Shown: positions 1-64,000 of the stretch, piece after piece
Layout of the letters: each line of letters begins with the position of its first letter
Numbering within the stretch: the stretch's first letter is position 1
Notes under the pieces: model-generated
The model's input: only the letters and a program-made list of their open reading frames with translations
Database searches by the model: none
What the model was told of the DNA's origin: nothing
Source: an uncultured bacterium
GTDB taxonomy: Bacteria > Patescibacteriota > Minisyncoccia > Moranbacterales > UBA2206
Reading direction: 5' to 3'
DNA length: 64,000 nucleotides
NCBI GenBank assembly: GCA_903831805.1
Contig: CAIKZD010000007.1
Span: forward strand, 7,886 to 71,885
Made by a program: the position numbers and the translations under genes

Positions 1-9056: not shown

Positions 9057-9120
9057 GCCCCTTTTTTAATTTGTCATTTGGATTTTTAACATTTATTTGA
9101 CATTGGAAATTGGGATTTTA
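8640..9120. mobile_element. IVS-like hairpin element carrying the four-helix-bundle ORF; paralog of the 23S helix-45 intervening sequence
   Basis: Left arm 8646..8700 and right arm 9062..9120 are inverted. The core AAAATCCCAATTTCCAATGTCAAATAAA is exact over 28 nt. Both arms match the two halves of the 23S insertion at 20278..20402. Confidence 0.6.
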
Positions 9121-9130
9121 GATTTATAAA

Positions 9131-12100
9131 ATGTCCAAATACCACAAATTAATCTTAATCGCATTTTTTATAATAACGGGTCTTTCTTCCGCTTCTTTTG
9201 TCAGTGCGGAATCCGCTCCGACTGTGTCGGGAATCAACCCGGTCAGTGGATCGCCCAGTGGTGGAACCAGTGTAACGATTTCCGGCAGTAATTTTTCCAT
9301 CGGTTTGGATAGTTATACAAAGTTGCTTTTGCATAGCGACGGGGCCAATAATTCAACCACCTTCACTGACAGCGCGTCTTCTCCAAAAACAATGACGGCC
9401 AATGGTAACGCGAAAATTTCCACGGCGCAAAGTAAGTTTGGCGGCAGCTCAGCAGTTTTTGACGGCAATGGAGATTTTGTGTCGACGCCTGACAGCGCAG
9501 ACTGGGATCTTGGCAGTGGAGATTTCACCATTGATTATTGGATCAGATATCCGGCTACGCCCAACTATACCGCGGTGCTTGGGCAATGGAACGGAGCGAC
9601 TAGCCAGAAATCATGGCTCCTGGAACATATTGGCACAGCGGCGATGGGCTTCTATTACTCAACGACGGGGAGCGATCAATCGTCCGTGTCGTTCGCTTGG
9701 ACACCCAGCGTGGATACTTGGTATCATTGCGCCATGGTGAGGTCCGGCACGAACATGCTTTTCTTTGTGAACGGAACACAAGTGGGCACGGCGCAAAGCA
9801 TCGGCGCTGCGACATTTTTCAATTCGAGCGACCAATTTCAAATTGGGCAGCAGGAAGCCAACACCGGAACATCCGTGAATGCCTACATTGATGAGGTGCG
9901 CGTTTCCAAAGGGATCGCGCGTTGGACTGCCAACTTCACTTCGCCGAGTGTCAGATATGGCACTCCAGCTGTCACCATTGGTGGAACTGCCGCCACGAGT
10001 GTGGCGTCAACCGACGGCAGCACTATCACCGCTGTCACTCCGGCTCACGCGCTTGGCGCGGGAAATGTGGTTGCCACCAATCCTGACACTCAGAGCGCGA
10101 CACTGACAAATGGGTATACCTATTTTGTTTCCAATGTCTATTATTCCGTCGGTCAATCGGCCGCGGATCTCAAAACCGGTACGCCGAATGTCGCCATTAC
10201 GAGCGGCGTGGCCACTTTCACCGTGGCGCAAACCGGAAACATTGGTGTGGGAGATGTTATCGTCGCCAATGCCATTTCCTATTATATCTCAAGTAAAACT
10301 TCCACCACTGTTTGGAATGTGGTGACCAATACAGGTGCCACGCCGACCAATATTGGTTCCACGGCTGTCACTTCCATTAAACATGTCTACACCTCACTGA
10401 ATTCGGCCGTGGCGGGTGCAGCTACTTTACTGGGCAACTCCGATCTTACTGCCGCTAATGTCGCTCTGAATATTCCTTGTTATTATGATAGCGCCGCCGA
10501 TACGACGGCTGTCACAGTTTCCGGTTACACGACCGATGCGACGAGATATATCAAAATTTATACGCCGTCGAATACTGCGACGGAGAGTAATAATTCGCAG
10601 AGGGCGATGGGGAAGTGGGATGCGGGGAAATACAGCTTAGTATCATCCGGCACTACAACTGTTCAACTTAATAGTGCATATATTATATTTGAAGGCATCC
10701 AGCTAAAAAATACCAATGCAACTGCCAGCGCTGACACAGCCATAATATATACCAGCTTAAATAACGCAAGCTCTTTATTGACTATTAATAAAAATATACT
10801 TGTGGCTCAAGTGTCCGGGGTCAATACGATGTATGCTTTCAAAGATATATATCAGACAGTAAAGAATGTCATATTAAGCAATAATGTTTTTTATAATATA
10901 ACCGGTGGTTCTGCAGAAGATAGAGCGATTGTTATGGAGGGGGGAAACTTTTATGTATATAACAACACTGTTTATAACGCTGAAGTAGGATTTAAGATAG
11001 TATCGACTTCTACTGTGGTTGCCAAAAATAATATAGTTCAAGGTGCCACGGATGGATATTATGGAACTTTCGATGCGGCTTCCGATTACAACATTTCCAA
11101 TCTATCTAGTGACACAACAGGAGGAGCTCATGACAAGCAAGCTACCGTAAATTTTGTCTCCACCGTATCTGGTTTAGAAGACTTCCATCTTTCTCCTGCA
11201 GATTCCGCCGCGAAAAACTCCGGCGCGGATCTTTCTGCGGATGCCAATTTTGCTTTTTCCACTGACATCGACGGGGCATCAAGAAACGCGGCCATCAATG
11301 CTTGGGACATCGGCGCCGATGAAACGGCGACGGAGGTCTATTTCAGTGTTGGACAAAATACTAGCGATCACAAAACTAGTACACCGACTGTCACCGTATC
11401 CGGCACGACCGCCACTTTCAGTGTGGCACAAACAGCGACGAACATGGGGGTGGGGGATCTAGTGACTTACATCGGTGGGACTTGCTACCTATCCGCTAAA
11501 ACCAACGCCGATCAGATGCATTGGAATTGCGTCAGTGCGACAGGCGGACAACCGGCGCAAGTGGCAGGGGTGAGTGTCACTTCGATTGCCCACGCCTTCG
11601 GTGCGCTGGAAGGGACAGTTGATGCCAATACCGGCAATGGCGCTTTTGACGCATCGCATTTGAATACTAAAAACTTAGTCACTGGCAACTATCAACTCAA
11701 TGTGCCTTGCTACTATGACACCGGCGCAGATCCCAATACCTTAGGGGTAAGTGTGCGCGGCTGGACCACCGGCGGACAAAATTCCATCAAAATCTATACA
11801 CCAAACAACACCACCACCGAAGTCAATCAAACACAAAGGCCTGCTGGGAAGTGGGACGCGACCAAATATAATGTAGCGATAAATCACAGCGCTTTTGCTC
11901 TGTCCATGTTGACCATCAGAAACGACGCTGTCACCGTGGAAGGCCTGCAGTTCTATATGATTTCCACTGCCTTTGAACATGATGCCATCTACGCCATTAA
12001 TCCCAATGCCAGTGGCGCAATTAATATTGCCAGTAACATTATCAGAGCGGAACTTTCCGGTACGGCCACCGGCTTTGCCGTCATCTCGCATACGAACAAT

Positions 12101-13870
12101 GTCGGCAGCACCAATATTTACAATAATGTTATCTATGGTTTTGGTATAAACGGCGACGCCGGCGGCCCGGAAAAAGTCTACAACAACACGGTTAGTGGTA
12201 GTGCGGTGGGCATTTCCGGCACGGCCAATGATATTGCCAAAAATAACATCGTGCAAAATTGTGCCAATGGTTATTCCGGCACTTTCAACGCTGCTTCAGA
12301 CTACAACATTTCCGACCTGGCGGCTGACAACGCCGGTGGTGCCCATGACAAACAAGCCACGGTGGCTTTTGCGGATGCGACCAACAAGGATTTCCACCTT
12401 TCTCCGACCGACACGCAAGCCAAGGATGCCGGCGCAAACTTGAGCGCTGATTCCAACTTCGCCTTCACCACCGACATCGATTCTCAAACCAGAAATCAAA
12501 ACGGTCTCGGTTGGGACATCGGCGCGGACGAAGCGGCTACGCAGATTTTTTATAGTGTCGGACAAAATACTACCGATCACAAAACTGGTTCTCCGACCGT
12601 GACCGTTAGCGGTTCAACCGCTACATTTTCTGTGGCGCAGACTGCGACGAATATGGGCGTGGGGGATTTGGTGACCTACACTGGTGGCACATGTTACCTG
12701 AGCGCCAAAACCAACGCCGATCAGATGCATTGGAATTGTGTCAGTGCCACCGGTGGCACACCAACTGCAGCTTCGGCCGGCACAACCGTCACTTCCATCA
12801 CTCACGCCTTCGCTTCACTCGAAGGTGCAGTGGATGCCAACACTGCCACGGGTGCTTTTGACGCAACCCATCTAAACACGAAAGATTTAGTGACCAATAA
12901 TTATCAATTAAATATTCCTTGCTACTACGACACTGGTGCGGACACCACGGCGGTCACCGTGCAGTTTTGGACTACTGGGGCGCAGGATTATGTGAAAATT
13001 TATACGCCATACAACACGACAAGTGAAATTAATCAGACGCAGAGGCATAGCGGGAAGTGGGATGATGGGAAATATAGAATGGTTGTTCCAATGAATAATT
13101 TTTACAATGATATTATCTATTCGCAAATCAAGTTCGTCTGGATTGACGGATTGCAAATAGAAAAAGCGGAGGGAGTCGGATTTGACTCCGGAGGTATGTG
13201 GATCGAAAATAATTTTTCAGATGGGGGGGTGATCAGGATTTCCAATAATATTGTCAGAAATACCAACACCACAGGCACAATTATTTATGGAATTAGTGCC
13301 TTGGATTACTCATCTAATTTTGCGACGACATACTACGTCTGGAGCAATATTATTTATGGTTTTAACAATAGTGATAGCTATGGTATCTATTTGAATTATC
13401 TTTCAGTTGATACTGATTATGTTTACAATAATACAATTTATAATAATACAATCGGAATTAATAATGAGAATGGCGGTGGGACAGTTTTTGCCAAAAACAA
13501 TCTTGCCTATAACAACACCACGGACTATGCTGGTACATTCAATGCCTCTTCCACTAATAATCTTTCCAAAGACGCCACTTCGCCTAACGCCGGCGGAGCG
13601 GATTGTGGCGGGCACAGCTGCCGCAATCAAACCGTCAGCTTTGTTTCCACTACGACCGGTGCGGAAGACTTCCATCTTGCCCCATCGGACACCGCCGCCA
13701 AAAATTCCGGGGCGGATCTCTCAGCCGACGCTAATTTTCCTTTCAACACCGACATCGACGGCGAAACCCGCCACGCCGGCGTGTGGGACATTGGGGCGGA
13801 TGAGAACAATAGCATCAATGTGCAACTCAATCGGAATGTGCAGTTGAAGAGGAATGTGCAGATTAAATAG
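9131..13870 (+). CDS. Giant (1579 aa) secreted surface protein: IPT/TIG-like N-terminus, LamG domain, three ~400-aa tandem repeats with beta-helix-like segments
   Basis: Signal peptide. PVSGSPSGGTSVTISGSNF, then a LamG module. Repeat units start near 10130, 11336 and 12546 with ~85% nt identity between units 2 and 3. Recurring ...WDIGADE. Confidence 0.75.
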   Translation: MSKYHKLILIAFFIITGLSSASFVSAESAPTVSGINPVSGSPSGGTSVTISGSNFSIGLDSYTKLLLHSDGANNSTTFTDSASSPKTMTANGNAKISTAQSKFGGSSAVFDGNGDFVSTPDSADWDLGSGDFTIDYWIRYPATPNYTAVLGQWNGATSQKSWLLEHIGTAAMGFYYSTTGSDQSSVSFAWTPSVDTWYHCAMVRSGTNMLFFVNGTQVGTAQSIGAATFFNSSDQFQIGQQEANTGTSVNAYIDEVRVSKGIARWTANFTSPSVRYGTPAVTIGGTAATSVASTDGSTITAVTPAHALGAGNVVATNPDTQSATLTNGYTYFVSNVYYSVGQSAADLKTGTPNVAITSGVATFTVAQTGNIGVGDVIVANAISYYISSKTSTTVWNVVTNTGATPTNIGSTAVTSIKHVYTSLNSAVAGAATLLGNSDLTAANVALNIPCYYDSAADTTAVTVSGYTTDATRYIKIYTPSNTATESNNSQRAMGKWDAGKYSLVSSGTTTVQLNSAYIIFEGIQLKNTNATASADTAIIYTSLNNASSLLTINKNILVAQVSGVNTMYAFKDIYQTVKNVILSNNVFYNITGGSAEDRAIVMEGGNFYVYNNTVYNAEVGFKIVSTSTVVAKNNIVQGATDGYYGTFDAASDYNISNLSSDTTGGAHDKQATVNFVSTVSGLEDFHLSPADSAAKNSGADLSADANFAFSTDIDGASRNAAINAWDIGADETATEVYFSVGQNTSDHKTSTPTVTVSGTTATFSVAQTATNMGVGDLVTYIGGTCYLSAKTNADQMHWNCVSATGGQPAQVAGVSVTSIAHAFGALEGTVDANTGNGAFDASHLNTKNLVTGNYQLNVPCYYDTGADPNTLGVSVRGWTTGGQNSIKIYTPNNTTTEVNQTQRPAGKWDATKYNVAINHSAFALSMLTIRNDAVTVEGLQFYMISTAFEHDAIYAINPNASGAINIASNIIRAELSGTATGFAVISHTNNVGSTNIYNNVIYGFGINGDAGGPEKVYNNTVSGSAVGISGTANDIAKNNIVQNCANGYSGTFNAASDYNISDLAADNAGGAHDKQATVAFADATNKDFHLSPTDTQAKDAGANLSADSNFAFTTDIDSQTRNQNGLGWDIGADEAATQIFYSVGQNTTDHKTGSPTVTVSGSTATFSVAQTATNMGVGDLVTYTGGTCYLSAKTNADQMHWNCVSATGGTPTAASAGTTVTSITHAFASLEGAVDANTATGAFDATHLNTKDLVTNNYQLNIPCYYDTGADTTAVTVQFWTTGAQDYVKIYTPYNTTSEINQTQRHSGKWDDGKYRMVVPMNNFYNDIIYSQIKFVWIDGLQIEKAEGVGFDSGGMWIENNFSDGGVIRISNNIVRNTNTTGTIIYGISALDYSSNFATTYYVWSNIIYGFNNSDSYGIYLNYLSVDTDYVYNNTIYNNTIGINNENGGGTVFAKNNLAYNNTTDYAGTFNASSTNNLSKDATSPNAGGADCGGHSCRNQTVSFVSTTTGAEDFHLAPSDTAAKNSGADLSADANFPFNTDIDGETRHAGVWDIGADENNSINVQLNRNVQLKRNVQIK
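13803..13870 (+). repeat. 3' end of the giant gene (INVQLNRNVQLKRNVQIK*); a diverged duplicate lies at 15455..15510
   Basis: About 70% nt identity. The second copy translates VNVQINRNVQFKRGVTIK* and also ends in a stop. Confidence 0.6.
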
Positions 13871-14139
13871 TCTGAACCACCGATGCAGGTTCAAGTTCTC
13901 GATGCAGGTTCAGGTTTGTAACTTGGACCCTGGAGTTAACCATCGAAATGTTTAAACAAGAATTAAATTCAAAAAGCCCGTAAACTAAAAGAATCAGGTT
14001 ACAAACCTGCTCCTGCACGGAGGGGGTAAGAGAGAGGGAATATTGACGGGGATTGATAGATGTGATATATTTCCATTGTAATGGACAAATTACTAGATAA
14101 TTGTCCATTTAACTGGACAAATAATATAGTACTAAAATT

Positions 14140-15453
14140 ATGGATACCAAGGAAAATTTAAAGAAACTCATCACTGAATGGATGGAATTTGAGATTCCAA
14201 ACGATATTTTGATGCGCAAGTTTGACAGGCGCTTACTGGCCGGCAAAAAGATTTTAGCAATCATCGGACCGCGCCGCGCCGGAAAAACATATTATTGCTT
14301 CCAGATTATCAAAGAATTACTATTAGACATTCCGAAAGAAAATATTCTCTATATCAATTTTGAAGACGAGCGACTCTATCCTTTGGTGGGCGATGAGCTG
14401 ACCTTGTTATTGGAAAGTTACCTCGAATTGGTTACGCCTCAAAAAAACAAGAAAATATATTTTTTCCTGGATGAAGTTCAAAATATCAAGTTTTGGTCGA
14501 AATGGGCACGAAGAATAAGTGAAAAAAATCCGAATATCAAATTGATCCTGACAGGTTCATCTTCAAAGTTGCTCAGTCGGGAAATCGCTACCGAGCTCCG
14601 CGGCCGCTCACTTTCTTTTATGGTGTACCCCTTATCATTTGGGGAATTTTTAAAGTTCAAAAAAATAGATTTCGAATCTAAAACGATTTTGTATGGCAAA
14701 AAGCGCGGACAAATAAAAAAAGCGTTCAATGAATTCTTGGAGCAGGGCGGTTTCCCGGAAACTTTGTCTGAGACGCTCAAGCAAAAAGTTTTGCAAGAAT
14801 ACTATAGCACAATGTTTTATTCCGATATTGTCGAGCGCTACGATGTTAAGAACACTGCCTTGCTAGAGGATTTCTTAAAAATGGAAATAAACAGTTTTTC
14901 CTCGATGGCTTCAATTTCCAAGATGGAAAAAGTGCTATTGTCGATGAATAGGAAAGCCAGCAAAACTACTTTGTCCAAATATCTTTCCTATGCCAAGAGC
15001 GTTTTTCTTTTGTTTGAACTGAGTGTGTATGATTATAAATTAAAACAGCAGATGAGGCATCTGAAAAAAATATATGCCGTGGACACGGGGCTACTTAATG
15101 CGATTCGTTTTTCTTTTTCCGACGATTACGGCAGGCTCTTGGAAAATTTGGTCTTTTTGGAATTTTTAAAAGCAGGGAAAAAAGTTTTTTATTTCCGTGG
15201 TAATGGAGAATGTGATTTCTTACTTAAAGATGGCAAAAAAATTTCCGCCGCTTTTCAAGTCACGAAGAGCCTTAAAGATTATGACACTCGACAACGGGAA
15301 ATTAAAGGACTTTTGGAAGCCCTGGAGAAATATAAGCTTGATGAAGGAATTATATTGACTGAAGATGAAAATGAAGAATTTGAAGAAGCTGGCAAAAAAA
15401 TCAAGGTTTTGCCAGTGTGGTTTTGGGCATGTGGAATAGCGGGCAAAGATTAA
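14140..15453 (+). CDS. AAA+ ATPase of the COG1373 family (AAA_14 + DUF4143)
   Basis: Walker A GPRRAGKTY; Walker B FFLDEVQ; ...TGSSS...PLSFGEF... matches the family. Confidence 0.8.
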   Translation: MDTKENLKKLITEWMEFEIPNDILMRKFDRRLLAGKKILAIIGPRRAGKTYYCFQIIKELLLDIPKENILYINFEDERLYPLVGDELTLLLESYLELVTPQKNKKIYFFLDEVQNIKFWSKWARRISEKNPNIKLILTGSSSKLLSREIATELRGRSLSFMVYPLSFGEFLKFKKIDFESKTILYGKKRGQIKKAFNEFLEQGGFPETLSETLKQKVLQEYYSTMFYSDIVERYDVKNTALLEDFLKMEINSFSSMASISKMEKVLLSMNRKASKTTLSKYLSYAKSVFLLFELSVYDYKLKQQMRHLKKIYAVDTGLLNAIRFSFSDDYGRLLENLVFLEFLKAGKKVFYFRGNGECDFLLKDGKKISAAFQVTKSLKDYDTRQREIKGLLEALEKYKLDEGIILTEDENEEFEEAGKKIKVLPVWFWACGIAGKD

Positions 15454-15454
15454 G

Positions 15455-15510
15455 TCAATGTCCAGATCAACCGCAACGTGCAGTTCAAAAGGGGAGTGAC
15501 TATCAAATAA
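15455..15510 (+). repeat. Displaced or duplicated original 3' end of the giant surface-protein gene
   Basis: See 13803..13870. Confidence 0.55.
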
Positions 15511-15580
15511 AACGGTTTGACCCTTTTTTCAAAAACCTCTATAATTTAAAGCAAGTAAATATAAAATAATTAACACAAAT

Positions 15581-18220
15581 ATGGAACCGGAAAAACAACA
15601 ACCGTTTAATATTAACGTCAGAAAATCGATGGCTGATACGTCTAGTGTGTCCTCACCTCGCAGAGCCAGTCTGCAGGATGCCTATCAGTTAAGTCATGCG
15701 CAAAAATTCGAAGCGGAAATTGCTCCGGAGAAAAACAGCGAACAGAAAAATGAACAAAAATTAGTCATAAAGATTTTGGACAAACTGATCGGTCTCGCGA
15801 TTTTTATGCTTTTCTTCGGCTTGCCGCTTTTTTTCACCGGCTTCACCCAGCAAGGCATTATTTTTGATAAACAGATCTATTTCTATGTCTGGGTGCTTTT
15901 GGGCTTAGTTTTCTGGGTGACCAAAGGCGTGGTGGTGGGAGAAATGAACATCAAGCGGACGCCGTTGGATTGGCCGATCTTGGGATTTTGGTTGGCCTAT
16001 ATCGCCGCCACGGTTTTTTCCGTGGATCGTTGGCACAGTTTCTGGGGCGCTTATAGTGATCCATCGCTCGGTCTCATGAGTATCACGGCTTACATCATCG
16101 CGTATTATTTCCTGAACAGTAATTTAAACTTGAAGAGAATGAAATTGGTGATGATTGCGGTCATTTCGGCCGGGGCAATTACAATGATTTGGACGACACT
16201 CGCGATTTTTGGTTTGAAATTTCTGCCGGACACCATCGCCGCTTATTCTCCGCTCAGTTTGGTCGGGTCTATTACAGGCTTAGGGGTATTGTTCTCACTT
16301 TTGATTCCGATTATCACCACGGCTATTTTGCAAGTGGCTGATGCTAAAAATTTAAGCAAAGTCGTTAAGGGGATTCTGGAAACAGGCATGCTTTTCTTTC
16401 TGGTATTAGATATGTTTTTGGTCCTGGCTCTCTATAATTATATTCCGTGGGTTGGACTGTTCGTCGGAGTGGCTGTGTTTTTGATTTTTATCCTGGCCAA
16501 AATCGTACGCCCGAAAAGCACGTGGGTCTGGCTGCCGATGACCGTGTTTGTCTTGGTAATGGTATTGCGCCTGACTGGCAGCGTGCCGATTGCCAAAGTG
16601 CAATTGCCAATGGAAGTCAGTTTGAATTACAAAACTTCCGCGGACATCGCCTGGCAAAGTATGAAGAATAAATTTTTGGTCGGATCCGGTCCGGCGACCT
16701 ACAGCTATGACTTCTCTTTGAACCGGCCGCAGGATTTCAACGCTAATGCCCTCTACAGTTTGCGCTTCTATCAAGGTACGGGTATTTTGGCGGAAGTGAT
16801 TCCGACGGCTGGCATCGTGGGAGCCATTTTTCTCCTGCTCCTCATTTTGACCTACGTCGGCGCCCAATTCTATCTGCTGTATAAAGACAAGGAAAAAAAC
16901 AAATTATATTCTTTGGGGCTGGCCAGTGCGGCGGCGATTATGCTAGTAGATGTCATGAGTGTGCGGGCTGACGGCGGAATATTGGTCATGGGGGTACTCC
17001 TCGGCACCTTGGCTTTGGCCACCGGGATTCGCGAATCGGAAAACATCGAGCGAGAAATAAATCTTTCGCTTAAGGCTTCGCCTAAATTTGCCTTGGCTCT
17101 GGCTTTTGTCTTTATGGTGGTCAGCGCCGGTATCGCCTTCTTCTTCGTTTATCTTGGTAAGGTTTATGCCTCGGACATTTATGCTAAGCGTGCAGCAGCG
17201 CTAGTGGCCACTGATCCGGATAGGGCACTTAATGATTTGAGTCAGTCAGTCACGCTCAATCCGTTGGAATCCAAATATTATGTCCAATTGGGGCAATATT
17301 ACATGGCGTTGGCTAATCAGGAAGCGCTGAAGGATCAAAATTCCAGAGATATCAATAAGATCCAGCAATATTTGAACAATTCCATTGCGGTCACTAATCA
17401 AGCTAAAACCATTTCTCCCAATGATGTGGGCACGGTGGAATCGCTGGCCCTGATCTATGAAAACGCCGGTCTTTATGTGCCCAATTCTTTGAGTCTCGCG
17501 GTGGACAACTATAAGCGCTCGCAAGAACTGGAACCGCATAACCCGGTCTACTTTGTGAAACTCGGCCAATTGGATGTGGCCACAGCGGGGGCGGAAAAAG
17601 ATACGGCCAAGAAAAAACAATTGGTCAATGATGCTAAGGATCTATTCCAAAAATCAGTCGACGAAAAACAGAATTATCCGGAAGGCTACTACCAATTGGC
17701 TTTGGCTGATGAAGCGCTGAACGATTTGGACCACGCGGTGGAAAACGCGGTGAAGGCTGCGAACCTTTCACCGAAAAATGTGAACTACATTCTTTCCCTC
17801 GGCCGCATGTATGAAGAAAGGAATAAGAATGATGATTTGAAATCGGCGGAGCAGGTTTATCAAATAGCGATAAGCATAGATGACAAGAATGTTAATGGGC
17901 ATTTCTATCTGGGACTGCTGTATGAGAAAGAAAAAAACAAGGACGGTGCCAAAAAAGAATATGGCCGCGTAGTGGATCTGCTCAGTGCCAATAGTAATGG
18001 CAGTAACGCCGACACGATCGCTAAATTGAAAAAGATGATTGACAACGTGAATAATGGCGTAGTGAACACGGCCGAAAGCCTGGGGTTGACCCAGGACAAT
18101 CAACCGGCCCCGACTACTCCGACTGCGCCTGTAGCACCAACTACACCAACTACACCAACTACCCCCCCCACTGCTCCTACTGTTAAGCCAACTACTCCTC
18201 CAGTGACACCTACTCCGTAA
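15581..18220 (+). CDS. Polytopic membrane protein (O-antigen ligase/polymerase-like) with C-terminal TPR repeats and a Pro/Thr-rich tail
   Basis: At least 10 predicted TM helices; TPR-like repeats (YYVQLGQYYMAL..., YFVKLGQL..., HFYLGLLYEKEKN); tail PAPTTPTAPVAPTTPTTPTTPPTAPTVKPTTPPVTPTP. Confidence 0.5.
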   Translation: MEPEKQQPFNINVRKSMADTSSVSSPRRASLQDAYQLSHAQKFEAEIAPEKNSEQKNEQKLVIKILDKLIGLAIFMLFFGLPLFFTGFTQQGIIFDKQIYFYVWVLLGLVFWVTKGVVVGEMNIKRTPLDWPILGFWLAYIAATVFSVDRWHSFWGAYSDPSLGLMSITAYIIAYYFLNSNLNLKRMKLVMIAVISAGAITMIWTTLAIFGLKFLPDTIAAYSPLSLVGSITGLGVLFSLLIPIITTAILQVADAKNLSKVVKGILETGMLFFLVLDMFLVLALYNYIPWVGLFVGVAVFLIFILAKIVRPKSTWVWLPMTVFVLVMVLRLTGSVPIAKVQLPMEVSLNYKTSADIAWQSMKNKFLVGSGPATYSYDFSLNRPQDFNANALYSLRFYQGTGILAEVIPTAGIVGAIFLLLLILTYVGAQFYLLYKDKEKNKLYSLGLASAAAIMLVDVMSVRADGGILVMGVLLGTLALATGIRESENIEREINLSLKASPKFALALAFVFMVVSAGIAFFFVYLGKVYASDIYAKRAAALVATDPDRALNDLSQSVTLNPLESKYYVQLGQYYMALANQEALKDQNSRDINKIQQYLNNSIAVTNQAKTISPNDVGTVESLALIYENAGLYVPNSLSLAVDNYKRSQELEPHNPVYFVKLGQLDVATAGAEKDTAKKKQLVNDAKDLFQKSVDEKQNYPEGYYQLALADEALNDLDHAVENAVKAANLSPKNVNYILSLGRMYEERNKNDDLKSAEQVYQIAISIDDKNVNGHFYLGLLYEKEKNKDGAKKEYGRVVDLLSANSNGSNADTIAKLKKMIDNVNNGVVNTAESLGLTQDNQPAPTTPTAPVAPTTPTTPTTPPTAPTVKPTTPPVTPTP

Positions 18221-18242
18221 GGACGGAAAATACGGCAAAACC

Positions 18243-18285
18243 GTAATCGTAGAGACGCCCCGTCGGGGCGTCTCTACGATTACCA
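18243..18285 (+). terminator. Strong GC-rich hairpin after the membrane-protein gene
   Basis: CGTAATCGTAGAGACGCCCC-gtc-GGGGCGTCTCTACGATTAC(c) forms a near-perfect 20-bp stem. It has no U-tract, so an intrinsic-terminator function is uncertain. Confidence 0.35.
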
Positions 18286-19504
18286 TAATAGCCCTTGACA
18301 TTATTTTCAGGCCTGCTATCATAGTAAAGCGTTAAGAAATTAGTATGTGATTCCTGGGGGATTGTGCCTAAGAAAAGGGGATAATTTCAAGGATGACTGA
18401 ATGATAAAATCAATCAAAAAACTAACTGAAAAAAGCGGGCTTGCCCCGCGATCGCGAAGTGATTTTGCGGGGTGAAACTTTTAGAAGTCTTTGAATTTGC
18501 TTCTAAAAAACTCCGCTCTAAAGCGGTTTTTAATTTGTGCGGAAATAGTCTTTCATAAAATGATTGTGAAAATTATTTTCCGCATCAAACGCACCTTAAC
18601 AATTAAATAGCTCTACTCAAATAAAAATCTTTTTGCATTCTGTGCGATTCGATTAAGTTTAGTGGAGCAAAGGTCTTAATCTGGATATTCAATGCCTACC
18701 GTTGGCGGGAATAGAATTGGATATTTATGATTAGTCATCTAATGTCGCGTAAGCAATGCGATATTAGATAAAAGTAGGTAAAAAAATTGCAATAATGAAA
18801 ACTGTCAGTTAAATAGAGTTAGTGATTTTAGTGATTGCTAACTGCTAACATTGACCCCGATGTAATGTCGGGGTGAAAAATTTAAGAGCGGTAGTACTAA
18901 TGCATATGGTGAATGCCTTGACACTAAAAAGCGATGAAGGACGTAGCTAGCTGCGATAAGCTTCGGGGAGGTGCTGAGCAACCTTTGATCCGGAGATTTC
19001 CGAATGGGGCAACCCCTCCGACTTTACGTCGGAGAACTTTAGCTGAATAAATAGGCTATTGTAGCGAACCCGGCGAACTGAAACATCTTATTAGCCGGAG
19101 GAAAAGACATCAACTGAGATTCCCCAAGTAGTGGCGAGCGAACGGGGAGAAGCCTAAACCATCAGTCGCAAGACCGGTGGGGTTGCGAGATAATTCTACT
19201 CGTTTAATCGGGGTAGGAAACTGTTTGTTAATAGAACGTCTCTGGAAAGAGCGGCCATAGAGAGTGAAAGCCTCGTATATGAAAACGAACAACGACTACG
19301 GAATTATTCTCAAGTAGGGCGGGACCGGAGAAATCCCGTCTGAATCTGGGGCCACTATTGCTCCAAGGCTAAATATTTTTAGTGATCGATAGCGAACGAG
19401 TACCGTGAGGGAAAGGTGAAAAGTATCCCGATGAGGGAGATGAAATAGTATCTGAAACCATATGCTAACGAAGAGTAGGAGCCGCATTCTTCACTGACGT
19501 TCAG

Positions 19505-19620
19505 AATGAATTTTTAATTTCCAATTTTTAATTTTTTAAATAAATCTTAATGTCTAAATTTTTAAACATTAAGAAATTTGAAATTATTTATAAAATTACA
19601 AAATTAAAAATTTAAAAATT
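19505..19620 (+). other. 23S intervening sequence at the helix-25 site
   Basis: A ~115-nt AT-rich insertion relative to the E. coli-type sequence at a known IVS site. Confidence 0.6.
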
Positions 19621-20277
19621 CGGAACGCGAGTGAAGAGTGTGGTGACTGCGTGCTTTTTGTAGAACGATCCAGCGAGTTAGTTTTGTGTCGTCCGGCTAA
19701 GCGACTTTGTCGCGGAGCCACAGTGAAAGCGAGCTTTAACCGGCGAACAACGATGGCACGAACTAGACCCGAAGCCAGGTGAGCTATTTATGAGCAGGGT
19801 GAATTTGCTGTAACAGGCAAAGGAGGCCCGAACCCACGCACCGTGCAACATGCGGGGATGACTTGTGAATAGAGGAGAAATTCCAATCGAACTTGGCGAT
19901 AGCTGGTTCTTCCCGAAATAGCTTGAGGGCTAGCGTTGGGACAACTATGTTTTGGAGGTAGAGCTACTGAATGAGGATTCGCGGTTCGCCGTAGGGTTCT
20001 CAACCAAACTCCGAATTCCAAAACAATTATCCCAGCAGTCAGAACTCCGGGGCTAAGCTCGGAGCTCAAAAGGGAAAAAGCCCATGACCGCCGTCTAAGG
20101 TCCCAAAATCTATGTTAAGTGGGAAAGGAGGTGAAGTTTCTTATACATCTAGGAGGTTGGCTCAGAAGCAGCCATCCTTTAAAGAGTGCGTAACAGCTCA
20201 CTAGTCTAGAGACTTTGCGCCGAAAATTCAACGGGGCTCAAACATAGTACCGAAGACGCGGATGCCGTACATAGTAC

Positions 20278-20402
20278 AGAATGTCAAAATCCCAATGCCA
20301 AATGTCAAATAAATTCCAAAATCCAAATGACAAAAATTCCAAATTAATTTGAAATTTAGTCATTTGACATTTATTTGAAATTTGAGCTTTGAAATTTGAA
20401 AT
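20278..20402 (+). other. 23S intervening sequence at the helix-45 site (imperfect long hairpin, no ORF)
   Basis: ATGTCAAAATCCCAATGCCAAATGTCAAATAAATTCC ... GTCATTTGACATTTATTTGAAATT forms an imperfect hairpin. It is homologous to the arms of the element at 8640..9120. Confidence 0.6.
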
Positions 20403-21128
20403 TCCGCACTGTGTGCGGCGTGGTAGGGAAGCGTTCCATACGCGCTGAAGCGGCATGCGTGAGCATCCGTGGAGTGTATGGAAGTGAGAATGCTGGAATT
20501 AGTAACCGCAATTGGAGTGAGAACCTCCGACACCGAAAGTCTAAGGTTTCCTGGGCAATGTCAATCATCTCAGGGTTAGTCGGTCCTAAGGCGAGGTCGA
20601 AAGGCGTAGTCGATGGACATAAGGTTAATATTCCTTAACTTCGGTATGATTCGATGGAGTGACGCATTTTAGTAGTTCTTGCCGATTATTGGATTTCGGT
20701 AGGGGTACTGAGGAAGTGAGACAGGCAAATCCGTTTCACAATATTCCAAGGTATTTCTGGAACTCGCCTCACCGGCGAGGAACAAGAATGAGCAGAGTGC
20801 CAAGAAAAGCTTCTAAGATTAGTCATATCGAAACCGTACTAAAACCGACACAGGTAGACTGGGCGAGTAGCCTAAGGTGAACGAGTGAACCTTCGTTAAG
20901 GAACTCGGCAAAACAGCGTCCGTAACTTAGGGATATGGACCGCCGACCGCAAGGTCGGCCGCAGCGAAAGATACCAAGCGACTGTTTACCAAAAACACAG
21001 GTCTCTGCAAACCCGTAAGGGGAAGTATAGGGGCTGACGCCTGACCAGTGCTGGAACGTTAACGGGAGAGGTGCAAGCCAATCCCCGAAGCGCCAGTGAA
21101 CGTCAGCGATAACTATAATCGTTCTAAG

Positions 21129-21913
21129 GTTCTGTAATTTTTTATAAAGATTACAGAAAGACTGGAACGATTATGGGGATGTAATGGTAAATAAACAGAA
21201 TAGTTAAAAAAGGAAAAATAACTGCCTAGTTGCGTAATTAATTACGTAATTGTCTTAAAACATTTAGCCGTATGCTGGGAACTCTGGTGAATCTGGAGCT
21301 ACTATGGTACAATTATTCCATAGATTATTTAATGGAAAAATATGCCAAGTAAAAAAGCTGCCAGTGCAGACAATCAGCAGGAAAGACTAAAAATGATTGG
21401 TTGGATAGTTGGTTATGTTGACGGAGAAGGATGTTTCTCGGTAAGTCTCTTTAGAAATAAAACTACAAAATTTGGGTGGCAAGTGTTTCCTGAATTTGTA
21501 GTTACGCAAGGCGAAAAAAGCAAGAAATCGCTTGAAATTTTGATAAAATTTTTCAAGTGTGGAAAAGTTTTCGTAAACAAAAGATATGACGATCATAACG
21601 AAAATGTTTATCGCTATTGTGTAAGGTCTAAAAAAGATTTAACTGAGATTATAATTCCATTCTTCAGAAATAATCAATTGAAAACGGCCAAGAAGGGAGA
21701 TTTTAAAATTTTTGCGAAAATCATTGAGATGATGAATGGAAATGTTCACTCAGAATTGAAAGGAGTAAAAAAAATTGCAAAAATGATTGAAAAAATGAAT
21801 CACAAAAAACCTTCTAAGTTTTTAGAATCCTCAGAGACTAAACGCTAGATTCGCCTTCTGGGCGAAAAATTATAGTCCGTTCTCTTGGGCGACCAAGAGT
21901 TAACACAAAAGAG
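21129..21913 (+). mobile_element. Group I intron in 23S at the position equivalent to E. coli 1917 (CTAAGGT|AGCGAAATTCC)
   Basis: The exon sequence stops at ...GTTCTAAGGT (21128) and resumes at AGCGAAATTCCTTGGCAGGTAAG (about 21914). The insert is ~785 nt and contains a homing-endonuclease ORF. Confidence 0.75.
21342..21848 (+). CDS. LAGLIDADG homing endonuclease (single-motif type)
   Basis: WIVGYVDGEGCFSV is the LAGLIDADG motif. The ORF lies inside the 23S intron. Confidence 0.85.
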   Translation: MPSKKAASADNQQERLKMIGWIVGYVDGEGCFSVSLFRNKTTKFGWQVFPEFVVTQGEKSKKSLEILIKFFKCGKVFVNKRYDDHNENVYRYCVRSKKDLTEIIIPFFRNNQLKTAKKGDFKIFAKIIEMMNGNVHSELKGVKKIAKMIEKMNHKKPSKFLESSETKR

Positions 21914-22519
21914 CGAAATTCCTTGGCAGGTAAGTTCTGTCCTGCATCAAAGGCGTAACGACTTGGTAACTGTCTTAACGAAGAGCTCGGTGAAATTGCA
22001 ATGACGGTAAAGATGCCGTCGACCTGCAGCAAGACGAAAAGACCCCGTGGAGCTTTACTACAACTTGGTATTGAATTTGAGATTATATTGCCTAGGATAG
22101 GTGGGAGACTTTGAAGCTTCGACTTCGGTCGAAGGGGAGTCAACCTTGTAATACCACCCTGTGTGATTTTAAATTCTAACCCTGGACTGTTATGAGTTTT
22201 TCTAAAACTTATGATAGAACTGGCAAAAAACAAAGTTGTGAAGTTATCAAAATCTAACAAAGTTTTTTGCGGTTCAAAATTATATCGTTTTGGTTATTCA
22301 TACCAGTCCGGGGACAGTGCCTGGTGGGTAGTTTGACTGGGGCGGTCTCCTCCTAAATGGCAACGGAGGAGTTTACAAAGGTCGGTTAGGTCCGGATGGA
22401 AATCGGATCGATAGTGCAAACGCATAAACCGGCTTTACTGCGAGACACATAAGTCAATCAGTCACGAAAGTGGAAGTTAGTGAACCGACTATCGCTTATA
22501 GGAGCGTAGAAGATCATCA

Positions 22520-22552
<33 letters not shown>

Positions 22553-22578
22553 CCTCCCAAGAGTTCACATCGACGGAG

Positions 22579-22638
<60 letters not shown>

Positions 22639-23342
22639 TGGCTGTTCGCCAATTAAAGCGGTACGCGAGCTGGGTTCAAACCGTCGTGAGACAGGTTGGT
22701 CTCCTATCTGCTGTAGGCGTTATTGCTTGAGAGGACTCTTTCCTAGTACGAGAGGACCGGAAAGAACGAACCTCTGGTGTACCAGCTGTTCCGCCAGGAG
22801 CATTGCTGGGTAGCTACGTTCGGACGGGATAACCGCTGAAAGCATATAAGCGGGAAGCCCACCTCAAGATTAGGCAATTCTTGATGCTTGCATCAAGATG
22901 ATTTCCTGGGAGATGACCAGGTTGATAGGTCTCAGGTCTAAGTGGAGTGATCCATTAAGCCGAGAGATACTAATAAATTAAACATTATCTCTCTTAAGTT
23001 TCGATTAGCGAATTGCCGCGAATGTTAACGCGAGTGTTTGCAAATTTATTTGCAATCTATTCGTTTTCTCATTCGCGAAACATTCGTGAGTCTGTTAGCA
23101 GTTAACAGTTTCTAAAAAAAACTGAAAAGCAATTTAACAAACTATCTCATATCAAGCGTTTTTAAGCGATTAAAGACGTTGCCATTTTTGTCTATGAGAA
23201 AATTAAAAAACAGTTTCAAGTTCATTTTGACAATTTTTACCCTCACGACTTTGACCCTGATTTTCTTTTTGTTTTTTTCTCCCATGATTAAAACTTTTTA
23301 GGATAATCAAAAATCAAATAACGTTAAAGATTTGAATGCAAA

Positions 23343-23461
23343 GTTCCCAGTGTTTCTAGCGGCGAGGAAACACCCGATCCCATTCCGAACTCGGAAGTTA
23401 AGCTTGCCAGCCCCGATGGTATCTGTCCTTGTGGCAGGAAGAGTAGGACAATGCTGGGAAC
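23343..23461 (+). rRNA. rrf: 5S rRNA
   Basis: Helix I pairs GTTCCCAG with CTGGGAAC. Internal CCGAACTCGGAAGTTAAGC and GATGGTA...GAGTAGG are 5S-like. It lies ~350 nt after the 23S 3' end. Confidence 0.8.
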
Positions 23462-23564
23462 TATGCATTTAAACTTTGAAGAAAACTGGAAAGCGTGCCT
23501 CTTAGGGTAGGCTTTTTTGTTTCGGCAAGGGGCTCGTTCATGGGAGATTAATAATGAACACGGG

Positions 23565-23614
23565 ATTCCTAAGGTCCGACCTTTGGATATCCAAAGGTCG
23601 GACCTTAGGAATCA
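23565..23614. repeat. Perfect 50-nt palindrome, family A variant
   Basis: GATTCCTAAGGTCCGACCTTTGGAT|ATCCAAAGGTCGGACCTTAGGAATC, exact reverse-complement arms. Confidence 0.8.
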
Positions 23615-23849
23615 GCTCTGCCTTTTTTGTGGATAATTTTGAATTAAAATGCTTTAAATCAGGCATTTTCGTCTCTTTACAAAAAGTTGATTCGGGTGTA
23701 TAATACTGGGTCGGTGTAAATTGTCCTTTAAAAACCCAATTTTGCAATTTGCCACAGCAGAAAGGATTTTTTTGAAGAATTCTTTCTGCTGTGGCGAAAC
23801 CGATTGGCCAAGTCCAACAGCGACAATCTATTTTATAGAGAGGTGTGCG

Positions 23850-24908
23850 ATGAAAAAAGTTGCGAGCCGACCAATAGAGGGAATAATTGAGTTTGTAAAA
23901 CAAATGGGAACAGTCCACGAGGCTGAGCGCATGATTATTGAGGCAGGGGGAATGAGTATATTCCAGTGGGCAATTACCGATCCGAACTTCCGTTATGATC
24001 TGGTGGCATTTGCCAATGACTATGTCCCAAGTGCGCTTAACTATGCAGCTCTACTCAAATGGTTTCAAGACAACAAGCTGGAAAGGTTTCTTTCCACCGG
24101 CAGTCTTGAAAAAAACATCAAGGAGCAGGAAATTTTTTATCAGAGATTTTATGGTAAAAGTTTCCGCATCGACCGCAAAAAGATTTTTGTCGATGCCTGG
24201 AGATTGCCAGCTATCAAGGTTGGACTGAAGGCGGGCAGTATAAACATCGCTTTGCTCAAAGCTACTCCGGAAATCCAGTCTGAGGTGGAAATACAAATGA
24301 CAGAAGTGGAATTTTTCTTCGATCGGATAATGAAACCGCTCAAAGAAAATAGCTTCAGAATCTGGGCGGAAGAGGGAGTTGACCGCTGGACCAACTTGAA
24401 ACTGGCAGAGTTTTTGCGCCGCTGCAGTCCGACGGAGCCGGAAGATTTTGATGCCGAAGCTTTCAAAAAAGATTGGGCGAAAGAAATAATTCGCATAATC
24501 AAAAAGAAAAGAGTGTTGCCGAATGTGACGACGGGCGCACTGGAAATAATTTTCACCAGCAACTTGGTGAATATCCCCAGTGACCAAATCATCGTCAATA
24601 AAAACGGCGAAATAGTTACTCCGGATGACCGCTCCTATGTTTCGGCCATAGCCAAAAACGTGAGAGTGCTTTCCAATGCAGAAGGGATTATTCTGGCGAG
24701 CCAGCTTTTCGCCAAGGATGGAACCTATCTGGCTCCCAATACTTGGGAATGGAGACGGGACTTGGTTGAGCATCAAGATAAAAAAACCAGCCCCTTTGCT
24801 TCAGTCGCGATCGTCGATTCTGGTGGCCACGAGTTCGGGCTCAGCTCCGCTGTGCTGACTGCTCCGATGGCGGCGGCCGTTTGCGTCTTGCCCTATAATT
24901 TCGGGTAG
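23850..24908 (+). CDS. DGR2 target protein with a C-terminal variable region
   Basis: The ORF track opens at 23721. I place the start at the internal Met MKKVASRPIEG (23850), which follows GAGAGG. The last ~36 codons are VR2. Confidence 0.6.
   Translation: MKKVASRPIEGIIEFVKQMGTVHEAERMIIEAGGMSIFQWAITDPNFRYDLVAFANDYVPSALNYAALLKWFQDNKLERFLSTGSLEKNIKEQEIFYQRFYGKSFRIDRKKIFVDAWRLPAIKVGLKAGSINIALLKATPEIQSEVEIQMTEVEFFFDRIMKPLKENSFRIWAEEGVDRWTNLKLAEFLRRCSPTEPEDFDAEAFKKDWAKEIIRIIKKKRVLPNVTTGALEIIFTSNLVNIPSDQIIVNKNGEIVTPDDRSYVSAIAKNVRVLSNAEGIILASQLFAKDGTYLAPNTWEWRRDLVEHQDKKTSPFASVAIVDSGGHEFGLSSAVLTAPMAAAVCVLPYNFG
24797..24906 (+). repeat. DGR2 variable repeat (VR2)
   Basis: Aligns with 25224..25333. 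About 20 substitutions, all at template adenines (VR mostly G), plus one 1-nt indel. Confidence 0.8.
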
Positions 24909-24974
24909 ATGCCGAAGGCGAGGATTTTGGATCTGTTTCCGCGAAGCGGAACAGGGAGTTTGGATAAAAAATTT

Positions 24975-25018
24975 CCAGATTTCAGCCCACGATGTAAATC
25001 ATCGTGGGCTTTTTTTAT
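24975..25018 (+). terminator. Rho-independent terminator after the DGR2 target gene
   Basis: CAGCCCACGATG-taaat-CATCGTGGGCTTTTTTTATT. Confidence 0.7.
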
Positions 25019-25223
25019 TGCAAAAAAATATGCTAAAATAAGCTTGAGCTCAGAGAGTGTTCGTACGCGACACTTTCCTCGTAACAAAACCCGAAGTTCA
25101 GCGCGTTTCCAGGGACGGAGAATAATGAAATTTATGCTAGCGTCCAAACAGAGGCTAAGATAATTGGCTATGAAAAGCGGAGCAATCTTCTTTTTGAAAT
25201 TATGGATGGAAACGGTGCTATAA

Positions 25224-25333
25224 TGCTTCAGTCGCAATCGTCAATTCTGATGACCACGAGTTCAAGCTCAACTCCAACAATGCTGACAACTCCAATGACA
25301 ACAACCGTTTGCGTCTTGCCCTAACACTTCGGG
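25224..25333 (+). repeat. DGR2 template repeat (TR2)
   Basis: Adenine-rich non-coding copy of VR2 (AAC/AAT-rich). Confidence 0.8.
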
Positions 25334-25716
25334 CCTTTTGTCTTTTTGAGCCAACCACCGATTTCTCTCCCGATGGAAACGATAGTTTCCAATTGGGAAG
25401 AATACCACCCAGTGGAAATGAATTTTTTGTCCACGGCCAGCCGCAGAGATTTTTTGAATAAATCAAAATTGGCGCTGGCCAGTGGCAGATAGATCTGGTT
25501 ATGAAGTGAAATCAGGGCAGCTTTATGCGTTTCGTTCAAAAAAAGCAAGATTTCTTTTCCCAAAAAATTTCTATCCATCTTGGGGAAATTTTGCACGCGA
25601 TCATAACAATTTCCGTATAATTTTTCTAATTCAGCAAATAATTTGGGCTGATTATTTTTATGAACGATATTCGTGGTAACGACTTCGCTGGGGGGGGGTC
25701 TTAGCGGGAATGCCAT
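25321..25716 (-). CDS. avd: Avd-like four-helix-bundle protein, paralog 2
   Basis: Same architecture as the 242..640 protein, including the C-terminal GREIGGWLKK versus QVGGWENWAK. It lies between TR2 and RT2. The start is probably an internal Met. Confidence 0.6.
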   Translation of the reverse strand: MAFPLRPPPSEVVTTNIVHKNNQPKLFAELEKLYGNCYDRVQNFPKMDRNFLGKEILLFLNETHKAALISLHNQIYLPLASANFDLFKKSLRLAVDKKFISTGWYSSQLETIVSIGREIGGWLKKTKGPKC

Positions 25717-26731
25717 TTGTCATAATGATATTTTTGAAAAAATTATTTCTTTAGAAAATTTGTTTTCAGCTTGGCAAGAATTTAGCAGGGGAAAGATGAA
25801 AAAGAAGGATGTCTTGGAATTTAAAATAAAATTGGAAGAAAATATTTTCCATCTCCATCAAACACTTAAAAACAAAACCTACCAGCATTCCCATTATACC
25901 GCATTTAACGTATATGACCCAAAACTGAGAAAAATTCATAAGGCCACGGTCATGGATAGAGTTTTGCATCATGCGATTTTTAGGATTTTATATCCACTTT
26001 TTGATCCAAGCTTTATTTGGGACTCCTATTCTTGCAGGATGGGAAAGGGTAGTCACCGAGCAGTCAAAAAATTGGAAAAATTCACAAGAAAAGCAAGTCA
26101 AAATAACAAAAGAAATATCTTTGCTTTGAAATGCGATATAAGAAAGTTTTTTGACTCTATTAACCAAGAAATTTTGCTGGAAATAATCCGAAGAAAAATA
26201 CAAGACAGAGATGCTTTATGGCTGATTGAAAAAATAATCCAAAGTTTCCCGGCAGGTTTGCCGCTGGGAAACGTCACCAGCCAAATTTTTGCCAACATCT
26301 ATTTGAATGAGCTGGATCAATTCGTGAAACATAATCTCAAAGAAAAATATTACCTGCGTTATTGCGATGATTTTATAATCTTGGGCGAAAGTGAAGAATG
26401 GCTGAAAAATATAATTCCAAAGATTGCTTGCTTCTTGCAGGAAAATCTACAGATCACGCTTCACCCGAATAAAATCAGTATCAGAAAATTCAGTCAAGGG
26501 ATAGATTTTTTGGGCTATGTGGTTTTGCCGCATCATAGAGTTTTGCGAACCAAGACCAAAAAAAGAATGATGAAAAAAATATCCCTGAAACAGAAAATGT
26601 ACCAGGAGGGTTTGGTTTCTGAGGAATCGCTCAATCAAAGCGTGCAATCGTATTTGGGAGTGCTGGAGCATTGTGAGGGGTGTGGGGTGGCGAGGGAGAT
26701 GGAAAGGACAATCGACAAGGCTAATGGATAA
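25673..26731 (+). CDS. DGR reverse transcriptase, paralog 2
   Basis: LGNVTSQIFANIYLNELD (SQ motif) and YYLRYCDDF (YxDD). ~55% identical to RT1 by eye. GTG start in the ORF track. A G9 homopolymer lies at 25689..25698. Confidence 0.85.
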   Translation: MVTTSLGGGLSGNAICHNDIFEKIISLENLFSAWQEFSRGKMKKKDVLEFKIKLEENIFHLHQTLKNKTYQHSHYTAFNVYDPKLRKIHKATVMDRVLHHAIFRILYPLFDPSFIWDSYSCRMGKGSHRAVKKLEKFTRKASQNNKRNIFALKCDIRKFFDSINQEILLEIIRRKIQDRDALWLIEKIIQSFPAGLPLGNVTSQIFANIYLNELDQFVKHNLKEKYYLRYCDDFIILGESEEWLKNIIPKIACFLQENLQITLHPNKISIRKFSQGIDFLGYVVLPHHRVLRTKTKKRMMKKISLKQKMYQEGLVSEESLNQSVQSYLGVLEHCEGCGVAREMERTIDKANG

Positions 26732-26880
26732 AATACGGCAGAGTCCTCTTTTTTCACTTCGCTGGCGCGCGTTCAAAAAGAGAGACTCCGCCAAGGGGAG
26801 TGCCGCGGCTCTGTAGGTATATTGCGTAAAAAATCATTGAGTGATAAGATAACAGTATTAAAAACAAAAAACTAAAATAG

Positions 26881-27555
26881 ATGCGGCAGGCCGAATTCGC
26901 TAATGGGGAATATTATCACATCTACAATCGTGGCGTGGATAAGCGCGAGGTGTTTTTGGATGAGGCGGATTATATTAGATTCTTGACCAGTATGCGTGAA
27001 TTCAATAGCATTTTAGATAGGGAAGAAAGACTAAGAAAATTGGAAAAGGAAAAATCGGAGTCCAACTCCGATTCGGAGTTGGACTCCGATTTTTCCGCCT
27101 CCACAGAACAAAAGTTGGTTGAAATTATTTGTTATTGCTTGAATCCGAATCATTACCATTTTATACTGAGGCAATTGCAGAAAAATGGCATCAGTAGATT
27201 TATGCAGAAAGTTGGAACTGGCTATACAAACTATTTTAATAAAAAACAAAATCGTTCCGGTGCACTCTTCCAAGGAAAATTCAAATCCATCCATATCGAC
27301 TCTAATGACTATCTGCTCTATCTGTCAGCCTACGTGAACGCTAATAATTTCATTCATGGATTTAATGAGAAGTTGGAAGATTGGGCATACTCAAGTTATC
27401 TGGACTATGCCGGACAGCGGGCAGGAAAGCTTTCCAAGAAAGAGGTTATATTGGGTCAATTTGATAATAATTTTTCGCAATATGCAAAATATATCAAAGA
27501 TAATGCGCTATACCTGAAGGAAAAAAAGGAAATGGCGAGCTATATTTTGGAATGA
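26881..27555 (+). CDS. REP-associated tyrosine transposase-like protein (IS200/IS605 Y1 HUH family), paralog 2
   Basis: YHIYNRG...YCLNPNHYHFIL...SGALFQGKFKSIHI...AYSSYLDY. ~70% identical to the 2441..3118 protein outside the variable loop. Confidence 0.65.
   Translation: MRQAEFANGEYYHIYNRGVDKREVFLDEADYIRFLTSMREFNSILDREERLRKLEKEKSESNSDSELDSDFSASTEQKLVEIICYCLNPNHYHFILRQLQKNGISRFMQKVGTGYTNYFNKKQNRSGALFQGKFKSIHIDSNDYLLYLSAYVNANNFIHGFNEKLEDWAYSSYLDYAGQRAGKLSKKEVILGQFDNNFSQYAKYIKDNALYLKEKKEMASYILE
27054..27090. repeat. Perfect 37-nt palindrome inside the RAYT2 CDS, related to family B
   Basis: ATCGGAGTCCAACTCCGA-t-TCGGAGTTGGACTCCGAT. It encodes the SESNSDSELDSDF segment, at the same protein position as the family-A palindrome in RAYT1. 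Confidence 0.8.
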
Positions 27556-27671
27556 GTTGGAAACTGTCTATAGCTAGGTAGGCTTTTTTGTTTTTAGGGG
27601 ATGTGCTAAAATAGCTCTATGAGATTTTATTCGTCGAATTTATTTTAAACTAATCATCTAATTTTAGCCCC

Positions 27672-28493
27672 ATGGATAAAGCGCAACGCAAAAAAATAAT
27701 CATCAGTTCCGTTTATTTGGCCATGCTCCTCCTCATTATCTGGGGGTTCTATGCCAAATTCCGCCATGTGCCGACTTGCGAAGACAGAATCAAAAATCAG
27801 AATGAAGAAGGGGTGGATTGTGGGGGAGTCTGTCAAAAAAGCTGCGGGATTGTCGCTCAGGAATTGATTGTGGGCAAGATGGGAGCGGTGCCATCCGGGA
27901 TCGCGGGTAAATATGATTTTTATGTGCAAATCACCAATCCGAATGCGACTTTTGGGGATAAAAATTTTTCTTACAAACTTAATTTCAAGGATGCCGGCGG
28001 GTCTGTCATTGCGGCGCGCCAAGGTTCAAGCTATATTTTGCCGGGTGAGCGGAAATATATCATTGAAAGCAACTTAGATGCGCCAAGTGCGCCGGCGTCT
28101 TTTGATCTCAATATCACCAACTCTGATTGGGTGGAATTTAATGATTATTATGAAAAGCCGGATTTGCAAATTGTGAATAAGAACTATAGCGAAGTTTCCG
28201 GCGGCGTCGGTTTTTCCGAAGCCTCGGGCCTCCTCAAAAACAAGAGCGCCTTTGATTTCGACCTGATCAAGGTGGAAATAATCTTGAAAGATAATGATGG
28301 AAACGTTTTGGCGTTGAACTCGACGCAGATGAAGACAGTGGCGGCGGATGAGCAACGCGATTTTCGGATTTCTTGGCCCAATAGCTTTCCGGGCACCGTG
28401 GGCAATATGGAAACGCAAGTGGAAGTTAACATCTTCAACTCAGACACCTTTCTGAAGCGGTTTTATAAGACCGAAAAATTCCAACAATACTAA
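27672..28493 (+). CDS. Hypothetical membrane-anchored protein
   Basis: ORF track. N-terminal TM segment VYLAMLLLIIWGFYAKF. Confidence 0.5.
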   Translation: MDKAQRKKIIISSVYLAMLLLIIWGFYAKFRHVPTCEDRIKNQNEEGVDCGGVCQKSCGIVAQELIVGKMGAVPSGIAGKYDFYVQITNPNATFGDKNFSYKLNFKDAGGSVIAARQGSSYILPGERKYIIESNLDAPSAPASFDLNITNSDWVEFNDYYEKPDLQIVNKNYSEVSGGVGFSEASGLLKNKSAFDFDLIKVEIILKDNDGNVLALNSTQMKTVAADEQRDFRISWPNSFPGTVGNMETQVEVNIFNSDTFLKRFYKTEKFQQY

Positions 28494-28505
28494 AATTAAC
28501 GTGGG

Positions 28506-29612
28506 ATGAATAAGCTTTTCAAATTGGATTGGATTTTGATAATCGCCGTAGCCTTACTCCTGACCATTGGCCTCCTTGTGATCTATAGCATTTCTTTCAA
28601 TGGTTCCGTGCTTAATGCGGCTAACTTGGAGCGGCAGATTATCTCTATCGCCATCGGTTTTGCGCTGATGTTTTTTCTGGCGTTTTCCGATTATCGTAAG
28701 CTGAATGATTATAGCACGAAGCTCTATTTCTTAATGCTTTTGATGTTGGCTGTAGTTTTGGTGGCGGGCAAAACCGTGAAGGGCCACACTGGTTGGCTGG
28801 GTTTTTCCTCCTTCAGTGTTCAACCGGTTGAGTTGGCAAAACTGATCATCATCATTTTTCTGGCCAGTTTCCTCAGTCAAAAAAGGACCCAGCTTAGCAT
28901 CGTGGTGCGCATTGTGGCTTCCATAGTGTTGATTTTTTTGCCAGTCTTTCTCATTTTGAAACAACCCGATTTGGGTTCAACGGTCATCATCTTGGCTTCC
29001 TGGGGCGCGCTCCTAGCCACGTCCGGTATCAGCAAAAAAAATCTGGCCCTGCTGGCCGTCATTGGTGCGGTGGTGCTGTCACCGGGTTGGTTCCTTATGA
29101 AAAATTACCAAAAAGATCGGATTGTAAATTTTATCGATCCCTATCGCGATCCGACGGGTAGCGGCTACAATGTCATCCAGTCTACGATTGCGGTGGGGAG
29201 CGGCCAAATGTTTGGCAAAGGCTTGGGGCACGGTTCGCAATCACAGCTTAACTTTTTGCCGGAAAAACACACGGACTTTATTTTTTCCGTCATTGCCGAA
29301 GAGCTGGGTTTTTTCGGGGCCGCCGCCGTGTTTGTGCTTTTTGGGATTATTTTTTGGCGGCTAGTAGAAGCGGCGCGCGCCTCACGAGACAACTTCGGTT
29401 ATCTTTTCGTGATTGGCACGATGGCGGTGATTTTTTTCCAGCTTTTAGTGAATGTCGGCATGAACATCGGCGTGATGCCGGTAGCCGGCGTGCCTTTGCC
29501 GCTCTTGAGCTATGGCGGCAGTTCTATGGTCACTACTTTGGCTGCTATCGGCATTGCGCAAAGCGTCTATTTGCGTAGAAAAAAATCCAATTCTTTAGAT
29601 AATCTGAATTAA
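28506..29612 (+). CDS. ftsW: SEDS-family peptidoglycan glycosyltransferase (FtsW/RodA)
   Basis: Polytopic membrane protein with ...QPVELAKLIIIIFLASFLS..., GSGYNVIQSTIAVGSGQMFGKGLG and PEKHTDFIFSVIAEELGF. Confidence 0.8.
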   Translation: MNKLFKLDWILIIAVALLLTIGLLVIYSISFNGSVLNAANLERQIISIAIGFALMFFLAFSDYRKLNDYSTKLYFLMLLMLAVVLVAGKTVKGHTGWLGFSSFSVQPVELAKLIIIIFLASFLSQKRTQLSIVVRIVASIVLIFLPVFLILKQPDLGSTVIILASWGALLATSGISKKNLALLAVIGAVVLSPGWFLMKNYQKDRIVNFIDPYRDPTGSGYNVIQSTIAVGSGQMFGKGLGHGSQSQLNFLPEKHTDFIFSVIAEELGFFGAAAVFVLFGIIFWRLVEAARASRDNFGYLFVIGTMAVIFFQLLVNVGMNIGVMPVAGVPLPLLSYGGSSMVTTLAAIGIAQSVYLRRKKSNSLDNLN

Positions 29613-29633
29613 TATTTTTAAAAAAACATACCT

Positions 29634-30035
29634 ATGTTTCGAGAATTCAAAAAATTTCTTTTGCGCGGCAACGTGGTGGACCTGGCGGTTGGAGTAGCGG
29701 TCGGAGCTGCTTTCGGTGCGGTAGTGACGGCTTTAGTGAGTGATTTTTTGACGCCGCTCATTGCGGCGGTGGTCAGGGTGCCTGATTTTTCCAATATGGT
29801 ATTCACGCTGAACGGCAGTCAATTCCGCTATGGTCATTTCATCAATTCCCTGGTTTCATTTTTCCTGGTGGCGTTCGCTTTGTTTTTCTTTGTGGTGAAA
29901 CCGATGAACATTCTGATTACCCGTTCCAAAAAAGGTCAGCCCATTGACCCGACCACGAAAAAATGCAAAGAATGTTTGAGTGAAATTCCGATCAAGGCGA
30001 AACGTTGTGCTCATTGCGGACATATCGCCGATTGA
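29634..30035 (+). CDS. mscL: Large-conductance mechanosensitive channel MscL with a C-terminal CxxC...CxxC tail
   Basis: FKKFLLRGNVVDLAVGVAVGAAFGAVVTALVSDFLTPLI matches MscL. Tail is KKCKECLSEIPIKAKRCAHCGH. Confidence 0.8.
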   Translation: MFREFKKFLLRGNVVDLAVGVAVGAAFGAVVTALVSDFLTPLIAAVVRVPDFSNMVFTLNGSQFRYGHFINSLVSFFLVAFALFFFVVKPMNILITRSKKGQPIDPTTKKCKECLSEIPIKAKRCAHCGHIAD

Positions 30036-30074
30036 TTTTTTTTGGTGTTGCTATTGGATTTTTAAACCAAGCCA

Positions 30075-30112
30075 GACAGGCGGCGAGCTATTGATGCTCG
30101 CCTGTTTTTATT
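30075..30112 (+). terminator. Intrinsic terminator after mscL
   Basis: GACAGGCGGCGAGC-tattgat-GCTCGCCTGTTTTTATTT. Confidence 0.6.
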
Positions 30113-30191
30113 TCTGAAAGCTTGTTTTACAGAAATTGTATTAGTGGATAAGCTTTTTATTTTAGAAAATTCAGAAAGGAGGTGTAATATT

Positions 30192-30386
30192 ATGAAACAA
30201 CTATCATGTAAAGATATGGGTGCGGCGGAGTGCGATTTTGTGGCAACTGGCAACACGGCCGAAGAATTGAAAGACAAGATGATGGAGCACGCTAAAATGG
30301 AACATAGTGACATGCTGGACAGCATGTCGGATGACGAAAAATCCGGGATGATGAAAAAAATGGATGCTATGATGAAGGATGTGTGA
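30192..30386 (+). CDS. DUF1059-family small protein
   Basis: MKQLSCKDMGAAECDFVATGNTAEE. SD AGGAGG lies 9 nt upstream. Confidence 0.6.
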   Translation: MKQLSCKDMGAAECDFVATGNTAEELKDKMMEHAKMEHSDMLDSMSDDEKSGMMKKMDAMMKDV

Positions 30387-30394
30387 TTTTAAAA

Positions 30395-30422
30395 AAGAAC
30401 GGTTAGAGGAACCGTTCTTTTT
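30395..30422. terminator. Bidirectional terminator hairpin between convergent genes
   Basis: AAGAACGGTT-agag-GAACCGTTCTTTTT, with A-run and T-run flanks. Confidence 0.6.
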
Positions 30423-30462
30423 ATTGCTAAATATTAGCGTTGACGTATGGACTTGTGGCTGA

Positions 30463-30867
30463 CTAGGCTTTTCGCGCGACAGCTTTCTTGACAGTTTTGG
30501 CGACGCGCGCCGCATCCTTGGCCAGGTCGGCTTTGGCAGCGATGGCCAGCTTGCTCATAGTTCTCCAGTGTTTTTTGAGATCAACGGCCAAGGCTTCGAT
30601 TTCCGGCTGGGTGGCTTTTTTGCTTTTCTTGTATTCCTTAGTGACGGCGTCGATAATTTCCAGATAGATCGGTTCAGTGATTTCTTTAGCGGCTTCCAAT
30701 TTTTCCACCACTTCACCTTTCATCTTAATGGCCCAAGCTTTGGCATGTGCTCTCGTTTTCTTGCCACGCGGTCCGAAGACGAAATAGGCGGTGGCGGCCA
30801 CGCCGGCTAGGCTGGCTCCCAGGACGGCTAACTTGACGGCTGCGGATTTGTTCATTTTTGTTGGCAT
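30463..30867 (-). CDS. YtxH-like membrane-anchored protein
   Basis: N-terminal TM segment followed by a Lys/Ala-rich amphipathic region. Confidence 0.45.
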   Translation of the reverse strand: MPTKMNKSAAVKLAVLGASLAGVAATAYFVFGPRGKKTRAHAKAWAIKMKGEVVEKLEAAKEITEPIYLEIIDAVTKEYKKSKKATQPEIEALAVDLKKHWRTMSKLAIAAKADLAKDAARVAKTVKKAVARKA

Positions 30868-30893
30868 ATTTTTTAATTAAATTACTTAACGAA

Positions 30894-31172
30894 TTATTTT
30901 GTCTTTTTGCTTTTCTTTCTGGGCGCGGGTGAAAAAAACATGCGGAAAAGCAGATTGCTTTCTAATTTTTCTTTGAGGTCAAAAATGAATTCTTCCGATT
31001 CCTTGAAATGCGTCTGCAGTTTTTCGGAAATGGCATAGAGGTTCTGGCCTGCCCGGATGAAATAGAACAAGGCGACGGCCAAGAGGACGGTCAAAATCAC
31101 CGTGGCCACGGATGAGATGAAAAAGAAAATGTCTGCTTTTATGAGTGTGTCCATATCCATATTATACAGCAC
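30894..31172 (-). CDS. Small membrane protein (DUF948-like)
   Basis: ORF track. One TM segment and a basic tail. Confidence 0.4.
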   Translation of the reverse strand: MLYNMDMDTLIKADIFFFISSVATVILTVLLAVALFYFIRAGQNLYAISEKLQTHFKESEEFIFDLKEKLESNLLFRMFFSPAPRKKSKKTK

Positions 31173-31193
31173 AGTTGTTTTCCTGGCTAGGGT

Positions 31194-32018
31194 TTATATT
31201 TTTTTCAAAGCGGGAAGATCCGGGAAGCGCGTATCGTTTTGGATGAAGAGGCGATTGAGTCGGAGTGGATCCACTTGGTTTGCATTGCTTTCATTTACGG
31301 TAGTGACGGCGGTAGTATAGCCGGAGTTGGCGACGATATTTTCCACTGCTTGACTGATGGCGCCACCCGGATAACAAAAATCAGTGACGGGTGTGCCGGT
31401 GATTTGTTCTAATATTTTCTTGCTGGCATAAATCTCTTCTGCCGCTTTTTGGTCGCTAATGGTGGTGAGATTGGGATGTGACAGTGTGTGCGAGCCGAAA
31501 TTCATCCCAGCTTGCTGCATCTCCAAAATTTGCGCTTGGGTCAAAAAGCCGGGTTTATCTATATTGTTTACGATTAGATAAAAAGTAGCTTGGAAATGGT
31601 ATTTTTTTAAAAGAGGAAAAGCCGTATCATAGACATCGCGGTAGCCGTCGTCGAAAGTCAAGATGAGTGGTTTTTTATCAATTTTTTCAGGATGCGTTAG
31701 GTAGGCCGGCGTAACCGTCTGAAAATCATTGGCTGCTAGCCAGTCGAGTTGTGCTGTGAAATTTTCTGGCGAGACAAAGATACTCGGGCTGGAAGGATTT
31801 TGGCCGCCGGGATAGGCTTGAATGTGATGATACATCAAAATGGGCACGGCCGGCGTGAGTGAAATTTTTTGGGGTGTCACGGGGGAATTTAAATTAGCTG
31901 GAATGGCGGGCGGGGTTCGCAAGTGGTTTTCTTGGACGCTCAAAAACAACCGACGCATAATCAAAGATGTGCCTAGGAGAGAAAGAAGGATAAGGAAAAG
32001 AAAAAATGTTTTTTTCAT
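31194..32018 (-). CDS. Polysaccharide deacetylase (NodB-homology domain), secreted
   Basis: TFDDGYRDVYDTAFPLLKKY...FGSHTLSHPNL. Signal peptide follows the Met at 32018. Confidence 0.75.
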   Translation of the reverse strand: MKKTFFLFLILLSLLGTSLIMRRLFLSVQENHLRTPPAIPANLNSPVTPQKISLTPAVPILMYHHIQAYPGGQNPSSPSIFVSPENFTAQLDWLAANDFQTVTPAYLTHPEKIDKKPLILTFDDGYRDVYDTAFPLLKKYHFQATFYLIVNNIDKPGFLTQAQILEMQQAGMNFGSHTLSHPNLTTISDQKAAEEIYASKKILEQITGTPVTDFCYPGGAISQAVENIVANSGYTTAVTTVNESNANQVDPLRLNRLFIQNDTRFPDLPALKKI

Positions 32019-32122
32019 AATGCATTTCCAGTATAATTTAAAATCCCCGAAGTGACAACGCGTTTTTACCAAAATATCCGGCGACTTTACAATGTGTAGT
32101 TTTAATACTAAAATTATTTAAT

Positions 32123-33280
32123 ATGAAAAAGATCCAATATCTGAATGGTTTGCGGGGCGTAGCCGCCTTTGAAGTGGTTTTTCACCATTTTATCCTGGCT
32201 TTCTATCCCGCGCTTTTTTCCGGGCCCGGCATTGCGACGCATTTGGCGGCTGGCGAAGAGGTGGCCGCTTCGGGGTCGTTTTTGAATCTGTTGTGGGACG
32301 GGAATTTTGCTGTGTGCATCTTTTTTGTCTTGAGCGGTTTTGTCCTGAGTCATAAGTTTTTTCTCCGGAAAGAACGCGAGATCATTACGGCCAGTGCCGT
32401 GAAACGCTATTTCCGCTTGGCTTTGCCGGTGGCTTTCTCGGTGCTCCTGGCCTATATACTGATGAAACTATCTTTGTTCTATAATGATCCGGTTGCAACT
32501 CTGAGCGGCTCCGGCTGGCTTTCGGGCTTTTGGAATTTTCAACCTAATTTTCTCGATTCCTTGAAGCAAGCGTTTATTGGCTCGTTCTTCTTCAGCGTTT
32601 TTGATTATAATGCCATCTTGTGGACAATTGCCTGTGAGTTTCTGGGTTCATTTCTGGTGTTCGGTTTTTTAGCCATCTTTGGCAAAGCTCCGAAAAGATT
32701 TTGGGCGTATGCGTTTTTGATCCTAGTCTTTTTTCAAACCTATTACCTGGCTTTTATTCTTGGGATGCTCCTGAGTGATGTGATAGCGCACCGGCAAATG
32801 ATTTTGCGAAATTCCAAGACGAAGAAAGTTTGGCTCTCAGTCCTTATGGCCGCCGGATTATTCCTGGGCTCTTTTCCGATCGGTCGCGACCCGCAAGGCA
32901 CGGCGTATGCTTTTATGGATATGCCCTGGATGACCAGCGCCGCGACATTCTATCATATCGTGGGTGCTTTTTTTCTCATGATCGTGCTGCTCGATTCCAA
33001 AAAGATGCAACGCTTTTTTTCGTACAAATATTTTCTTTTCTTGGGTGAAATATCCTTCGCGATGTATTTGTTGCACTTTATCATCCTAGGCTCATTCTCT
33101 AGTTTTGTCTTTTTGAAACTGCAACCGGAGATGGCCTATTCCTACGCCGTAGCTTTGTCATTCTTGATCTCACTGCCGGTCATTCTCTTGGTGAGTTACG
33201 CTGCCTATGAATTGGTGGATAAGAAGGCGGTTAGATTTTCACATTTTTTGTATGAAAAATTGTTCGTGCATAAGCAATGA
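32123..33280 (+). CDS. Acyltransferase family 3 (OafA/OatA-like) membrane protein
   Basis: YLNGLRGVAAFEVVFHHF..., about 10 TM segments. Confidence 0.7.
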   Translation: MKKIQYLNGLRGVAAFEVVFHHFILAFYPALFSGPGIATHLAAGEEVAASGSFLNLLWDGNFAVCIFFVLSGFVLSHKFFLRKEREIITASAVKRYFRLALPVAFSVLLAYILMKLSLFYNDPVATLSGSGWLSGFWNFQPNFLDSLKQAFIGSFFFSVFDYNAILWTIACEFLGSFLVFGFLAIFGKAPKRFWAYAFLILVFFQTYYLAFILGMLLSDVIAHRQMILRNSKTKKVWLSVLMAAGLFLGSFPIGRDPQGTAYAFMDMPWMTSAATFYHIVGAFFLMIVLLDSKKMQRFFSYKYFLFLGEISFAMYLLHFIILGSFSSFVFLKLQPEMAYSYAVALSFLISLPVILLVSYAAYELVDKKAVRFSHFLYEKLFVHKQ

Positions 33281-33374
33281 AAAAGACGGAAAAGACCAGC
33301 GTTGACAGAAAAAGTGTTTTTGGGTGTATAATGGTATAGAATAGTTTTCAGCTTAATTATTAAACCTTAAAATT

Positions 33375-33797
33375 ATGAAAAAGGTGATGATGCTAACGCT
33401 AGTGACTCTTGGTGCTTTAGCGTTGAGCGGATGTGGCACGCAAAGCGGGGTTTCAAATGGCTACTCCAATACTAGTACCGATAACAATAGCACGCCGCCG
33501 AGTGCAAGCGCGCCTAGTGCGCCGGCTCCAACTCCAGCTGCGTCGGCTCCGATTGCAGCCAACGCTATCAGTATCCAAAATTTCGCTTTCAGTCCGGCGA
33601 CGTTGACGGTCAAAAAAGGGACAACGGTGACGTGGATGAATAATGACACGGCGACACATACTGTGAAATCAAGCTTGTTCACTTCGGGCAACCTGGCCAA
33701 AGGTGATACTTTCAAATTCACTTTTGACACCGTGGGCACTTTCAACTATTCTTGTGGTGTTCACCCTTCTATGATGGGCACAATAATCGTTCAGTAA
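33375..33797 (+). CDS. Cupredoxin-like (blue-copper) lipoprotein
   Basis: Lipobox LALSGC. The H..C..H..M ligand set is HTV...YSCGVHPSMMG. Confidence 0.6.
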   Translation: MKKVMMLTLVTLGALALSGCGTQSGVSNGYSNTSTDNNSTPPSASAPSAPAPTPAASAPIAANAISIQNFAFSPATLTVKKGTTVTWMNNDTATHTVKSSLFTSGNLAKGDTFKFTFDTVGTFNYSCGVHPSMMGTIIVQ

Positions 33798-33944
33798 TAT
33801 GGTCCACTCGTTTGCCTATAGCTACAAAAACAGGGAAATTTTTCCCTGTTTTTTGTTTTATTTGTGTTTTTATCGGATTTGTGGCATGATGGGGAAAAGG
33901 AATCCTCCTTGTAATTTTTGGTTTTAAAAATAACGCAAGACAAA

Positions 33945-35729
33945 ATGGCTGAAAAAAAGGAAAAATTGGAGAAGAAGATTGATCTTAAAGCCTTTTGGGT
34001 GAAGATTTGGAAGTTGCTTGAGCCGAGCCGCACCCAAATCAAAAAACTGTTGATTTTGATTTTCTTTTTGGAGGGCGTGCAATTGATCGGGCCGTATCTC
34101 CTGAAAATGATTATTGATAAATTGACCGTTTTTGACGTGGCGCAAATTGGTGTGATTGTGGCGCTCATCGGTCTGATGTTTTTGATCAATGAGACATCCT
34201 CTTTTTTGAACTATTTTGCCGACAAAAAAATATTCAGAATTCTGGTGGACGCCGTGGCTTATCTTTCCAATAACGCCTTGCACAAGATGGTTTTTTTGGA
34301 TCTGGGTTATCATGAAAAAGAGAACACGGGGAATAAGATCATCAAGATTAAGCGCGGCGTGGACAAAGTGGAAAATCTTTTCGGCAATTTTTTCTGGGAA
34401 GTGGCGCCGACAATTTTTCAAATAGTACTCACCGCCGGCATTCTTTTCTGGGTGAATTGGATTTTCGGCGTGGTCATTCTGATTTTTGTGCCCGCTTTCA
34501 TTCTATTGACTCTCAAAGTGAACAAATTGGTTTTTCCGTTCCGCAGCAAGCGCTTCGATGATGAAGAAGTGGCGGCGGGTCTGATGACACAAGCGATCAT
34601 TAACATCAACACGGTCAAATCATTTGTGCAGGAAATGCGAGAATACAAAACTTTCATGCGCTCTACCGAGAATGTTAAAAATAGCGTCATGCAGGAGTTT
34701 GGCCATATCTTGAAATATAATGTGGCCCGGAATTTAGTGATTGATCTCGGTCGCGGTTTTGTCCTTTTGTTCGGGATTTTTTTGGTCATTCGCGGACACA
34801 TTACAGTGGGCAGTTTGGTCTTCGTGTATACCATTTCGGAAAAAGCTCTCGTTTCTCTTTTCCGCATTTCGCGCCTGTATGACCGCATCATGGAATCGGC
34901 GGACGCGGTGGAGCGGCTGCATACGCTTTCCCTGGAAGAGCCACAGATCAAAAATCCGGAGCGCGGCTTCAAACCAAAAAAAGTGGCAGGTCTTATCGAA
35001 TTTAAAGGGGTTAATTATAGCTATCAAGAAGCGAGCTTTAAGGCTTTAGACGACGTCAGTTTCAAGATTTGTTCCGGGTGTGTGACGGCCTTAGTGGGAC
35101 CCAGCGGCGGCGGCAAGACGACGGTGGTGCGGATGATCTATCGCCATTATGATCCGGCTAGCGGAGCCGTGCTTTTGGACGGAAAAGATTTACGGGAGTA
35201 TGATCTCTATGGTTTTCGAAAATTTATTTCGATCGTGCCGCAAGAAGTGGAAATGTTCAACACGAGTGTGCGGGAAAATATCTCTTACGCCAAGCCCGGT
35301 GCGGCCCTCTCGGAAATTAAAGCAGCGGCGCGCATTGCCAACGCCGAAGAATTTATCGCTAATCTGCCGGACGGTTATGATACGATGGTGGGCGAACGCG
35401 GCATCAAATTGTCCGGCGGCCAGCGTCAGCGGATCGGCATCGCCCGCGCCATTTTGGCTAATCCGCGCATTTTGATTTTTGATGAAGCCACTTCCAGCCT
35501 GGATTCCTATTCCGAGCGTCTCATCCAAGAAGCGATGGAAAAAATTAGCCGCAACCGCACAGTCATCATCATTGCCCACCGCTTGAGCACTATTAAGAAA
35601 GCTGATAAGATCGTAGTGTTGGAACATGGTCGCGTCGTGGAAGAAGGCAGTCACACCGAGTTGGCCCAGATCAAAGGCGGGCTGTATCAGAAACTGATCA
35701 ACTTGCAGAAGATGGGGGATGTGGAGTAG
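33945..35729 (+). CDS. ABC exporter, fused permease/ATPase (MsbA-like)
   Basis: Six TM segments, then Walker A GPSGGGKTT, signature LSGGQRQRIGIARA and Walker B ILIFDEATSSLD. Confidence 0.85.
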   Translation: MAEKKEKLEKKIDLKAFWVKIWKLLEPSRTQIKKLLILIFFLEGVQLIGPYLLKMIIDKLTVFDVAQIGVIVALIGLMFLINETSSFLNYFADKKIFRILVDAVAYLSNNALHKMVFLDLGYHEKENTGNKIIKIKRGVDKVENLFGNFFWEVAPTIFQIVLTAGILFWVNWIFGVVILIFVPAFILLTLKVNKLVFPFRSKRFDDEEVAAGLMTQAIININTVKSFVQEMREYKTFMRSTENVKNSVMQEFGHILKYNVARNLVIDLGRGFVLLFGIFLVIRGHITVGSLVFVYTISEKALVSLFRISRLYDRIMESADAVERLHTLSLEEPQIKNPERGFKPKKVAGLIEFKGVNYSYQEASFKALDDVSFKICSGCVTALVGPSGGGKTTVVRMIYRHYDPASGAVLLDGKDLREYDLYGFRKFISIVPQEVEMFNTSVRENISYAKPGAALSEIKAAARIANAEEFIANLPDGYDTMVGERGIKLSGGQRQRIGIARAILANPRILIFDEATSSLDSYSERLIQEAMEKISRNRTVIIIAHRLSTIKKADKIVVLEHGRVVEEGSHTELAQIKGGLYQKLINLQKMGDVE

Positions 35730-35861
35730 TTCGGGTTTTGTTTTTAAAAAAGTTGTCTGAACTCGAACGTGATTTTTTTGGCAAAAATTTCCTAAGTCGA
35801 CGGCTGGTACGAAAATTTTTGATAAAAATCACGTTCTCAAACAGAAATAACTTTTTTAAAA
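35725..35861. repeat. ~137-nt nested inverted repeat (long hairpin) in the intergenic region
   Basis: Outer arms GGGTTTTGTTTTTAAAAAAGTT / AACTTTTTTAAAAACAAAACCC match exactly over 22 nt. Inner arms GAACGTGATTTTT... / ...AAAAATCACGTTC. Confidence 0.7.
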
Positions 35862-35909
35862 ACAAAACCCTCGCATGAGATAAGAGGGATAAAAATTATA
35901 AATAAAAAA

Positions 35910-36776
35910 ATGAAAAAGATTCCAATTTATTTGAAGCTCCTTATTGTTTTTGTCTTAGTAGTGCTTTTATCCGCCTTTGTGAAGGGAAAAAGTTCCTTTG
36001 ATTTTTCTCAAATCGTGGCTTATGTGATTTTAATCATTACTGTTTTTAGCTTCGGTTTGTTCATGATGTTTTCTTTGGAAAATCGCAAAGAAAGGATCAA
36101 TTCCATTAAGAATTCACTGCGCAAACAAGATGCCCATCTGTTTAACATTCATCAATTTTCCAAATATTTCGAAGCTAGTGTGACGCAAAAAATAGTCAAT
36201 CATATCGATAGTTTTTTGATGACCCAGATAGATTATAAGATTGAGGATATCGATATATCTAGTGAAAGTTTGGCTGAGTTTTTTGATATGGTCAGGCAGA
36301 TTGAAACAAAGACGGAAGAACAAAAGGAAGTAAAAACGAGAATCCTAGATAATCTGGAAAATATCAGCCTGATTATAAAAGAAGTCTCTTTCAAGGCGAT
36401 GGACAAAATGAGCAAATATGAGTGGGTCAGTCTGTTAGCTTTATTTTTTGTGATTATTTTTGGCTTGTTCTATGAAAACACCAATTCTTTCATTTGCATC
36501 TTGATGATTTCCATCATTGCTACAGCGCTAGCTCTGCTGTTATTTATCTTGAGAGAGCTGGACACATTGCATTGGCAAGAGCAGAATTGGATCTGGAATC
36601 CACTGACTAATTTATTCAAGGAACTGGGTTTAACGCCATATTTTCCGGAAATAATTTTTACCACCAATAGAGTTGCGATTGGAAAGATAAAAGGACTGAC
36701 CAAAGCCAGGATTGCTGTCTATAAATATCCTTATCCGGATTTCAGAGGTAAGAAGATTAGGATCGTGAAACTGTAA
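35910..36776 (+). CDS. Hypothetical membrane protein
   Basis: ORF track. Three or four TM segments. Confidence 0.45.
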   Translation: MKKIPIYLKLLIVFVLVVLLSAFVKGKSSFDFSQIVAYVILIITVFSFGLFMMFSLENRKERINSIKNSLRKQDAHLFNIHQFSKYFEASVTQKIVNHIDSFLMTQIDYKIEDIDISSESLAEFFDMVRQIETKTEEQKEVKTRILDNLENISLIIKEVSFKAMDKMSKYEWVSLLALFFVIIFGLFYENTNSFICILMISIIATALALLLFILRELDTLHWQEQNWIWNPLTNLFKELGLTPYFPEIIFTTNRVAIGKIKGLTKARIAVYKYPYPDFRGKKIRIVKL

Positions 36777-36795
36777 GGAATATTATCCAATCATT

Positions 36796-37548
36796 ATGTA
36801 CACCCAGTATTCCCACAACTTAATAATCTCGGCCGATGATTTTGGGGTGAGCGCGGAAGCCAACCGGAATATTTTAATTTTGGCGAAAGAAAATAAAATT
36901 GACCGCGCGGGGGTGATGATGGGCGGGCGAATTTCGCGGGAGGAAGCGGCAGCGCTTTCGGCGTCGGGAATCAAGATTGACATTCATCTGCATCTTTTGG
37001 ACGCGGATTATTTTGCCAAGAGAAGCGGGGAGTCTGATCGAAATGCTTTAAGGCGGATTTTTTTGTTTGCTCTGGATGTGCTGAGTGGTCGCTATGCACC
37101 AGGCAAAGTGAAACTTATTTGGAAAAAACAGATCGAAGATTTCCATGCAATGTTCGGCCGCTATCCGGACGGCCTCAATTCACACGAACATATGCATTTT
37201 TTCCCACCATTTTTCCGGGTGGCGCTGTCACTCAAAGAAAAGTTCGGCATTTCTTTCATGCGTTTGGGGAAATGGGAATACAAAACCGGCCTAAATTTCA
37301 CGTTGGTGGCTTTGATTTTGAACACGCTGCGGCGCATCAATGCCCGCGTGAATCAGATTTTTGTCACGCCGCCGCATATTGCCAAAGACGTGCCGGAGGT
37401 GCTCAACACTGCCGATTTTTTAGCCAGCTTTGATTGGATTTCCGACCGGGAAAAATTTTTTGAGAACTTACCCAATCCCGGGCAAACGGAGTTGGTTTTT
37501 CACCCGGAACGGCCGGAAGAGTTGGCCTTCCTGGAAGAGAATTTTTAG
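36796..37548 (+). CDS. YdjC/ChbG-family carbohydrate deacetylase-like protein
   Basis: LIISADDFGVSAEANRNIL...GIKIDIHLHL. Confidence 0.6.
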   Translation: MYTQYSHNLIISADDFGVSAEANRNILILAKENKIDRAGVMMGGRISREEAAALSASGIKIDIHLHLLDADYFAKRSGESDRNALRRIFLFALDVLSGRYAPGKVKLIWKKQIEDFHAMFGRYPDGLNSHEHMHFFPPFFRVALSLKEKFGISFMRLGKWEYKTGLNFTLVALILNTLRRINARVNQIFVTPPHIAKDVPEVLNTADFLASFDWISDREKFFENLPNPGQTELVFHPERPEELAFLEENF

Positions 37549-37563
37549 TCTAGAATTAAACTT

Positions 37564-37737
37564 ATGAAAGCACTTATAATGTTTGGCATGATAGCTGGGT
37601 CTTATGTGGGCAGTTTTATCCCGCTACTTTGGGGCGGCAGCCTGCTTTCGCTGTCCTCGATCTTATTCGGCGGCATTGGCGGCTTATTCGGCATCTGGGC
37701 GGGATATCGCGCCGCGCAAAGTCTGGGAGTGGGTTAA
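37564..37737 (+). CDS. Small (57 aa) Gly-rich membrane protein
   Basis: My own translation: MKALIMFGMIAGSYVGSFIPLLWGGSLLSLSSILFGGIGGLFGIWAGYRAAQSLGVG*. It is not in the ORF track because it is under 60 aa. Confidence 0.3.
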   Translation: MKALIMFGMIAGSYVGSFIPLLWGGSLLSLSSILFGGIGGLFGIWAGYRAAQSLGVG

Positions 37738-37752
37738 AAAATAAAAAAAACT

Positions 37753-38361
37753 ATGCAAGTCCTATCACAATTACTTTTGCAAATCGGGCTGGGAGTGGTC
37801 GCTTACAAATACGCTCTCCTATTTTTCGGCGCCATTGCCGAGGGACCGGTCCTTATGGTGTCCGCCGGTTTTATGCTGCACCTGGGCCTCTTAGACTTTT
37901 GGCCGACCTATCTTGCATTGCTCATTGGGGATTGGATCGCGGATTTTTTCTGGTACGGAGTGGGATATTTCGGGGCGAAAAAATTCGTTTGGAAATATGG
38001 TCACTTCATTAGCTTGGATCGCGACCGCGTGGCTGAATTGGAGAAGAAATTCCACGCCCATAAGAATAAGATCCTTTTTCTTTCCAAGATGACCATGGGC
38101 TTCGGTTTCGCCCTGGTCACTTTGATTTCCGCCGGCATGGCGAAAGTGCCTATCAAGAATTACGCCCTGTTCAACTTATTAGGCGGTCTGGTGTGGACCG
38201 GACTACTTATCGGGCTGGGTTATATCCTGGGCGGGGCTTATGTTTATGTGAATGAAGGCTTTAGAATTATGTTTATCTTTATGGCGGTCGTTTTAATCTC
38301 TCTTCTATTGTTCGGTTTCGGGCGGTTTATGCGCTACGAATTTTTTAAGAAAAATATATAA
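37753..38361 (+). CDS. DedA-family membrane protein
   Basis: GPVLMVSAGFML...LIGDWIADFFWYGVGYFG... is DedA-like. Confidence 0.65.
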   Translation: MQVLSQLLLQIGLGVVAYKYALLFFGAIAEGPVLMVSAGFMLHLGLLDFWPTYLALLIGDWIADFFWYGVGYFGAKKFVWKYGHFISLDRDRVAELEKKFHAHKNKILFLSKMTMGFGFALVTLISAGMAKVPIKNYALFNLLGGLVWTGLLIGLGYILGGAYVYVNEGFRIMFIFMAVVLISLLLFGFGRFMRYEFFKKNI

Positions 38362-38528
38362 TTTAGGACTTGTACGTTTGTCTTCGCCAAAACATGCTTC
38401 GGCGCGGCAGCTCGGATATATAGAATGATTCCGATAGTAATCAAGAATTTATTATATAACTAAAAATTCACACGCCTACGTAAACATTTTGGCTCAGCCA
38501 AACGCACAAGTCCTGTAACTAAGTTTTT

Positions 38529-39758
38529 CTATTTTATCTCTCCCACTATTTTTTCCAAGGCAATGATGCGGCTGTCTTTTTCATTGCGTTTTTTGATTTC
38601 TGCGCCGCCAGCCGCCAGGGATTTTTCACTGAGCACTAGACGAATCGGGATGCCGATCAGATCAGCGTCGGCAAATTTTTGACCGGCCGTGACGTCGCGG
38701 TCATCATAGAGCACCTCGATATTATTCTCCAAAAGTTCAGCGTAAATTTTTTCCGCGGCTTCATTTTTGCCGAGACTGAGCAAGTGGACTTGGAAGGGGG
38801 CGACTGATTCCGGCCAAATGATGCCCCGGTCGTCGTGACATTTCTCCACGATAATGCCAACCAGGCGCGTGATGCCGATGCCGTAACAACCCATGATTGG
38901 ATATTGGCTGGCCCCATTTTGGTCGGTGAAAGTGAGTTCAAAGTCTTTGCAATATTTCTGGCCTAAATCGAAAACATTGCCAGCTTCCGATGCGCGGGCT
39001 TTTTTCAGTTTTTCTTTGTGGCATTTGGGGCAAGCTTCACCTTCCGTCTCCTTGGCAATTTCCACGTTGACGCAGAAGTTGCATCCGTCGCAGTACAAAA
39101 TGTCATCTTCGCCGGCGTTAGTGATCACCATGAATTCGTAGGAAATTTTTTGGGTGAAACTGCCGCCCGAAGCTTCAGTTACTTTGGCATCTAAACCTAG
39201 TCGCGCGTATATTTTCAGATAGGCCTCTTTGGCAATCTGGTAGTAACGATCAAAATCGGCCTGATCAGCGTGGAAACTGTAGAGATCTTTCATTTCGAAT
39301 TCTCGGCCGCGCAAAAGCCCGGATTTGGCGCGCAGCTCATCGCGATATTTCCAGTGGATTTGATAGAGAGACATCGGCAGATCTTTGTAAGAACTGATAA
39401 ATTTTTTGGCGAGAGGCGTGACAATTTCTTCTTCGCTTTGACCCAGAGCATAATCTTTTTCTGTCCGGCTTTTTATCTTGAACAGGACATCGATGTTGTC
39501 CCAGCCTCCGGTAGTTTTCCAATTTTCCGAAGGATGAAGGGTGGGCATAACAATCTCTTGCCCGCCGATGGCGTCCATTTCCTCGCGCACAACGGTGCGC
39601 ACCTTGTTCAGCACGCGCCGTCCGAGTGGCAGATAGGTGTAATTGCCAGCCATCAATTTATCGACAAAACCGGCCCGCGTCAGGAGTTGGGCGTTGACGG
39701 TGATTTCATCTTTGGGTGCATTTTTTTGGGTTTTAGTGAAAAGAGTGGATTGTTTCAT
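38529..39758 (-). CDS. proS: Prolyl-tRNA synthetase (short form without editing insertion)
   Basis: Class II motifs: ...FRDELRAKSGLLRGREFEMKDLYSF... and GCYGIGITRL. Has an anticodon-binding C-terminus. Confidence 0.85.
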   Translation of the reverse strand: MKQSTLFTKTQKNAPKDEITVNAQLLTRAGFVDKLMAGNYTYLPLGRRVLNKVRTVVREEMDAIGGQEIVMPTLHPSENWKTTGGWDNIDVLFKIKSRTEKDYALGQSEEEIVTPLAKKFISSYKDLPMSLYQIHWKYRDELRAKSGLLRGREFEMKDLYSFHADQADFDRYYQIAKEAYLKIYARLGLDAKVTEASGGSFTQKISYEFMVITNAGEDDILYCDGCNFCVNVEIAKETEGEACPKCHKEKLKKARASEAGNVFDLGQKYCKDFELTFTDQNGASQYPIMGCYGIGITRLVGIIVEKCHDDRGIIWPESVAPFQVHLLSLGKNEAAEKIYAELLENNIEVLYDDRDVTAGQKFADADLIGIPIRLVLSEKSLAAGGAEIKKRNEKDSRIIALEKIVGEIK

Positions 39759-39859
39759 GGCTTCTTATTGTGATTATATTTTATATAGTTATGATATTCG
39801 CAATTTGTGGCCTTGTCAAAAGAAAGCCTTAATCAAGCTGAAGAAAGACAGGCAGTGTT

Positions 39860-40417
39860 TTATACTAGGATAAAGCTCTCTATTTCCCGGAAAATTTCTT
39901 CTGAAATGTCCGATATGGTGGTCATTTCGTCGGCGGAAAATTTTCCCAGAACGAAATCGTGGGCGGTCGCTAAACGACAATCATTCGCATCTTCAGCTGA
40001 TTGACCGATGCCAATCCGCAATCGGCGGAATTTTTGGGTGCCGAGTTGGTCGATGATATTTTGTACGCCATTATGGCCGGCTGAAGAAGAATTGGTAGCC
40101 AGTTTAAATTTTCCCAAGGCGATATCCAGGTCGTCATGGATGATGAGCAGATCATCCGGCGTGAGTTTATAAAAACTCAAAATCGCTTGCGCGGCCACGC
40201 CGGAAAGATTCATGAAAGTTTGTGGTTTGACCAGGAGGATTTCTATACCATCAATTTGGCCTTTGGAAATTTCCGCTTGGAAATTTTTTTTGAATTCAAA
40301 ACTAGGGAAAGCATATTTTTCTTGGATTTTATCCACCAGGAAAAACCCGACATTATGACGAGTGCCGGCGTATTTATTTTCAGGATTGCCAAGACCTACA
40401 ATTAGTTTCATAAACAA
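39860..40417 (-). CDS. pth: Peptidyl-tRNA hydrolase
   Basis: MKLIVGLGNPENKYAGTRHNVGF... Confidence 0.85.
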   Translation of the reverse strand: MFMKLIVGLGNPENKYAGTRHNVGFFLVDKIQEKYAFPSFEFKKNFQAEISKGQIDGIEILLVKPQTFMNLSGVAAQAILSFYKLTPDDLLIIHDDLDIALGKFKLATNSSSAGHNGVQNIIDQLGTQKFRRLRIGIGQSAEDANDCRLATAHDFVLGKFSADEMTTISDISEEIFREIESFILV

Positions 40418-40493
40418 AAGATAATGTTTTAATTATGGATTTTTTAATTCACGTGCAATCAGTAAAATCATGCGTTAATCAGTGGTTCTGATT

Positions 40494-41948
40494 TTAATTG
40501 TTATAAGCGTTAGTATCTTTGGCGGCGGTATAATCGGCCACACTGTCCTCAGCCATATTATACTTGTTTATCAGATCTTTTCCAATGACCAAAACAATAT
40601 TGGCGGAAGAGTTGGTGATAATTTTGGCGTAATGGCTGTCTAAGCTGTAGGAAGCAGGGGCGGGTAGTTTGCCGGTCAATTCGCTCAAAGTGAAAGGCAT
40701 CGCGCCGTTAGTCAAATCATAAAGCATGCTATTCTCGAGGGTATTTTTATCCGGGGCGCTGAGGGTGATGACATTTTTATATCCGAAATTCTTTTGGAGC
40801 AAATTCTTGATGCGGAGGGGCACCGCCGCGTTGCCGCTTTGATTGATAATGGCGACTGTAGCATTTTCGCTGGCAATTTTGTCTCGCTTATTTTTTATTT
40901 CATTCAGATCAAAAATATTTTTCGCCAGCTCCTGGGTTTCGCTCCAATTGCCAACGCGGGGGATGAGCACGAAAGCCGGCAGGTTGTCAAAAGAGACATG
41001 GGAAACCTTGAGCAAGCTTTCACTGTTCCACGCGTCCAAGACAACATTGGTAATGTTAGCTGTGTCCAACTTCTTGACCAATTGTAAAAAGTCGCTCAAT
41101 TCTCCGTTGGAAATGTCCGTTTGGATATTGTTGGCCAGCGTGTCCAGGAGACTATTCAGTGCGACCGCATCTAGCAGCGTCCCGGTTGAGAAAGCTTTAT
41201 TTTTCACTGCCTGTAAGACTTGTTGCTGTCTTTTGGCTCGGCCGAAATCTCCTTGCGGGTCGTTGTGCCGCATGCGGGCGTATTTCAGCGCCGTGCTTCC
41301 GTCCAGGTGCTGCAAGCCTTTGGCTAGTTGGAAAGTTTCATAGCTATAGCCCGGTCCGGGATAAGTTGGATCTAGAATATCTCGTTCGTTCATGACATTT
41401 ATCCCGCCCAGCGTGTCGATGACTTTTTGAAAGCCGTCAAAGTTCACTACGGCCCAGTAATCCATATCCAAAGAAGTGATGGTCTTAATAGCTTTTTCCA
41501 TCGGCGCGATGGCTTGGATCTTATCCTCCGGATGGAGGCTAAGACCATGTTCGTACACGGAATTTATTTTGCCGGCGAAGTTTTCCTCGGGCAGTTCAAT
41601 GTATAGATCGCGCGGAATGGAAAACATGGCCACCTGGTCTGTTTTGGTGTTGATGCTTACTATCATGATAGTGTCAGTCAGATTCTTGCCGCCTTTTTCA
41701 CTGCCAGCGATGCCAAGGAGCAGGATATTGATCCGGCCGTCAGCCATGCCTTTCAGATTGATTGAATTTTGCGTGGCCAAGTTTTTGAAAGTATCCAGGA
41801 CCGAAGCTGTATTGTTATGATTGACATCGATTTTTTTCTCGACGGAGTTTATTTTCCACACAAAAAAAGAAGCATAGGCCGTCGCCGCCAGAAGGGCGAT
41901 GAGCGTCACCCCGAGAATGAATTTGAGAATATTTTTTTTCACAGGCAT
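40494..41948 (-). CDS. LytR-CpsA-Psr (LCP) family cell-envelope phosphotransferase
   Basis: N-terminal TM segment, INILLLGIAGSE...TDTIMIVSI...FSIPRDLY...VNFDGFQKVIDTLGGINV, and a C-terminal LytR_C-like region. Confidence 0.75.
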   Translation of the reverse strand: MPVKKNILKFILGVTLIALLAATAYASFFVWKINSVEKKIDVNHNNTASVLDTFKNLATQNSINLKGMADGRINILLLGIAGSEKGGKNLTDTIMIVSINTKTDQVAMFSIPRDLYIELPEENFAGKINSVYEHGLSLHPEDKIQAIAPMEKAIKTITSLDMDYWAVVNFDGFQKVIDTLGGINVMNERDILDPTYPGPGYSYETFQLAKGLQHLDGSTALKYARMRHNDPQGDFGRAKRQQQVLQAVKNKAFSTGTLLDAVALNSLLDTLANNIQTDISNGELSDFLQLVKKLDTANITNVVLDAWNSESLLKVSHVSFDNLPAFVLIPRVGNWSETQELAKNIFDLNEIKNKRDKIASENATVAIINQSGNAAVPLRIKNLLQKNFGYKNVITLSAPDKNTLENSMLYDLTNGAMPFTLSELTGKLPAPASYSLDSHYAKIITNSSANIVLVIGKDLINKYNMAEDSVADYTAAKDTNAYNN

Positions 41949-42069
41949 TTGTTACTATAATAATCTGTTTCCGGCTAATGGTCAAACTATGGCCGAATCA
42001 AGCCAAAAAATACTATTGCCAGCAGGATAAAATCCTGTTAGAATAGATTGGTAATCAAGCGGAAAAAAT

Positions 42070-42714
42070 ATGCAAAACGAGCCTGAAAACAAGCCTTTTT
42101 TGTCCGAAGAAGGAGATGCGTCCAACTCTTACCAAAGCGTGGGCGGTTTCGTTTTAGAGGTGATAAAAATTATCATCCTAGCTTTTGTCATTATTTTCCC
42201 CATTCGAGTTTTTTTGTTCCAACCATTTTTCGTGCAAGGAGCTTCCATGGAGCCGAATTTTGAAGACGGACAATATTTGATTGTGAATGAATTTGGAGTT
42301 AAGGAAACGGATTTCAGTTTCAACTCACATGAGCTTTTGAAGATTGATCCTTTCAAAGAAATTCCTCGCCAAAGAGTGGTGGTTTTCCGCTATCCATTGG
42401 ACACGACCAAATTTTTCATCAAAAGAGTGATTGGGTTGCCGGGCGAAACGGTCAAAGTCAAAGACGGGCAAGTTACGATTTTCAACGCCGCGCACCCGGA
42501 CGGATTTGTGTTGGACGAGAAGAGCTATCTGCCGGTAGGACTGAAAACGGCCGGAGACTTGACCATTACGCTTAGTGATAAACAATATTTCATGTTAGGG
42601 GATAATCGCATGTTCAGTTCTGATTCGCGCTTTTGGGGACCGGTGCCAACGAGTGATATCGTGGGCGAAGTGGCTCTCCGAGCCTGGCCGCTGGATAAAA
42701 TTTCCATCTTTTAA
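42070..42714 (+). CDS. lepB: Signal peptidase I
   Basis: GASMEPNF (catalytic Ser), ...KRVIGLPGE... and GDNRMFSSDSRFWG. Confidence 0.8.
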   Translation: MQNEPENKPFLSEEGDASNSYQSVGGFVLEVIKIIILAFVIIFPIRVFLFQPFFVQGASMEPNFEDGQYLIVNEFGVKETDFSFNSHELLKIDPFKEIPRQRVVVFRYPLDTTKFFIKRVIGLPGETVKVKDGQVTIFNAAHPDGFVLDEKSYLPVGLKTAGDLTITLSDKQYFMLGDNRMFSSDSRFWGPVPTSDIVGEVALRAWPLDKISIF

Positions 42715-42761
42715 GTCATAAAATATATTAATTCAACTTTATAACTTCTAACTCCAAGCTT

Positions 42762-44150
42762 ATGCTTCGTAAAAAAACAGTTACTAGTCCTAAAAAAATG
42801 CCTAAAGCCGGCAAAAAGGAGAAGGTCAAGGAAGAGCCACTCGTATTGCAATCTCTCCGCGGCATGAAAGATATTTTGCCGGCCAGTCAGCCGTACTGGG
42901 AGCAGGTTCGGCGCACGTCCGAGCGCTTGGCGCGTGACTATGGTTTTCTGCGAATGGACACTCCCTTGGTGGAGTACGCCAATCTTTTTACGCGTTCCAT
43001 CGGCGAGAGCACTGACATCGTGGAAAAAGAAATGTACACTTTCACCACGCGCGGCGGAGACAAGGTGGCACTGCGGCCCGAACTCACAGCCGGCAATTGC
43101 CGCAGCTACATCCAGAACGGGATGCAAGTCATGGCCAAACCGGTCAAGATTTTTTCCACTGGTCCGGTTTATCGCTATGACCGGCCGCAAGAAGGCCGAT
43201 TTCGCGAACATTATCAAGTCAACTTTGACGCCTATGGGGAACAAGATTCAATTTTGGATGCTCAGATGATTCAGATTGCCAGTCGCTTGGTGCAAGCCTT
43301 GGGCATTAAAGCTATTCAACTGCAAGTCAATTCCATCGGTTGCCCGGTTTGTCGCAAAAGCTATAAAGATCTTTTGGTCAGCTATCTCGAATCGAAAAAA
43401 ACCCGACTGTGCCAAGATTGCAAAAGACGGCTGGCTACCAATCCTTTGCGTGTTTTGGATTGCAAGGAAGATAAGTGTTTTCAAGTCGCCGTTTCGGCGC
43501 CGCAATCTGTCGATCACTTATGTGAAGATTGTCGGGTACATTTCCGGACACTACTGGAATATCTTGACGAACTGGATCTGCTCTACACGATCAATCCGCG
43601 GCTGGTGCGGGGTCTAGACTATTACACCAAGACGGTTTTTGAAATTTGGTCGGCGTCAGAAGAAGGGAAGAAACTTTCTTTGGGCGGCGGCGGGCGCTAT
43701 GATAATTTGATGAAGGCTATTGGCGGAGAAGATACTCCGGCCATCGGTTTTGCCATCGGCGTGGAACGCATCATCGAAGAGATGAAGCGCGTGCAAGCCA
43801 AGCCGTACAAACCGCCGCGTCCAAAAGTGTTTTTGGCGCAGCTTGGAGCCTTAGCTAAGAAAAAAAGCTTGCGGATGTTTTCCGATTTGGAGAAGAATGG
43901 CATTTTGGTGGCGGAAAGTTTCGGTCGTGGCAGTTTGAAATCGCAATTAAAAGTGGCCAACCGCTTGGGCGTGGAAATCACCTTGATTTTGGGGCAGAAA
44001 GAAACGCTGGATGGAACTGTAATAGTGAAGAATATGAGTACCGGCGCACAAGAAACAATCAGTGCGGAAAAACTGGTGGATCTCATTAAGAAAAAACTCA
44101 AAACGGATAATGTGATTACCTATCACAACAATCCCGGTCACACGAATTAA
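42762..44150 (+). CDS. hisS: Histidyl-tRNA synthetase with a Cys-rich (zinc-ribbon-like) insertion
   Basis: LRGMKDILP, RPELTAG and YRYDRPQEGRFREHYQ. Inserted CPVCRK...CQDCKRR...CEDCRVH. Confidence 0.85.
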   Translation: MLRKKTVTSPKKMPKAGKKEKVKEEPLVLQSLRGMKDILPASQPYWEQVRRTSERLARDYGFLRMDTPLVEYANLFTRSIGESTDIVEKEMYTFTTRGGDKVALRPELTAGNCRSYIQNGMQVMAKPVKIFSTGPVYRYDRPQEGRFREHYQVNFDAYGEQDSILDAQMIQIASRLVQALGIKAIQLQVNSIGCPVCRKSYKDLLVSYLESKKTRLCQDCKRRLATNPLRVLDCKEDKCFQVAVSAPQSVDHLCEDCRVHFRTLLEYLDELDLLYTINPRLVRGLDYYTKTVFEIWSASEEGKKLSLGGGGRYDNLMKAIGGEDTPAIGFAIGVERIIEEMKRVQAKPYKPPRPKVFLAQLGALAKKKSLRMFSDLEKNGILVAESFGRGSLKSQLKVANRLGVEITLILGQKETLDGTVIVKNMSTGAQETISAEKLVDLIKKKLKTDNVITYHNNPGHTN

Positions 44151-44166
44151 AATCCAGAGTGTCTAT

Positions 44167-44511
44167 ATGTGCGTTTTTTGCCAAATAATCAAAAAAGAAA
44201 TTCCAGCCGAGATTGTTCATGAAGATGCGGAAGTTTTGGCGTTTAAGGATGTTCGGCCTGTTGCGCCAGTACACATTTTGATTATCCCCAAAAAACATCT
44301 GGCCAGTATTAATGATTTGACTGAAGAAGATGTTGGATTGGCAGGAAAATTGATCCTGACAGCGCGCACTTTGGCGCAGAAGTTTGACATTTCCGAGAAA
44401 GGGTATAAACTACTGTTTCGGGTGGGAAGTGACGGCGGGCAAGAAGTGCCGCACATCCATTTGCATCTGATCGGCGGCGCAAAACTGACTGAGGATATCC
44501 ATCCGGCGTAA
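44167..44511 (+). CDS. HIT-family (histidine triad) nucleotide hydrolase
   Basis: Triad HIHLHLIGG; N-terminal CVFCQII. Confidence 0.8.
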   Translation: MCVFCQIIKKEIPAEIVHEDAEVLAFKDVRPVAPVHILIIPKKHLASINDLTEEDVGLAGKLILTARTLAQKFDISEKGYKLLFRVGSDGGQEVPHIHLHLIGGAKLTEDIHPA

Positions 44512-44611
44512 GTGCGGGTTGGAATTAAAATTAACAATTGATAGATTTTGTATTAAACTTCATGACTTACGATGGGTAGCTCATGATTATAAATTAGATA
44601 GGAGGTTATTT

Positions 44612-44869
44612 ATGATTGAAGAAAAAAGAAAGAACAGAGAATCGACGGAAAGTTTGATCCGCCGTTTCAGCCGGCGCGTGAGACAATCCGGTGTTTTGAT
44701 GCAGGCCAGAAAATCCCGCTTCAGGACCAAGGATAAGACGAAACGCGAAATGATTAGCGGCGCGCTGTACAAAGAAAAAGTGCGCAAAGTGGTCAATAAA
44801 CTCAAGAAAATGGGCAAATTTGAAGAAGAAAACTTTCGCAACGTTAAAAAGAAACTCATTAAAAAATAA
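44612..44869 (+). CDS. rpsU: Ribosomal protein S21 (probable)
   Basis: A basic 85-aa protein with LIRRFSRRVRQSGVL...RKSRFRTKDKTKRE. AGGAGG lies 8 nt upstream of the ATG at 44612. The ORF track starts earlier, at 44519. Confidence 0.55.
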   Translation: MIEEKRKNRESTESLIRRFSRRVRQSGVLMQARKSRFRTKDKTKREMISGALYKEKVRKVVNKLKKMGKFEEENFRNVKKKLIKK

Positions 44870-44875
44870 AATTAT

Positions 44876-45328
44876 ATGGGTCTTAAACAGCAAATTTTAG
44901 AAGATTTGAAAACGGCCATGAAAGCCGGCGATACGGTCAAGCGCGACACTCTGCGCATGTTCGATTCGATGATCAAAAATGTCGAGATTGAAAAAAAGAA
45001 ACGTGAAGAGGGGCTGTCCGACGCCGAAGTACAAGAAGTGGCTATGCGCGCAGTGAAGCAACGGCGTGATGCGGCGGAGCAATATAAGGCGGGTGGACGC
45101 GAAGATTTGGTGGAAAAAGAAAACGCCGAAATCGCAATCCTCCTTGGCTATATGCCGTCTCAAATGAGTGAAGCCGAAGCGACCGCCGAAATTGAAAAGA
45201 TTATCGCGAGCCTCGGAGTCACTTCCAAAGCCGATATCGGGAAAGTGATGGGCGCCGCCATGGGAGCGCTCAAAGGCCAAATTGATGGCAACCTGGTGAA
45301 AAAGATTGTGGAAGAAAAATTGCAATAG
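44876..45328 (+). CDS. GatB/YqeY-domain protein
   Basis: ILEDLKTAMKAGDTVKRDTLRM...AEIAILLGYMP... Confidence 0.7.
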   Translation: MGLKQQILEDLKTAMKAGDTVKRDTLRMFDSMIKNVEIEKKKREEGLSDAEVQEVAMRAVKQRRDAAEQYKAGGREDLVEKENAEIAILLGYMPSQMSEAEATAEIEKIIASLGVTSKADIGKVMGAAMGALKGQIDGNLVKKIVEEKLQ

Positions 45329-45407
45329 AAAGAGAAGCTATAAAAAAACAGTACTATGTAAAAGGTACTGTTTTTTTGTGTTTCAGCAAGCTAAATTTGA
45401 TAAAACT

Positions 45408-46775
45408 ATGAATAATAATAATGATTTGACGCAAGGGGATATCGCTTGGCAGATACGGATGATTGCCATTCCGGCCAGCGTGGGATTTTTTTTCAATACG
45501 ATGTATAACGTGGTGGATACCTATTTTGGCGGACTGGTTTCCACTTCGGCTTTGGCGGCGCTGTCGCTGTCTTTTCCGGTTTTTTTCATCATCATCGCTT
45601 TCGGGATGGGCATTTCCACCGGCGCCACAGCGCTCATTGCCAATGCGCTGGGAGAAAAAGATGAAAAAAAAGCCCGGATCTATGCTTTGCAATCTATCAG
45701 TTTTTCCATCATTGTCGGACTGTTTTTGACCGTGGGTGGCTATTTTCTCGCCCCCTATCTGTTTCGACTTCTGGGAGCCGAAGGGGAATATCTGGCCATT
45801 GCCGTCAGCTATATGAACATCATTCTTCTTGGTTCAGTTTTTTTCGGCCTGACCTTTGTCATTAACGGGATTTTGAACGCCGAAGGTGACACGAAAACTT
45901 TTCGCAATTTTTTGATTGTCGGTTTTTTCCTTAATTGTCTTTTAGACCCGTGGTTCATGTTTGGTTGGTTGGGTTTTCCCGCCCTTGGCCTGCCCGGCGT
46001 GGCGTGGGCCACTTTCTTGATTCAAATAATCGGCGTGGCCTATATGGGGCGAGTGCTCATCACGAAGGACATTTTTTGCCGGGATTGTGCGAGCTTGTTC
46101 TATCCGCAGAAAAAATATTTTCAAGAGATTGCCGCGCAAGGTTTCCCGGCCAGCCTTAATATGCTGACGGTGGCCATCGGAATTTTCATCATCACGTATT
46201 TCATCGCCCCTTTCGGCCGCTCCGCCGTGGCGGCCTATGGAGCGGCGACCCGCATTGATCAAATCGCCCTTTTGCCGTCCATCGGACTTAATGTGGCCAC
46301 TTTGACTTTGATCGGTCAGAACAACGGCGCCAAAAAGTTTGCGCGTTGCGTCGAAGTTTTCAAAAAAGTTATGCGCTACGGTTTTTTTCTGTCTATAATC
46401 GGCACAGCGGCGGCTTATCTTTTTGCCCGCCCGCTACTCATTATTTTCACGCGTGACGAGCAAGTGTTGTCTATCGGGGTGCACTATCTGCACATTTCCG
46501 TTTTCATCTACTGGGCCTACGTCATTTTGTTCATGGCAGTGTCCGCCGTCCAGGGTCTCAAAAAACCCAACTTTGCATTGTGGATCGGAGCTTATCGCCA
46601 AATTTTGGCCCCGGTCATTTTTTTCTACATCTTCAGTCAGCTTCTTGGCTGGGGCATCGACGGCGTCTGGTGGGGCATCTTCACCATCAACTGGACCGCC
46701 ACGGTCATTTCGCTTTTCTATGTCAGGAAAGTGATGAAAAATATTTTCCCGAAGGAGGTGGCGAAAGAGATTTGA
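45408..46775 (+). CDS. MATE-family efflux transporter
   Basis: 12 TM segments. ...PASVGFFFNTMYNVVDTYFGG... is MATE-like. The ORF track begins at 45306; a Met at 45408 is more plausible. Confidence 0.7.
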   Translation: MNNNNDLTQGDIAWQIRMIAIPASVGFFFNTMYNVVDTYFGGLVSTSALAALSLSFPVFFIIIAFGMGISTGATALIANALGEKDEKKARIYALQSISFSIIVGLFLTVGGYFLAPYLFRLLGAEGEYLAIAVSYMNIILLGSVFFGLTFVINGILNAEGDTKTFRNFLIVGFFLNCLLDPWFMFGWLGFPALGLPGVAWATFLIQIIGVAYMGRVLITKDIFCRDCASLFYPQKKYFQEIAAQGFPASLNMLTVAIGIFIITYFIAPFGRSAVAAYGAATRIDQIALLPSIGLNVATLTLIGQNNGAKKFARCVEVFKKVMRYGFFLSIIGTAAAYLFARPLLIIFTRDEQVLSIGVHYLHISVFIYWAYVILFMAVSAVQGLKKPNFALWIGAYRQILAPVIFFYIFSQLLGWGIDGVWWGIFTINWTATVISLFYVRKVMKNIFPKEVAKEI

Positions 46776-46937
46776 AAAAAGCAAAGTCGGCGGTTTTCAT
46801 TGACATATACTCGCTAGTGAGCTATGTTAGTTTAAACAAATCAAATGATTTGTTTGGTAACATTTCTTTAATAATTCGATAATAACAGTGCTTGTGCAGG
46901 TAAAAGTAGGTTAATTTTCAATTGAAAAGGAGAAGCT

Positions 46938-47477
46938 ATGGACACTATTGATGTTATGATTTTTATTGGCAGTGATTCTGATTTGCCGATAATGTCAAAA
47001 GCCGGAGAGGTGTTTGACGGTTTGGGTATTGAATGGAGAATGCGCATTACGAGTGCTCACCGTACGTCTGATCGTACGCCCGTACTTGTTCGAGATGCTA
47101 TGAATGCCAGATGCAAAATTTTTATCTGTGGCGCTGGTATGGCAGCTCATCTGGCGGGAGCGGTGGCAGCTCAAACAATTCTTCCGGTTATTGGAGTACC
47201 ACTAACTTCAGAATCATCTCCTTTGGGTGGTATGGATGCGTTGCTTGCTACGGTGCAAATGCCACCAGGCATCCCCGTGGCTACGATGCCAATCAATGGG
47301 GCAAAGAATGCCGCTTGGCACGCCGCGCAAATTCTTGCGCTGAATAACGAAGGACTATACCAACGGCTTGTACAAGCTCGGATAGACATGCAATATGAAA
47401 TAGAGTTTAAGGATGAAGAACTTCAAAGTGAATTGGCCCAAAGATGGCTGGCAAAAAATGCTAAAAAGGAGGCGTGA
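46938..47477 (+). CDS. purE: N5-carboxyaminoimidazole ribonucleotide mutase
   Basis: VMIFIGSDSDLPIM...SAHRT...AGMAAHLAG...VIGVP. SD AAGGAG upstream. A TTGACA-17nt-TATGTT promoter-like sequence lies at 46800..46828. Confidence 0.85.
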   Translation: MDTIDVMIFIGSDSDLPIMSKAGEVFDGLGIEWRMRITSAHRTSDRTPVLVRDAMNARCKIFICGAGMAAHLAGAVAAQTILPVIGVPLTSESSPLGGMDALLATVQMPPGIPVATMPINGAKNAAWHAAQILALNNEGLYQRLVQARIDMQYEIEFKDEELQSELAQRWLAKNAKKEA

Positions 47478-48422
47478 ATGAAAACAATCATTGAAACCAA
47501 TTGTCCCGATCTGACACTCGTACATCGAGGAAAGGTTAGGGATATGTGTGCGATTCCTGGACATGCCGACAAACTGTTGATGGTGGCGACGGATCGGATC
47601 TCGGCTTATGATGTGGTGATGAATGAGCCGATTCCTGGCAAAGGAAAAAACTTGACCCAGTTGTCTCTGTTCTGGTTTGATCTGTTGGAAGGCGTCGTTG
47701 ACAATCATTTGATCACCGCTGATGTCAATAAATATCCGGAAATTTGTCGGCAGTATGCTGATCAGCTGGAAGGTCGCTCGATGTTGGTGTGGAAAACTAA
47801 ACCGCTACCGATTGAGTGTATTGTGCGTGGCTATATTTCCGGTTCATTCTGGAGCGATTTCTTAAAAGCGCCGATTCAAGGTGGCTGTGATGGCTCGTTT
47901 AAATGGGTCAATGGCTTTAAAGTTCCGGGAAGAATATTGGAATCTGAAAGACTTCCGCAGCCGTTATTCACCCCGTCGACCAAGGCCGCATTGGGCGATC
48001 ATGACGAGAATATTTCTCTGGCCGAGGCTGGAAGAATTGTCGGAAAAAATTTCGCTGACCAAGCGGCCAAAATTTCAACGACACTCTATCAGTATGCGGC
48101 TGACTATGCCCTCCGTAGAGGCATCATTATTGCCGATACGAAATTCGAACTGGGCAAGAAAGACGGGAAATTGATGCTGATTGATGAAGTCTTGACTCCG
48201 GATTCGTCCCGCTTCTGGCCGGTGGATAAGTATAAGGTAGGATGTGGCCAGCCCAGCTTTGATAAGCAGTATTTGCGGGATTATCTCCAAACCTTGGTTG
48301 ATACTGGGAAATGGAATAAGAAATCGCCGCCTCCGGAATTGCCTTTTGCAATAATCCCGGAGACACAGCAGCGCTATGAGGAAGCCCTGCGACGCATTGC
48401 CGGTCCTGCCGCCGGTGTCTGA
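47478..48422 (+). CDS. purC: SAICAR synthetase
   Basis: GKVRDM...LLMVATDRISAYDVVM... Confidence 0.85.
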   Translation: MKTIIETNCPDLTLVHRGKVRDMCAIPGHADKLLMVATDRISAYDVVMNEPIPGKGKNLTQLSLFWFDLLEGVVDNHLITADVNKYPEICRQYADQLEGRSMLVWKTKPLPIECIVRGYISGSFWSDFLKAPIQGGCDGSFKWVNGFKVPGRILESERLPQPLFTPSTKAALGDHDENISLAEAGRIVGKNFADQAAKISTTLYQYAADYALRRGIIIADTKFELGKKDGKLMLIDEVLTPDSSRFWPVDKYKVGCGQPSFDKQYLRDYLQTLVDTGKWNKKSPPPELPFAIIPETQQRYEEALRRIAGPAAGV

Positions 48423-48452
48423 TGTTCAATTCTCTGTAGTACTTTTTTTCAG

Positions 48453-48497
48453 GCGTTGGAAGAGATTTTATCTTCCAGCGCCTTTTTATTTTTGCCA
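48453..48497 (+). terminator. Intrinsic terminator after purC
   Basis: GGCGTTGGAAGAGATTTTATCTTCCAGCGCCTTTTTATTTTT. Confidence 0.7.
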
Positions 48498-48563
48498 AAC
48501 GGCTATAAAAAGCGTAAAATAGCGGTAAGGAGTATATTCCTTACCAGGAAATAACTAAAAAAT

Positions 48564-49286
48564 ATGCCAAGGAGAAAATTAGAAACAGTGACGCTTCTGG
48601 GAATTGATTGCTTAGATTTGGATCGATTGGTTTTGGCAATGGATATATGCCAACGAGAATTGGAATTTGCTGAGGTAAAGATTCTTACGTCCCTGGAGTC
48701 TAGCCGAAAAGAAGTGGTTAAGATAGATCCGATAAATTCTACCGAAGGATACTCAAAATTTGTTTTGTCTGAGCTGGATAAATACGTCAATACTTCTCAT
48801 GTCCTCATCGTGCAGTATGACGGATTTGTTCTAAATACTTCGAAGTGGACGGATGAATTTTTGAAATATGATTATATAGGCGCGCCATGGTTAGTGGCGG
48901 ATTGGTCAGTCAAAGGTTTTGATTTTCCCGAGGAACTTCTTGGTAAGTTGGTGGTGGGCAATGGTGGTTTCAGTCTACGGAGCAAAAAGATGACTTCTCT
49001 TTGTGCGAAGATTTTCCGAGAGGGCGGCTTTCCAAGATTCCATCCGGAAGATACAGCGATTGGAGTATACAGTCGGAAACTCTTAGAAGACAGTGGAATA
49101 AATTTTGCACCGACTAAATTAGCAAAACAATTTAGTTTTGAATATAGGGACGATAAGGATAGTCGATGGAATGGCCAATTTGGTTTCCATGGTCTAAGGT
49201 GGACAGATATTTCAAATTGGCTAGAAAAAAATCCAGAATATGTTGTGGATATGGAGAATGGGGCTATAAAGGTGGTGAAAAAATAG
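48564..49286 (+). CDS. Hypothetical protein
   Basis: ORF track. No family that I can confidently name. Confidence 0.4.
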   Translation: MPRRKLETVTLLGIDCLDLDRLVLAMDICQRELEFAEVKILTSLESSRKEVVKIDPINSTEGYSKFVLSELDKYVNTSHVLIVQYDGFVLNTSKWTDEFLKYDYIGAPWLVADWSVKGFDFPEELLGKLVVGNGGFSLRSKKMTSLCAKIFREGGFPRFHPEDTAIGVYSRKLLEDSGINFAPTKLAKQFSFEYRDDKDSRWNGQFGFHGLRWTDISNWLEKNPEYVVDMENGAIKVVKK

Positions 49287-49306
49287 TTAGGATAAATTTT
49301 TATATT

Positions 49307-49408
49307 GTGAAAAAAATTACATTCGTAACCGGGAATCAGAAAAAGGCTGATTATCTGGCGGCGCATTTGGGTTTTCCTCTTTTGCACAAGAAGCCCAGAG
49401 GGCTATGA
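49307..49408 (+). pseudogene. Truncated remnant of a Ham1/RdgB-type non-canonical NTP pyrophosphatase (N-terminal ~33 codons only)
   Basis: VKKITFVTGNQKKADYLAAHLGF... matches the Ham1 N-terminus (I/V-V-x-A-T-G-N-x-x-K), then stops at 49406. Confidence 0.4.
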
Positions 49409-49734
49409 TATTACGCGAGCGCAAATGAACGAAGAAGATGACCGAAAAACATATTTAAGAATAAAGCCATTTCAAAAAATGAAAAAGTTTTTTATGGATA
49501 TGGATCAATCTAAGCCCTTTTGACATCCCTCTATAAATTGTGTAAAGTCAAAATAACGCTATGAAAAATAATCTAAATAAAAAAGTCCAAGTAGTCTGTT
49601 GCTGTCTCGAAACATACACTTCGAGAATTTTTTGTTGTTGACTTAGATAGCTTCTGAATAAATAAGTAAACCGGAATTCTCGAGATGATCGAGATTTTTT
49701 AATTTTTAAAACATAAATATATTAAATTAAACAT

Positions 49735-50625
49735 ATGATATACGAAAATATAATCGAAATGATTGGGGGCACGCCCATGATAAAAATCAACAAGCTCAAT
49801 CCGAATAAGAACGTTTCCATCTATGCAAAACTGGAGGGTGCTAATCCGGGTGGGAGCGTGAAAGATCGTGTCGCTCTCAAGATGATTGAAAAAGCAATTG
49901 AAGAAGGGAAGTTGACGAAAGACAAAATTATCATTGAAGCGACTTCGGGAAACACCGGTATCGGCATTGCTATGATTGGGGCGGTCAAGGGCTACGCAGT
50001 AGAGATAGTCATGAGCGAGTCAGCCTCCATTGAGCGCCGGAAAATGATCCAGTCTTTTGGAGCGTCGATAGTCTTAACCGATCCTGGGAAAGGGACCGAC
50101 GGCGCAATTATGAAAGCGAGAGAGTTGGTGGCGAAAAATCCGGAAAAATATTTCATGCCTGATCAATTTTCCAATGATAATAATATCGCTGCTCATTATG
50201 AAGCGACGGCTGATGAAATCTGGAAAGACACGGCCGGCAAGATTGATTATTTCGTCTCCAGCATCGGAACTTCCGGGACGATTATGGGAATTTCCAAGAG
50301 ACTCAAGGAACTAAGCCCCGATATAAAAATCGTGTGCGCCTATCCTGAGCGCGGCCACTATATCCAAGGACTGAAAAATATGGAAGATGCCATCGTTCCC
50401 AAAATTTATGACAAAACAAAAATTGACGAGTTCATCATCATCGAGAGTGAAAAAGCTTTTGAGGCGGCACGGCGCTTAGCCAAGGAAGAAGGGCTTTTTG
50501 TGGGAATGTCGAGTGGAGCGGCGATGCTTGCAGCTTTGGAAATTTCCAAAAGGATAGATAGGGGAAACGTAGTGATGATTTTCCCAGATAGGGGGGAAAA
50601 GTATTTGAGTACTAAATTATTCTAG
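49735..50625 (+). CDS. cysK: Cysteine synthase (PLP-dependent, CysK/CysM family)
   Basis: GSVKDRVALKMIE...EATSGNTGIGIAMIGAVKGY... Confidence 0.85.
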   Translation: MIYENIIEMIGGTPMIKINKLNPNKNVSIYAKLEGANPGGSVKDRVALKMIEKAIEEGKLTKDKIIIEATSGNTGIGIAMIGAVKGYAVEIVMSESASIERRKMIQSFGASIVLTDPGKGTDGAIMKARELVAKNPEKYFMPDQFSNDNNIAAHYEATADEIWKDTAGKIDYFVSSIGTSGTIMGISKRLKELSPDIKIVCAYPERGHYIQGLKNMEDAIVPKIYDKTKIDEFIIIESEKAFEAARRLAKEEGLFVGMSSGAAMLAALEISKRIDRGNVVMIFPDRGEKYLSTKLF

Positions 50626-50767
50626 CTAAATTTATGCGAAAGATCACATTAGTATCGATAGCTGATCTGAAGCCGCATGAACATATTATTCCTGAAAGAC
50701 CGATGAGAATTAATGTTCCCCTAGATGACCTTATGTAGGGTTGCCAAAAATCCCAACAACAAGCATA

Positions 50768-51238
50768 ATGGAGGATATGAAACTCCTCGTCGAAATTAAC
50801 AATCTTTCCACTTGCCGGATCAGGGAAGATTTTTTTATCAGAACTATCAAGGAAACCTTAAAGCACAGTGGGTATGATTTTTTGCGGGCAAAAAATGTTT
50901 CGCTCAGTTTAGCTTTGGTCAAGCCGGAAGAGATTAAGAAATTGAATAAAAAATATAGGCAGAAGAATAGCGTGACAGATGTCTTGTCTTTTGCAGAATA
51001 CAAAAATCGCTCAGCGCTGGAAAAAGTTGGGGAGAAGGAAGTGTTTCTCGGTGAGCTGGTTTTGTGTTATAATGATATCAAAGAATACGCGCAAATATAT
51101 AAGGAAGATGTCAGGCAGGAATTGGCGCGCGTCGTGTCCCACGGCTTGCTTCATCTTTTAGGTTTTTCTCATGGAGCGCGCATGTTTTCTCTGCAAAAGA
51201 TAGTGGCGGACAAAATTGCCGGGCCAGCCGCAAAGTAA
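50768..51238 (+). CDS. ybeY: rRNA maturation endoribonuclease YbeY
   Basis: Metal-binding motif HGLLHLLGFSH. The ORF track opens at 50741. Confidence 0.75.
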   Translation: MEDMKLLVEINNLSTCRIREDFFIRTIKETLKHSGYDFLRAKNVSLSLALVKPEEIKKLNKKYRQKNSVTDVLSFAEYKNRSALEKVGEKEVFLGELVLCYNDIKEYAQIYKEDVRQELARVVSHGLLHLLGFSHGARMFSLQKIVADKIAGPAAK

Positions 51239-51265
51239 TTTAATTTCCATAAATAACAAAGTAAA

Positions 51266-51628
51266 ATGAATAGGCTTAAGCAATTCACGAAAAGTCTCTC
51301 TTTCGCCGTTCGCGGCCTCAAATACGTCCTGCGCAATGAAAAGAATTTTCAGAACGAACTGGCTGTTGGAATTTTGGTGGTCGCGGCCATGATATATTTT
51401 CATGTGACGCGCGCCGAGATGATTGTACTCTTCATCATCATTATGGCGGTGCTCATCATGGAATTGGTCAATACGATTTTGGAAAGAGTGGTGGATATCC
51501 TAAAACCGCGCGTCCATCCGTATGCCCGGCTCATCAAAGACCTGATGGCGGCTAGCGTCCTTTTGACTTCTATTTTGGCAGTCATCATCGGTGGGCTCAT
51601 ATTTTTTCCTTACGTGATGAAGCATTAG
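51266..51628 (+). CDS. dgkA: Diacylglycerol/undecaprenol kinase (DgkA family)
   Basis: Three TM segments; ...ELVNTILERVVD...LIKDLMAASVL... Confidence 0.7.
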   Translation: MNRLKQFTKSLSFAVRGLKYVLRNEKNFQNELAVGILVVAAMIYFHVTRAEMIVLFIIIMAVLIMELVNTILERVVDILKPRVHPYARLIKDLMAASVLLTSILAVIIGGLIFFPYVMKH

Positions 51629-51720
51629 TGAGGAGCAGAAAAATTTTTGTTTGTGAATGTTGAATTTTTGTAATATAATTTAGAGGGTTTCAAAAAGACT
51701 TAATCATAAAGCATTTAAAA

Positions 51721-52980
51721 ATGTCTAAGAAAGATATCATTTGCGCTATTGACGTCGGATCTTCCAACGTAAGAACAATTATCGCTCAAATCATCGCCGC
51801 GGAAGAAAAACCGCGAATCATCGGCATCGGTGTCTCGCCGTCTTTTGGGGTGCGAAAAGGCATGATTGTTGATATCGAAGAGACGCTGAAATCTATCAGT
51901 AGCTCAGTAGAAAAAGCGGAAATGACGGCTGGAGTGGCGGTCACGCGCGCCCTAGTGAGCATTGGCGGCAATCACATCTCGTCTCAATATTCCAAGGGCG
52001 TGATTGCGGTCGGCCGCGCGGACGGCGAAGTGACGGAAGATGATCTAGATCGAGTGATTGCGGCGGCTCAAGCCATTTCCATTCCGCCTAACAAGGAAAT
52101 TTTGCATATTATCCCACGAAACTATTCTCTGGATGACCAAAAAAATATCAAGGATCCGATGGGCATGAACGGAGTGCGCTTGGAAGTGGATGCGCTTATC
52201 ATCGAAGGCTCCACGCCTTACATCAAAAATCTGTCCAAATGTTTTGCGACTGCCCGGATTGACATTGAGAGTTTTGTGCTGACTTCTTTGGCTGCGGCGC
52301 GCGCCACCCTCAGCAAACGGCAAAAAGAGTTGGGCGTTGTTTTGGTGGACATCGGGGGCGGGACGACTTCCATCGCCGTATTCGAAGAAGACGATCTGCT
52401 TTTAAGTACGGTCATTCCGGTGGGTGGCAACCATATCACTAACGACATCGCCATTGGCCTCAGGACTTCCATCGACGTGGCGGAAAAGATTAAGATGGAA
52501 TTCGGCAATGCCATTCCGCGCGATATTAGCAAAAAAGAAGATATCAATTTGTCCGAACTGGACTCAAGCGAAGAGGGGATAGTTTCGCGCTATCATGTGG
52601 CGGAAATAATCGAAGCTCGCTTGGAAGAAATTTTCACCATGGTGGACAAGGAGCTGAAAGCTATCGGCAAGGATAAATTGTTGCCTGCCGGCGCCGTGCT
52701 GACCGGCGGCACGTCTAAACTGCCGGGCGTAATCGATCTGGCGAAAGAAGTGCTGGCTTTGCCGGCGCAAACTGGCTTTCCAATTCCGCTCGGAGGGTTG
52801 GTGGATAAGGTGGATGAGCCGTCTTTTGCGACCGCCGTGGGGCTTTTGGTCTGGGGCGTGGACGATGCTCAAATGGGGGTAAAAAGCGGCTATAGCGGCA
52901 AATTTAGGGAAATTTTCACCAAAAACCCCGGCGGAAAAGTGGGCAGTGTCAAGCTTTGGCTGGAAAAATTTTTACCTTAA
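51721..52980 (+). CDS. ftsA: Cell division protein FtsA
   Basis: IICAIDVGSSNVRTII... and LVDIGGGTTSIAVF are actin-fold phosphate motifs. Confidence 0.85.
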   Translation: MSKKDIICAIDVGSSNVRTIIAQIIAAEEKPRIIGIGVSPSFGVRKGMIVDIEETLKSISSSVEKAEMTAGVAVTRALVSIGGNHISSQYSKGVIAVGRADGEVTEDDLDRVIAAAQAISIPPNKEILHIIPRNYSLDDQKNIKDPMGMNGVRLEVDALIIEGSTPYIKNLSKCFATARIDIESFVLTSLAAARATLSKRQKELGVVLVDIGGGTTSIAVFEEDDLLLSTVIPVGGNHITNDIAIGLRTSIDVAEKIKMEFGNAIPRDISKKEDINLSELDSSEEGIVSRYHVAEIIEARLEEIFTMVDKELKAIGKDKLLPAGAVLTGGTSKLPGVIDLAKEVLALPAQTGFPIPLGGLVDKVDEPSFATAVGLLVWGVDDAQMGVKSGYSGKFREIFTKNPGGKVGSVKLWLEKFLP

Positions 52981-53233
52981 AATCAAATAAATGGCCATAA
53001 TTTGACACAAACCGGTTTAGTATGGTAGATTTAAGTACTGGGATATTCCTATTTTTTCCATGAAAATTGGACCAATGGTGAATGATTGCAGTACCAAAAA
53101 CTCAAAACCAAAAATAAAAACTCAAACCGTTACGCGATAAATCTTTCTGTTGGCAGGATGGTAGGTTGAGATTTACTTTTGATTTTTGAGTTTATTTTTT
53201 TAAATTAAATTTTTTTTGAATACATAAAAACAT

Positions 53234-54490
53234 ATGGCAGAAATAAAACCCCCGGTAGAAACTTTTGCAAGAATTAAGGTCATCGGTGTCGGCGGATCCG
53301 GCGGACATGCTATTTCCCGCATGATTGAATCGAAATTGAAAGGCGTGGAATTTGTGGCCATTAATACTGATGCGCAAGATTTGCATCATAACAAAGCCGC
53401 CGAGAAAGTGCATATCGGGAAAAACTTGACCAAGGGTCTGGGGGCCGGCATGAATCCGGATGTGGGACGCCAAGCCGCTGAAGAAAATCGTGATGAGATT
53501 CAAGAAATTTTGAAAGGGGCCGATATGGTGTTTGTCACTTGCGGACTAGGTGGCGGCACAGGTACCGGGGCAGCCCCGATTGTGGCGGAAACGGCCAAAG
53601 AATTGGGAGCCTTGACCGTGGCGGTCATCACCAAACCTTTCAGTTTTGAAGGCGCACAGCGTCGGGCTATCGCCGAAGAAGGTTTGGAAAATTTGCGGGA
53701 ACGCGTGGATACGCTCATCACTATTCCCAACGACAAACTGTTGCAAATCATTGATAAAAAAACTACCCTCATCAATTCTTTTAAAATTGTGGATGATGTT
53801 TTGCGCCAAGGGGTGCAAGGCATTTCTGATCTTATTACGAAACCGGGCATAGTCAACGTGGACTTTGCAGACGTGAAAGCTATTATGTCCAATAGTGGTT
53901 CCGCGCTCATGGGCATCGGTGTCGGCTCAGGCGAATCTCGCGCCCTGGACGCAGCTAAGGCGGCCATCAACAGTCCGCTTTTGGAACTGTCCATCGATGG
54001 GGCGAAAGGTGTGCTCTTCAATGTCAGCGGCTCGACTGACCTGACCATGCTCGAAATCAATGAAGCGGCCAATGTCATCACCGAATCCATCGATCCAAAC
54101 GCGAAAGTGATTTTTGGCGCAGTGGTGGATGAAACGATGAAAAAAGGTGAAGTGCAGATCACGGTGGTGGCTACCGGCTTTGATGCGGAAAACATCAAGG
54201 AATCTCCAGTCGAAAAACTCTCCCGCATGGCCAAAGATGACTCGCGCCGAGAAGATTCACGTCGAGAAGACTCGCGCCGCAAAGAAAGAGAAATGGATTC
54301 GGAACTAGATTTGGAATTGGAACCGAAAATGACTTTTCCGGAAAAATTCGGATCCAAAATGATCATCGAAGAAAAAGTGCCGCCGAAAAAACAGAACAAT
54401 TTCATGGCGACGCAAAAGAACAAAGAGCTGGAAGACGAAGACGACGAACTCGAAATCCCGGCGTTTATAAGGAGAAAGATGGGGAAATAG
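53234..54490 (+). CDS. ftsZ: Cell division GTPase FtsZ
   Basis: [14 protein letters not shown] and the tubulin signature [13 protein letters not shown]-terminal [16 protein letters not shown] repeats, then the conserved tail [16 protein letters not shown]. Confidence 0.9.
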
Positions 54491-54499
54491 TCCCGGATT

Positions 54500-54565
54500 A
54501 TTTTAGGAAAAACTTTGAATTAAATTCATAAATCAGCTCTGCTCAAGCAGGGCTTTTTTGTTGCA
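54500..54565 (+). terminator. Intrinsic terminator after ftsZ
   Basis: CAGCTCTGCTCAAGCAGGGCTTTTTTGTTGC. Confidence 0.6.
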
Positions 54566-54644
54566 AAAATTAGCAATTCAAGCTACCATTTATGTAAACA
54601 TTAACCTTGGTGCGGAGTTTGGTATAAAATATTGTGTAGTTATT

Positions 54645-55430
54645 ATGGGTTTGATGAAGAATAATATGCCTGAAAAACAGATTATAATCGATGATTTGAG
54701 AATACATTATTATCAAAGTGATGATTTTGATGGAAAAAATACTACTGTTTTTTTGCATGGTTGGAATTCGGAATCAACACATTTAAAAAGTATTTTCCAA
54801 GAAGTTGATAATTGTATCGCGCTAGATCTCCCAGGCTTTGGTAAGAGTGATCGGCCGAATGCGGTGTGGGGCGTAGCGGAATATGCTGATTTATTGCGAA
54901 AGTTTCTGGAAAAACTGGCCATAGAAAATCCGATCTTAGTTGGACATTCTTTCGGTGGCAGTACAGCCATGAAATATCTATCTCAAGACGGCGCGGCTAA
55001 AAAATTGATTCTTTTGAGTGCAGCCGGAATAAGAAAAACCGGGGTGAAAATACACATATATAAAATTATAGCTAAAATTGTTGGATTTTTTTTGAAAATT
55101 CCAGTATTGACACACTTTCGTGATAGAATTAGAAAGAAAGCATACAAGATGATGGGTTCCGAAGACTATATAGAAGCGGGCGTATTAAAGGAGAGCTACA
55201 AGAAAATAATCCGTCAAGATTTGAGCGAGGAAATGAAAAAAATCAAAATCGAAACGGTTCTGATTTGGGGAGAAAACGACACGGCTACGCCGCTAGACCA
55301 TGGGAAGCGTATGCAAGAATTGATTAGCAATTCCGAGCTATTTATCATAAAATCAGCCGGACACTTTGCCTTTATCGATCAGCCGGAGGAATTTAAGAAA
55401 ATATTTTTACGCGAAATCAATGTTACTTAG
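54645..55430 (+). CDS. Alpha/beta-fold hydrolase
   Basis: VFLHGWNS; nucleophile elbow GHSFGG. The start is uncertain; the ORF track opens at 54558. Confidence 0.7.
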   Translation: MGLMKNNMPEKQIIIDDLRIHYYQSDDFDGKNTTVFLHGWNSESTHLKSIFQEVDNCIALDLPGFGKSDRPNAVWGVAEYADLLRKFLEKLAIENPILVGHSFGGSTAMKYLSQDGAAKKLILLSAAGIRKTGVKIHIYKIIAKIVGFFLKIPVLTHFRDRIRKKAYKMMGSEDYIEAGVLKESYKKIIRQDLSEEMKKIKIETVLIWGENDTATPLDHGKRMQELISNSELFIIKSAGHFAFIDQPEEFKKIFLREINVT

Positions 55431-56790
55431 AAATCTTATCTATATACTTCAGCTCAATCTCTACGAGACGAAAAAATTCTTGCGTTTTGCCTACACGCAC
55501 CTGACTTGGTGGAAGTTGGAAAAACGCGCGGCACTTGTTTGGACGAATAAAGTTAGACTTATCTATAGTGTAACGGCTTTTTTGCTGGCGGTAGTCGCAA
55601 TTTTTTCTTTTTGGAAATTTTGGCTGGGTAGCTTAGCGATTGTCAGTTTGGAAATCGTCATGTTGCCCTTTTTTGTGAGCTTAGCGAATATCCTGATTGG
55701 TCCACTAGATAAGTATTTAAAAAACAAACTGATTGCCCGGGCGAAAGACATCTTGCGAAAATATGATGATGTAGTGGTTATCGGGATAGCCGGCAGTTAC
55801 GGGAAAACTTCGACACGGGAAATTATGGCAACTATACTGGAAGAAAAATTCCGTACGTTCAAATTGACAGAAAACATAAACACAGACGTCGGCATTGCTG
55901 ATTTTATCGTTAAAAATCCTGGTTTTCTACGGAACAATAAAATCTTCATCGTCGAGATGGGGGCATACCAGATAGGTGACATCAAAAATATTTGCGAATT
56001 GGTCCGTCCGGAGTATGCTATTCTCACCGGTGTTAATGAATCTCACCTGGAGCGTTTTAGCAGTCTGGAAAACATCATTCAGGCTAAATTCGAACTGCCG
56101 CAAGAAACTAGAAATATGTCAGTTCTGAATCTGGACGATGAAAATATCAGGAAAAATTATAGCCGGTTTAATTTGAAAAATATCTCAATGGTTTCCCAGG
56201 ATGAAATAGGAAATATAGAAAGTCAAAAAAATTTTTCTGGTCTCAAATTTGAAATAGCCGGAGTGAATTTCAAGACCAAGCTTTTAGCGAAGCACAACGT
56301 TTCACTTATCCTGCTGGCGGCTAAGATTGCAAAGGAATTAGGGATGACGATGGAGGAAGTGGCTAGTGCGGTGGAAAAAATCGAATATATACCGCATCGG
56401 ATCGAACCAATCTACAATTCACAAACAAATGTCTGGGTGATTGACGACAGTTATAATGGAAATTTTGCTGGAATTATGAGCGGTCTCGAGGTGCTAGCTC
56501 TCTCTACCGGACGTAAACTAGTTCTCACTCCCGGTCTCGTTGAACTGGGCAAAAAAACGAAAGAAGTGCATAATAGGATTGGTCGTTTATATGCAAAAAA
56601 CAAGATAGATTTGGTGATGTTAGTTAAAAGCCCGGCTGCACCGCATATCATTGCGGGTATGGAGGGGGAAGGTTTCAGAAATTATCAAGTTTTCAATTCG
56701 ACGGAAGCGGCGCATGCCGCTTTGCCACAGATAATCCGAAACGGCGACACAATCATTTTTCAAAATGATCTGCCGGATAATTATTTTTAA
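55420..56790 (+). CDS. murF: Mur ligase family (UDP-MurNAc-pentapeptide synthetase MurF-like)
   Basis: P-loop GIAGSYGKTSTRE. The ATG at 55420 overlaps the upstream stop (ATGTTACTTAG). Confidence 0.7.
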   Translation: MLLRNLIYILQLNLYETKKFLRFAYTHLTWWKLEKRAALVWTNKVRLIYSVTAFLLAVVAIFSFWKFWLGSLAIVSLEIVMLPFFVSLANILIGPLDKYLKNKLIARAKDILRKYDDVVVIGIAGSYGKTSTREIMATILEEKFRTFKLTENINTDVGIADFIVKNPGFLRNNKIFIVEMGAYQIGDIKNICELVRPEYAILTGVNESHLERFSSLENIIQAKFELPQETRNMSVLNLDDENIRKNYSRFNLKNISMVSQDEIGNIESQKNFSGLKFEIAGVNFKTKLLAKHNVSLILLAAKIAKELGMTMEEVASAVEKIEYIPHRIEPIYNSQTNVWVIDDSYNGNFAGIMSGLEVLALSTGRKLVLTPGLVELGKKTKEVHNRIGRLYAKNKIDLVMLVKSPAAPHIIAGMEGEGFRNYQVFNSTEAAHAALPQIIRNGDTIIFQNDLPDNYF

Positions 56791-56800
56791 ACATAATAGT

Positions 56801-57967
56801 ATGAATATTGGAATATTTTTTGGCGGAAAGAGTCCAGAACATGATGTGTCTATCATAACGGGGGAACTGGTCATCTCAGAAATGAAAAAGATGGGACTGC
56901 AAGTTACGTCGGTCTATCTTGGAAAAGGCGGCGAGTGGTACATTGATGAACGATTAGGCAAATTAAAATTTTTCCAAGATAAGAATTATAGCGAAAAACT
57001 GAAGGATTTTGAGAACTATTCTCTTGATTTGAAAAATTCCCGCGGTAAATTGGTTTTTGAAAAGGCCGGATTCATGTCGAAAAAAATCACTATTGATCTG
57101 GCCTTCCCTTGCTTTCACGGTTCCAACGGTGAGGATGGAACTATTCAAGGACTTTTTGAAATTATCAATGTGCCTTATATCGGTTGCGACGTAGCTTCGT
57201 CCGCAATTTCTTTTGACAAAATTCTGACTAAGCTTTTATATCAAAGTCTGAACATTCCAGCAACAAAATTCATCCATTTTAGTGGCCGCGATTGGGACAA
57301 CAATAAGAATGGGGTAATCGAGAATATAAAAGCTAATTTGCGCTTTCCACTTTTCGTGAAGCCGCCAAGGCTGGGTTCATCGATCGGTATCACGCGCGCC
57401 AAGGATGACAAAGAATTAGAGTTCGGAATAGAAGTAGCATTGCATTACGGTGAAAAAGTTTTAGTCGAGGAGGGGGTGGATAATCTCGCGGATATTACTT
57501 GTTGTATTATCGGCAACGGCGAGCCGATAGCATCCTTGGTGCAGGAGTCGGTTTTTGAGAGCGATATGTTTGATTTTAATGAAAAATATCTGAAAGACGG
57601 TGGGGCACAAACGGGTAACGCGCAAAATCGCCTGGTCATTCCGGCGCGGTTGGATGAGAAGACGACTGTGGAAGTTCAGGAAATGGCTAAAAAAATTTAC
57701 GTCAATATCGGAGCGAGTGGTATCGCCCGGGTGGATTTTCTTTTCGATAAGAAAACAAGCAAGGTTTATGCCAATGAAATCAACCCTTTGCCGGGCACGC
57801 TCTATCATCATCTCTGGAAGGCGAGCGGCCTAGAATTGGCCGATCTTATCAAAAAACTTTTGGAATATGCCACAGAACGGCATGCAGCTAAAAACAAATT
57901 AACTTACACTTTTAAGACCGATCTTATGGCATTTGCTGGCTCAGTGAAATTGAAGATGGAAAAATAA
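56801..57967 (+). CDS. ddl: D-alanine--D-alanine ligase
   Basis: MNIGIFFGGKSPEHDVSI...; ATP-grasp ...RVDFLFDK...NEINPLPG. Confidence 0.85.
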   Translation: MNIGIFFGGKSPEHDVSIITGELVISEMKKMGLQVTSVYLGKGGEWYIDERLGKLKFFQDKNYSEKLKDFENYSLDLKNSRGKLVFEKAGFMSKKITIDLAFPCFHGSNGEDGTIQGLFEIINVPYIGCDVASSAISFDKILTKLLYQSLNIPATKFIHFSGRDWDNNKNGVIENIKANLRFPLFVKPPRLGSSIGITRAKDDKELEFGIEVALHYGEKVLVEEGVDNLADITCCIIGNGEPIASLVQESVFESDMFDFNEKYLKDGGAQTGNAQNRLVIPARLDEKTTVEVQEMAKKIYVNIGASGIARVDFLFDKKTSKVYANEINPLPGTLYHHLWKASGLELADLIKKLLEYATERHAAKNKLTYTFKTDLMAFAGSVKLKMEK

Positions 57968-58161
57968 AAAGCAGGCTGCCTAATTGGATGGTATGGACTT
58001 TTCTATTTTTTTGGATAAATTAATTGAGTCGGCGGTTAAGCGATATGCGAGGGAAAATAAGTTAAAAAATAATTGATAGTATATTTCAATTAGGAACCCC
58101 CAGCGTTATTTAGGCCTGTTTTTGCTTTGCCTCGTTGCTTTTTTTGTGCTATAATTACATT

Positions 58162-58416
58162 ATGGAACTTAACGATTTCGCTAAAAAAAGGCCATATTTG
58201 TTCTGGTCTACTAATGATTTTGAGAACCTTTCCGAAGAAATAATCGTCGAGACGGTTTTGAATTTGGGCACTTGGGAGGATACGCAAGAACTTATTGAGA
58301 TACTGGGCATGGAAAAAACAGCCTCGATTTTTCGGAAAAAAGCGGAGATAAAAAGAAATAACTTTCGTCCAGGGATAAAAAATTATTTTGAATTATACTT
58401 CAAAAAATATGCATAA
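58162..58416 (+). CDS. Small hypothetical protein, putative antitoxin partner
   Basis: An 84-aa ORF (MELNDFAKKRPYLFWS...) overlaps the downstream nucleotidyltransferase gene by 8 nt. Confidence 0.35.
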   Translation: MELNDFAKKRPYLFWSTNDFENLSEEIIVETVLNLGTWEDTQELIEILGMEKTASIFRKKAEIKRNNFRPGIKNYFELYFKKYA

Positions 58417-59020
58417 GGAAATTTTATCGAAAAAACAGGCCGAGCTTTTGCCGCAACTCAGAGAATTTTCACGCGATTTCGCGCTAGTCGGCGGCACAGC
58501 CATCGCCCTTCATTTGGGGCACCGCCAATCGATTGATTTTGATCTGGCTGTTGTAAATACAAAAATTGATGCGACCGGTATCCGAAAAAAAATTCTGAAA
58601 TTTGAGAAAATTGAAACGGTCCTTATTGATAGCGGGGATGAATATACGTTCATTGCTGGTGGTATAAAGTTTACTTTTATGAATTATCCTTTTTCGCTGG
58701 AGTTTTCTGAAAAAATAGAGGATATCATTGCGCTTCCCGATGTTGTCACTCTTTCAGCCATGAAAGCTTATGCTTTGGGAAGGCGCGCTAAGTGGAAAGA
58801 TTATGTCGATTTATATTTCATTGCGGAAAAGTTAGGTTCGATACTGCCTATAATTGAAAAATCAAAAGAGATTTTCGGAACTGAATTTAGTGAAAAAAAC
58901 TTTCGCTCACAACTGGCTTATTTTGAAGATATCGATTATTCGGAAAAAGTTATTTTTATGGAAGGCTTTGCAGTGGGAGATGCGGAAATAAAAAAGAAGC
59001 TTCTGGTATGGTCTGTTTAG
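58409..59020 (+). CDS. Nucleotidyltransferase of the AbiEii/type IV toxin-like family
   Basis: ...FALVGGTAIALHLGHRQSIDFDL... matches the PF08843-type motif. Confidence 0.5.
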   Translation: MHKEILSKKQAELLPQLREFSRDFALVGGTAIALHLGHRQSIDFDLAVVNTKIDATGIRKKILKFEKIETVLIDSGDEYTFIAGGIKFTFMNYPFSLEFSEKIEDIIALPDVVTLSAMKAYALGRRAKWKDYVDLYFIAEKLGSILPIIEKSKEIFGTEFSEKNFRSQLAYFEDIDYSEKVIFMEGFAVGDAEIKKKLLVWSV

Positions 59021-59044
59021 ATTTATTCAGAATAGCCTTATGGT

Positions 59045-59205
59045 GACCCAAAAGAATAAAGAACTGGAAGACGAAGACGACGAACTCGAAATCCCAGCTT
59101 TCATCCGGAGGAAGATGGGGAAGTAGACAAAAATGACCTCATGAAATTCATTAAAATCTTTAAAAAACTCTGTATAAACAGAGTTTTTTGTTGCAGTAGG
59201 CGACT
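59045..59205 (+). repeat. Diverged duplicate of the ftsZ 3' end plus its terminator
   Basis: GAACTGGAAGACGAAGACGACGAACTCGAAATCCCAGCTTTCATCCGGAGGAAGATGGGGAAGTAG is close to 54425..54490. The hairpin+TTTTTTGTTGC matches 54530..54565. Confidence 0.7.
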
Positions 59206-59257
59206 GTACTTTTTATCCCCGGGGATATATAATTATTGAGTATCAATTTTTTTAATC

Positions 59258-60187
59258 ATGATTTTTATGAGGGACATGCAGAAAAATTTTTCCTTGATGA
59301 TTGCGCCGTCTTATCGTTGTAATGCCAATTGCCAATATTGCTATACCAAGGGCTATATCAGCAAATTTAAAAAAGATATGGATCTTTTGACTTTTATTGG
59401 TTTGGTTGAGGCTCATCAAAAACATGAGAACCTAAACCTGAGCATTATTGGTGGAGAGCCGACTATTTGGAAACATATTAACAATGCCCTGCTCTATTGC
59501 AGATTAAGAAAGGTTAAAGCGACAGTTTTCAGTAATGGACTCGAAAAATTGCGGATTATGCCGAGCCGAATGTATCTGAATTCTTCTCAGTATTTTGAAA
59601 AAAACAGGCGGGAAAAATTCATCGAAAGTTTGGAATTTTATTCAAAAAAGAAAGTTAAAACAGTTTTGCGCTATAATGTTGAAGGAAATTGTTCTGATGA
59701 CAAGTTGGATGAGTTGATTGCGTTGGCGGTAGAATATGAAGCAGGCATTCATTTGGCCTTAGTTGTTCCGTATACAATCGACAAAGCTCTTGGCAAGCGA
59801 ATTTTTGAGATGCTGCAAAAAGTTGTTGCAGCTGGCATAGTCTGTCGTTCAGCTAATCCAATTCCACCTTGCATGTTTGATGCTGTTCAGCTTGAGTGGA
59901 TGAGAAAAAATGTCGGCTATTATTCCGCTTGTGATCTGGGCAGTATCCCACTCATCAATCCGGATGGAAAGACTGTCCAGCCATGCTCCAAAATGTTTTT
60001 GTTTAAAGAAATGAAAAAGGACGGACTTTCAAAAAACGAGATAAAATTAATGTATCAAAAAGAAATGGAGACGATAAAAAACAAACTTCCCATGGAAAAA
60101 TGTTACCAGTGCGAGCATTTCATCAACGAAGAATGTTTTGGCGGTTGTATGGCTTCCCGGGCGAATGAGTTCTATGGATGTGGATAG
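59258..60187 (+). CDS. Radical SAM enzyme with a C-terminal SPASM/twitch-like Cys cluster
   Basis: CNANCQYC (CxxxCxxC) near the N-terminus. C-terminal CSKM...CYQCEHFINEECFGGC. Confidence 0.65.
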   Translation: MIFMRDMQKNFSLMIAPSYRCNANCQYCYTKGYISKFKKDMDLLTFIGLVEAHQKHENLNLSIIGGEPTIWKHINNALLYCRLRKVKATVFSNGLEKLRIMPSRMYLNSSQYFEKNRREKFIESLEFYSKKKVKTVLRYNVEGNCSDDKLDELIALAVEYEAGIHLALVVPYTIDKALGKRIFEMLQKVVAAGIVCRSANPIPPCMFDAVQLEWMRKNVGYYSACDLGSIPLINPDGKTVQPCSKMFLFKEMKKDGLSKNEIKLMYQKEMETIKNKLPMEKCYQCEHFINEECFGGCMASRANEFYGCG

Positions 60188-60205
60188 CTTGTTATTTCAA
60201 AAATC

Positions 60206-61870
60206 TTAGTTGATATCGTAACTTTCAGGATTTCCTTTTTTCAAGCAATACATTTCATTGGCGTAAGTCGGCAGGAAAAATCTTTTAGTTTTGGGATTGT
60301 AGGCAATTCTATTGGTGATTCTTTCGGTAGTGGTGAAATGCCCGGTTATTTTTCCAGTCAAGAGATCTATTTCAAGCATGATGCCGGAAGTTGAACCGAC
60401 GTAGATCTTGCCTTCAATTACTTGCGGCTGGGCGAAAATCCGGCCGCCACAGTCGGTGTGCCAGTTGAGTTTTCCACTGTCAAGATTGACGCTATAGAGA
60501 TGTTTGTCCATTGAGCCGAAATAGACGTTATCGCCGTGAACCAGCGGAGTGGAATAGATGGGTTCTTTAGTTTGGAACTTTCCTTTGACTTTTCCGGAGT
60601 CGATATCGAGGGCGTAGACATTCTTATCAAATGATCCAAACAAGAGCAGATTGCGTTTGACATCAAAAACCAAAGAAGCCTTAATTTCTCCGCCGGTGCG
60701 ATATTTCCATTTCAATTTTCCTGTTTCGGCGTCAAAGAGATAGACATAAAAATCATTACACCCAACGGCCACCACTTTTCTCTCTGGGCAATAGGCGGGG
60801 GAACAATGAGTGAAATCTGGCATACGATAGTCCCAAACTTTTTTGCCAGTTTTAAGGTCTAGGGCGGTTAGGCCACCTTGTTTTTTGAATAATCCGAACT
60901 CTAAGCCGATGAACAATATTCCTAACTCAGGCGCGACAGCCGGAGAAGATCCGACAAATTCGGCGTCCATATTTTTCCAGCGCAGGCGGCCGGTATTTTT
61001 ATTAATAGCATAAACATTACCGTCATACGCCCCGAAATAGACAGTATCTTTGTATATGGCCGGTGAAGACAAAATTATTTTGTCAGATGAGACGCTGTAT
61101 CCGGTCTCTTCGAATTTCCAAGCTACGGTGCCATCATTTTGATTGAGCGCCCAAAGACAGCCATTATCAGCGCCGAAATAGACTTTTTCCTCGTCGAGCA
61201 CTGGCGATGATTTTCCGAGTCGCAGGAAAAAAGCCGGATTAGGACTGGCGAATCTCCAAAAAAGTTTGAATTTCTGTGTTTCTTGGATAATTTTTTCTGG
61301 AATAGAGAGTCCGATATCCGCCAGGCTATACAAGGAATATAGCGAGATGTTTTTTTGCGCTAGAATTTCTTTATTTTCATCTCTAAAACTGACCAGGACG
61401 AAAGCTTTCGTAGCTTTTTTCTCAGCATATTCTAAAACTTTGGCTTGACGCAGGAGTGTGCCGCCGCTATTGGTCAGATCATCCACCAGGATTATTTTTT
61501 CATCGTTCAATTTCCCTTCAATGATTTTTTGCAAGCCGGTTGGTTTTCTGGATTTTCTAATGAAAAAACCATTGACGGGTTTCCCGATTTTTTGACTGTG
61601 CAGTACGATGGCACTGAGCAAGGGAATGGCGGCGATTTCTTGGCCGCCAACTTGGAAAGGGTACTCTTTTTCGAATTGATGCCAAAAAATTTCGACAATT
61701 AACTCCAATGCCTGCGGGTCAAGAAAGATATTTCTAAAATCCAGGAGCCAAGATTTCTCTTCGGATTTTTCTCCATTAGACGAAAAAGATGGTTGCTGCT
61801 CGCCGGTGATGAGAACATCTTTTTTGATTATTTCCAACAGGAGTTCTTTTTTTCTGGTAATTCCATCCAT
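60206..61870 (-). CDS. Fusion protein: N-terminal type-I phosphoribosyltransferase-like domain + C-terminal PQQ-repeat beta-propeller
   Basis: PRT motif KIILVDDLTNSGGTL. Repeated ...VYFG..DG.LYA.D..TGK..WKY.. propeller blades. Confidence 0.55.
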   Translation of the reverse strand: MDGITRKKELLLEIIKKDVLITGEQQPSFSSNGEKSEEKSWLLDFRNIFLDPQALELIVEIFWHQFEKEYPFQVGGQEIAAIPLLSAIVLHSQKIGKPVNGFFIRKSRKPTGLQKIIEGKLNDEKIILVDDLTNSGGTLLRQAKVLEYAEKKATKAFVLVSFRDENKEILAQKNISLYSLYSLADIGLSIPEKIIQETQKFKLFWRFASPNPAFFLRLGKSSPVLDEEKVYFGADNGCLWALNQNDGTVAWKFEETGYSVSSDKIILSSPAIYKDTVYFGAYDGNVYAINKNTGRLRWKNMDAEFVGSSPAVAPELGILFIGLEFGLFKKQGGLTALDLKTGKKVWDYRMPDFTHCSPAYCPERKVVAVGCNDFYVYLFDAETGKLKWKYRTGGEIKASLVFDVKRNLLLFGSFDKNVYALDIDSGKVKGKFQTKEPIYSTPLVHGDNVYFGSMDKHLYSVNLDSGKLNWHTDCGGRIFAQPQVIEGKIYVGSTSGIMLEIDLLTGKITGHFTTTERITNRIAYNPKTKRFFLPTYANEMYCLKKGNPESYDIN

Positions 61871-61890
61871 AAGTTTTTGGTTAGCCCGGA

Positions 61891-62631
61891 TTACTTGCTA
61901 AGGAGTGTCATATACACCGTGTCCTCATCCTCGTTTTCGATATCTAGCATTTCATTGGTTCTTTGGTTATGAAAGCCCACGCTGTTGCAACACTTGATGC
62001 CAAGGGCGGAAGCGGTCAGGGCAAAATTGTGGTTCAGGTGGCCCGCCTCCAAAAGGGTGATGCGATAGCCGCGATTATCATATTTCATGAAATTTCTGTC
62101 CCAAACTGCCGTAGTGAAAAGCACCACTGCGGCCAGTCTTGACCAAGGATAGAACAATCCTTCTATGATCCCGCCCATATATTCAGGATCAATGGTCAAT
62201 GTCTCCAGGGCGTTGTCCTTAACGTTGAAATGATATATGCCGGGAATCATACCTTCGACACGTTGGATTACGGCGTATACTTCCAGTGGATAGCGCGCTC
62301 CGCCGGAAGGATAGAACCGGCGAACAGCTTCTCCTTCGACATCCGGAGTTCTTATGCCTGCCGAATAGGATAAAATAGTGGACAGTTCGTCGAAGGATAT
62401 TTTTTTTGTCCAATCAAACTCCCTCTCGGAATGGCGATTTTCCAAGCTGTTTTTTAACATTCCTAAATCTAATAAATTTTTGGACAGTTCTTTTTTGGGG
62501 AATCGCGGATAACTTTTGTGATAAATCTCTTCCCATTCTTTAGGCCAATATTGAGAATCGGTAGGCGGAGTGCCAATGGCAAAATCAAAGTTAGCTTTTT
62601 TATGGAATTTTTTAGAAAATATGCCTTTCAT
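61891..62631 (-). CDS. SagB-type (TOMM/McbC-like) nitroreductase-family dehydrogenase
   Basis: RHSEREF, RRFYPSGGARYPLEVY and PGIYHF match the SagB/ThcOx family. Confidence 0.65.
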   Translation of the reverse strand: MKGIFSKKFHKKANFDFAIGTPPTDSQYWPKEWEEIYHKSYPRFPKKELSKNLLDLGMLKNSLENRHSEREFDWTKKISFDELSTILSYSAGIRTPDVEGEAVRRFYPSGGARYPLEVYAVIQRVEGMIPGIYHFNVKDNALETLTIDPEYMGGIIEGLFYPWSRLAAVVLFTTAVWDRNFMKYDNRGYRITLLEAGHLNHNFALTASALGIKCCNSVGFHNQRTNEMLDIENEDEDTVYMTLLSK

Positions 62632-62650
62632 AGGATTGTAGTTTTAAAGT

Positions 62651-64000
62651 TTAACTGAAAGGGTGGGGTTCTTGACAGAGTGTTTCAGCCGGAAGATAGC
62701 CGGTTTTTTTTGGGACTTCGTGCAGTCTTTTACCGCCAAGATAAGGCAATTCTTCATCCAAATGCATTGGTTGAAGTTCTGGGATGATAACTTGAACACT
62801 GCGCAAGCCTATTTTTTTCACCGCTGGAGTGGAAAGTTCTACGTAGCAAGCTTCATATTTTTTATCCCCCAATTCTTTTATGAGCAGCTGAAGCTTATCT
62901 TTGTAATATTTTTCACCGTCTGTTTTTTCTTGAGTATTGAAAAAATTCTCTTCCGTTTCCAAATTTAATTTTATTTTTTCGCCTTGTGTCATGAAATCCA
63001 AGCGAGGCATATTTTCCGGGCGAGCCCAATAGATCATGCGGTCAATCATATTAAATTTTTTCAAGTCCGGAAGTGGAGATTCTTTTTTAATATCCCAATT
63101 TTTCTTCAGATACATTCGGATGGAGAAAGCTTCGGTTAGCGCGCCCAAGATAGCTGATTTTAAATCTAATTTAGCGCTGTTTCCAATGGCAAAAGCCGGA
63201 CCATTGCCGCTTCTGTCCAAAATGATAGCGGAAACAATGGAAGCGGAAAAATCAGTGGGAAGTTTGACTAGATATACTTCTAAGCCATATCTTTTGAACA
63301 TTTTATAAACCTTTTCCAAGTCTTCGTCTTGAAAAGAAAGGTGTTCAAAATCCAAAACCGGTGGAGAAAGTTTGTTAAGATAGGATATGATGTAGGCGTC
63401 TCTTTCGATTATCTCCAGAATTCCCTTAACAATCGCTTCTTCCAGTGGTCCGGAGGTTGTGGCCGCGCCGGTAGTGATGCAATGGCGTAACAGTGGCTCT
63501 TTGTCGTTGCCTATGCCAGTCCCTTTCACGTTCCTATTGAAATAGCTAGAATTTATCAGTTGGGCCGGGCAGAAAATATTTTTATGCGGAGCGTGTCCGG
63601 TCAAAGAGATGGCTGGTATCCAACCAAAGACAGCGTTTTGGTCAAAATTCATCCAATTGCAACTCTTTTTTTGTTCTTCGGAAAACCCGGCCAGTTTAAA
63701 AATGTTTAGGGCTTTAGATTTAATTTTTGCATAAGGAAGATGCTGAATGTTTTGCAAAAGATGGTCATTGGTTTTCCAAAGGCTTCTCTCGGTTGCTTCC
63801 CCAATAGCCTTCCATAGAGCGGATTCTTCATTGAAAAAATCGCCGCCTGAACTGCCGAGGTTCATTTTTTGCATAGTTATGGAGAATCGATGAAAAAACG
63901 GCTCGTCGTAAAATTTTGGGCTTTTTATAATTTTTCCAATTATTCCGATGGCTTGCAATTTTTCCGCCGTGCTAATGGCACTAAAGAGTTTCGAGTCAGT
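62651..64000 (-). CDS. YcaO-domain protein (azoline-forming cyclodehydratase-type); the N-terminus continues beyond the window
   Basis: GSSGGDFFNEESALWKAIGEATERS; GTGIGNDKE; EAIVKGILEIIERDA. The frame stays open upstream of the TTG at 63958 through 64000, so the gene is probably partial. Confidence 0.7.
   Translation of the reverse strand, partial: TDSKLFSAISTAEKLQAIGIIGKIIKSPKFYDEPFFHRFSITMQKMNLGSSGGDFFNEESALWKAIGEATERSLWKTNDHLLQNIQHLPYAKIKSKALNIFKLAGFSEEQKKSCNWMNFDQNAVFGWIPAISLTGHAPHKNIFCPAQLINSSYFNRNVKGTGIGNDKEPLLRHCITTGAATTSGPLEEAIVKGILEIIERDAYIISYLNKLSPPVLDFEHLSFQDEDLEKVYKMFKRYGLEVYLVKLPTDFSASIVSAIILDRSGNGPAFAIGNSAKLDLKSAILGALTEAFSIRMYLKKNWDIKKESPLPDLKKFNMIDRMIYWARPENMPRLDFMTQGEKIKLNLETEENFFNTQEKTDGEKYYKDKLQLLIKELGDKKYEACYVELSTPAVKKIGLRSVQVIIPELQPMHLDEELPYLGGKRLHEVPKKTGYLPAETLCQEPHPFS

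Follow-up and report, generated by a model that had tools for sequence, protein, structure and literature searches.

The window, that is, the whole 64-kb stretch of DNA that was analysed, carries a giant surface-protein gene, an ATPase gene and a conserved TPR-repeat gene in this order (Table 1). The giant protein has a signal-peptide-like N-terminus and three modules of about 400 aa, each with WDIGADE at its end. Its C-terminal tail is a conserved 18-residue motif, and the distant homologues P0002 and P0003 have a basic periodic tail comparable to it. The 3' end of the giant gene, consisting of the last 18 codons and the stop codon (copy 1), was found a second time on the far side of the ATPase gene (copy 2). 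The first base of copy 2 directly follows the ATPase stop codon (TAA, 15451-15453), and copy 2 is in the same frame as the ATPase.

Table 1. Features of the giant gene-TPR gene region (positions in the window).
Feature	Position	Strand	Description and basis
Giant surface-protein gene	9131..13870	+	1579 aa; ORF list, Pfam: TIG + Laminin_G_3
Copy 1	13814..13870	+	Functional giant-gene 3' end, INVQLNRNVQLKRNVQIK and stop (TAG); three 18-nt units; allele class A
Conserved post-stop junction	13871..13897	+	TCTGAACCAC(C/T)GAT; sequence comparison
Long imperfect hairpin	13898..14022	+	Inverted repeat of the original prediction; repeat search, RNA fold
Predicted ATPase promoter and palindromic operator-like repeat	14043..14123	+	TTGACG, 17 nt, TG-TATATT; promoter scan, inverted repeat I2
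AAA_14 + DUF4143 ATPase gene (COG1373), cargo	14140..15453	+	Pfam, PADLOC, alignment
Copy 2	15454..15510	+	Putatively displaced class-B relic of a giant-gene 3' end, VNVQINRNVQFKRGVTIK and stop (TAA)
Predicted TPR gene promoter	15517..15545	+	TTGACC, 17 nt, TATAAT; promoter scan
TPR-repeat gene	15581..18220	+	Conserved right-hand synteny anchor; Pfam

The two copies were compared at the protein and DNA levels. They shared 13 of 18 residues with the stop codons in register, and 40 of 57 nt in an ungapped alignment that included the stop codon. The codon differences were 7 synonymous and 5 non-synonymous. The local DNA alignment score was 36, above all 300 shuffles (20.4 +/- 2.3, maximum 30). 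When a 19-position tail query was run against all six frames of the window, copy 2 matched at 14/19 positions and the best unrelated sequence at 7/19; three matches of 9/19 reflected the 6-residue periodicity of the tail itself, read in a shifted register. The pair was also recovered by an independent repeat search (D1, 13815-13869 / 15455-15509, 73%). The original prediction of a second gene end directly 3' of the ATPase, closed by a stop codon, was thus borne out together with the significance of its alignment. Its coordinates required correction: the start of copy 1 had been placed at 13803, which was 11 nt early, and that of copy 2 at 15455 instead of 15454.

The ATPase contains an AAA_14 domain (PF13173, 6.8e-38, residues 36-171) and a C-terminal DUF4143 domain (PF13635, 3.4e-19, residues 228-371), as shown by Pfam. 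The Walker A (GPRRAGKT) and Walker B (FFLDEVQ) motifs were intact and conserved in the alignment. The D..(Q/E)xK nuclease-like motif was also intact, a (Q/E)-V-x-K motif was present, and E335, E357, and D359 were invariant. The C-terminus was three codons longer than those of the closest homologues. The PADLOC profile PDLC04787 of PDC-S01 matched residues 31-431 (1.3e-112, profile positions 22-407 of 412). DUF4143 has been assigned to the PD-(D/E)XK superfamily (PMC3424549). PDC-S01 is a putative candidate in which an ATPase is fused to a PD-(D/E)XK domain, and most such candidates await validation (PMC12988326). The window ATPase thus fitted the PDC-S01 model along its full length and had both Pfam domains of PDC-S01 / COG1373, with no difference in domain architecture. 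It can be regarded as a candidate phage-defence gene, and a defence function of the cargo may be inferred from these profile matches.

The palindromic operator-like repeat upstream of the ATPase gene reads ATGGACAAAT..ATTGTCCATTTAACTGGACAAAT. The predicted promoter and operator region was conserved with the ATPase at four other loci (L042, L044, L046, and L048). Between different contexts, homology began at about the -35 box and went no further than the stop codon, and the comparison revealed no terminal repeats bordering this conserved unit.

About a dozen loci, all picked via two query proteins, were compared. The TPR homologues numbered 582, and related loci were fetched via orthologues of 69-78% identity. 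L009, L011, and L039 each had a giant-gene orthologue at this position, with lengths of 1293-3280 aa. L011 showed an empty site, in which the giant tail was followed by 155 bp and the TPR gene. A Bro-N gene filled the slot between the giant and TPR genes in L009/L010. L014 carried an array in the order ATPase A1, relic, RhuM, relic, ATPase A2, relic, TPR gene. L039 and L014 were taken as one genome; this is an assumption that draws on their common sample and on compatible halves of a GxxExxY-type gene, but the two contigs have no overlap. The ATPases at the slot (window, L013, and L014) formed three lineages that were only 27-38% identical and were therefore acquired independently. The cargo genes of the slot, ATPase, Bro-N, and RhuM, each had their own promoter, and all of them matched PADLOC candidates (PDC-S01, PDC-S13, and PDC-S05). 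These comparisons indicate that the giant-TPR interval is a strain-variable slot for candidate phage-defence genes. The ATPase block had been proposed to be an insertion, and the empty site of L011, the Bro-N gene of L009, and the three-cargo array of L014 agreed with an insertion-type polymorphism whose arrangement differs among relatives.

The three relics in L014 (f1-f3) did not share a left boundary (about 17, 29, and 39 codons). Every one of them began 0-18 nt past a cargo stop codon and extended to the natural gene end, and f1 continued into the natural 3' UTR. Decay increased with distance from the giant gene: f1 was intact, f2 lacked one 18-nt unit, and f3 had lost its stop codon and was fused to the promoter. 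This gradient, based on one array, fits the entry of new insertions beside the giant gene. Cargo with no recognisable relic was found in three contexts (L009, L013, and L048).

In L009 and L039 the conserved post-stop junction came after the giant-gene stop codon, and in L014 it came after relic f1. Inverted repeats of about 27 nt in L039 and L014 had this junction as one arm. The hairpin downstream of it has a core of an exact 12-mer, CAGGTTTGTAAC, at 13911-13922 with the reverse complement at 13998-14009. Its 43-nt arms (13898-13940 / 13980-14022) showed 72% complementarity, and the RNA fold gave -49.4 kcal/mol (z = -3.0). No Rfam family matched the hairpin. It was homologous to L009 8794-8894, upstream of the Bro-N gene, and was missing upstream of this ATPase in four further contexts, including L042, L044, and L046. 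The inverted repeat had been described earlier as lying inside the ATPase cassette. The repeat itself exists, but since it is common to L009 with its Bro-N cargo and missing at ATPase homologues elsewhere, the hairpin is part of the giant gene's 3' UTR allele and not of the ATPase unit.

On the right-hand side, the predicted TPR promoter starts 6 nt past the copy 2 stop codon, and the TTGACCC..TATAAT block was conserved in L009 and L011-L015. Copy 2 was contiguous with this promoter, like relic f3 of L014. The window from 15455 to 15627 aligned unbroken to L014 4312-4486, from f3 through the TPR start, which suggests that the tail-TPR adjacency is ancestral.

The origin of copy 2 was investigated by pairwise comparison of the tails. 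Copy 1 was closest to the functional tail of L039 (49/54 nt, 16/18 aa). Copy 2 was closest to the functional tail of L009, with 17/18 aa and with 9 synonymous and 1 non-synonymous differences, and it matched relic f1 of L014 at 45/54 nt. Copies 1 and 2 matched each other at only 38/54 nt. Because each copy was nearer to another genome's functional tail than to its partner, the copies belong to different allele classes, and by this measure they are two alleles and not in-place duplicates. The mainly synonymous differences between copy 2 and L009 mean that copy 2 evolved as coding sequence until recently. A long target duplication that has since diverged, as first suggested, is inconsistent with these data; gene-end-directed recombination, the other option of the original prediction, is close to what they indicate.

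Similar architectures were found when close ATPase homologues were searched for in other contexts, where relics of neighbouring genes flanked them. In L044/L045, three ATPases were each followed by a dockerin-like gene-end fragment containing DALLILRYSLGLSM and ending in a stop codon. L046 had two relics of the 5' end of an ABC ATPase gene near the ATPase homologue, and L042 had a signal-peptide fragment 3' of the ATPase. L047 had a GC-rich relic of the 3' end of an M48 peptidase gene (14/17 aa, 33/54 nt), which lay only about 50 nt past the end of that gene with no cargo between. The host-gene ends (NVQ tail, dockerin-like tail, ABC 5' end, and M48 end) were unrelated in sequence.

The results make it fairly probable that copy 2 is the old gene end, stranded downstream by one-sided homologous recombination, where both mechanism and polarity are inferred. 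Incoming DNA from a related strain would have carried a diverged class-A 3' end and the hairpin-bearing UTR. It would also have carried a self-contained unit of promoter, palindromic operator, and PDC-S01 ATPase-nuclease gene, with copy 2 outside this unit. The first crossover would be homologous, within the long conserved giant gene. The second joint would be illegitimate; it would coincide with the stop codon of the ATPase gene and lie directly before the resident tail. Such a process would be homology-facilitated illegitimate recombination, plausibly following DNA uptake; Saccharibacteria, which also belong to the Patescibacteria, have been shown to be naturally competent (PMC10633639). The giant gene would retain a complete in-frame tail, and the old class-B tail would be left beside the TPR promoter. 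Repeats of the process would produce arrays of (cargo + relic)n with the newest unit adjoining the giant gene. This model has also been put forward for T6SS immunity arrays (PMC5361080) and for orphan Rhs tips (PMC2935791). No recombinase was found by Pfam in the block or among 25 ORFs, a subset of those of the window, and among the loci compared no donor/recipient pair was close enough to read the junction. The joints lay close together, no more than about 120 nt from the gene end and 0-18 nt from a cargo stop codon. This clustering is tighter than a purely random joint predicts and requires either that compactness was selected for or that the mechanism is more specific. The opposite polarity, with an incoming tail-TPR segment anchored in the TPR gene and a resident ATPase, would give the same map.

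Several other explanations were weighed. A variant of the displacement reading treats the conserved C-terminal tail as a portable recombination site: tail, UTR, and cargo would be excised as a circle between tail copies and re-inserted by a single crossover. Such circles were proposed for Rhs tips by Jackson et al. (PMC2935791), and direct repeats do bracket the cassettes. Relic f3 of L014 resembles a hybrid, with 92% identity to copy 1 over the initial 39 nt and a class-B-like end, but a third allele explains this mosaic equally well. Tail copies of 57 nt with 70% identity are a poor RecA substrate, and the differing left boundaries of the relics require a separate origin for each circle, so that a circular intermediate is possible but unlikely. 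It is somewhat less likely that PDC-S01 mobilises itself as a selfish promoter-to-stop gene, its PD-(D/E)XK domain cutting near the ends of neighbouring genes and repair leaving partial gene-end duplications. Homologues that are 76-85% identical occur in unrelated contexts with sharp promoter-to-stop limits, relics flank the ATPases in the window, L042, L044, and L046, up to three tandem copies are present in L044, and three ATPase lineages are found at the slot; the superfamily assignment of DUF4143 (PMC3424549) also fits. However, relics were also found 3' of RhuM in L014, the L047 relic had no cargo in between, and the ATPase occurred with no duplication in L048 and L013. Copies of two alleles are not predicted by self-insertion into a resident gene, and no cleavage or homing was found reported for the family in the literature searched. 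Site-specific integration at the gene 3' end, with a recombinase acting in trans and the element bringing a replacement end, would account for the functional 3' end supplied by incoming DNA, for tandem accretion in L014 and L044, and for the conserved post-stop junction TCNGAACCACYGAT. This was judged improbable: the block, its immediate surroundings and the scanned ORFs of the window contained no integrase, relic boundaries varied, and the hairpin does not accompany the ATPase. Because the host-gene ends (NVQ, dockerin-like, ABC 5', and M48) are unrelated, there is also no common att-like core.

Copy 2 might be the last remnant of a tandem giant-gene paralogue that was otherwise deleted, given that several neighbouring genes encode paralogous surface proteins and that the tail motif is common to distant family members. 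Four independent whole-gene deletions (one in the window, three in L014) would then have had to end 17-39 codons before the stop codon and right behind the stop codon of a cargo gene, and no relative had two tandem full-length genes here; this history is very unlikely. Target-site duplication in situ by a transposition-like insertion, with later divergence of the copies, would fit a single-gene insert bracketed by direct repeats, but it is scarcely credible. Each copy is nearer to a functional tail of another genome than to its partner, the reading frame of copy 2 is open and looks selected, and the site in L011 is empty, yet the divergence between the copies (30% nt) equals that between genomes. 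Terminal inverted repeats and a transposase were absent, and the relics varied in length, in place of the identical duplications of fixed length expected from a transposon. A diverged copy of a target-gene 3' end also lies near each of the two diversity-generating retroelements (DGRs) of the window, and the pair of copies 1 and 2 was examined as a template and variable repeat. The mismatches fell on template adenines in only 5/17 cases in either orientation, whereas the two genuine DGRs gave 13/13 and 19/21, and no reverse transcriptase or Avd gene was found between or beside the copies. The DGR explanation was rejected, its probability being negligible.

Displacement of C-terminal ends is known from Rhs proteins with their orphan rhs tips (Jackson et al. 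2009, PMC2935791) and from orphan cdiA-CT/cdiI modules (PMC3150448). As in these systems, stranded 3' fragments that keep part of the conserved region come after an intact full-length gene; here they are copy 2, f1-f3 of L014, and the L044 relics. The fragments come from other alleles, as seen in the pairwise tail comparison and in the GC-rich M48 relic of L047, and new ends enter beside the gene while older ones are pushed downstream. The displaced end in Rhs/CdiA encodes a polymorphic toxin domain and is accompanied by the cognate immunity gene, whereas here it is a conserved 18-residue tail, the cargo consists of unrelated defence candidates that stand alone, each under its own promoter, and the host is a Patescibacteria surface-protein gene. 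For the effector-immunity arrays of the Vibrio cholerae T6SS, Kirchberger et al. (2017, PMC5361080) invoked homology-facilitated illegitimate recombination. These arrays share the proposed homologous anchor upstream and illegitimate joint downstream, and array members can follow remnants of the displaced gene's 3' end. The cargo described here differs in that it does not consist of immunity genes for the upstream protein and no toxin is present. Displaced-end arrays are thus known from Rhs and T6SS, and the locus of this uncultured Moranbacteria-like genome would be a variant that combines a conserved surface-protein tail with stand-alone defence candidates.

Phage 21 and e14 integrate in the 3' end of icd and bring a substitute gene end; they have an integrase gene of their own and a fixed att core. 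The likeness lies in an insert that provides diverged, mostly synonymous last codons and in an original end that becomes a pseudo-fragment on the far side. The present locus differs in its variable boundaries and in an insert with a single gene, and no integrase was found there. No IntI, attI, or attC-like conserved structure was found for the slot arrays. Integron cassettes are likewise promoter-proximal tandem single-gene units with a repeat element after each, but the repeats here are fragments of neighbouring coding sequences that differ by locus.

The feature is best read as a relic of 3′-end displacement, located in a variable slot next to a defence-candidate gene. The working 3′ tail of the giant surface-protein gene (copy 1) and the tail relic after the ATPase stop (copy 2) shared 13 of 18 residues and the stop, and 40/57 nt. 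Their local alignment scored 36 versus 20.4 ± 2.3 for shuffled sequences (maximum 30). A six-frame scan across the window gave 14/19 for the pair and 7/19 for the best unrelated position, and an independent repeat search of the window also reported the pair. The resemblance between the copies is far above chance. The duplication claimed in the original prediction was confirmed, its downstream copy being related to the gene end; the start positions required corrections of 11 nt and 1 nt. Of 4 relics, 2 shared the frame of the cargo stop before them, which was uninformative.

A degenerate tail pattern gave 23 matches in the genome contig collection, including L030 (an unclassified MAG). These were taxonomically scattered over apparently unrelated genomes and, judged by this scatter, look like chance. 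A longer tail pattern matched only 3 contigs in the metagenome contig collection, two of them among the loci already known, so the tail allele family is rare in that collection. Distant homologues of the giant protein had a basic, periodic C-terminal tail (P0002 ending with LTVEIKRGVNFKPGAKFK, P0003 with ARVKFRGTNFRIQGKVRIE), and the tail is a protein feature under selection.

Alleles were assigned from a pairwise table over all tails. Copy 1 was nearest the working tail of the related contig L039 (49/54 nt, 16/18 aa). Copy 2 was nearest f1, a gene-end relic of L014 (45/54 nt), and also the working tail of L009 (17/18 aa, with nine synonymous and one non-synonymous codon differences). In this table, copy 1 and copy 2 shared only 38/54 nt. 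By these comparisons, the copies are two different alleles, and copy 1 derives from another lineage. Retention of the residues despite nine synonymous changes is not expected of sequence that has been non-coding since a duplication, and hence copy 2 served as a working gene end until recently. A target-site duplication diverged in place, as originally proposed, was therefore not supported: copy 2 was recently coding, copy 1 came from another lineage, and each is nearer to tails elsewhere.

The ORF between the copies encodes an AAA_14 + DUF4143 protein, in agreement with its original assignment as a COG1373 AAA+ ATPase. DUF4143 has been placed in the PD-(D/E)XK superfamily (PMC3424549). ATPase homologues 76–85% identical were found in unrelated contexts, with homology from about the −35 box, through a palindromic operator-like repeat, to the stop codon. 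Alignment across contexts revealed no terminal repeats at the unit ends. The window protein had three C-terminal codons more than its relatives, so the joint lies at, or a few bases from, the native ATPase stop. Homology of the ATPase C-terminus (VWFWACGIAGKD) to VWDIGADENNS of the giant gene was rejected. Close homologues end with VWYWALGLK, and VWFWACGIAGKD is therefore the ATPase's own terminus extended by about 3 codons. PADLOC family PDC-S01 was matched by the window ATPase and by L014 ATPases A1 and A2, PDC-S13 by the Bro-N protein, and PDC-S05 by RhuM. PDC-S01 has been presented as a putative candidate in which an ATPase is joined to a PD-(D/E)XK domain (PMC12988326). NCBIfam held no name for the ATPase, giant protein, Bro-N or RhuM. 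Mutual identity of the three ATPase lineages at the slot was only 27–38%, which, at the sequence level, indicates separate acquisitions.

The conserved right-hand neighbour, the TPR gene, had hundreds of homologues, several labelled Candidatus Moranbacteria or Patescibacteria; the 23S rRNA gene is next after it. An identical ATPase was present on 14 contigs from several samples, with one arrangement in every context displayed. TPR orthologues were used to reach relatives instead. Comparison with relatives, suggested in the original prediction, revealed an empty site in L011 and other occupants in L009/L010 and L014. The arrangements across L009–L011, L013–L015 and L039 reveal a variable slot ahead of the TPR promoter, and gene-end fragments build up there. 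The fragments start 0–18 nt past the cargo stop, each at a different point within the last ~40 codons of the giant gene. At the A2 cassette, the L013 and L014 junctions were too diverged for a microhomology reading. L039 is probably the contig adjoining L014 in the same sample; an overlap between them was sought as proof of one genome and was not found.

Features of the window and gene arrangements at related and comparison loci
Locus or feature	Position	TPR identity	Description
Copy 1	13814-13870		INVQLNRNVQLKRNVQIK, stop; C-terminal end of 1579-aa ORF 9131-13870
Copy 2	15454-15510		VNVQINRNVQFKRGVTIK, stop; starts on first base past stop of ORF 14140-15453, in frame with it
Hairpin	13898-14022		125 nt, imperfect
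L011		71%	giant gene ends NINVQINRNVNFGRNVNIK, stop; 155 bp; TPR gene; empty site
L009/L010		75%	giant gene ends VNVQINRNVQMKRGVTIK, stop; post-stop junction TCTGAACCAC; window-hairpin homologue; Bro-N; TPR
L014		74%	ATPase A1; VWDIGADENNNVNVQINRNVQFKRGVQIK, stop + TCAGAACCAC; RhuM; F(L)PFSTDIDGEPRHADKWDIGADENNNVNVQINRNVQIK, stop; ATPase A2; DENINVQLNRNVQLKRGVTV fused to TPR promoter
L039			3280-aa giant gene ends VNVQFNRNVQLKRNVQIK, stop; same post-stop junction; GxxExxY-type gene
L013		78%	other upstream gene; A2-type ATPase; no tail copy
L015		78%	other upstream gene; no ATPase; no tail copy
L044/L045			three tandem ATPases; dockerin-like gene-end fragment (with DALLILRYSLGLSM, stop) after each
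L046 (Parcubacteria contig)	4930-8000		ABC-transporter operon broken by HTH-PemK and ATPase-126aa units
L042			ATPase, then signal-peptide fragment from neighbouring surface-protein gene
L047			M48 peptidase gene end (THPPISERVKRLRDMDV, stop); 50 nt; GC-rich relic (AHPPIAERVKRLRGMDV, stop; 33/54 nt); no cargo between
L048			ATPase cleanly between pyruvate kinase and PPDK; no relic
~27-nt inverted repeats	L039 14010-14240; L014 83-131, 1530-1660		post-stop junction GTC(A/T)GAACCACTGATT
DGR, complete	1-2258		variable repeat at 3′ end of partial target gene (88-235); bAvd 284-640; template repeat 996-1143; reverse transcriptase 1164-2258 (minus)
DGR, second	23721-26731		target gene 23721-24908; variable repeat 24797-24905; template repeat 25224-25333; bAvd 25321-25716 (minus); RT 25673-26731
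Y1 transposase genes	2441-3118; 26881-27555		IS200-like, RAYT-like
148-aa ORF	5543-5989		in 4071-7911, between two Laminin_G_3 genes
AT-rich palindromic element	7906-8031; 19500-19620		about 120 nt
23S-rRNA-intervening-sequence-protein family gene	8610-9056		just upstream of giant gene; overlapping inverted repeats 8648-8695 / 9077-9119
23S rRNA gene	18887-22994		4.1 kb; LAGLIDADG ORF 21342-21848 inside
~48-nt sequence	20280-20334		inside 23S rRNA gene
5S rRNA gene	23346-23459		
Nitroreductase-family gene	61891-62631 (minus)		
YcaO cyclodehydratase gene	62651-63958 (minus)		

The inverted repeat predicted between the copies exists as part of the hairpin, whose fold was −49.4 kcal/mol (z = −3.0). 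No Rfam family matched the hairpin (13700-15700 at E ≤ 10; whole window at the gathering score), and the Rfam matches in the window were the 23S and 5S rRNA genes only. The hairpin 12-mer did not occur in the window beyond the two arms. The hairpin and post-stop junction were common to the window and L009 and absent from other ATPase loci; they are part of the 3′ UTR allele of the giant gene. The ~27-nt inverted repeats of the junction appear to flank the GxxExxY-type gene, if L039 and L014 adjoin. They also lie around an ORF-less ~100-nt segment in L014, and in L039 the junction motif stands in direct duplicate around a 150-nt insert. Their layout resembles that of a small element bounded by hairpins and joined to the giant gene's stop codon.

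The ATPase was also searched for in other contexts with the same flanks, as originally proposed, and the expectation held in part: relics accompanied it in L044/L045 and L042 and ABC copies in L046, and there was none in L048. L044/L045 carried a further dockerin-like fragment ahead of the first ATPase, and in L012 an intact gene with a dockerin-like end was directly upstream of the TPR orthologue. Ahead of each L046 unit was a copy of the first ~25–30 codons of the ABC ATPase gene, with 90–93% nt identity; the first copy formed an in-frame fusion with the HTH gene. Because the duplicated sequences were unrelated from locus to locus, the loci have no common recombination site. The factor that they share is the terminus of the adjacent gene.

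The locus map is what one-sided recombination predicts, and we infer the mechanism from it; the gene-end-directed recombination of the original prediction was essentially supported. One homologous crossover would occur inside the long conserved giant gene. The second joint would be illegitimate and slightly inside the end of the resident gene, and the old gene end would be stranded beyond the incoming cargo. Relic decay in L014 grew with distance from the gene, the relic-to-TPR-promoter junction was unbroken and common to the window and L014, and only 6 nt separated the relic stop from the TPR −35 box, which favours entry next to the gene. The same one-sided model (homology-facilitated illegitimate recombination, HFIR) was put forward to account for immunity arrays of T6SS (PMC5361080). 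A similar model, with a circular intermediate, is that of 'C-terminal displacement' in Rhs (PMC2935791). Natural competence was shown in another Patescibacteria lineage, Saccharibacteria (PMC10633639). About a dozen loci were sampled, and the joints hug stop codons more tightly than random joining predicts, which is a weak point of the one-sided model.

Other origins of the copies were weighed. The two DGRs in the window prompted the reading of the copies as a template/variable repeat pair; mismatches fell on template adenines in 5/17 cases in the copy pair versus 13/13 and 19/21 at the DGRs, a negative result that leaves this reading practically no probability. It is extremely unlikely that copy 2 is the remnant of a deleted tandem paralogue, since four deletions would be needed, each halting just short of the gene's last codons. 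Integrase-mediated or integron-like capture is very unlikely: the block and the 25 window ORFs scanned contained no recombinase, and there was neither a fixed boundary nor a common core. Self-mobilisation of the ATPase-nuclease is unlikely, as relics also adjoin RhuM, the L047 relic follows its gene without intervening cargo, and some ATPase insertions have no relic.

The genomes of Patescibacteria are tiny, and few mobile elements can be recognised in them. To our knowledge, the routes by which these bacteria acquire and exchange accessory genes are poorly understood. The footprint repeats across loci: defence-candidate genes adjoin stranded foreign-allele copies of the last or first codons of a neighbour. 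Its recurrence points to one-sided recombination with the DNA of related strains as a regular gene-gain route in Patescibacteria, which the footprint could mark. The relics could act as a simple sequence signature of recent acquisitions or variable slots in metagenome-assembled genomes, and those in arrays could help to put acquisition events in time order. PDC-S01, reported to be among the commonest putative defence candidates, is placed where gain and loss can be traced between close strains. A wider reading is that conserved ends of surface-protein and other genes might serve in Patescibacteria as portable recombination sites for a cassette system that works without an integrase. Gene termini would then be places where defence genes are taken up singly, accumulate side by side and are swapped; this would apply most of all to the PDC-S01 ATPase-nucleases, which extend from promoter to stop, and the ATPase-nuclease itself might promote the events. 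This is unlikely; if true, these loci would represent a new type of mobile gene or platform for cassettes, and more than scars left by illegitimate recombination now and then.

Several other features were observed in the window. The LAGLIDADG ORF in the 23S rRNA gene is presumably intronic. Within the 23S rRNA gene, the ~48-nt sequence of the inverted repeats at the intervening-sequence-protein gene is present in direct as well as inverted orientation, and there it resembles an empty intervening-sequence stem. The two paralogous Y1 transposase genes were 72% identical over 412 nt, and in L011 an orthologue follows closely after the TPR gene. The two AT-rich palindromic elements matched in both orientations with 80–84% identity. 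The 148-aa ORF had no family match. The Laminin_G_3 gene upstream of it ends within an apparent Laminin G domain (EFDGDDYVSLPDFSY, stop), perhaps a further case in which a small gene has inserted into a larger one and split it. The YcaO cyclodehydratase gene adjoins the nitroreductase-family gene, and the pair may form a small peptide-modification cluster.

Follow-up and report, generated by a model that had tools for sequence, protein, structure and literature searches.

A preliminary description of the window (the whole 64 kb stretch of DNA that was analysed) placed a second, independent DGR at positions 23850-26731, which raises the question of whether this locus, DGR2, is a complete element of its own and how its mutagenic machinery might be controlled. 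We found that the region is a genuine second DGR with a complete cassette, arranged in the standard B3 layout of CPR/Patescibacteria. Its parts follow one another as a target gene with a promoter-like site and a terminator, a gene for an RNA that joins a structured leader to the template repeat (TR2), an avd gene on the opposite strand (avd2), and a reverse transcriptase gene (RT2). The avd2 stop codon (25321-25323, other strand) lies inside the 3' end of TR2, and the 5' end of avd2 is overlapped by that of RT2, which is on the TR strand. With TR2 and RT2 on one strand and avd2 between them on the other, this is the TR-(avd)-RT order termed B3, which makes up 90% of CPR DGRs (Wu et al. 2018, PMC5758913). 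The order target-TR-avd(-)-RT(+) had been read correctly at the outset, and the emphasis laid on its difference from the first DGR of the window (DGR1) was misplaced, as it is the common B3 order. Nor can two DGRs be called an unusually high density, as had been proposed, given that DGRs are significantly enriched in CPR (Roux et al. 2021, PMC8144416); both the gene order and the presence of two DGRs in one CPR genome are ordinary.

The independence of the two elements stands. TR1 and TR2 show no sequence relation, the covariance model of the DGR2 leader RNA (described below) finds no counterpart at DGR1, and the variable repeats are of different types, the DGR1 target ending in ...YKVRCVR* and that of DGR2 in ...RLRLAL*. 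Identities of 35% between RT2 and RT1 and of 22% between Avd2 and Avd1 indicate distant family members rather than recent paralogs, so that the second avd paralog initially described on the minus strand holds as to gene and strand, though not as a recent paralog. The bodies of the two targets are comparable over about 78 residues only, since the DGR1 target runs off the window edge. Genes resembling Y1 (REP-associated tyrosine) transposases adjoin both RTs; they are absent from the loci of all relatives, and we rejected them as part of the cassette.

The B3 order was seen again in every intact relative that we fetched, and at least 12 related strains have the DGR2 layout, the named relatives being Moranbacteria and Paceibacterota MAGs. 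The same architecture, a VR-TR spacing of ~430 nt and A-specific mismatches recur in L004, L005/L011/L025, L007, L009, L014, L016/L032, L026 and L033, and the layout is kept in the more distant L027-L030 as well. Among these, L005 (LBQR01000040, GW2011 Moranbacteria) was recovered in the groundwater study from which much of the published B3 set derives. Other relatives have decayed to orphan targets with no RT (L006, L012/13, L031), to a truncated RT with neither avd nor TR (L001-3), or to a VR joined to the 3' flank of TR, leader and TR being lost (L008, L015). No relatives of RT2 were found in viral contigs. Compared with the published CPR B3 DGRs (PMC5758913; 'DGR clade 2' of PMC8144416), DGR2 has the same gene order and strands, a likewise divergent Avd with a weak family-model match, a Patescibacterium host, and a target that likewise carries no recognisable domains, its VR not being assignable to CLec or Ig by sequence; at the level of the cassette there is no difference.

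The mutagenic history of the element is recorded in its repeat pair. TR2 (25224..25334, plus strand), whose frame reads ASVAIVNSDDHEFKLNSNNADNSNDNNRLRLAL and holds 8 AAY codons, aligns on the same strand to the variable repeat VR2 (24797..24906, plus strand) with a single 1-nt gap. The two differ at 23 positions, 20 of which are adenines in TR (16 A>G, 3 A>T and 1 A deleted), an adenine bias well away from differences random in base identity (binomial P=3e-9, with TR 27% A). Throughout the mutable core (24809-24876 in VR, 25236-25304 in TR) every difference falls at an adenine (19/19), and 18 of the 19 fall at codon positions 1-2 of the TR frame. The earlier statement that the repeats differ always at A, and mostly to G, is accordingly accurate for the core and for the prevailing change, and fails for three non-A differences. 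These three, together with one A>T, cluster 3' of an identical GC-rich block (CCGTTTGCGTCTTGCCCT) at the repeat end, which in VR2 is the IMH-like, TR-identical segment 24877-24894, and their position past this block matches the IMH/IMH* pattern. An identical 18-nt GC-rich block followed by VR- or TR-specific bases occurs in all relatives. No further VR for TR2 was found in the window, where the next best candidates matched 34-35 of 72 non-A positions. Mutagenesis specific to adenines has altered 19 such positions among the last 27 codons of a target of 349 aa.

That length is the one read in the family frame, in which the target ends in ...CADCSDGGGRLRLAL at a TAA codon (24895-24897). As assembled, the gene (23850..24908, plus strand) encodes 352 aa up to a TAG at 24906-24908, and its last 19 codons lie outside the family frame. 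The cause is the 1-nt gap, a deletion between 24848 and 24849 that removes a TR adenine and takes these 19 codons out of the TR/AAY frame; the indel had been recorded in the preliminary description, which missed both of these consequences. Among 24 aligned relatives (P0002-P0029), most of them 347-351 aa long, the C-terminus R[LFV]R[LV]xL is present in 23 (mostly as RLRLAL), and the VR is in frame with AAY-rich TR codons in 23; the window allele is shifted. The deletion is most simply explained as a slip of reverse transcription. Comparing consensus assemblies, we found the same frameshifted VR2 allele, base for base, in at least 8 independently assembled contigs and in at least 10 samples, and the frameshifted target protein identical across JGI, NCBI, ENA and Logan records (at least 10 samples). 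Among the contigs of this strain the DNA is 100% identical over the whole cassette, VR2 and all flanking DNA alike.

The target belongs to a very small protein family for which no relative of known function was detected; where members are named, their assemblies are of Patescibacteria. Neither the single protein nor the family as query matched a sequence in Pfam, NCBIfam or PDB, and weak matches to Pox_D5 (E about 0.02, 15 bits) were dismissed as noise. A full-length structure model (pLDDT 78.8, with 51-79 over the last 60 residues) had no Foldseek match in PDB or BFVD, and a domain-only AlphaFold model was of too low a quality to be searched (pLDDT 52.5); the C-type-lectin fold considered for the C-terminus is not established by these models. 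Upstream, the sequence TTTACA-17-TATAAT (23676..23704, plus strand) agrees with the promoter consensus at 11 of 12 positions, the best in the region, and would serve as the target promoter. Downstream of VR2, a GC-rich inverted repeat at 24932..24953 (plus strand; CTGTTTCCGC GAA GCGGAACAG, with a GAA loop) is a candidate DGR target-recognition hairpin, and it is kept with compensatory changes in L004, L009, L011 and L016. Another, first hairpin, present in L004, L007, L009, L014 and L016, is truncated in the window, which could reduce homing competence. The terminator previously noted between target and TR is borne out, with an 11-bp stem (24984-25010, 7 GC pairs) followed by T7 and spanning 24984..25016 on the plus strand as a whole, at a position conserved in relatives.

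Both proteins of the mutagenic machinery are recognisable. RT2 (25660..26731, plus strand), first identified by its LGNVTSQ motif, indeed carries LPLGNVTSQ and YCDD and matches RVT_1 at 74 bits. DGR-type RTs bear the signature [LIV]GxxxSQ in place of the QGxxxSP of group II intron RTs. As expected for a DGR RT, the nearest curated family of RT2 is the group II intron RT, whose cut-off it does not reach, and thousands of RT2 homologs adjoin Avd and TR. Avd2 as assembled (25321..25716, minus strand, 131 aa from ATG 25716) matches bAvd (E=1.9e-7, 31.9 bits, cut-off 40) and NCBIfam DivGenRetAVD (E=1.2e-8, 35.2 bits, cut-off 80), covering the whole profile in both cases, and the precomputed Pfam assignment of an identical protein is bAvd.

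Beyond these standard parts, TR2 forms the 3' part of a separate RNA of ~300 nt with a putative conserved promoter and a 180-nt 5' leader. The probable promoter is an extended -10 element, TGcTAAAAT (25031..25039, plus strand), and the pattern TGnTA[AG]AAT lies directly 5' of the leader in 7 of 7 loci. The leader (25045..25226, plus strand) forms five to six helices. Across 9 distinct sequences, 96.8% of cells are paired, compared with at most 50% in slid controls, compensatory changes affect 12 pairs and 32 cells, compared with 1-5 in controls, and the covariation score was reached by none of 500 shuffles. The covariance model scores the leader at 197.6 bits, as high as the leaders of relatives, and this is the sole significant match in the window. 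The model likewise found no counterpart in the more distant B3 relatives, which bear a different conserved leader, and the leader has no match in Rfam. It was found only in loci with an intact cassette, a motif search for further loci returned none, and the literature we searched holds no description of a promoter-driven structured leader 5' of a TR. The sequence TGCTATAAT at 25216-25224 was considered as a promoter abutting TR and rejected, being in relatives not a -10 element and instead the 3' strand of a conserved helix.

A 14-bp long-range helix that would enclose TR is predicted between the leader (25084-25097, ACAAAACCCGAAGU) and a 3' strand at 25326..25341 (plus strand, ACUUCGGG..UUUUGU). 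RNAalifold places it in the consensus, and the MFE fold of the single sequence contains it as well; it shows no covariation because both of its strands are invariant. Its duplex energy was no better than that of shuffles, a comparison that has no power here because the U-rich tail pairs readily with the A/G-rich leader. The helix is a prediction only; duplexes between upstream and downstream TR flanks are a known feature of DGR RNAs (10.1101/2023.10.23.563531).

Set beside the Bordetella phage BPP-1 DGR (mtd-avd-TR-brt), DGR2 shares the adenine-specific transfer from TR to VR, the pairing of an RT with an Avd, the IMH/IMH*-like GC-rich 3' homology block followed by VR- or TR-specific bases, a GC-rich hairpin 3' of VR, and the predicted pairing of sequences up- and downstream of TR. 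The two differ in that avd, TR and brt are all on one strand in BPP-1, whereas the avd of DGR2 is antisense and 3' of TR. They differ also in their RNA, for in BPP-1 a 140-nt structured priming 'Spacer' lies 3' of TR and only about 20 nt upstream are needed (Handa et al., 10.1101/2023.10.23.563531), whereas in DGR2 the conserved structured RNA of 180 nt lies 5' of TR, apparently under its own promoter. In contrast to BPP-1, no priming site can be named in DGR2, and its target scaffold is not demonstrably a C-type lectin. In B3 DGRs, reverse transcription may be organised by a structured RNA placed 5', not 3', of TR.

A possible means of control lies where RT2 and avd2 overlap. A tract of nine Gs (G9, 25690..25698), read as Gly codons in RT and as Pro codons in avd, separates each conserved ATG from the conserved body of its protein. 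At this length both conserved ATGs are out of frame, that of RT2 (25660) opening an ORF of only 14 codons and that of avd2 (25723, MTN...) being shifted in the same way, and G8 would restore both together. In-frame alternative starts are available in the window at G9, a GTG at 25673 that opens the NTE frame of RT2 (352 aa) and the avd ATG at 25716, so that RT2 and Avd2 may both be made without any switch. Gene callers start RT2 at M42 (311 aa, P0074), dropping the NTE helix IFEKIISLENLF, and among the 120 closest homologs of RT2, over half have gene calls that lack the NTE. Neither an avd/RT 5' overlap through a poly-G tract nor frame-offset conserved start codons are described in the literature that we searched.

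Within the 64 kb, G9 is the sole G/C run of at least 9, and a (GA)16 repeat is the sole long dinucleotide repeat; the latter occupies the equivalent place in the DGR1 RT, which is also out of frame. A tract of G8-G10 is conserved in 15/15 strains examined, being one G too long for both conserved ATGs in 12 of them (this one included), in frame in 2, and at +2 in 1. This strain has G9 in 6/6 assemblies, a relative strain is assembled once with G8 and twice with G10, and the RT2 and Avd2 proteins predicted for G8 and G11 were absent from the records in an exact-sequence look-up. For DGR1, the exact 406-aa RT that is one repeat unit shorter is present in a public assembly (P0314), on a contig of only 1.5 kb, and RT1 relatives carry variable (RE)n peptides at the place of the (GA)n. 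Short-read assembly is prone to error in the lengths of homopolymers and dinucleotide repeats, and such error may underlie these length differences.

Contingency loci, in which poly-G/C or dinucleotide tracts switch genes in Campylobacter, Neisseria, Haemophilus and Bordetella (e.g. PMC1891110, PMC2831843), are marked by simple-sequence repeats in the 5' coding region that shift the reading frame when they lengthen or shorten, and such a repeat is found here. As in those loci, the tract (8-10 G, or (GA)16 in DGR1) stands just past the start codon, and differing lengths are recorded in assemblies of one strain, both for the relative's G tract and for the DGR1 (GA)n. Unlike in those loci, the genes that would be switched are the RT of a mutagenic retroelement and its Avd, the latter by way of the tract as read on the opposite strand, and the off state is strongly biased to +1. 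We lean, by a modest degree, towards a reading in which repeats between the start codon and the RT NTE gate DGR activity in Patescibacteria, as poly-G in the DGR2 clade (where it would gate Avd too, via the other strand) and as (GA)n in the DGR1 clade. Target hypermutation would then be confined to a minority of cells or to a low, recoded level, and both DGRs of this genome would be off, with VR2 frozen in its frameshifted state.

The bias to +1 bears also on the strongest alternative, which we rate as improbable: that the tract is a programmed recoding site rather than a heritable switch, the extra G belonging to the design. Some RT (at GGG_G) and some Avd (at CCC_C), a small and unvarying fraction, would then be made through +1 ribosomal frameshifting or RNA-polymerase slippage, giving a low, steady DGR activity. 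Such a site would fit the prevalence of exactly +1 tracts with only 2 strains in frame, the stop that follows within 1-4 codons 3' of the tract in the ATG frame, and the many RT homologs called without the NTE. The tract lengths of 9-10 nt also equal the length of the RNA:DNA hybrid, and CCC_C and GGG_G are known +1 shift-prone sites. Against it, the occurrence of G8 and G10 within one strain indicates variation in the length of the DNA itself, the dinucleotide repeat of DGR1, of which a DNA length variant exists, is beyond correction by simple ribosomal slippage, and in about one in four homologs of the RT2 clade the canonical ATG is in frame.

Slightly less probable again is that DGR2 is a decaying, non-functional cassette, its VR frameshift, off-frame starts and truncated hairpin marking early pseudogenisation. 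Decay of the kinds listed above (orphan targets, truncated RT, VR fused to the TR 3' flank) is frequent among the relatives, and the VR is identical in all assemblies. The RT and Avd ORFs, however, are fully open with catalytic motifs intact, the AAY codons are kept in TR, the leader scores level with those of relatives, and the same +1 tract is found in 11 other strains whose cassettes are otherwise intact. Very improbable is a third alternative, in which errors of sequencing or assembly have produced both the VR frameshift and the G9 length and mask an ordinary, in-frame, active DGR. Consensus errors typically arise in hypervariable VRs and homopolymers, and several contigs of the strain break off at the start of TR (25231) or shortly after the tract (25706, 25727, 25789). 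Against this, the VR sequence and G9 recur base-for-base across assemblers, samples and projects, and the +1 state recurs in unrelated MAGs; assembly chimeras are likewise an unlikely source of the TR/VR differences.

Returning to the reading with a repeat-length switch, the parts of DGR2 can be assembled into a working model. The extended -10 would drive transcription of the leader-TR RNA, whose folding would place the leader beside the 3' end of TR, where it would take the role of the downstream 'Spacer' RNA in the Bordetella phage DGR. RT2 and Avd2 would copy TR with errors at adenines, and the cDNA would replace VR by means of the GC-rich 3' block common to both repeats and of the hairpin that lies past VR. 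The G tract would act as a simple-sequence switch, through heritable phase variation or through recoding, leaving the machinery of mutagenesis silent or weakly active in most cells. A VR that stays frameshifted would accord with this, and the frameshift could be repaired when homing next takes place. Taken as a whole, this explanation (a complete B3 DGR, the leader-TR RNA mechanism, a frameshifted VR and a G-tract switch) is one that we hold with good confidence.

As a DGR, DGR2 is one more member of a large CPR set, with the expected layout. Its fixed VR2 frameshift indicates that DGR products can fall out of frame, a point that matters for surveys in which target integrity is scored. To our knowledge, only the RNA of the Bordetella phage DGR is understood so far, and the covariation-supported leader offers a defined RNA for reconstituting a CPR DGR. 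The tract could account for part of the NTE-less calls among the closest RT2 homologs, and, if true, a repeat-length switch in RT that is common to avd would provide a simple and testable form of regulation for a clade of thousands of elements.

DGR2 is a complete B3-type DGR with a diversified, now frameshifted target. Its variable repeat VR2 (24797-24906) and template repeat TR2 (25224-25334) lie on the same (+) strand and align with a single 1-nt gap. TR adenines account for 20 of their 23 mismatches (16 A>G, 3 A>T and 1 A deleted), a strong bias (binomial P = 3e-9, with the TR at 27% A), and in the mutable core of the template (25236-25304) all 19 of 19 differences fall at adenines, 18 of them at codon positions 1-2 of the TR2 reading frame, ASVAIVNSDDHEFKLNSNNADNSNDNNRLRLAL, which holds eight AAY codons. 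The preliminary description, which put all of its ~20 differences at TR2 adenines, mostly against G in VR2, together with a 1-nt indel, holds up, apart from the three differences at other TR bases. The other differences lie 3' of an identical GC-rich block, CCGTTTGCGTCTTGCCCT, after which VR-specific and TR-specific bases are found in every relative, as with the IMH and IMH* boundary elements of the Bordetella phage DGR. No further partner repeat for TR2 was found in the 64-kb window.

RT2 carries LPLGNVTSQ and YCDD motifs and matches RVT_1, bearing out the LGNVTSQ motif first reported for it. The minus-strand avd was likewise recovered, as an ORF (25321-25716) that matches both bAvd and NCBIfam DivGenRetAVD along the full profile, with both scores below the curated cut-offs, as was the terminator 3' of the target, a strong one. 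Relatives sharing the target family show target (+), a gap of ~430 nt in which the TR lies, then avd (-) and RT (+), and their mismatches are A-specific; the arrangement also holds in relatives whose targets are different, and it is present in every intact relative fetched. The gene order originally described thus holds but is in no way unusual, being the B3 architecture, TR-(avd)-RT, found in 90% of the CPR set of Wu et al. 2018 (PMC5758913). Nor is the presence of two DGRs the unusually high density it had been taken for, since CPR DGRs form a clade of their own and DGRs are enriched in CPR (Roux et al. 2021, PMC8144416); both the gene order and two DGRs per genome are ordinary for Patescibacteria. 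Named relatives of the target and of RT2 belong to Moranbacteria, Paceibacterota and other Patescibacteria MAGs, and the window itself comes from a Patescibacterium. The RT clade is very large (at least 7,798 matches at E <= 1e-20) and the target family tiny (41 representatives among 1.84 billion), which implies that one RT/Avd/TR core is combined with many targets. DGR1 is a genuine, separate DGR, with 13 TR/VR differences, all A-to-N, and a VR ending in ...YKVRCVR and a stop. TR1 and TR2 have no sequence relationship, and identity is 35% between the two RTs and 22% between the two Avd proteins, in agreement with the independence first proposed for the two elements.

Several modes of decay are seen among the relatives. 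Two loci (L008, 6810-6893; L015, 6746-6819) have a VR joined directly to a TR-type 3' flank and avd, with the leader and TR gone, an arrangement that either VR x TR recombination or a collapsed assembly could account for. Three others (L001-L003) have a truncated RT, no avd and no TR, and at L006, L012/L013 and L031 the target is an orphan for which no RT lies within range. In L016 (~1040) and L032, identical in sequence, the RT reading frame has TAG where the ...LFLAWQEF motif has its conserved Trp, which could reflect either a pseudogene or codon recoding.

A 23S rRNA gene (18887-22994) and a 5S rRNA gene (23346-23459) immediately precede DGR2; no 16S gene turned up in the window. At ~4.1 kb the 23S gene exceeds its 2.9-kb model, and it includes a LAGLIDADG endonuclease ORF (21342-21848), so that at least one intron is probable. 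A REP-like perfect palindrome (AAGGTnnnACCTT...AAGGTnnnACCTT) occurs in three copies (687-723, 2633-2668 and 23571-23606): one after avd1, one in frame inside a Y1-transposase-like ORF (2441-3118), to which it contributes 17 residues, and one between the 5S rRNA gene and the promoter of the DGR2 target. That ORF and a paralog 60% identical to it (26881-27555), both IS200-like or REP-associated tyrosine transposase-like, each adjoin a DGR RT gene; the DGR loci of the relatives all lack a Y1 gene, which makes this association particular to the present genome. Between the promoter-like site and the ATG of the DGR2 target, in its predicted 5' untranslated region, is an inverted repeat (23748-23798; 24-nt arms, 88% complementary, 3-nt loop). 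Elsewhere in the window are 8-nt-period arrays (7904-8035 and 19497-19620, one within the 23S region), a 1579-aa ORF (9131-13870) with internal ~1.2-kb repeats (11019-13776), a 128-nt repeat pair 4.6 kb apart (54392-54519 and 59028-59155) and a C8 run at 18162.

The 1-nt gap in VR2 reflects the loss of a TR adenine (AACAAT versus -GCTGT). The assembled target ORF follows the TR frame 5' of the gap and reads AVLTAPMAAAVCVLPYNFG and a stop 3' of it, instead of xCADCSDGGGRLRLAL and a stop. RLRLAL or a close variant forms the C-terminus of 23 of 24 aligned relatives, most of them 347-351 aa long, and the repaired window protein would have 349 aa; the variable columns of the family coincide with TR adenine codons. 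We consider the frameshift real rather than an assembly accident, because at least 10 samples (JGI, NCBI, ENA and Logan) yield the same protein, apart from differences in where its start is called, and because over the cassette eight contigs match the window at 99.98-100% identity. Such identity implies that the strain is clonal across samples, so that an invariant VR consensus alone says little on activity. Most simply, the deletion would have arisen when the error-prone RT slipped at an adenine; for bRT, slippage on the template and indels within AAC repeats have been discussed (PMC12875486). Since homing swaps the whole VR, a later round could restore the target frame.

A full-length model of the closest intact relative of the target reached a pLDDT of 78.8 overall and was weak over the C-terminal 60 residues. 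The NTWEWRRD motif and terminal RLRLAL look like the WEW and GFRxx elements known from lectin-type VRs, a likeness that we treat as a lead only. A model of the domain by itself was poor, Foldseek and sequence profile searches gave no match, and many CPR VRs were left unclassified by Wu et al. too (PMC5758913).

Between the target terminator and TR2 lies a 180-nt leader block, preceded in all loci by TGnTA[AG]AAT and more conserved than the flanking coding DNA. Across nine distinct sequences and a 55-pair structure, 96.8% of cells make a standard pair, versus 41-50% in slid controls; 12 pairs are changed on both sides (1-4 in the controls), as are 32 cells (1-5), and none of 500 shuffles attained the covariation score, which together support a structured leader RNA. 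The covariance model has a single match in the window, at DGR2 (197.6 bits), and none at DGR1 or in loci without an RT; an Rfam search with the leader gave no match. In the consensus fold, 25084-25097 (ACAAAACCCGAAGU) pairs with 25326-25341, just 3' of the TR, in a predicted helix that would enclose the TR; neither of its strands varies, and shuffled sequences form a duplex just as good. In the Bordetella phage, a structured priming RNA downstream of the TR (Spacer, 140 nt) pairs with the TR end and an upstream segment (10.1101/2023.10.23.563531), whereas antisense avd lies downstream of TR2. By analogy, the upstream leader may supply equivalent functions. Three more distant B3 relatives (L027, L029 and L030) carry at the same place upstream of the TR a different, mutually conserved leader of ~250 nt, and a hairpin just downstream of the TR.

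RT2 and avd2 are divergent, and their overlapping 5' ends include a tract of nine Gs (G9, 25690-25698), the sole G/C run of at least 9 in the 64-kb window. The tract is conserved in all relatives at G8-G10 and flanked by conserved starts, an ATG on the RT side (25660 in the window, ~30 nt upstream) and one on the avd side (25723, MTN...). At G9 these open ORFs of only 14 (RT) and 21 (avd) codons; G8 in the window would give RT MNDIRGNDFAGGGLSGNAICHNDIFEKI... and Avd MTNGIPAKTPPSEVVTTNIVHKNNQPK..., both agreeing with relatives. In 12 of 15 strains the tract is exactly one G longer than the in-frame length for the conserved ATG(s), two have an in-frame tract, and for the remaining strain one assembly shows an in-frame G8 and two show G10. 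More than half of 120 RT homologs are called without the N-terminal extension (NTE), and about a quarter have the canonical ATG in frame. Because the bRT NTE contacts Avd in a cryo-EM structure (10.1101/2023.10.23.563531), an RT lacking it would be unlikely to work. Alternative in-frame starts at G9 (ATG 25716 for avd, GTG 25673 for RT) could permit expression without a switch. As read from these loci, a conserved repeat tract sets the frame of RT and avd. In L027 (~1082), L029 (~3413) and L030 (~3470), the avd start (GTG/TTG) and RT start (ATG) overlap back-to-back within a few bases, and the G tract lies only within RT. One same-strain contig (L020, ERZ18626419 scaffold_6844) matches the window to 25727, just past the avd start, followed by 46 nt of unrelated sequence; either a misjoin or structural variation at the avd/RT junction could explain this. 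Further contigs from this strain stop at 25231, 25706 and 25789.

A second repeat precedes RT1. Upstream of the called RT1 ORF (1164-2258, minus strand) is (CT)16 on the + strand (2329-2360), hence (GA)16 on the RT1 strand, the sole dinucleotide repeat of at least 6 units in the 64-kb window; it lies between ATG 2386 and the NTE (FQNLLAAYHDCRKQKR). As assembled, this ATG is out of frame and opens a 29-aa ORF, and one repeat unit fewer yields a 406-aa RT. That exact protein is found in a public assembly (P0314) and the out-of-frame form in 15 contigs, and (RE)n peptides of varying length are frequent at this position among RT1-clade homologs.

In two RT clades, then, an equivalent functional position is held by two unrelated repeat types, each with length variants, which points to heritable phase variation. 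Programmed recoding at the G tract is a rival, kept alive by the strong +1 bias of that tract. Our searches found no literature linking DGRs with homopolymer or phase-variation terms. The tract would act as an on/off or attenuating device for RT and avd, and the frozen, frameshifted VR2 may reflect a largely silent cassette. The cassette itself is of a known type, and it is this regulatory reading that merits tests.

Follow-up and report, generated by a model that had tools for sequence, protein, structure and literature searches.

e14 and phage 21 integrate into the 3′ end of E. coli icd and leave a duplicated alternative icd 3′ end behind, and SGI1 integrates at trmE with a replacement gene end. 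Long target duplication was reportedly observed with restriction-modification gene units by Nobusato and colleagues (2000, Gene 259:99). Insertion accompanied by a long duplication of the target has been described for restriction-modification units by Kobayashi's group (Furuta, Abe and Kobayashi 2010, NAR 38:2428; PMC2853133). The chromosomal movement of toxin-antitoxin (TA) modules without transposases or integrases is poorly understood. We analysed a stretch of 64,000 nucleotides from a genome of the Moranbacterales, within the candidate phyla radiation (CPR), hereafter the window, in which the 3′ end of ftsZ is present twice. Our main reading, held with a probability of about 0.6, is that the right-hand copy (copy B) stems from a long target duplication, as its far-side copy, and was made or brought in as an integrase-less TA cassette inserted at the ftsZ 3′ end.

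The target gene ftsZ (418 aa; 53234–54490, forward strand, as for every feature of this locus positioned below) is the final gene of the conserved run ybeY-dgkA-ftsA-ftsZ. It was assigned by its translation, by Pfam Tubulin and FtsZ_C matches of an identical protein and by synteny in at least 80 relatives. Two copies of its 3′ end with terminator had been reported in the earlier note; both are present, with limits refined to 54392–54565 for the left copy (copy A, 174 nt) and 59028–59195 for copy B (168 nt), 4636 nt apart. Copy A comprises the 33 final ftsZ codons (54392–54490, the 99-nt coding part of the repeat), a spacer and a terminator with a hairpin at 54535–54554 followed by TTTTTGTTGC. 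Copy B comprises an ftsZ-tail copy with a 28-codon ORF (59040–59126), a spacer and a terminator with a hairpin at 59166–59183 followed by TTTTTTGTTGC.

The two copies are not equally alike along their length. Over the last 87 coding nucleotides (29 codons) they differ by 11 mismatches (87.4% identity), ten of them synonymous and one replacing Ala by Val; none of 100,000 simulations of 11 random substitutions gave one amino-acid change or fewer. The 40-nt spacer between stop codon and hairpin shows likeness at shuffled level (24/43 matches against a shuffled mean of 24.7). The terminators are identical at 25 of 36 positions, with a compensatory C-G to T-A change in the stem, and the hairpins of the two copies fold with −14.7 and −18.0 kcal/mol (z −3.2 and −4.9). 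Both predicted terminators thus have the form of rho-independent ones, a GC-containing hairpin and then a U-tract, and the motif TTTTTTGTTGC occurs at the two repeat sites only within the 64 kb (0.34 expected). A three-way alignment with a related contig, L092, further showed that the regions downstream of A and B are both homologous to the region downstream of ftsZ in this relative.

A direct repeat of a gene end including its downstream terminator is also what a second ftsZ, or a mostly deleted segmental duplication of the ftsZ region, might leave behind as a remnant. However, no ftsZ-like sequence lies upstream of 59028, no second ftsZ occurs nearby in any of the relatives examined, and such a remnant would not account for cassettes similarly framed at unrelated genes (described below). 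This reading, which the earlier note had named as one that would refute its own, is close to refuted; a tblastn search with FtsZ gave residues 387–418 only at B.

Copies A and B are best read as diverged alleles of one ftsZ end, each resembling the tails of other Moranbacteria lineages. Compared with the relatives L086 and L087, A differs in the 5′ part at 6 and 4 sites and B at 9 and 9, respectively, while in the 3′ part A differs at 7 and 6 sites and B at 1 and 1. A 32-nt identical block separates the halves of this reciprocal mosaic. Of the last 20 codons of copy B, 17 match L087, against about 55% along the remaining ftsZ. The half-by-half comparison hints at a foreign 3′ half in A and the codon-identity comparison at a B unusually close to L086/L087; as a test of which copy is resident the comparison covers about 90 sites (Fisher p about 0.06), and the two tests agree poorly. 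Since the divergence is nearly all silent and the copies resemble the tails of other lineages, we infer recombination between lineages rather than decay in place, by which one of the two copies would be of horizontal origin.

Between the copies lie five genes, among which Pfam detected no integrase or transposase in the 4.6-kb block. The last two form a compact cassette of about 0.9–1.05 kb including its own promoter. A promoter-like site (TTGCCT, 17 nt, TATAAT, with a TG; 58127–58155) ends 7 nt before the ATG of the first gene, which encodes a small DUF6922 protein of 84 aa, the presumed antitoxin (58162–58416; Pfam PF21956, E 4e-6, a match slightly below the curated cut-off). The second gene encodes an AbiEii-family nucleotidyltransferase of 203 aa, the presumed toxin (58409–59020), which carries the PF08843 domain (E 8.3e-11; score 42.7 bits, cut-off 22.5) and matches the PADLOC AbiEii models weakly (E about 1e-4); it ends 7 nt upstream of copy B. 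As in the AbiE type IV TA and abortive-infection system, AbiEii (PF08843) is thus the second of two genes in an operon with its own promoter, and the two genes overlap. Unlike in that system, the partner is the 84-aa DUF6922 protein and not a winged-helix AbiEi, which neither Pfam nor PADLOC detected upstream of AbiEii, and the pair is a presumed TA module.

The same cassette was found at the ftsZ end of a second lineage. In the related contig L094, whose FtsZ is 89% identical, the order is ftsZ, terminator, DUF6922, AbiEii and a second tail located 1037 nt after the first, and the tail copies (53/54 identical) have only the TA pair of about 1 kb between them. The promoter-like site is kept, the DUF6922 and AbiEii proteins are 82% and 73% identical to those of the window, and L094 can be aligned contiguously with 58143–59134, so that the right-hand junction is common to both. 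The insert in L094 consists of the two cassette genes only, with no integrase or excisionase. Its second tail copy shows clear similarity over 54 nt (z about 2.7 for similarity further downstream).

A single ftsZ tail, hence an empty site, was found in L086, L087/88, L089, L093 and 80 GTDB species. A second tail as a general feature of Moranbacteria can be rejected, as 0/80 GTDB species have one within 10 kb of ftsZ. Nor are AbiEii cassettes generally tied to ftsZ: among 80 metagenomic loci the tail was found only in L096, which comes from the same organism as L094. The single-tail relatives and the cassette in L094 support the proposal of the earlier note that the duplication marks an insertion at the ftsZ 3′ end. 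The gene set downstream of ftsZ differs in each of four close relatives (L086, L087/88, L089 and L093), which makes the 3′ end of this essential gene a recombination and insertion hotspot in Moranbacteria, with downstream genes varying among close relatives; the coding sequence of the conserved C-terminal peptide may serve as homology anchor.

To the right of copy B the ancestral neighbourhood of ftsZ resumes, as judged from gene order in L092 and L093. It starts with a radical SAM gene (59267–60187), the orthologue of which in L092 is preceded by a tail and terminator of ftsZ type. The gene that comes next, a PQQ-like beta-propeller on the minus strand, is located in L093 downstream of ftsZ, at a distance of about 5 kb. 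The contexts of radical SAM orthologues were otherwise rejected as a source of empty sites, L091 having 91 nt upstream of the gene and the L092 contig beginning within the tail, which may or may not belong to a full ftsZ.

The remaining three genes of the block encode an alpha/beta hydrolase (54645–55430), murF (55420–56790) and ddl (56801–57967), each identified by Pfam and by gene calls on an identical contig. In the relatives L176 and L178 this trio sits between holA and rpsT/ruvA, and their homology to the window is confined to 54675–57966; murF or ddl was found within 10 kb of ftsZ in no relative. The position between holA and rpsT in two relatives indicates that the trio was relocated in this genome. 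No footprint was found at the trio junctions. A decayed third tail copy at 57968–58140, as would be left by a nested insertion of the trio, was considered and rejected, since in Smith-Waterman alignments this segment scored at shuffle level against A and B as well as against the L094 tail; its sole marginal match (p about 0.013) involved the terminator of copy B in L094.

The arrangement of trio and cassette bears on whether the whole 4.6-kb block entered at once, by homologous recombination in the ftsZ tail that was either single-crossover (Campbell-type) or one-sided. The incoming piece would then have consisted of the 3′ part of A, its terminator, the trio, the AbiE pair and the 5′ part of B, from a related donor already so arranged, and L094 would be a deletion derivative or an independent event. 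A single crossover indeed predicts the reciprocal mosaic about the 32-nt block, with all DNA between the copies incoming; the trio is only 64–76% identical to that of the best relatives while FtsZ and FtsA reach 91–93%, and a separate insertion of the trio left no detected footprint. However, YbeY is likewise just 74–79% identical, so that the divergence of the trio fits vertical descent, and murF and ddl, essential genes that are normally single-copy, occupy a conserved place between holA and rpsT in relatives. Moreover, the right junction in L094 is identical with the cassette alone, and at least 19 other loci have just the pair enclosed by repeats spaced about 1 kb apart. We therefore regard entry of the whole block as doubtful. 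The 4.5-kb block had been taken as the inserted unit in the earlier note; judging from L094 and from the trio at holA-rpsT in relatives, the recurring unit is instead the DUF6922-AbiEii cassette of about 1 kb.

We then considered this cassette family at other loci. Direct repeats flank it in 19 of 59 testable metagenomic AbiEii loci, against 2 of 41 control windows; no detectable repeats were found at the other 40 cassettes. These repeats are 14–142 nt long, 86–100% identical and mostly 930–1420 nt apart, and most downstream copies begin within 15–60 nt of the toxin stop codon. They often span the stop codon of the neighbouring gene, for example of a histidine kinase, a reductase, a GT11 glycosyltransferase or a LamG protein. 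In an all-against-all comparison of 23 repeats, matches were obtained only between the duplicate contigs L111 and L115 and between the window and L094. The cassette family is thus found at many unrelated targets with locus-specific repeats. Inspection of 20 junctions by eye revealed no conserved cassette termini or inverted repeats beside the direct repeats. Some of the repeats at other loci have no hairpin and all are of unrelated sequence, which leaves the earlier suggestion of terminator- or hairpin-targeted integration without support. A footprint of long target duplication at about one-third of the examined cassette loci suggests an insertion route common to 'addiction' genes.

The topology of the ftsZ locus would be identical in a degraded integrative island, in which a tyrosine or serine recombinase acted at the ftsZ 3′ end, A and B represent attL and attR, and the integrase was lost afterwards. 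A gene 3′ end is rebuilt with the other copy displaced, the differences between A and B are mainly silent, species differ in what lies downstream of ftsZ, much as at an island hotspot, and a TA pair is typical island cargo. Such an island would be expected to include a cognate integrase and a conserved att core. Neither the block nor L094 has an integrase, excisionase or other recombinase domain, however, and the repeats, unrelated between loci and of widely varying length at many targets, are not what a site-specific enzyme would yield. The ftsZ tail was also sought as an attP site of phages or plasmids with a degenerate tail pattern, which had 0 matches in 2.9 million viral contigs. An island origin is thus improbable.

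Copy B could also have been kept as a gene, the 28-codon ORF being translated from the cassette mRNA; its product, a free C-terminal peptide of FtsZ, would compete for FtsA or be a substrate of the adjacent radical SAM enzyme. In favour of this, the ORF is intact, with an ATG start and its own terminator, silent changes outnumber replacements by 10:1, and the non-coding spacer is at random level while the coding part is not. The lack of a Shine-Dalgarno sequence is uninformative as an argument against translation of B, since only 3 of 34 genes here have one. The L094 copy, on the other hand, is 17 codons long with no ATG, GTG or TTG and with in-frame stops just upstream, so that the start codon of a stand-alone gene is not conserved in the orthologous copy; being still 53/54 identical to its own ftsZ tail, this start-less copy indicates that conservation there is not due to translation. 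In the window the ATG corresponds to an internal Met of the FtsZ linker, and about 3–4 changes on B's own branch are too few for a test of selection. L094 moreover has no radical SAM gene downstream, and at other cassettes the tails are those of unrelated genes. A peptide function of copy B appears unlikely from these comparisons, and as an account of the duplication we hold it to be highly improbable. The same small credence is given to a combined reading in which DUF6922-AbiEii pairs are self-spreading, recombinase-less addiction modules of CPR bacteria using long target duplication and the 28-codon ORF is in addition translated, coupling the TA pair to cell division.

Other repeats of the window were compared with the ftsZ copies. 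The earlier note had seen the same pattern at a giant gene; those repeats (7904–8035/19497–19620, 8648–8695/20280–20327 and 9066–9119/20344–20397) turned out to be AT-rich non-coding elements related to 23S rRNA gene inserts, their right-hand copies lying inside the 23S rRNA gene (18887–22994). The notion of a recurring integration pattern holds for gene tails, with or without a terminator, repeated beyond inserts in other genomes and not for the giant-gene parallel within the 64-kb window. Elsewhere in the window a single further ORF tail recurs downstream (88–235/996–1143); it is the variable-repeat/template-repeat (VR/TR) pair of a diversity-generating retroelement, located beside bAvd and reverse transcriptase, with 13 of 13 mismatches on template adenines. 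There, too, a gene 3′ end is repeated about 0.9 kb downstream, but the ftsZ copies have neither the adenine-specific pattern nor a nearby reverse transcriptase. For genome scans the practical point is that, within this one window, gene tails came to be repeated in no fewer than three unrelated ways: by the insertion of a cassette, by a diversity-generating retroelement and by AT-rich elements that are related to rRNA inserts.

Returning to insertion of the TA cassette as the favoured origin of copy B, we propose the following order of events. A compact DUF6922-AbiEii cassette with its own promoter would insert at the ftsZ 3′ end, and copy B would be made by this insertion or brought in with the cassette. 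The duplicated segment would span the 33 final codons, the stop codon and the terminator; as it covers all of these, the left ftsZ keeps its FtsA-binding C-terminal peptide and its own terminator. The right-hand copy probably terminates the cassette transcript now. The cassette with one flank might then move between related genomes by recombination within the conserved tail, and the trio would have been relocated separately to its present place between the left copy and the cassette. Several observations weigh against this scheme: the copies in the window are 4.6 kb apart and not about 1 kb, so that an extra event, the arrival of the trio, has to be assumed; the repeat extents differ (99 nt of coding sequence plus terminator in the window against 54 clear nt in L094); relatives with an FtsZ closer than that of L094 have no cassette, which requires losses or horizontal spread; and ftsZ is seen as a target in two lineages only.

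Among known systems, e14 and phage 21 at icd resemble the ftsZ locus in that a central gene is cut near its 3′ end, the insert supplies a replacement, and the displaced end stays as a direct repeat with mostly silent differences. Those elements, however, have an integrase gene and a single fixed att site, while here there is no recombinase and there are many unrelated sites with repeats of differing length. Integron gene cassettes are likewise small and promoter-proximal, often carry TA pairs and have repeats (attC) of about 60–140 bp; but attC sites are related imperfect palindromes for the integron integrase, whereas the present repeats are unrelated local copies of the target and no integrase is found.

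The closest likeness is to restriction-modification units with long target duplication. There too a small selfish 'addiction' unit without mobility gene is flanked by direct repeats of more than 30 bp whose length and sequence vary by site, the repeat is single-copy in related insert-free genomes, and it often covers a stop or start codon so that the target gene stays intact. Against the description of Furuta et al. (2010), the repeats of the window (174/168 nt) and of L094 (54 nt) exceed 30 bp, those at 19 other loci range from 14 to 142 nt, and length and sequence vary among the 23 repeats compared. The insert is shorter than 20 kb and without transposase, integrase or other mobile element, and empty sites were demonstrated for ftsZ, the target at which they were sought. 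In the literature searched we found no report of long target duplication for TA cassettes. The differences are that the cargo is a DUF6922-AbiEii TA pair and not a restriction-modification unit, that the hosts are CPR/Patescibacteria and the target is the C-terminal peptide of the essential ftsZ, that the repeats of the window additionally enclose a housekeeping trio of 3.3 kb, and that the copies are 87% identical alleles whose differences are silent only, a sign of transfer between lineages. The ftsZ case is thus an event of the same kind in which the addiction module belongs to another class, and suggests that the route described for restriction-modification units extends to CPR bacteria.

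The ftsZ 3′ end and its terminator are present twice in the window, as the earlier note had claimed, in two direct repeats 4636 nt apart (copy A, 54392-54565; copy B, 59028-59195). On the plus strand, ybeY, dgkA, ftsA and ftsZ (53234-54490) are followed in turn by alpha/beta hydrolase, murF and ddl genes, by a DUF6922 gene (presumed antitoxin) overlapping an AbiEii-family gene (presumed toxin), and by a radical SAM gene, beyond which PQQ-like beta-propeller, nitroreductase and YcaO cyclodehydratase genes lie on the minus strand. The genes from radical SAM to YcaO (59267-63958, immediately right of copy B) form a possible peptide-modification cluster, for which no precursor peptide was identified. 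Best matches to FtsZ were Moranbacteria metagenome-assembled genomes (Candidatus Moranbacteria, Patescibacteria/CPR, uncultured). An identical FtsZ is present on contigs from several ENA and JGI samples, and 53001-60300 is 99.99-100% identical among those compared as DNA. One 7984-nt contig with identical FtsZ (ENA sample ERZ1426627) carries a murF shortened to 340 aa and, after it, a 421-aa minus-strand gene replacing ddl and the DUF6922-AbiEii cassette; either structural variation or faulty assembly of the block downstream of ftsZ may account for it.

The coding part of the two copies measures 99 nt. Its final 87 nt contain 11 mismatches, ten silent and one changing Ala to Val, and in 100,000 trials of 11 random substitutions the peptide was never preserved as well as in A and B. 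Past the stop codon, a 40-nt spacer shows random-level identity (24/43). The terminators are identical at 25/36 positions, their stems differ by a compensatory C-G to T-A substitution, and folding predicted stable hairpins for both; TTTTTTGTTGC is absent elsewhere in the window. The sequence of L092, a locus with a 70% orthologue of the window's radical SAM gene, starts within an ftsZ-type tail whose spacer, terminator and next bases match copy B. Three-way alignment of both downstream regions with the ftsZ downstream region of L092 shows that those of A and of B both derive from an ftsZ downstream region, and the flank right of copy B is the ancestral ftsZ neighbourhood. Copy B could alternatively be the remnant of a longer ftsZ paralogue, the possibility that the earlier note had set as its refutation test, but no additional ftsZ-like sequence was found 5′ of it and the AbiEii gene ends only 7 nt before it, so that this test was negative.

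In L094 (GCA_964466615.1), a relative with an FtsZ 89% identical to the window's, the gene order is ftsZ, terminator, DUF6922, AbiEii, second tail copy and terminator. Positions 4082-5037 of L094 align contiguously with 58143-59134 of the window, a segment running from the cassette promoter across AbiEii into copy B. By order and alignment alike, only the toxin-antitoxin pair lies between the L094 tails. The two tails (53/54 identical, 98%), 1037 nt apart, have in common synonymous codons found in none of the other compared tails, and both features suggest either that the event was recent or that gene conversion has taken place. The second tail comprises only 17 codons, without a start codon and with in-frame stops just upstream. 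As for the hydrolase-murF-ddl trio, it lies between holA and rpsT/ruvA in L176 and L178, relatives whose samples also yielded L088 and L087, and their homology to the window is limited to 54675-57966. The trio is most probably a separate piece that was moved in between copy A and the cassette; no footprint of its relocation was found. The earlier note, which had described a single 4.5-kb block bracketed by the duplicates, was right that a duplication at the ftsZ 3′ end flanks inserted DNA, but probably not in counting the trio with it, since the L094 tails bracket the cassette alone.

The ORF in copy B spans 28 codons (59040-59126) and is intact; an in-frame stop lies at 58989. Because a Shine-Dalgarno-like core was found upstream of only 3 of the 34 window genes, the lack of one is no ground for excluding translation of B. 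A conserved peptide function is argued against by the start-less L094 copy, and silent-only divergence does not require selection on B. Compared with the two closest relatives, A and B show reciprocal mosaicism on either side of a 32-nt block of identity (Fisher p ~0.06): the 5′ part differs at 6/4 sites in A and 9/9 in B, the 3′ part at 7/6 and 1/1, respectively. Moreover, 17 of the last 20 codons of B match the close relative L087, versus ~55% codon identity along the remaining ftsZ. In the simplest reading, A and B would have evolved separately, each in a working ftsZ of a different lineage, before recombination in the ftsZ tail brought them together.

The run ybeY-dgkA-ftsA-ftsZ is kept in 80 GTDB species, with homology to the window ending downstream of ftsZ; none of the 80 had a second ftsZ tail, nor murF or ddl within 10 kb of ftsZ. 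In the closest relatives, DNA homology to the window stops at the ftsZ stop codon and the genes beyond differ in each: HxsD and at least six radical SAM genes in L086 (7565-17430; FtsZ 94% identical), an unknown gene in L087/88 (93%), an ABC transporter in L089 (11485-14372; 91%), and in L093 (10236-16511; 90%) a 1100-aa protein, then an orthologue of the window's PQQ-like gene. These differences mark the ftsZ 3′ end as a synteny breakpoint, which behaves in the clade of the window and its close relatives as a hotspot for islands or replacement.

Scanned with an AbiEii alignment, JGI metagenomes yielded 80 loci, of which 59 had enough flank for a repeat test. Direct repeats were observed immediately outside the gene pair in 19/59 loci versus 2/41 shifted control windows, and also on several shorter contigs. 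They measure 14-142 nt, are 86-100% identical and lie mostly 930-1420 nt apart, the downstream repeat usually beginning 15-60 nt past the toxin stop codon; their sequences are unrelated from locus to locus. Several span the final codons and stop codon of the adjacent gene, and some its terminator too, covering the ends of genes for a histidine kinase (L119), a reductase (L158), a GT11 glycosyltransferase (L150) and a LamG protein (L151, copies differing mostly at silent sites). The cassette loci showed no integrase or transposase and no conserved ends of the cassette. In L099 (7569-7650 and 8653-8733) and L142 (154-181 and 1249-1276), the duplication comes from a convergent minus-strand gene right of the cassette, whose 3′ end was the target; insertion therefore does not depend on a single orientation with respect to the target. 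Judging from these loci, the flanking-repeat pattern is general for the DUF6922-AbiEii family. In the window, only 7 nt separate the end of the cassette −10 box from the antitoxin ATG, so the mRNA may be leaderless or nearly so.

The likeness that the earlier note saw to the repeats at the "giant gene" did not hold: those are AT-rich and non-coding, with right-hand members inside the 23S rRNA gene. This gene (18887-22994) measures 4108 nt versus 2925 nt for the model, and its AT-rich inserts (19497-19620, 20280-20400) share repeats with intergenic sequence (7904-8035, 8610-9119). One left-hand pair flanks a 23S-rRNA-intervening-sequence protein ORF (8610-9056), just upstream of the 1579-aa LamG/TIG "giant" gene. 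Shortly past the 5S rRNA gene region lie two adjacent direct repeats (24797-24905 and 25224-25333), 52-53 nt long, 79-87% identical and 427 nt apart. Just one further gene tail recurs downstream in the window, as part of a complete diversity-generating retroelement (1-2258), with a variable repeat at a gene 3′ end (88-235), bAvd (284-640), a template repeat (996-1143) and a minus-strand reverse transcriptase (1164-2258); the repeats are 91% identical, with 13/13 mismatches at template adenines. Two IS200-like Y1 transposase paralogues (PF01797; 2441-3118 and 26881-27555) have ~70% DNA identity. Beside the first, three copies of a 37-nt near-perfect palindrome (3133-3169, 3574-3610, 4026-4062) are spaced by ~445 nt, an arrangement resembling a REP-associated transposase with its hairpin repeats.

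We read the feature as a long target duplication that goes with a DUF6922-AbiEii cassette inserted at the ftsZ 3′ end and that also encloses a relocated housekeeping trio; any account of how the duplication came about, of which event came first and of the polarity of copies A and B is inferred. The literature searched contained no description of long target duplication for toxin-antitoxin cassettes. The signature has been described in restriction-modification units without mobility genes (Nobusato et al., 2000; Furuta et al., PMC2853133), where repeats often cross a start codon or a stop codon, which leaves the target gene intact (PMC2853133). The repeats around the DUF6922-AbiEii cassette carry this same signature, a known type of event here in a new form, that of a toxin-antitoxin cassette.
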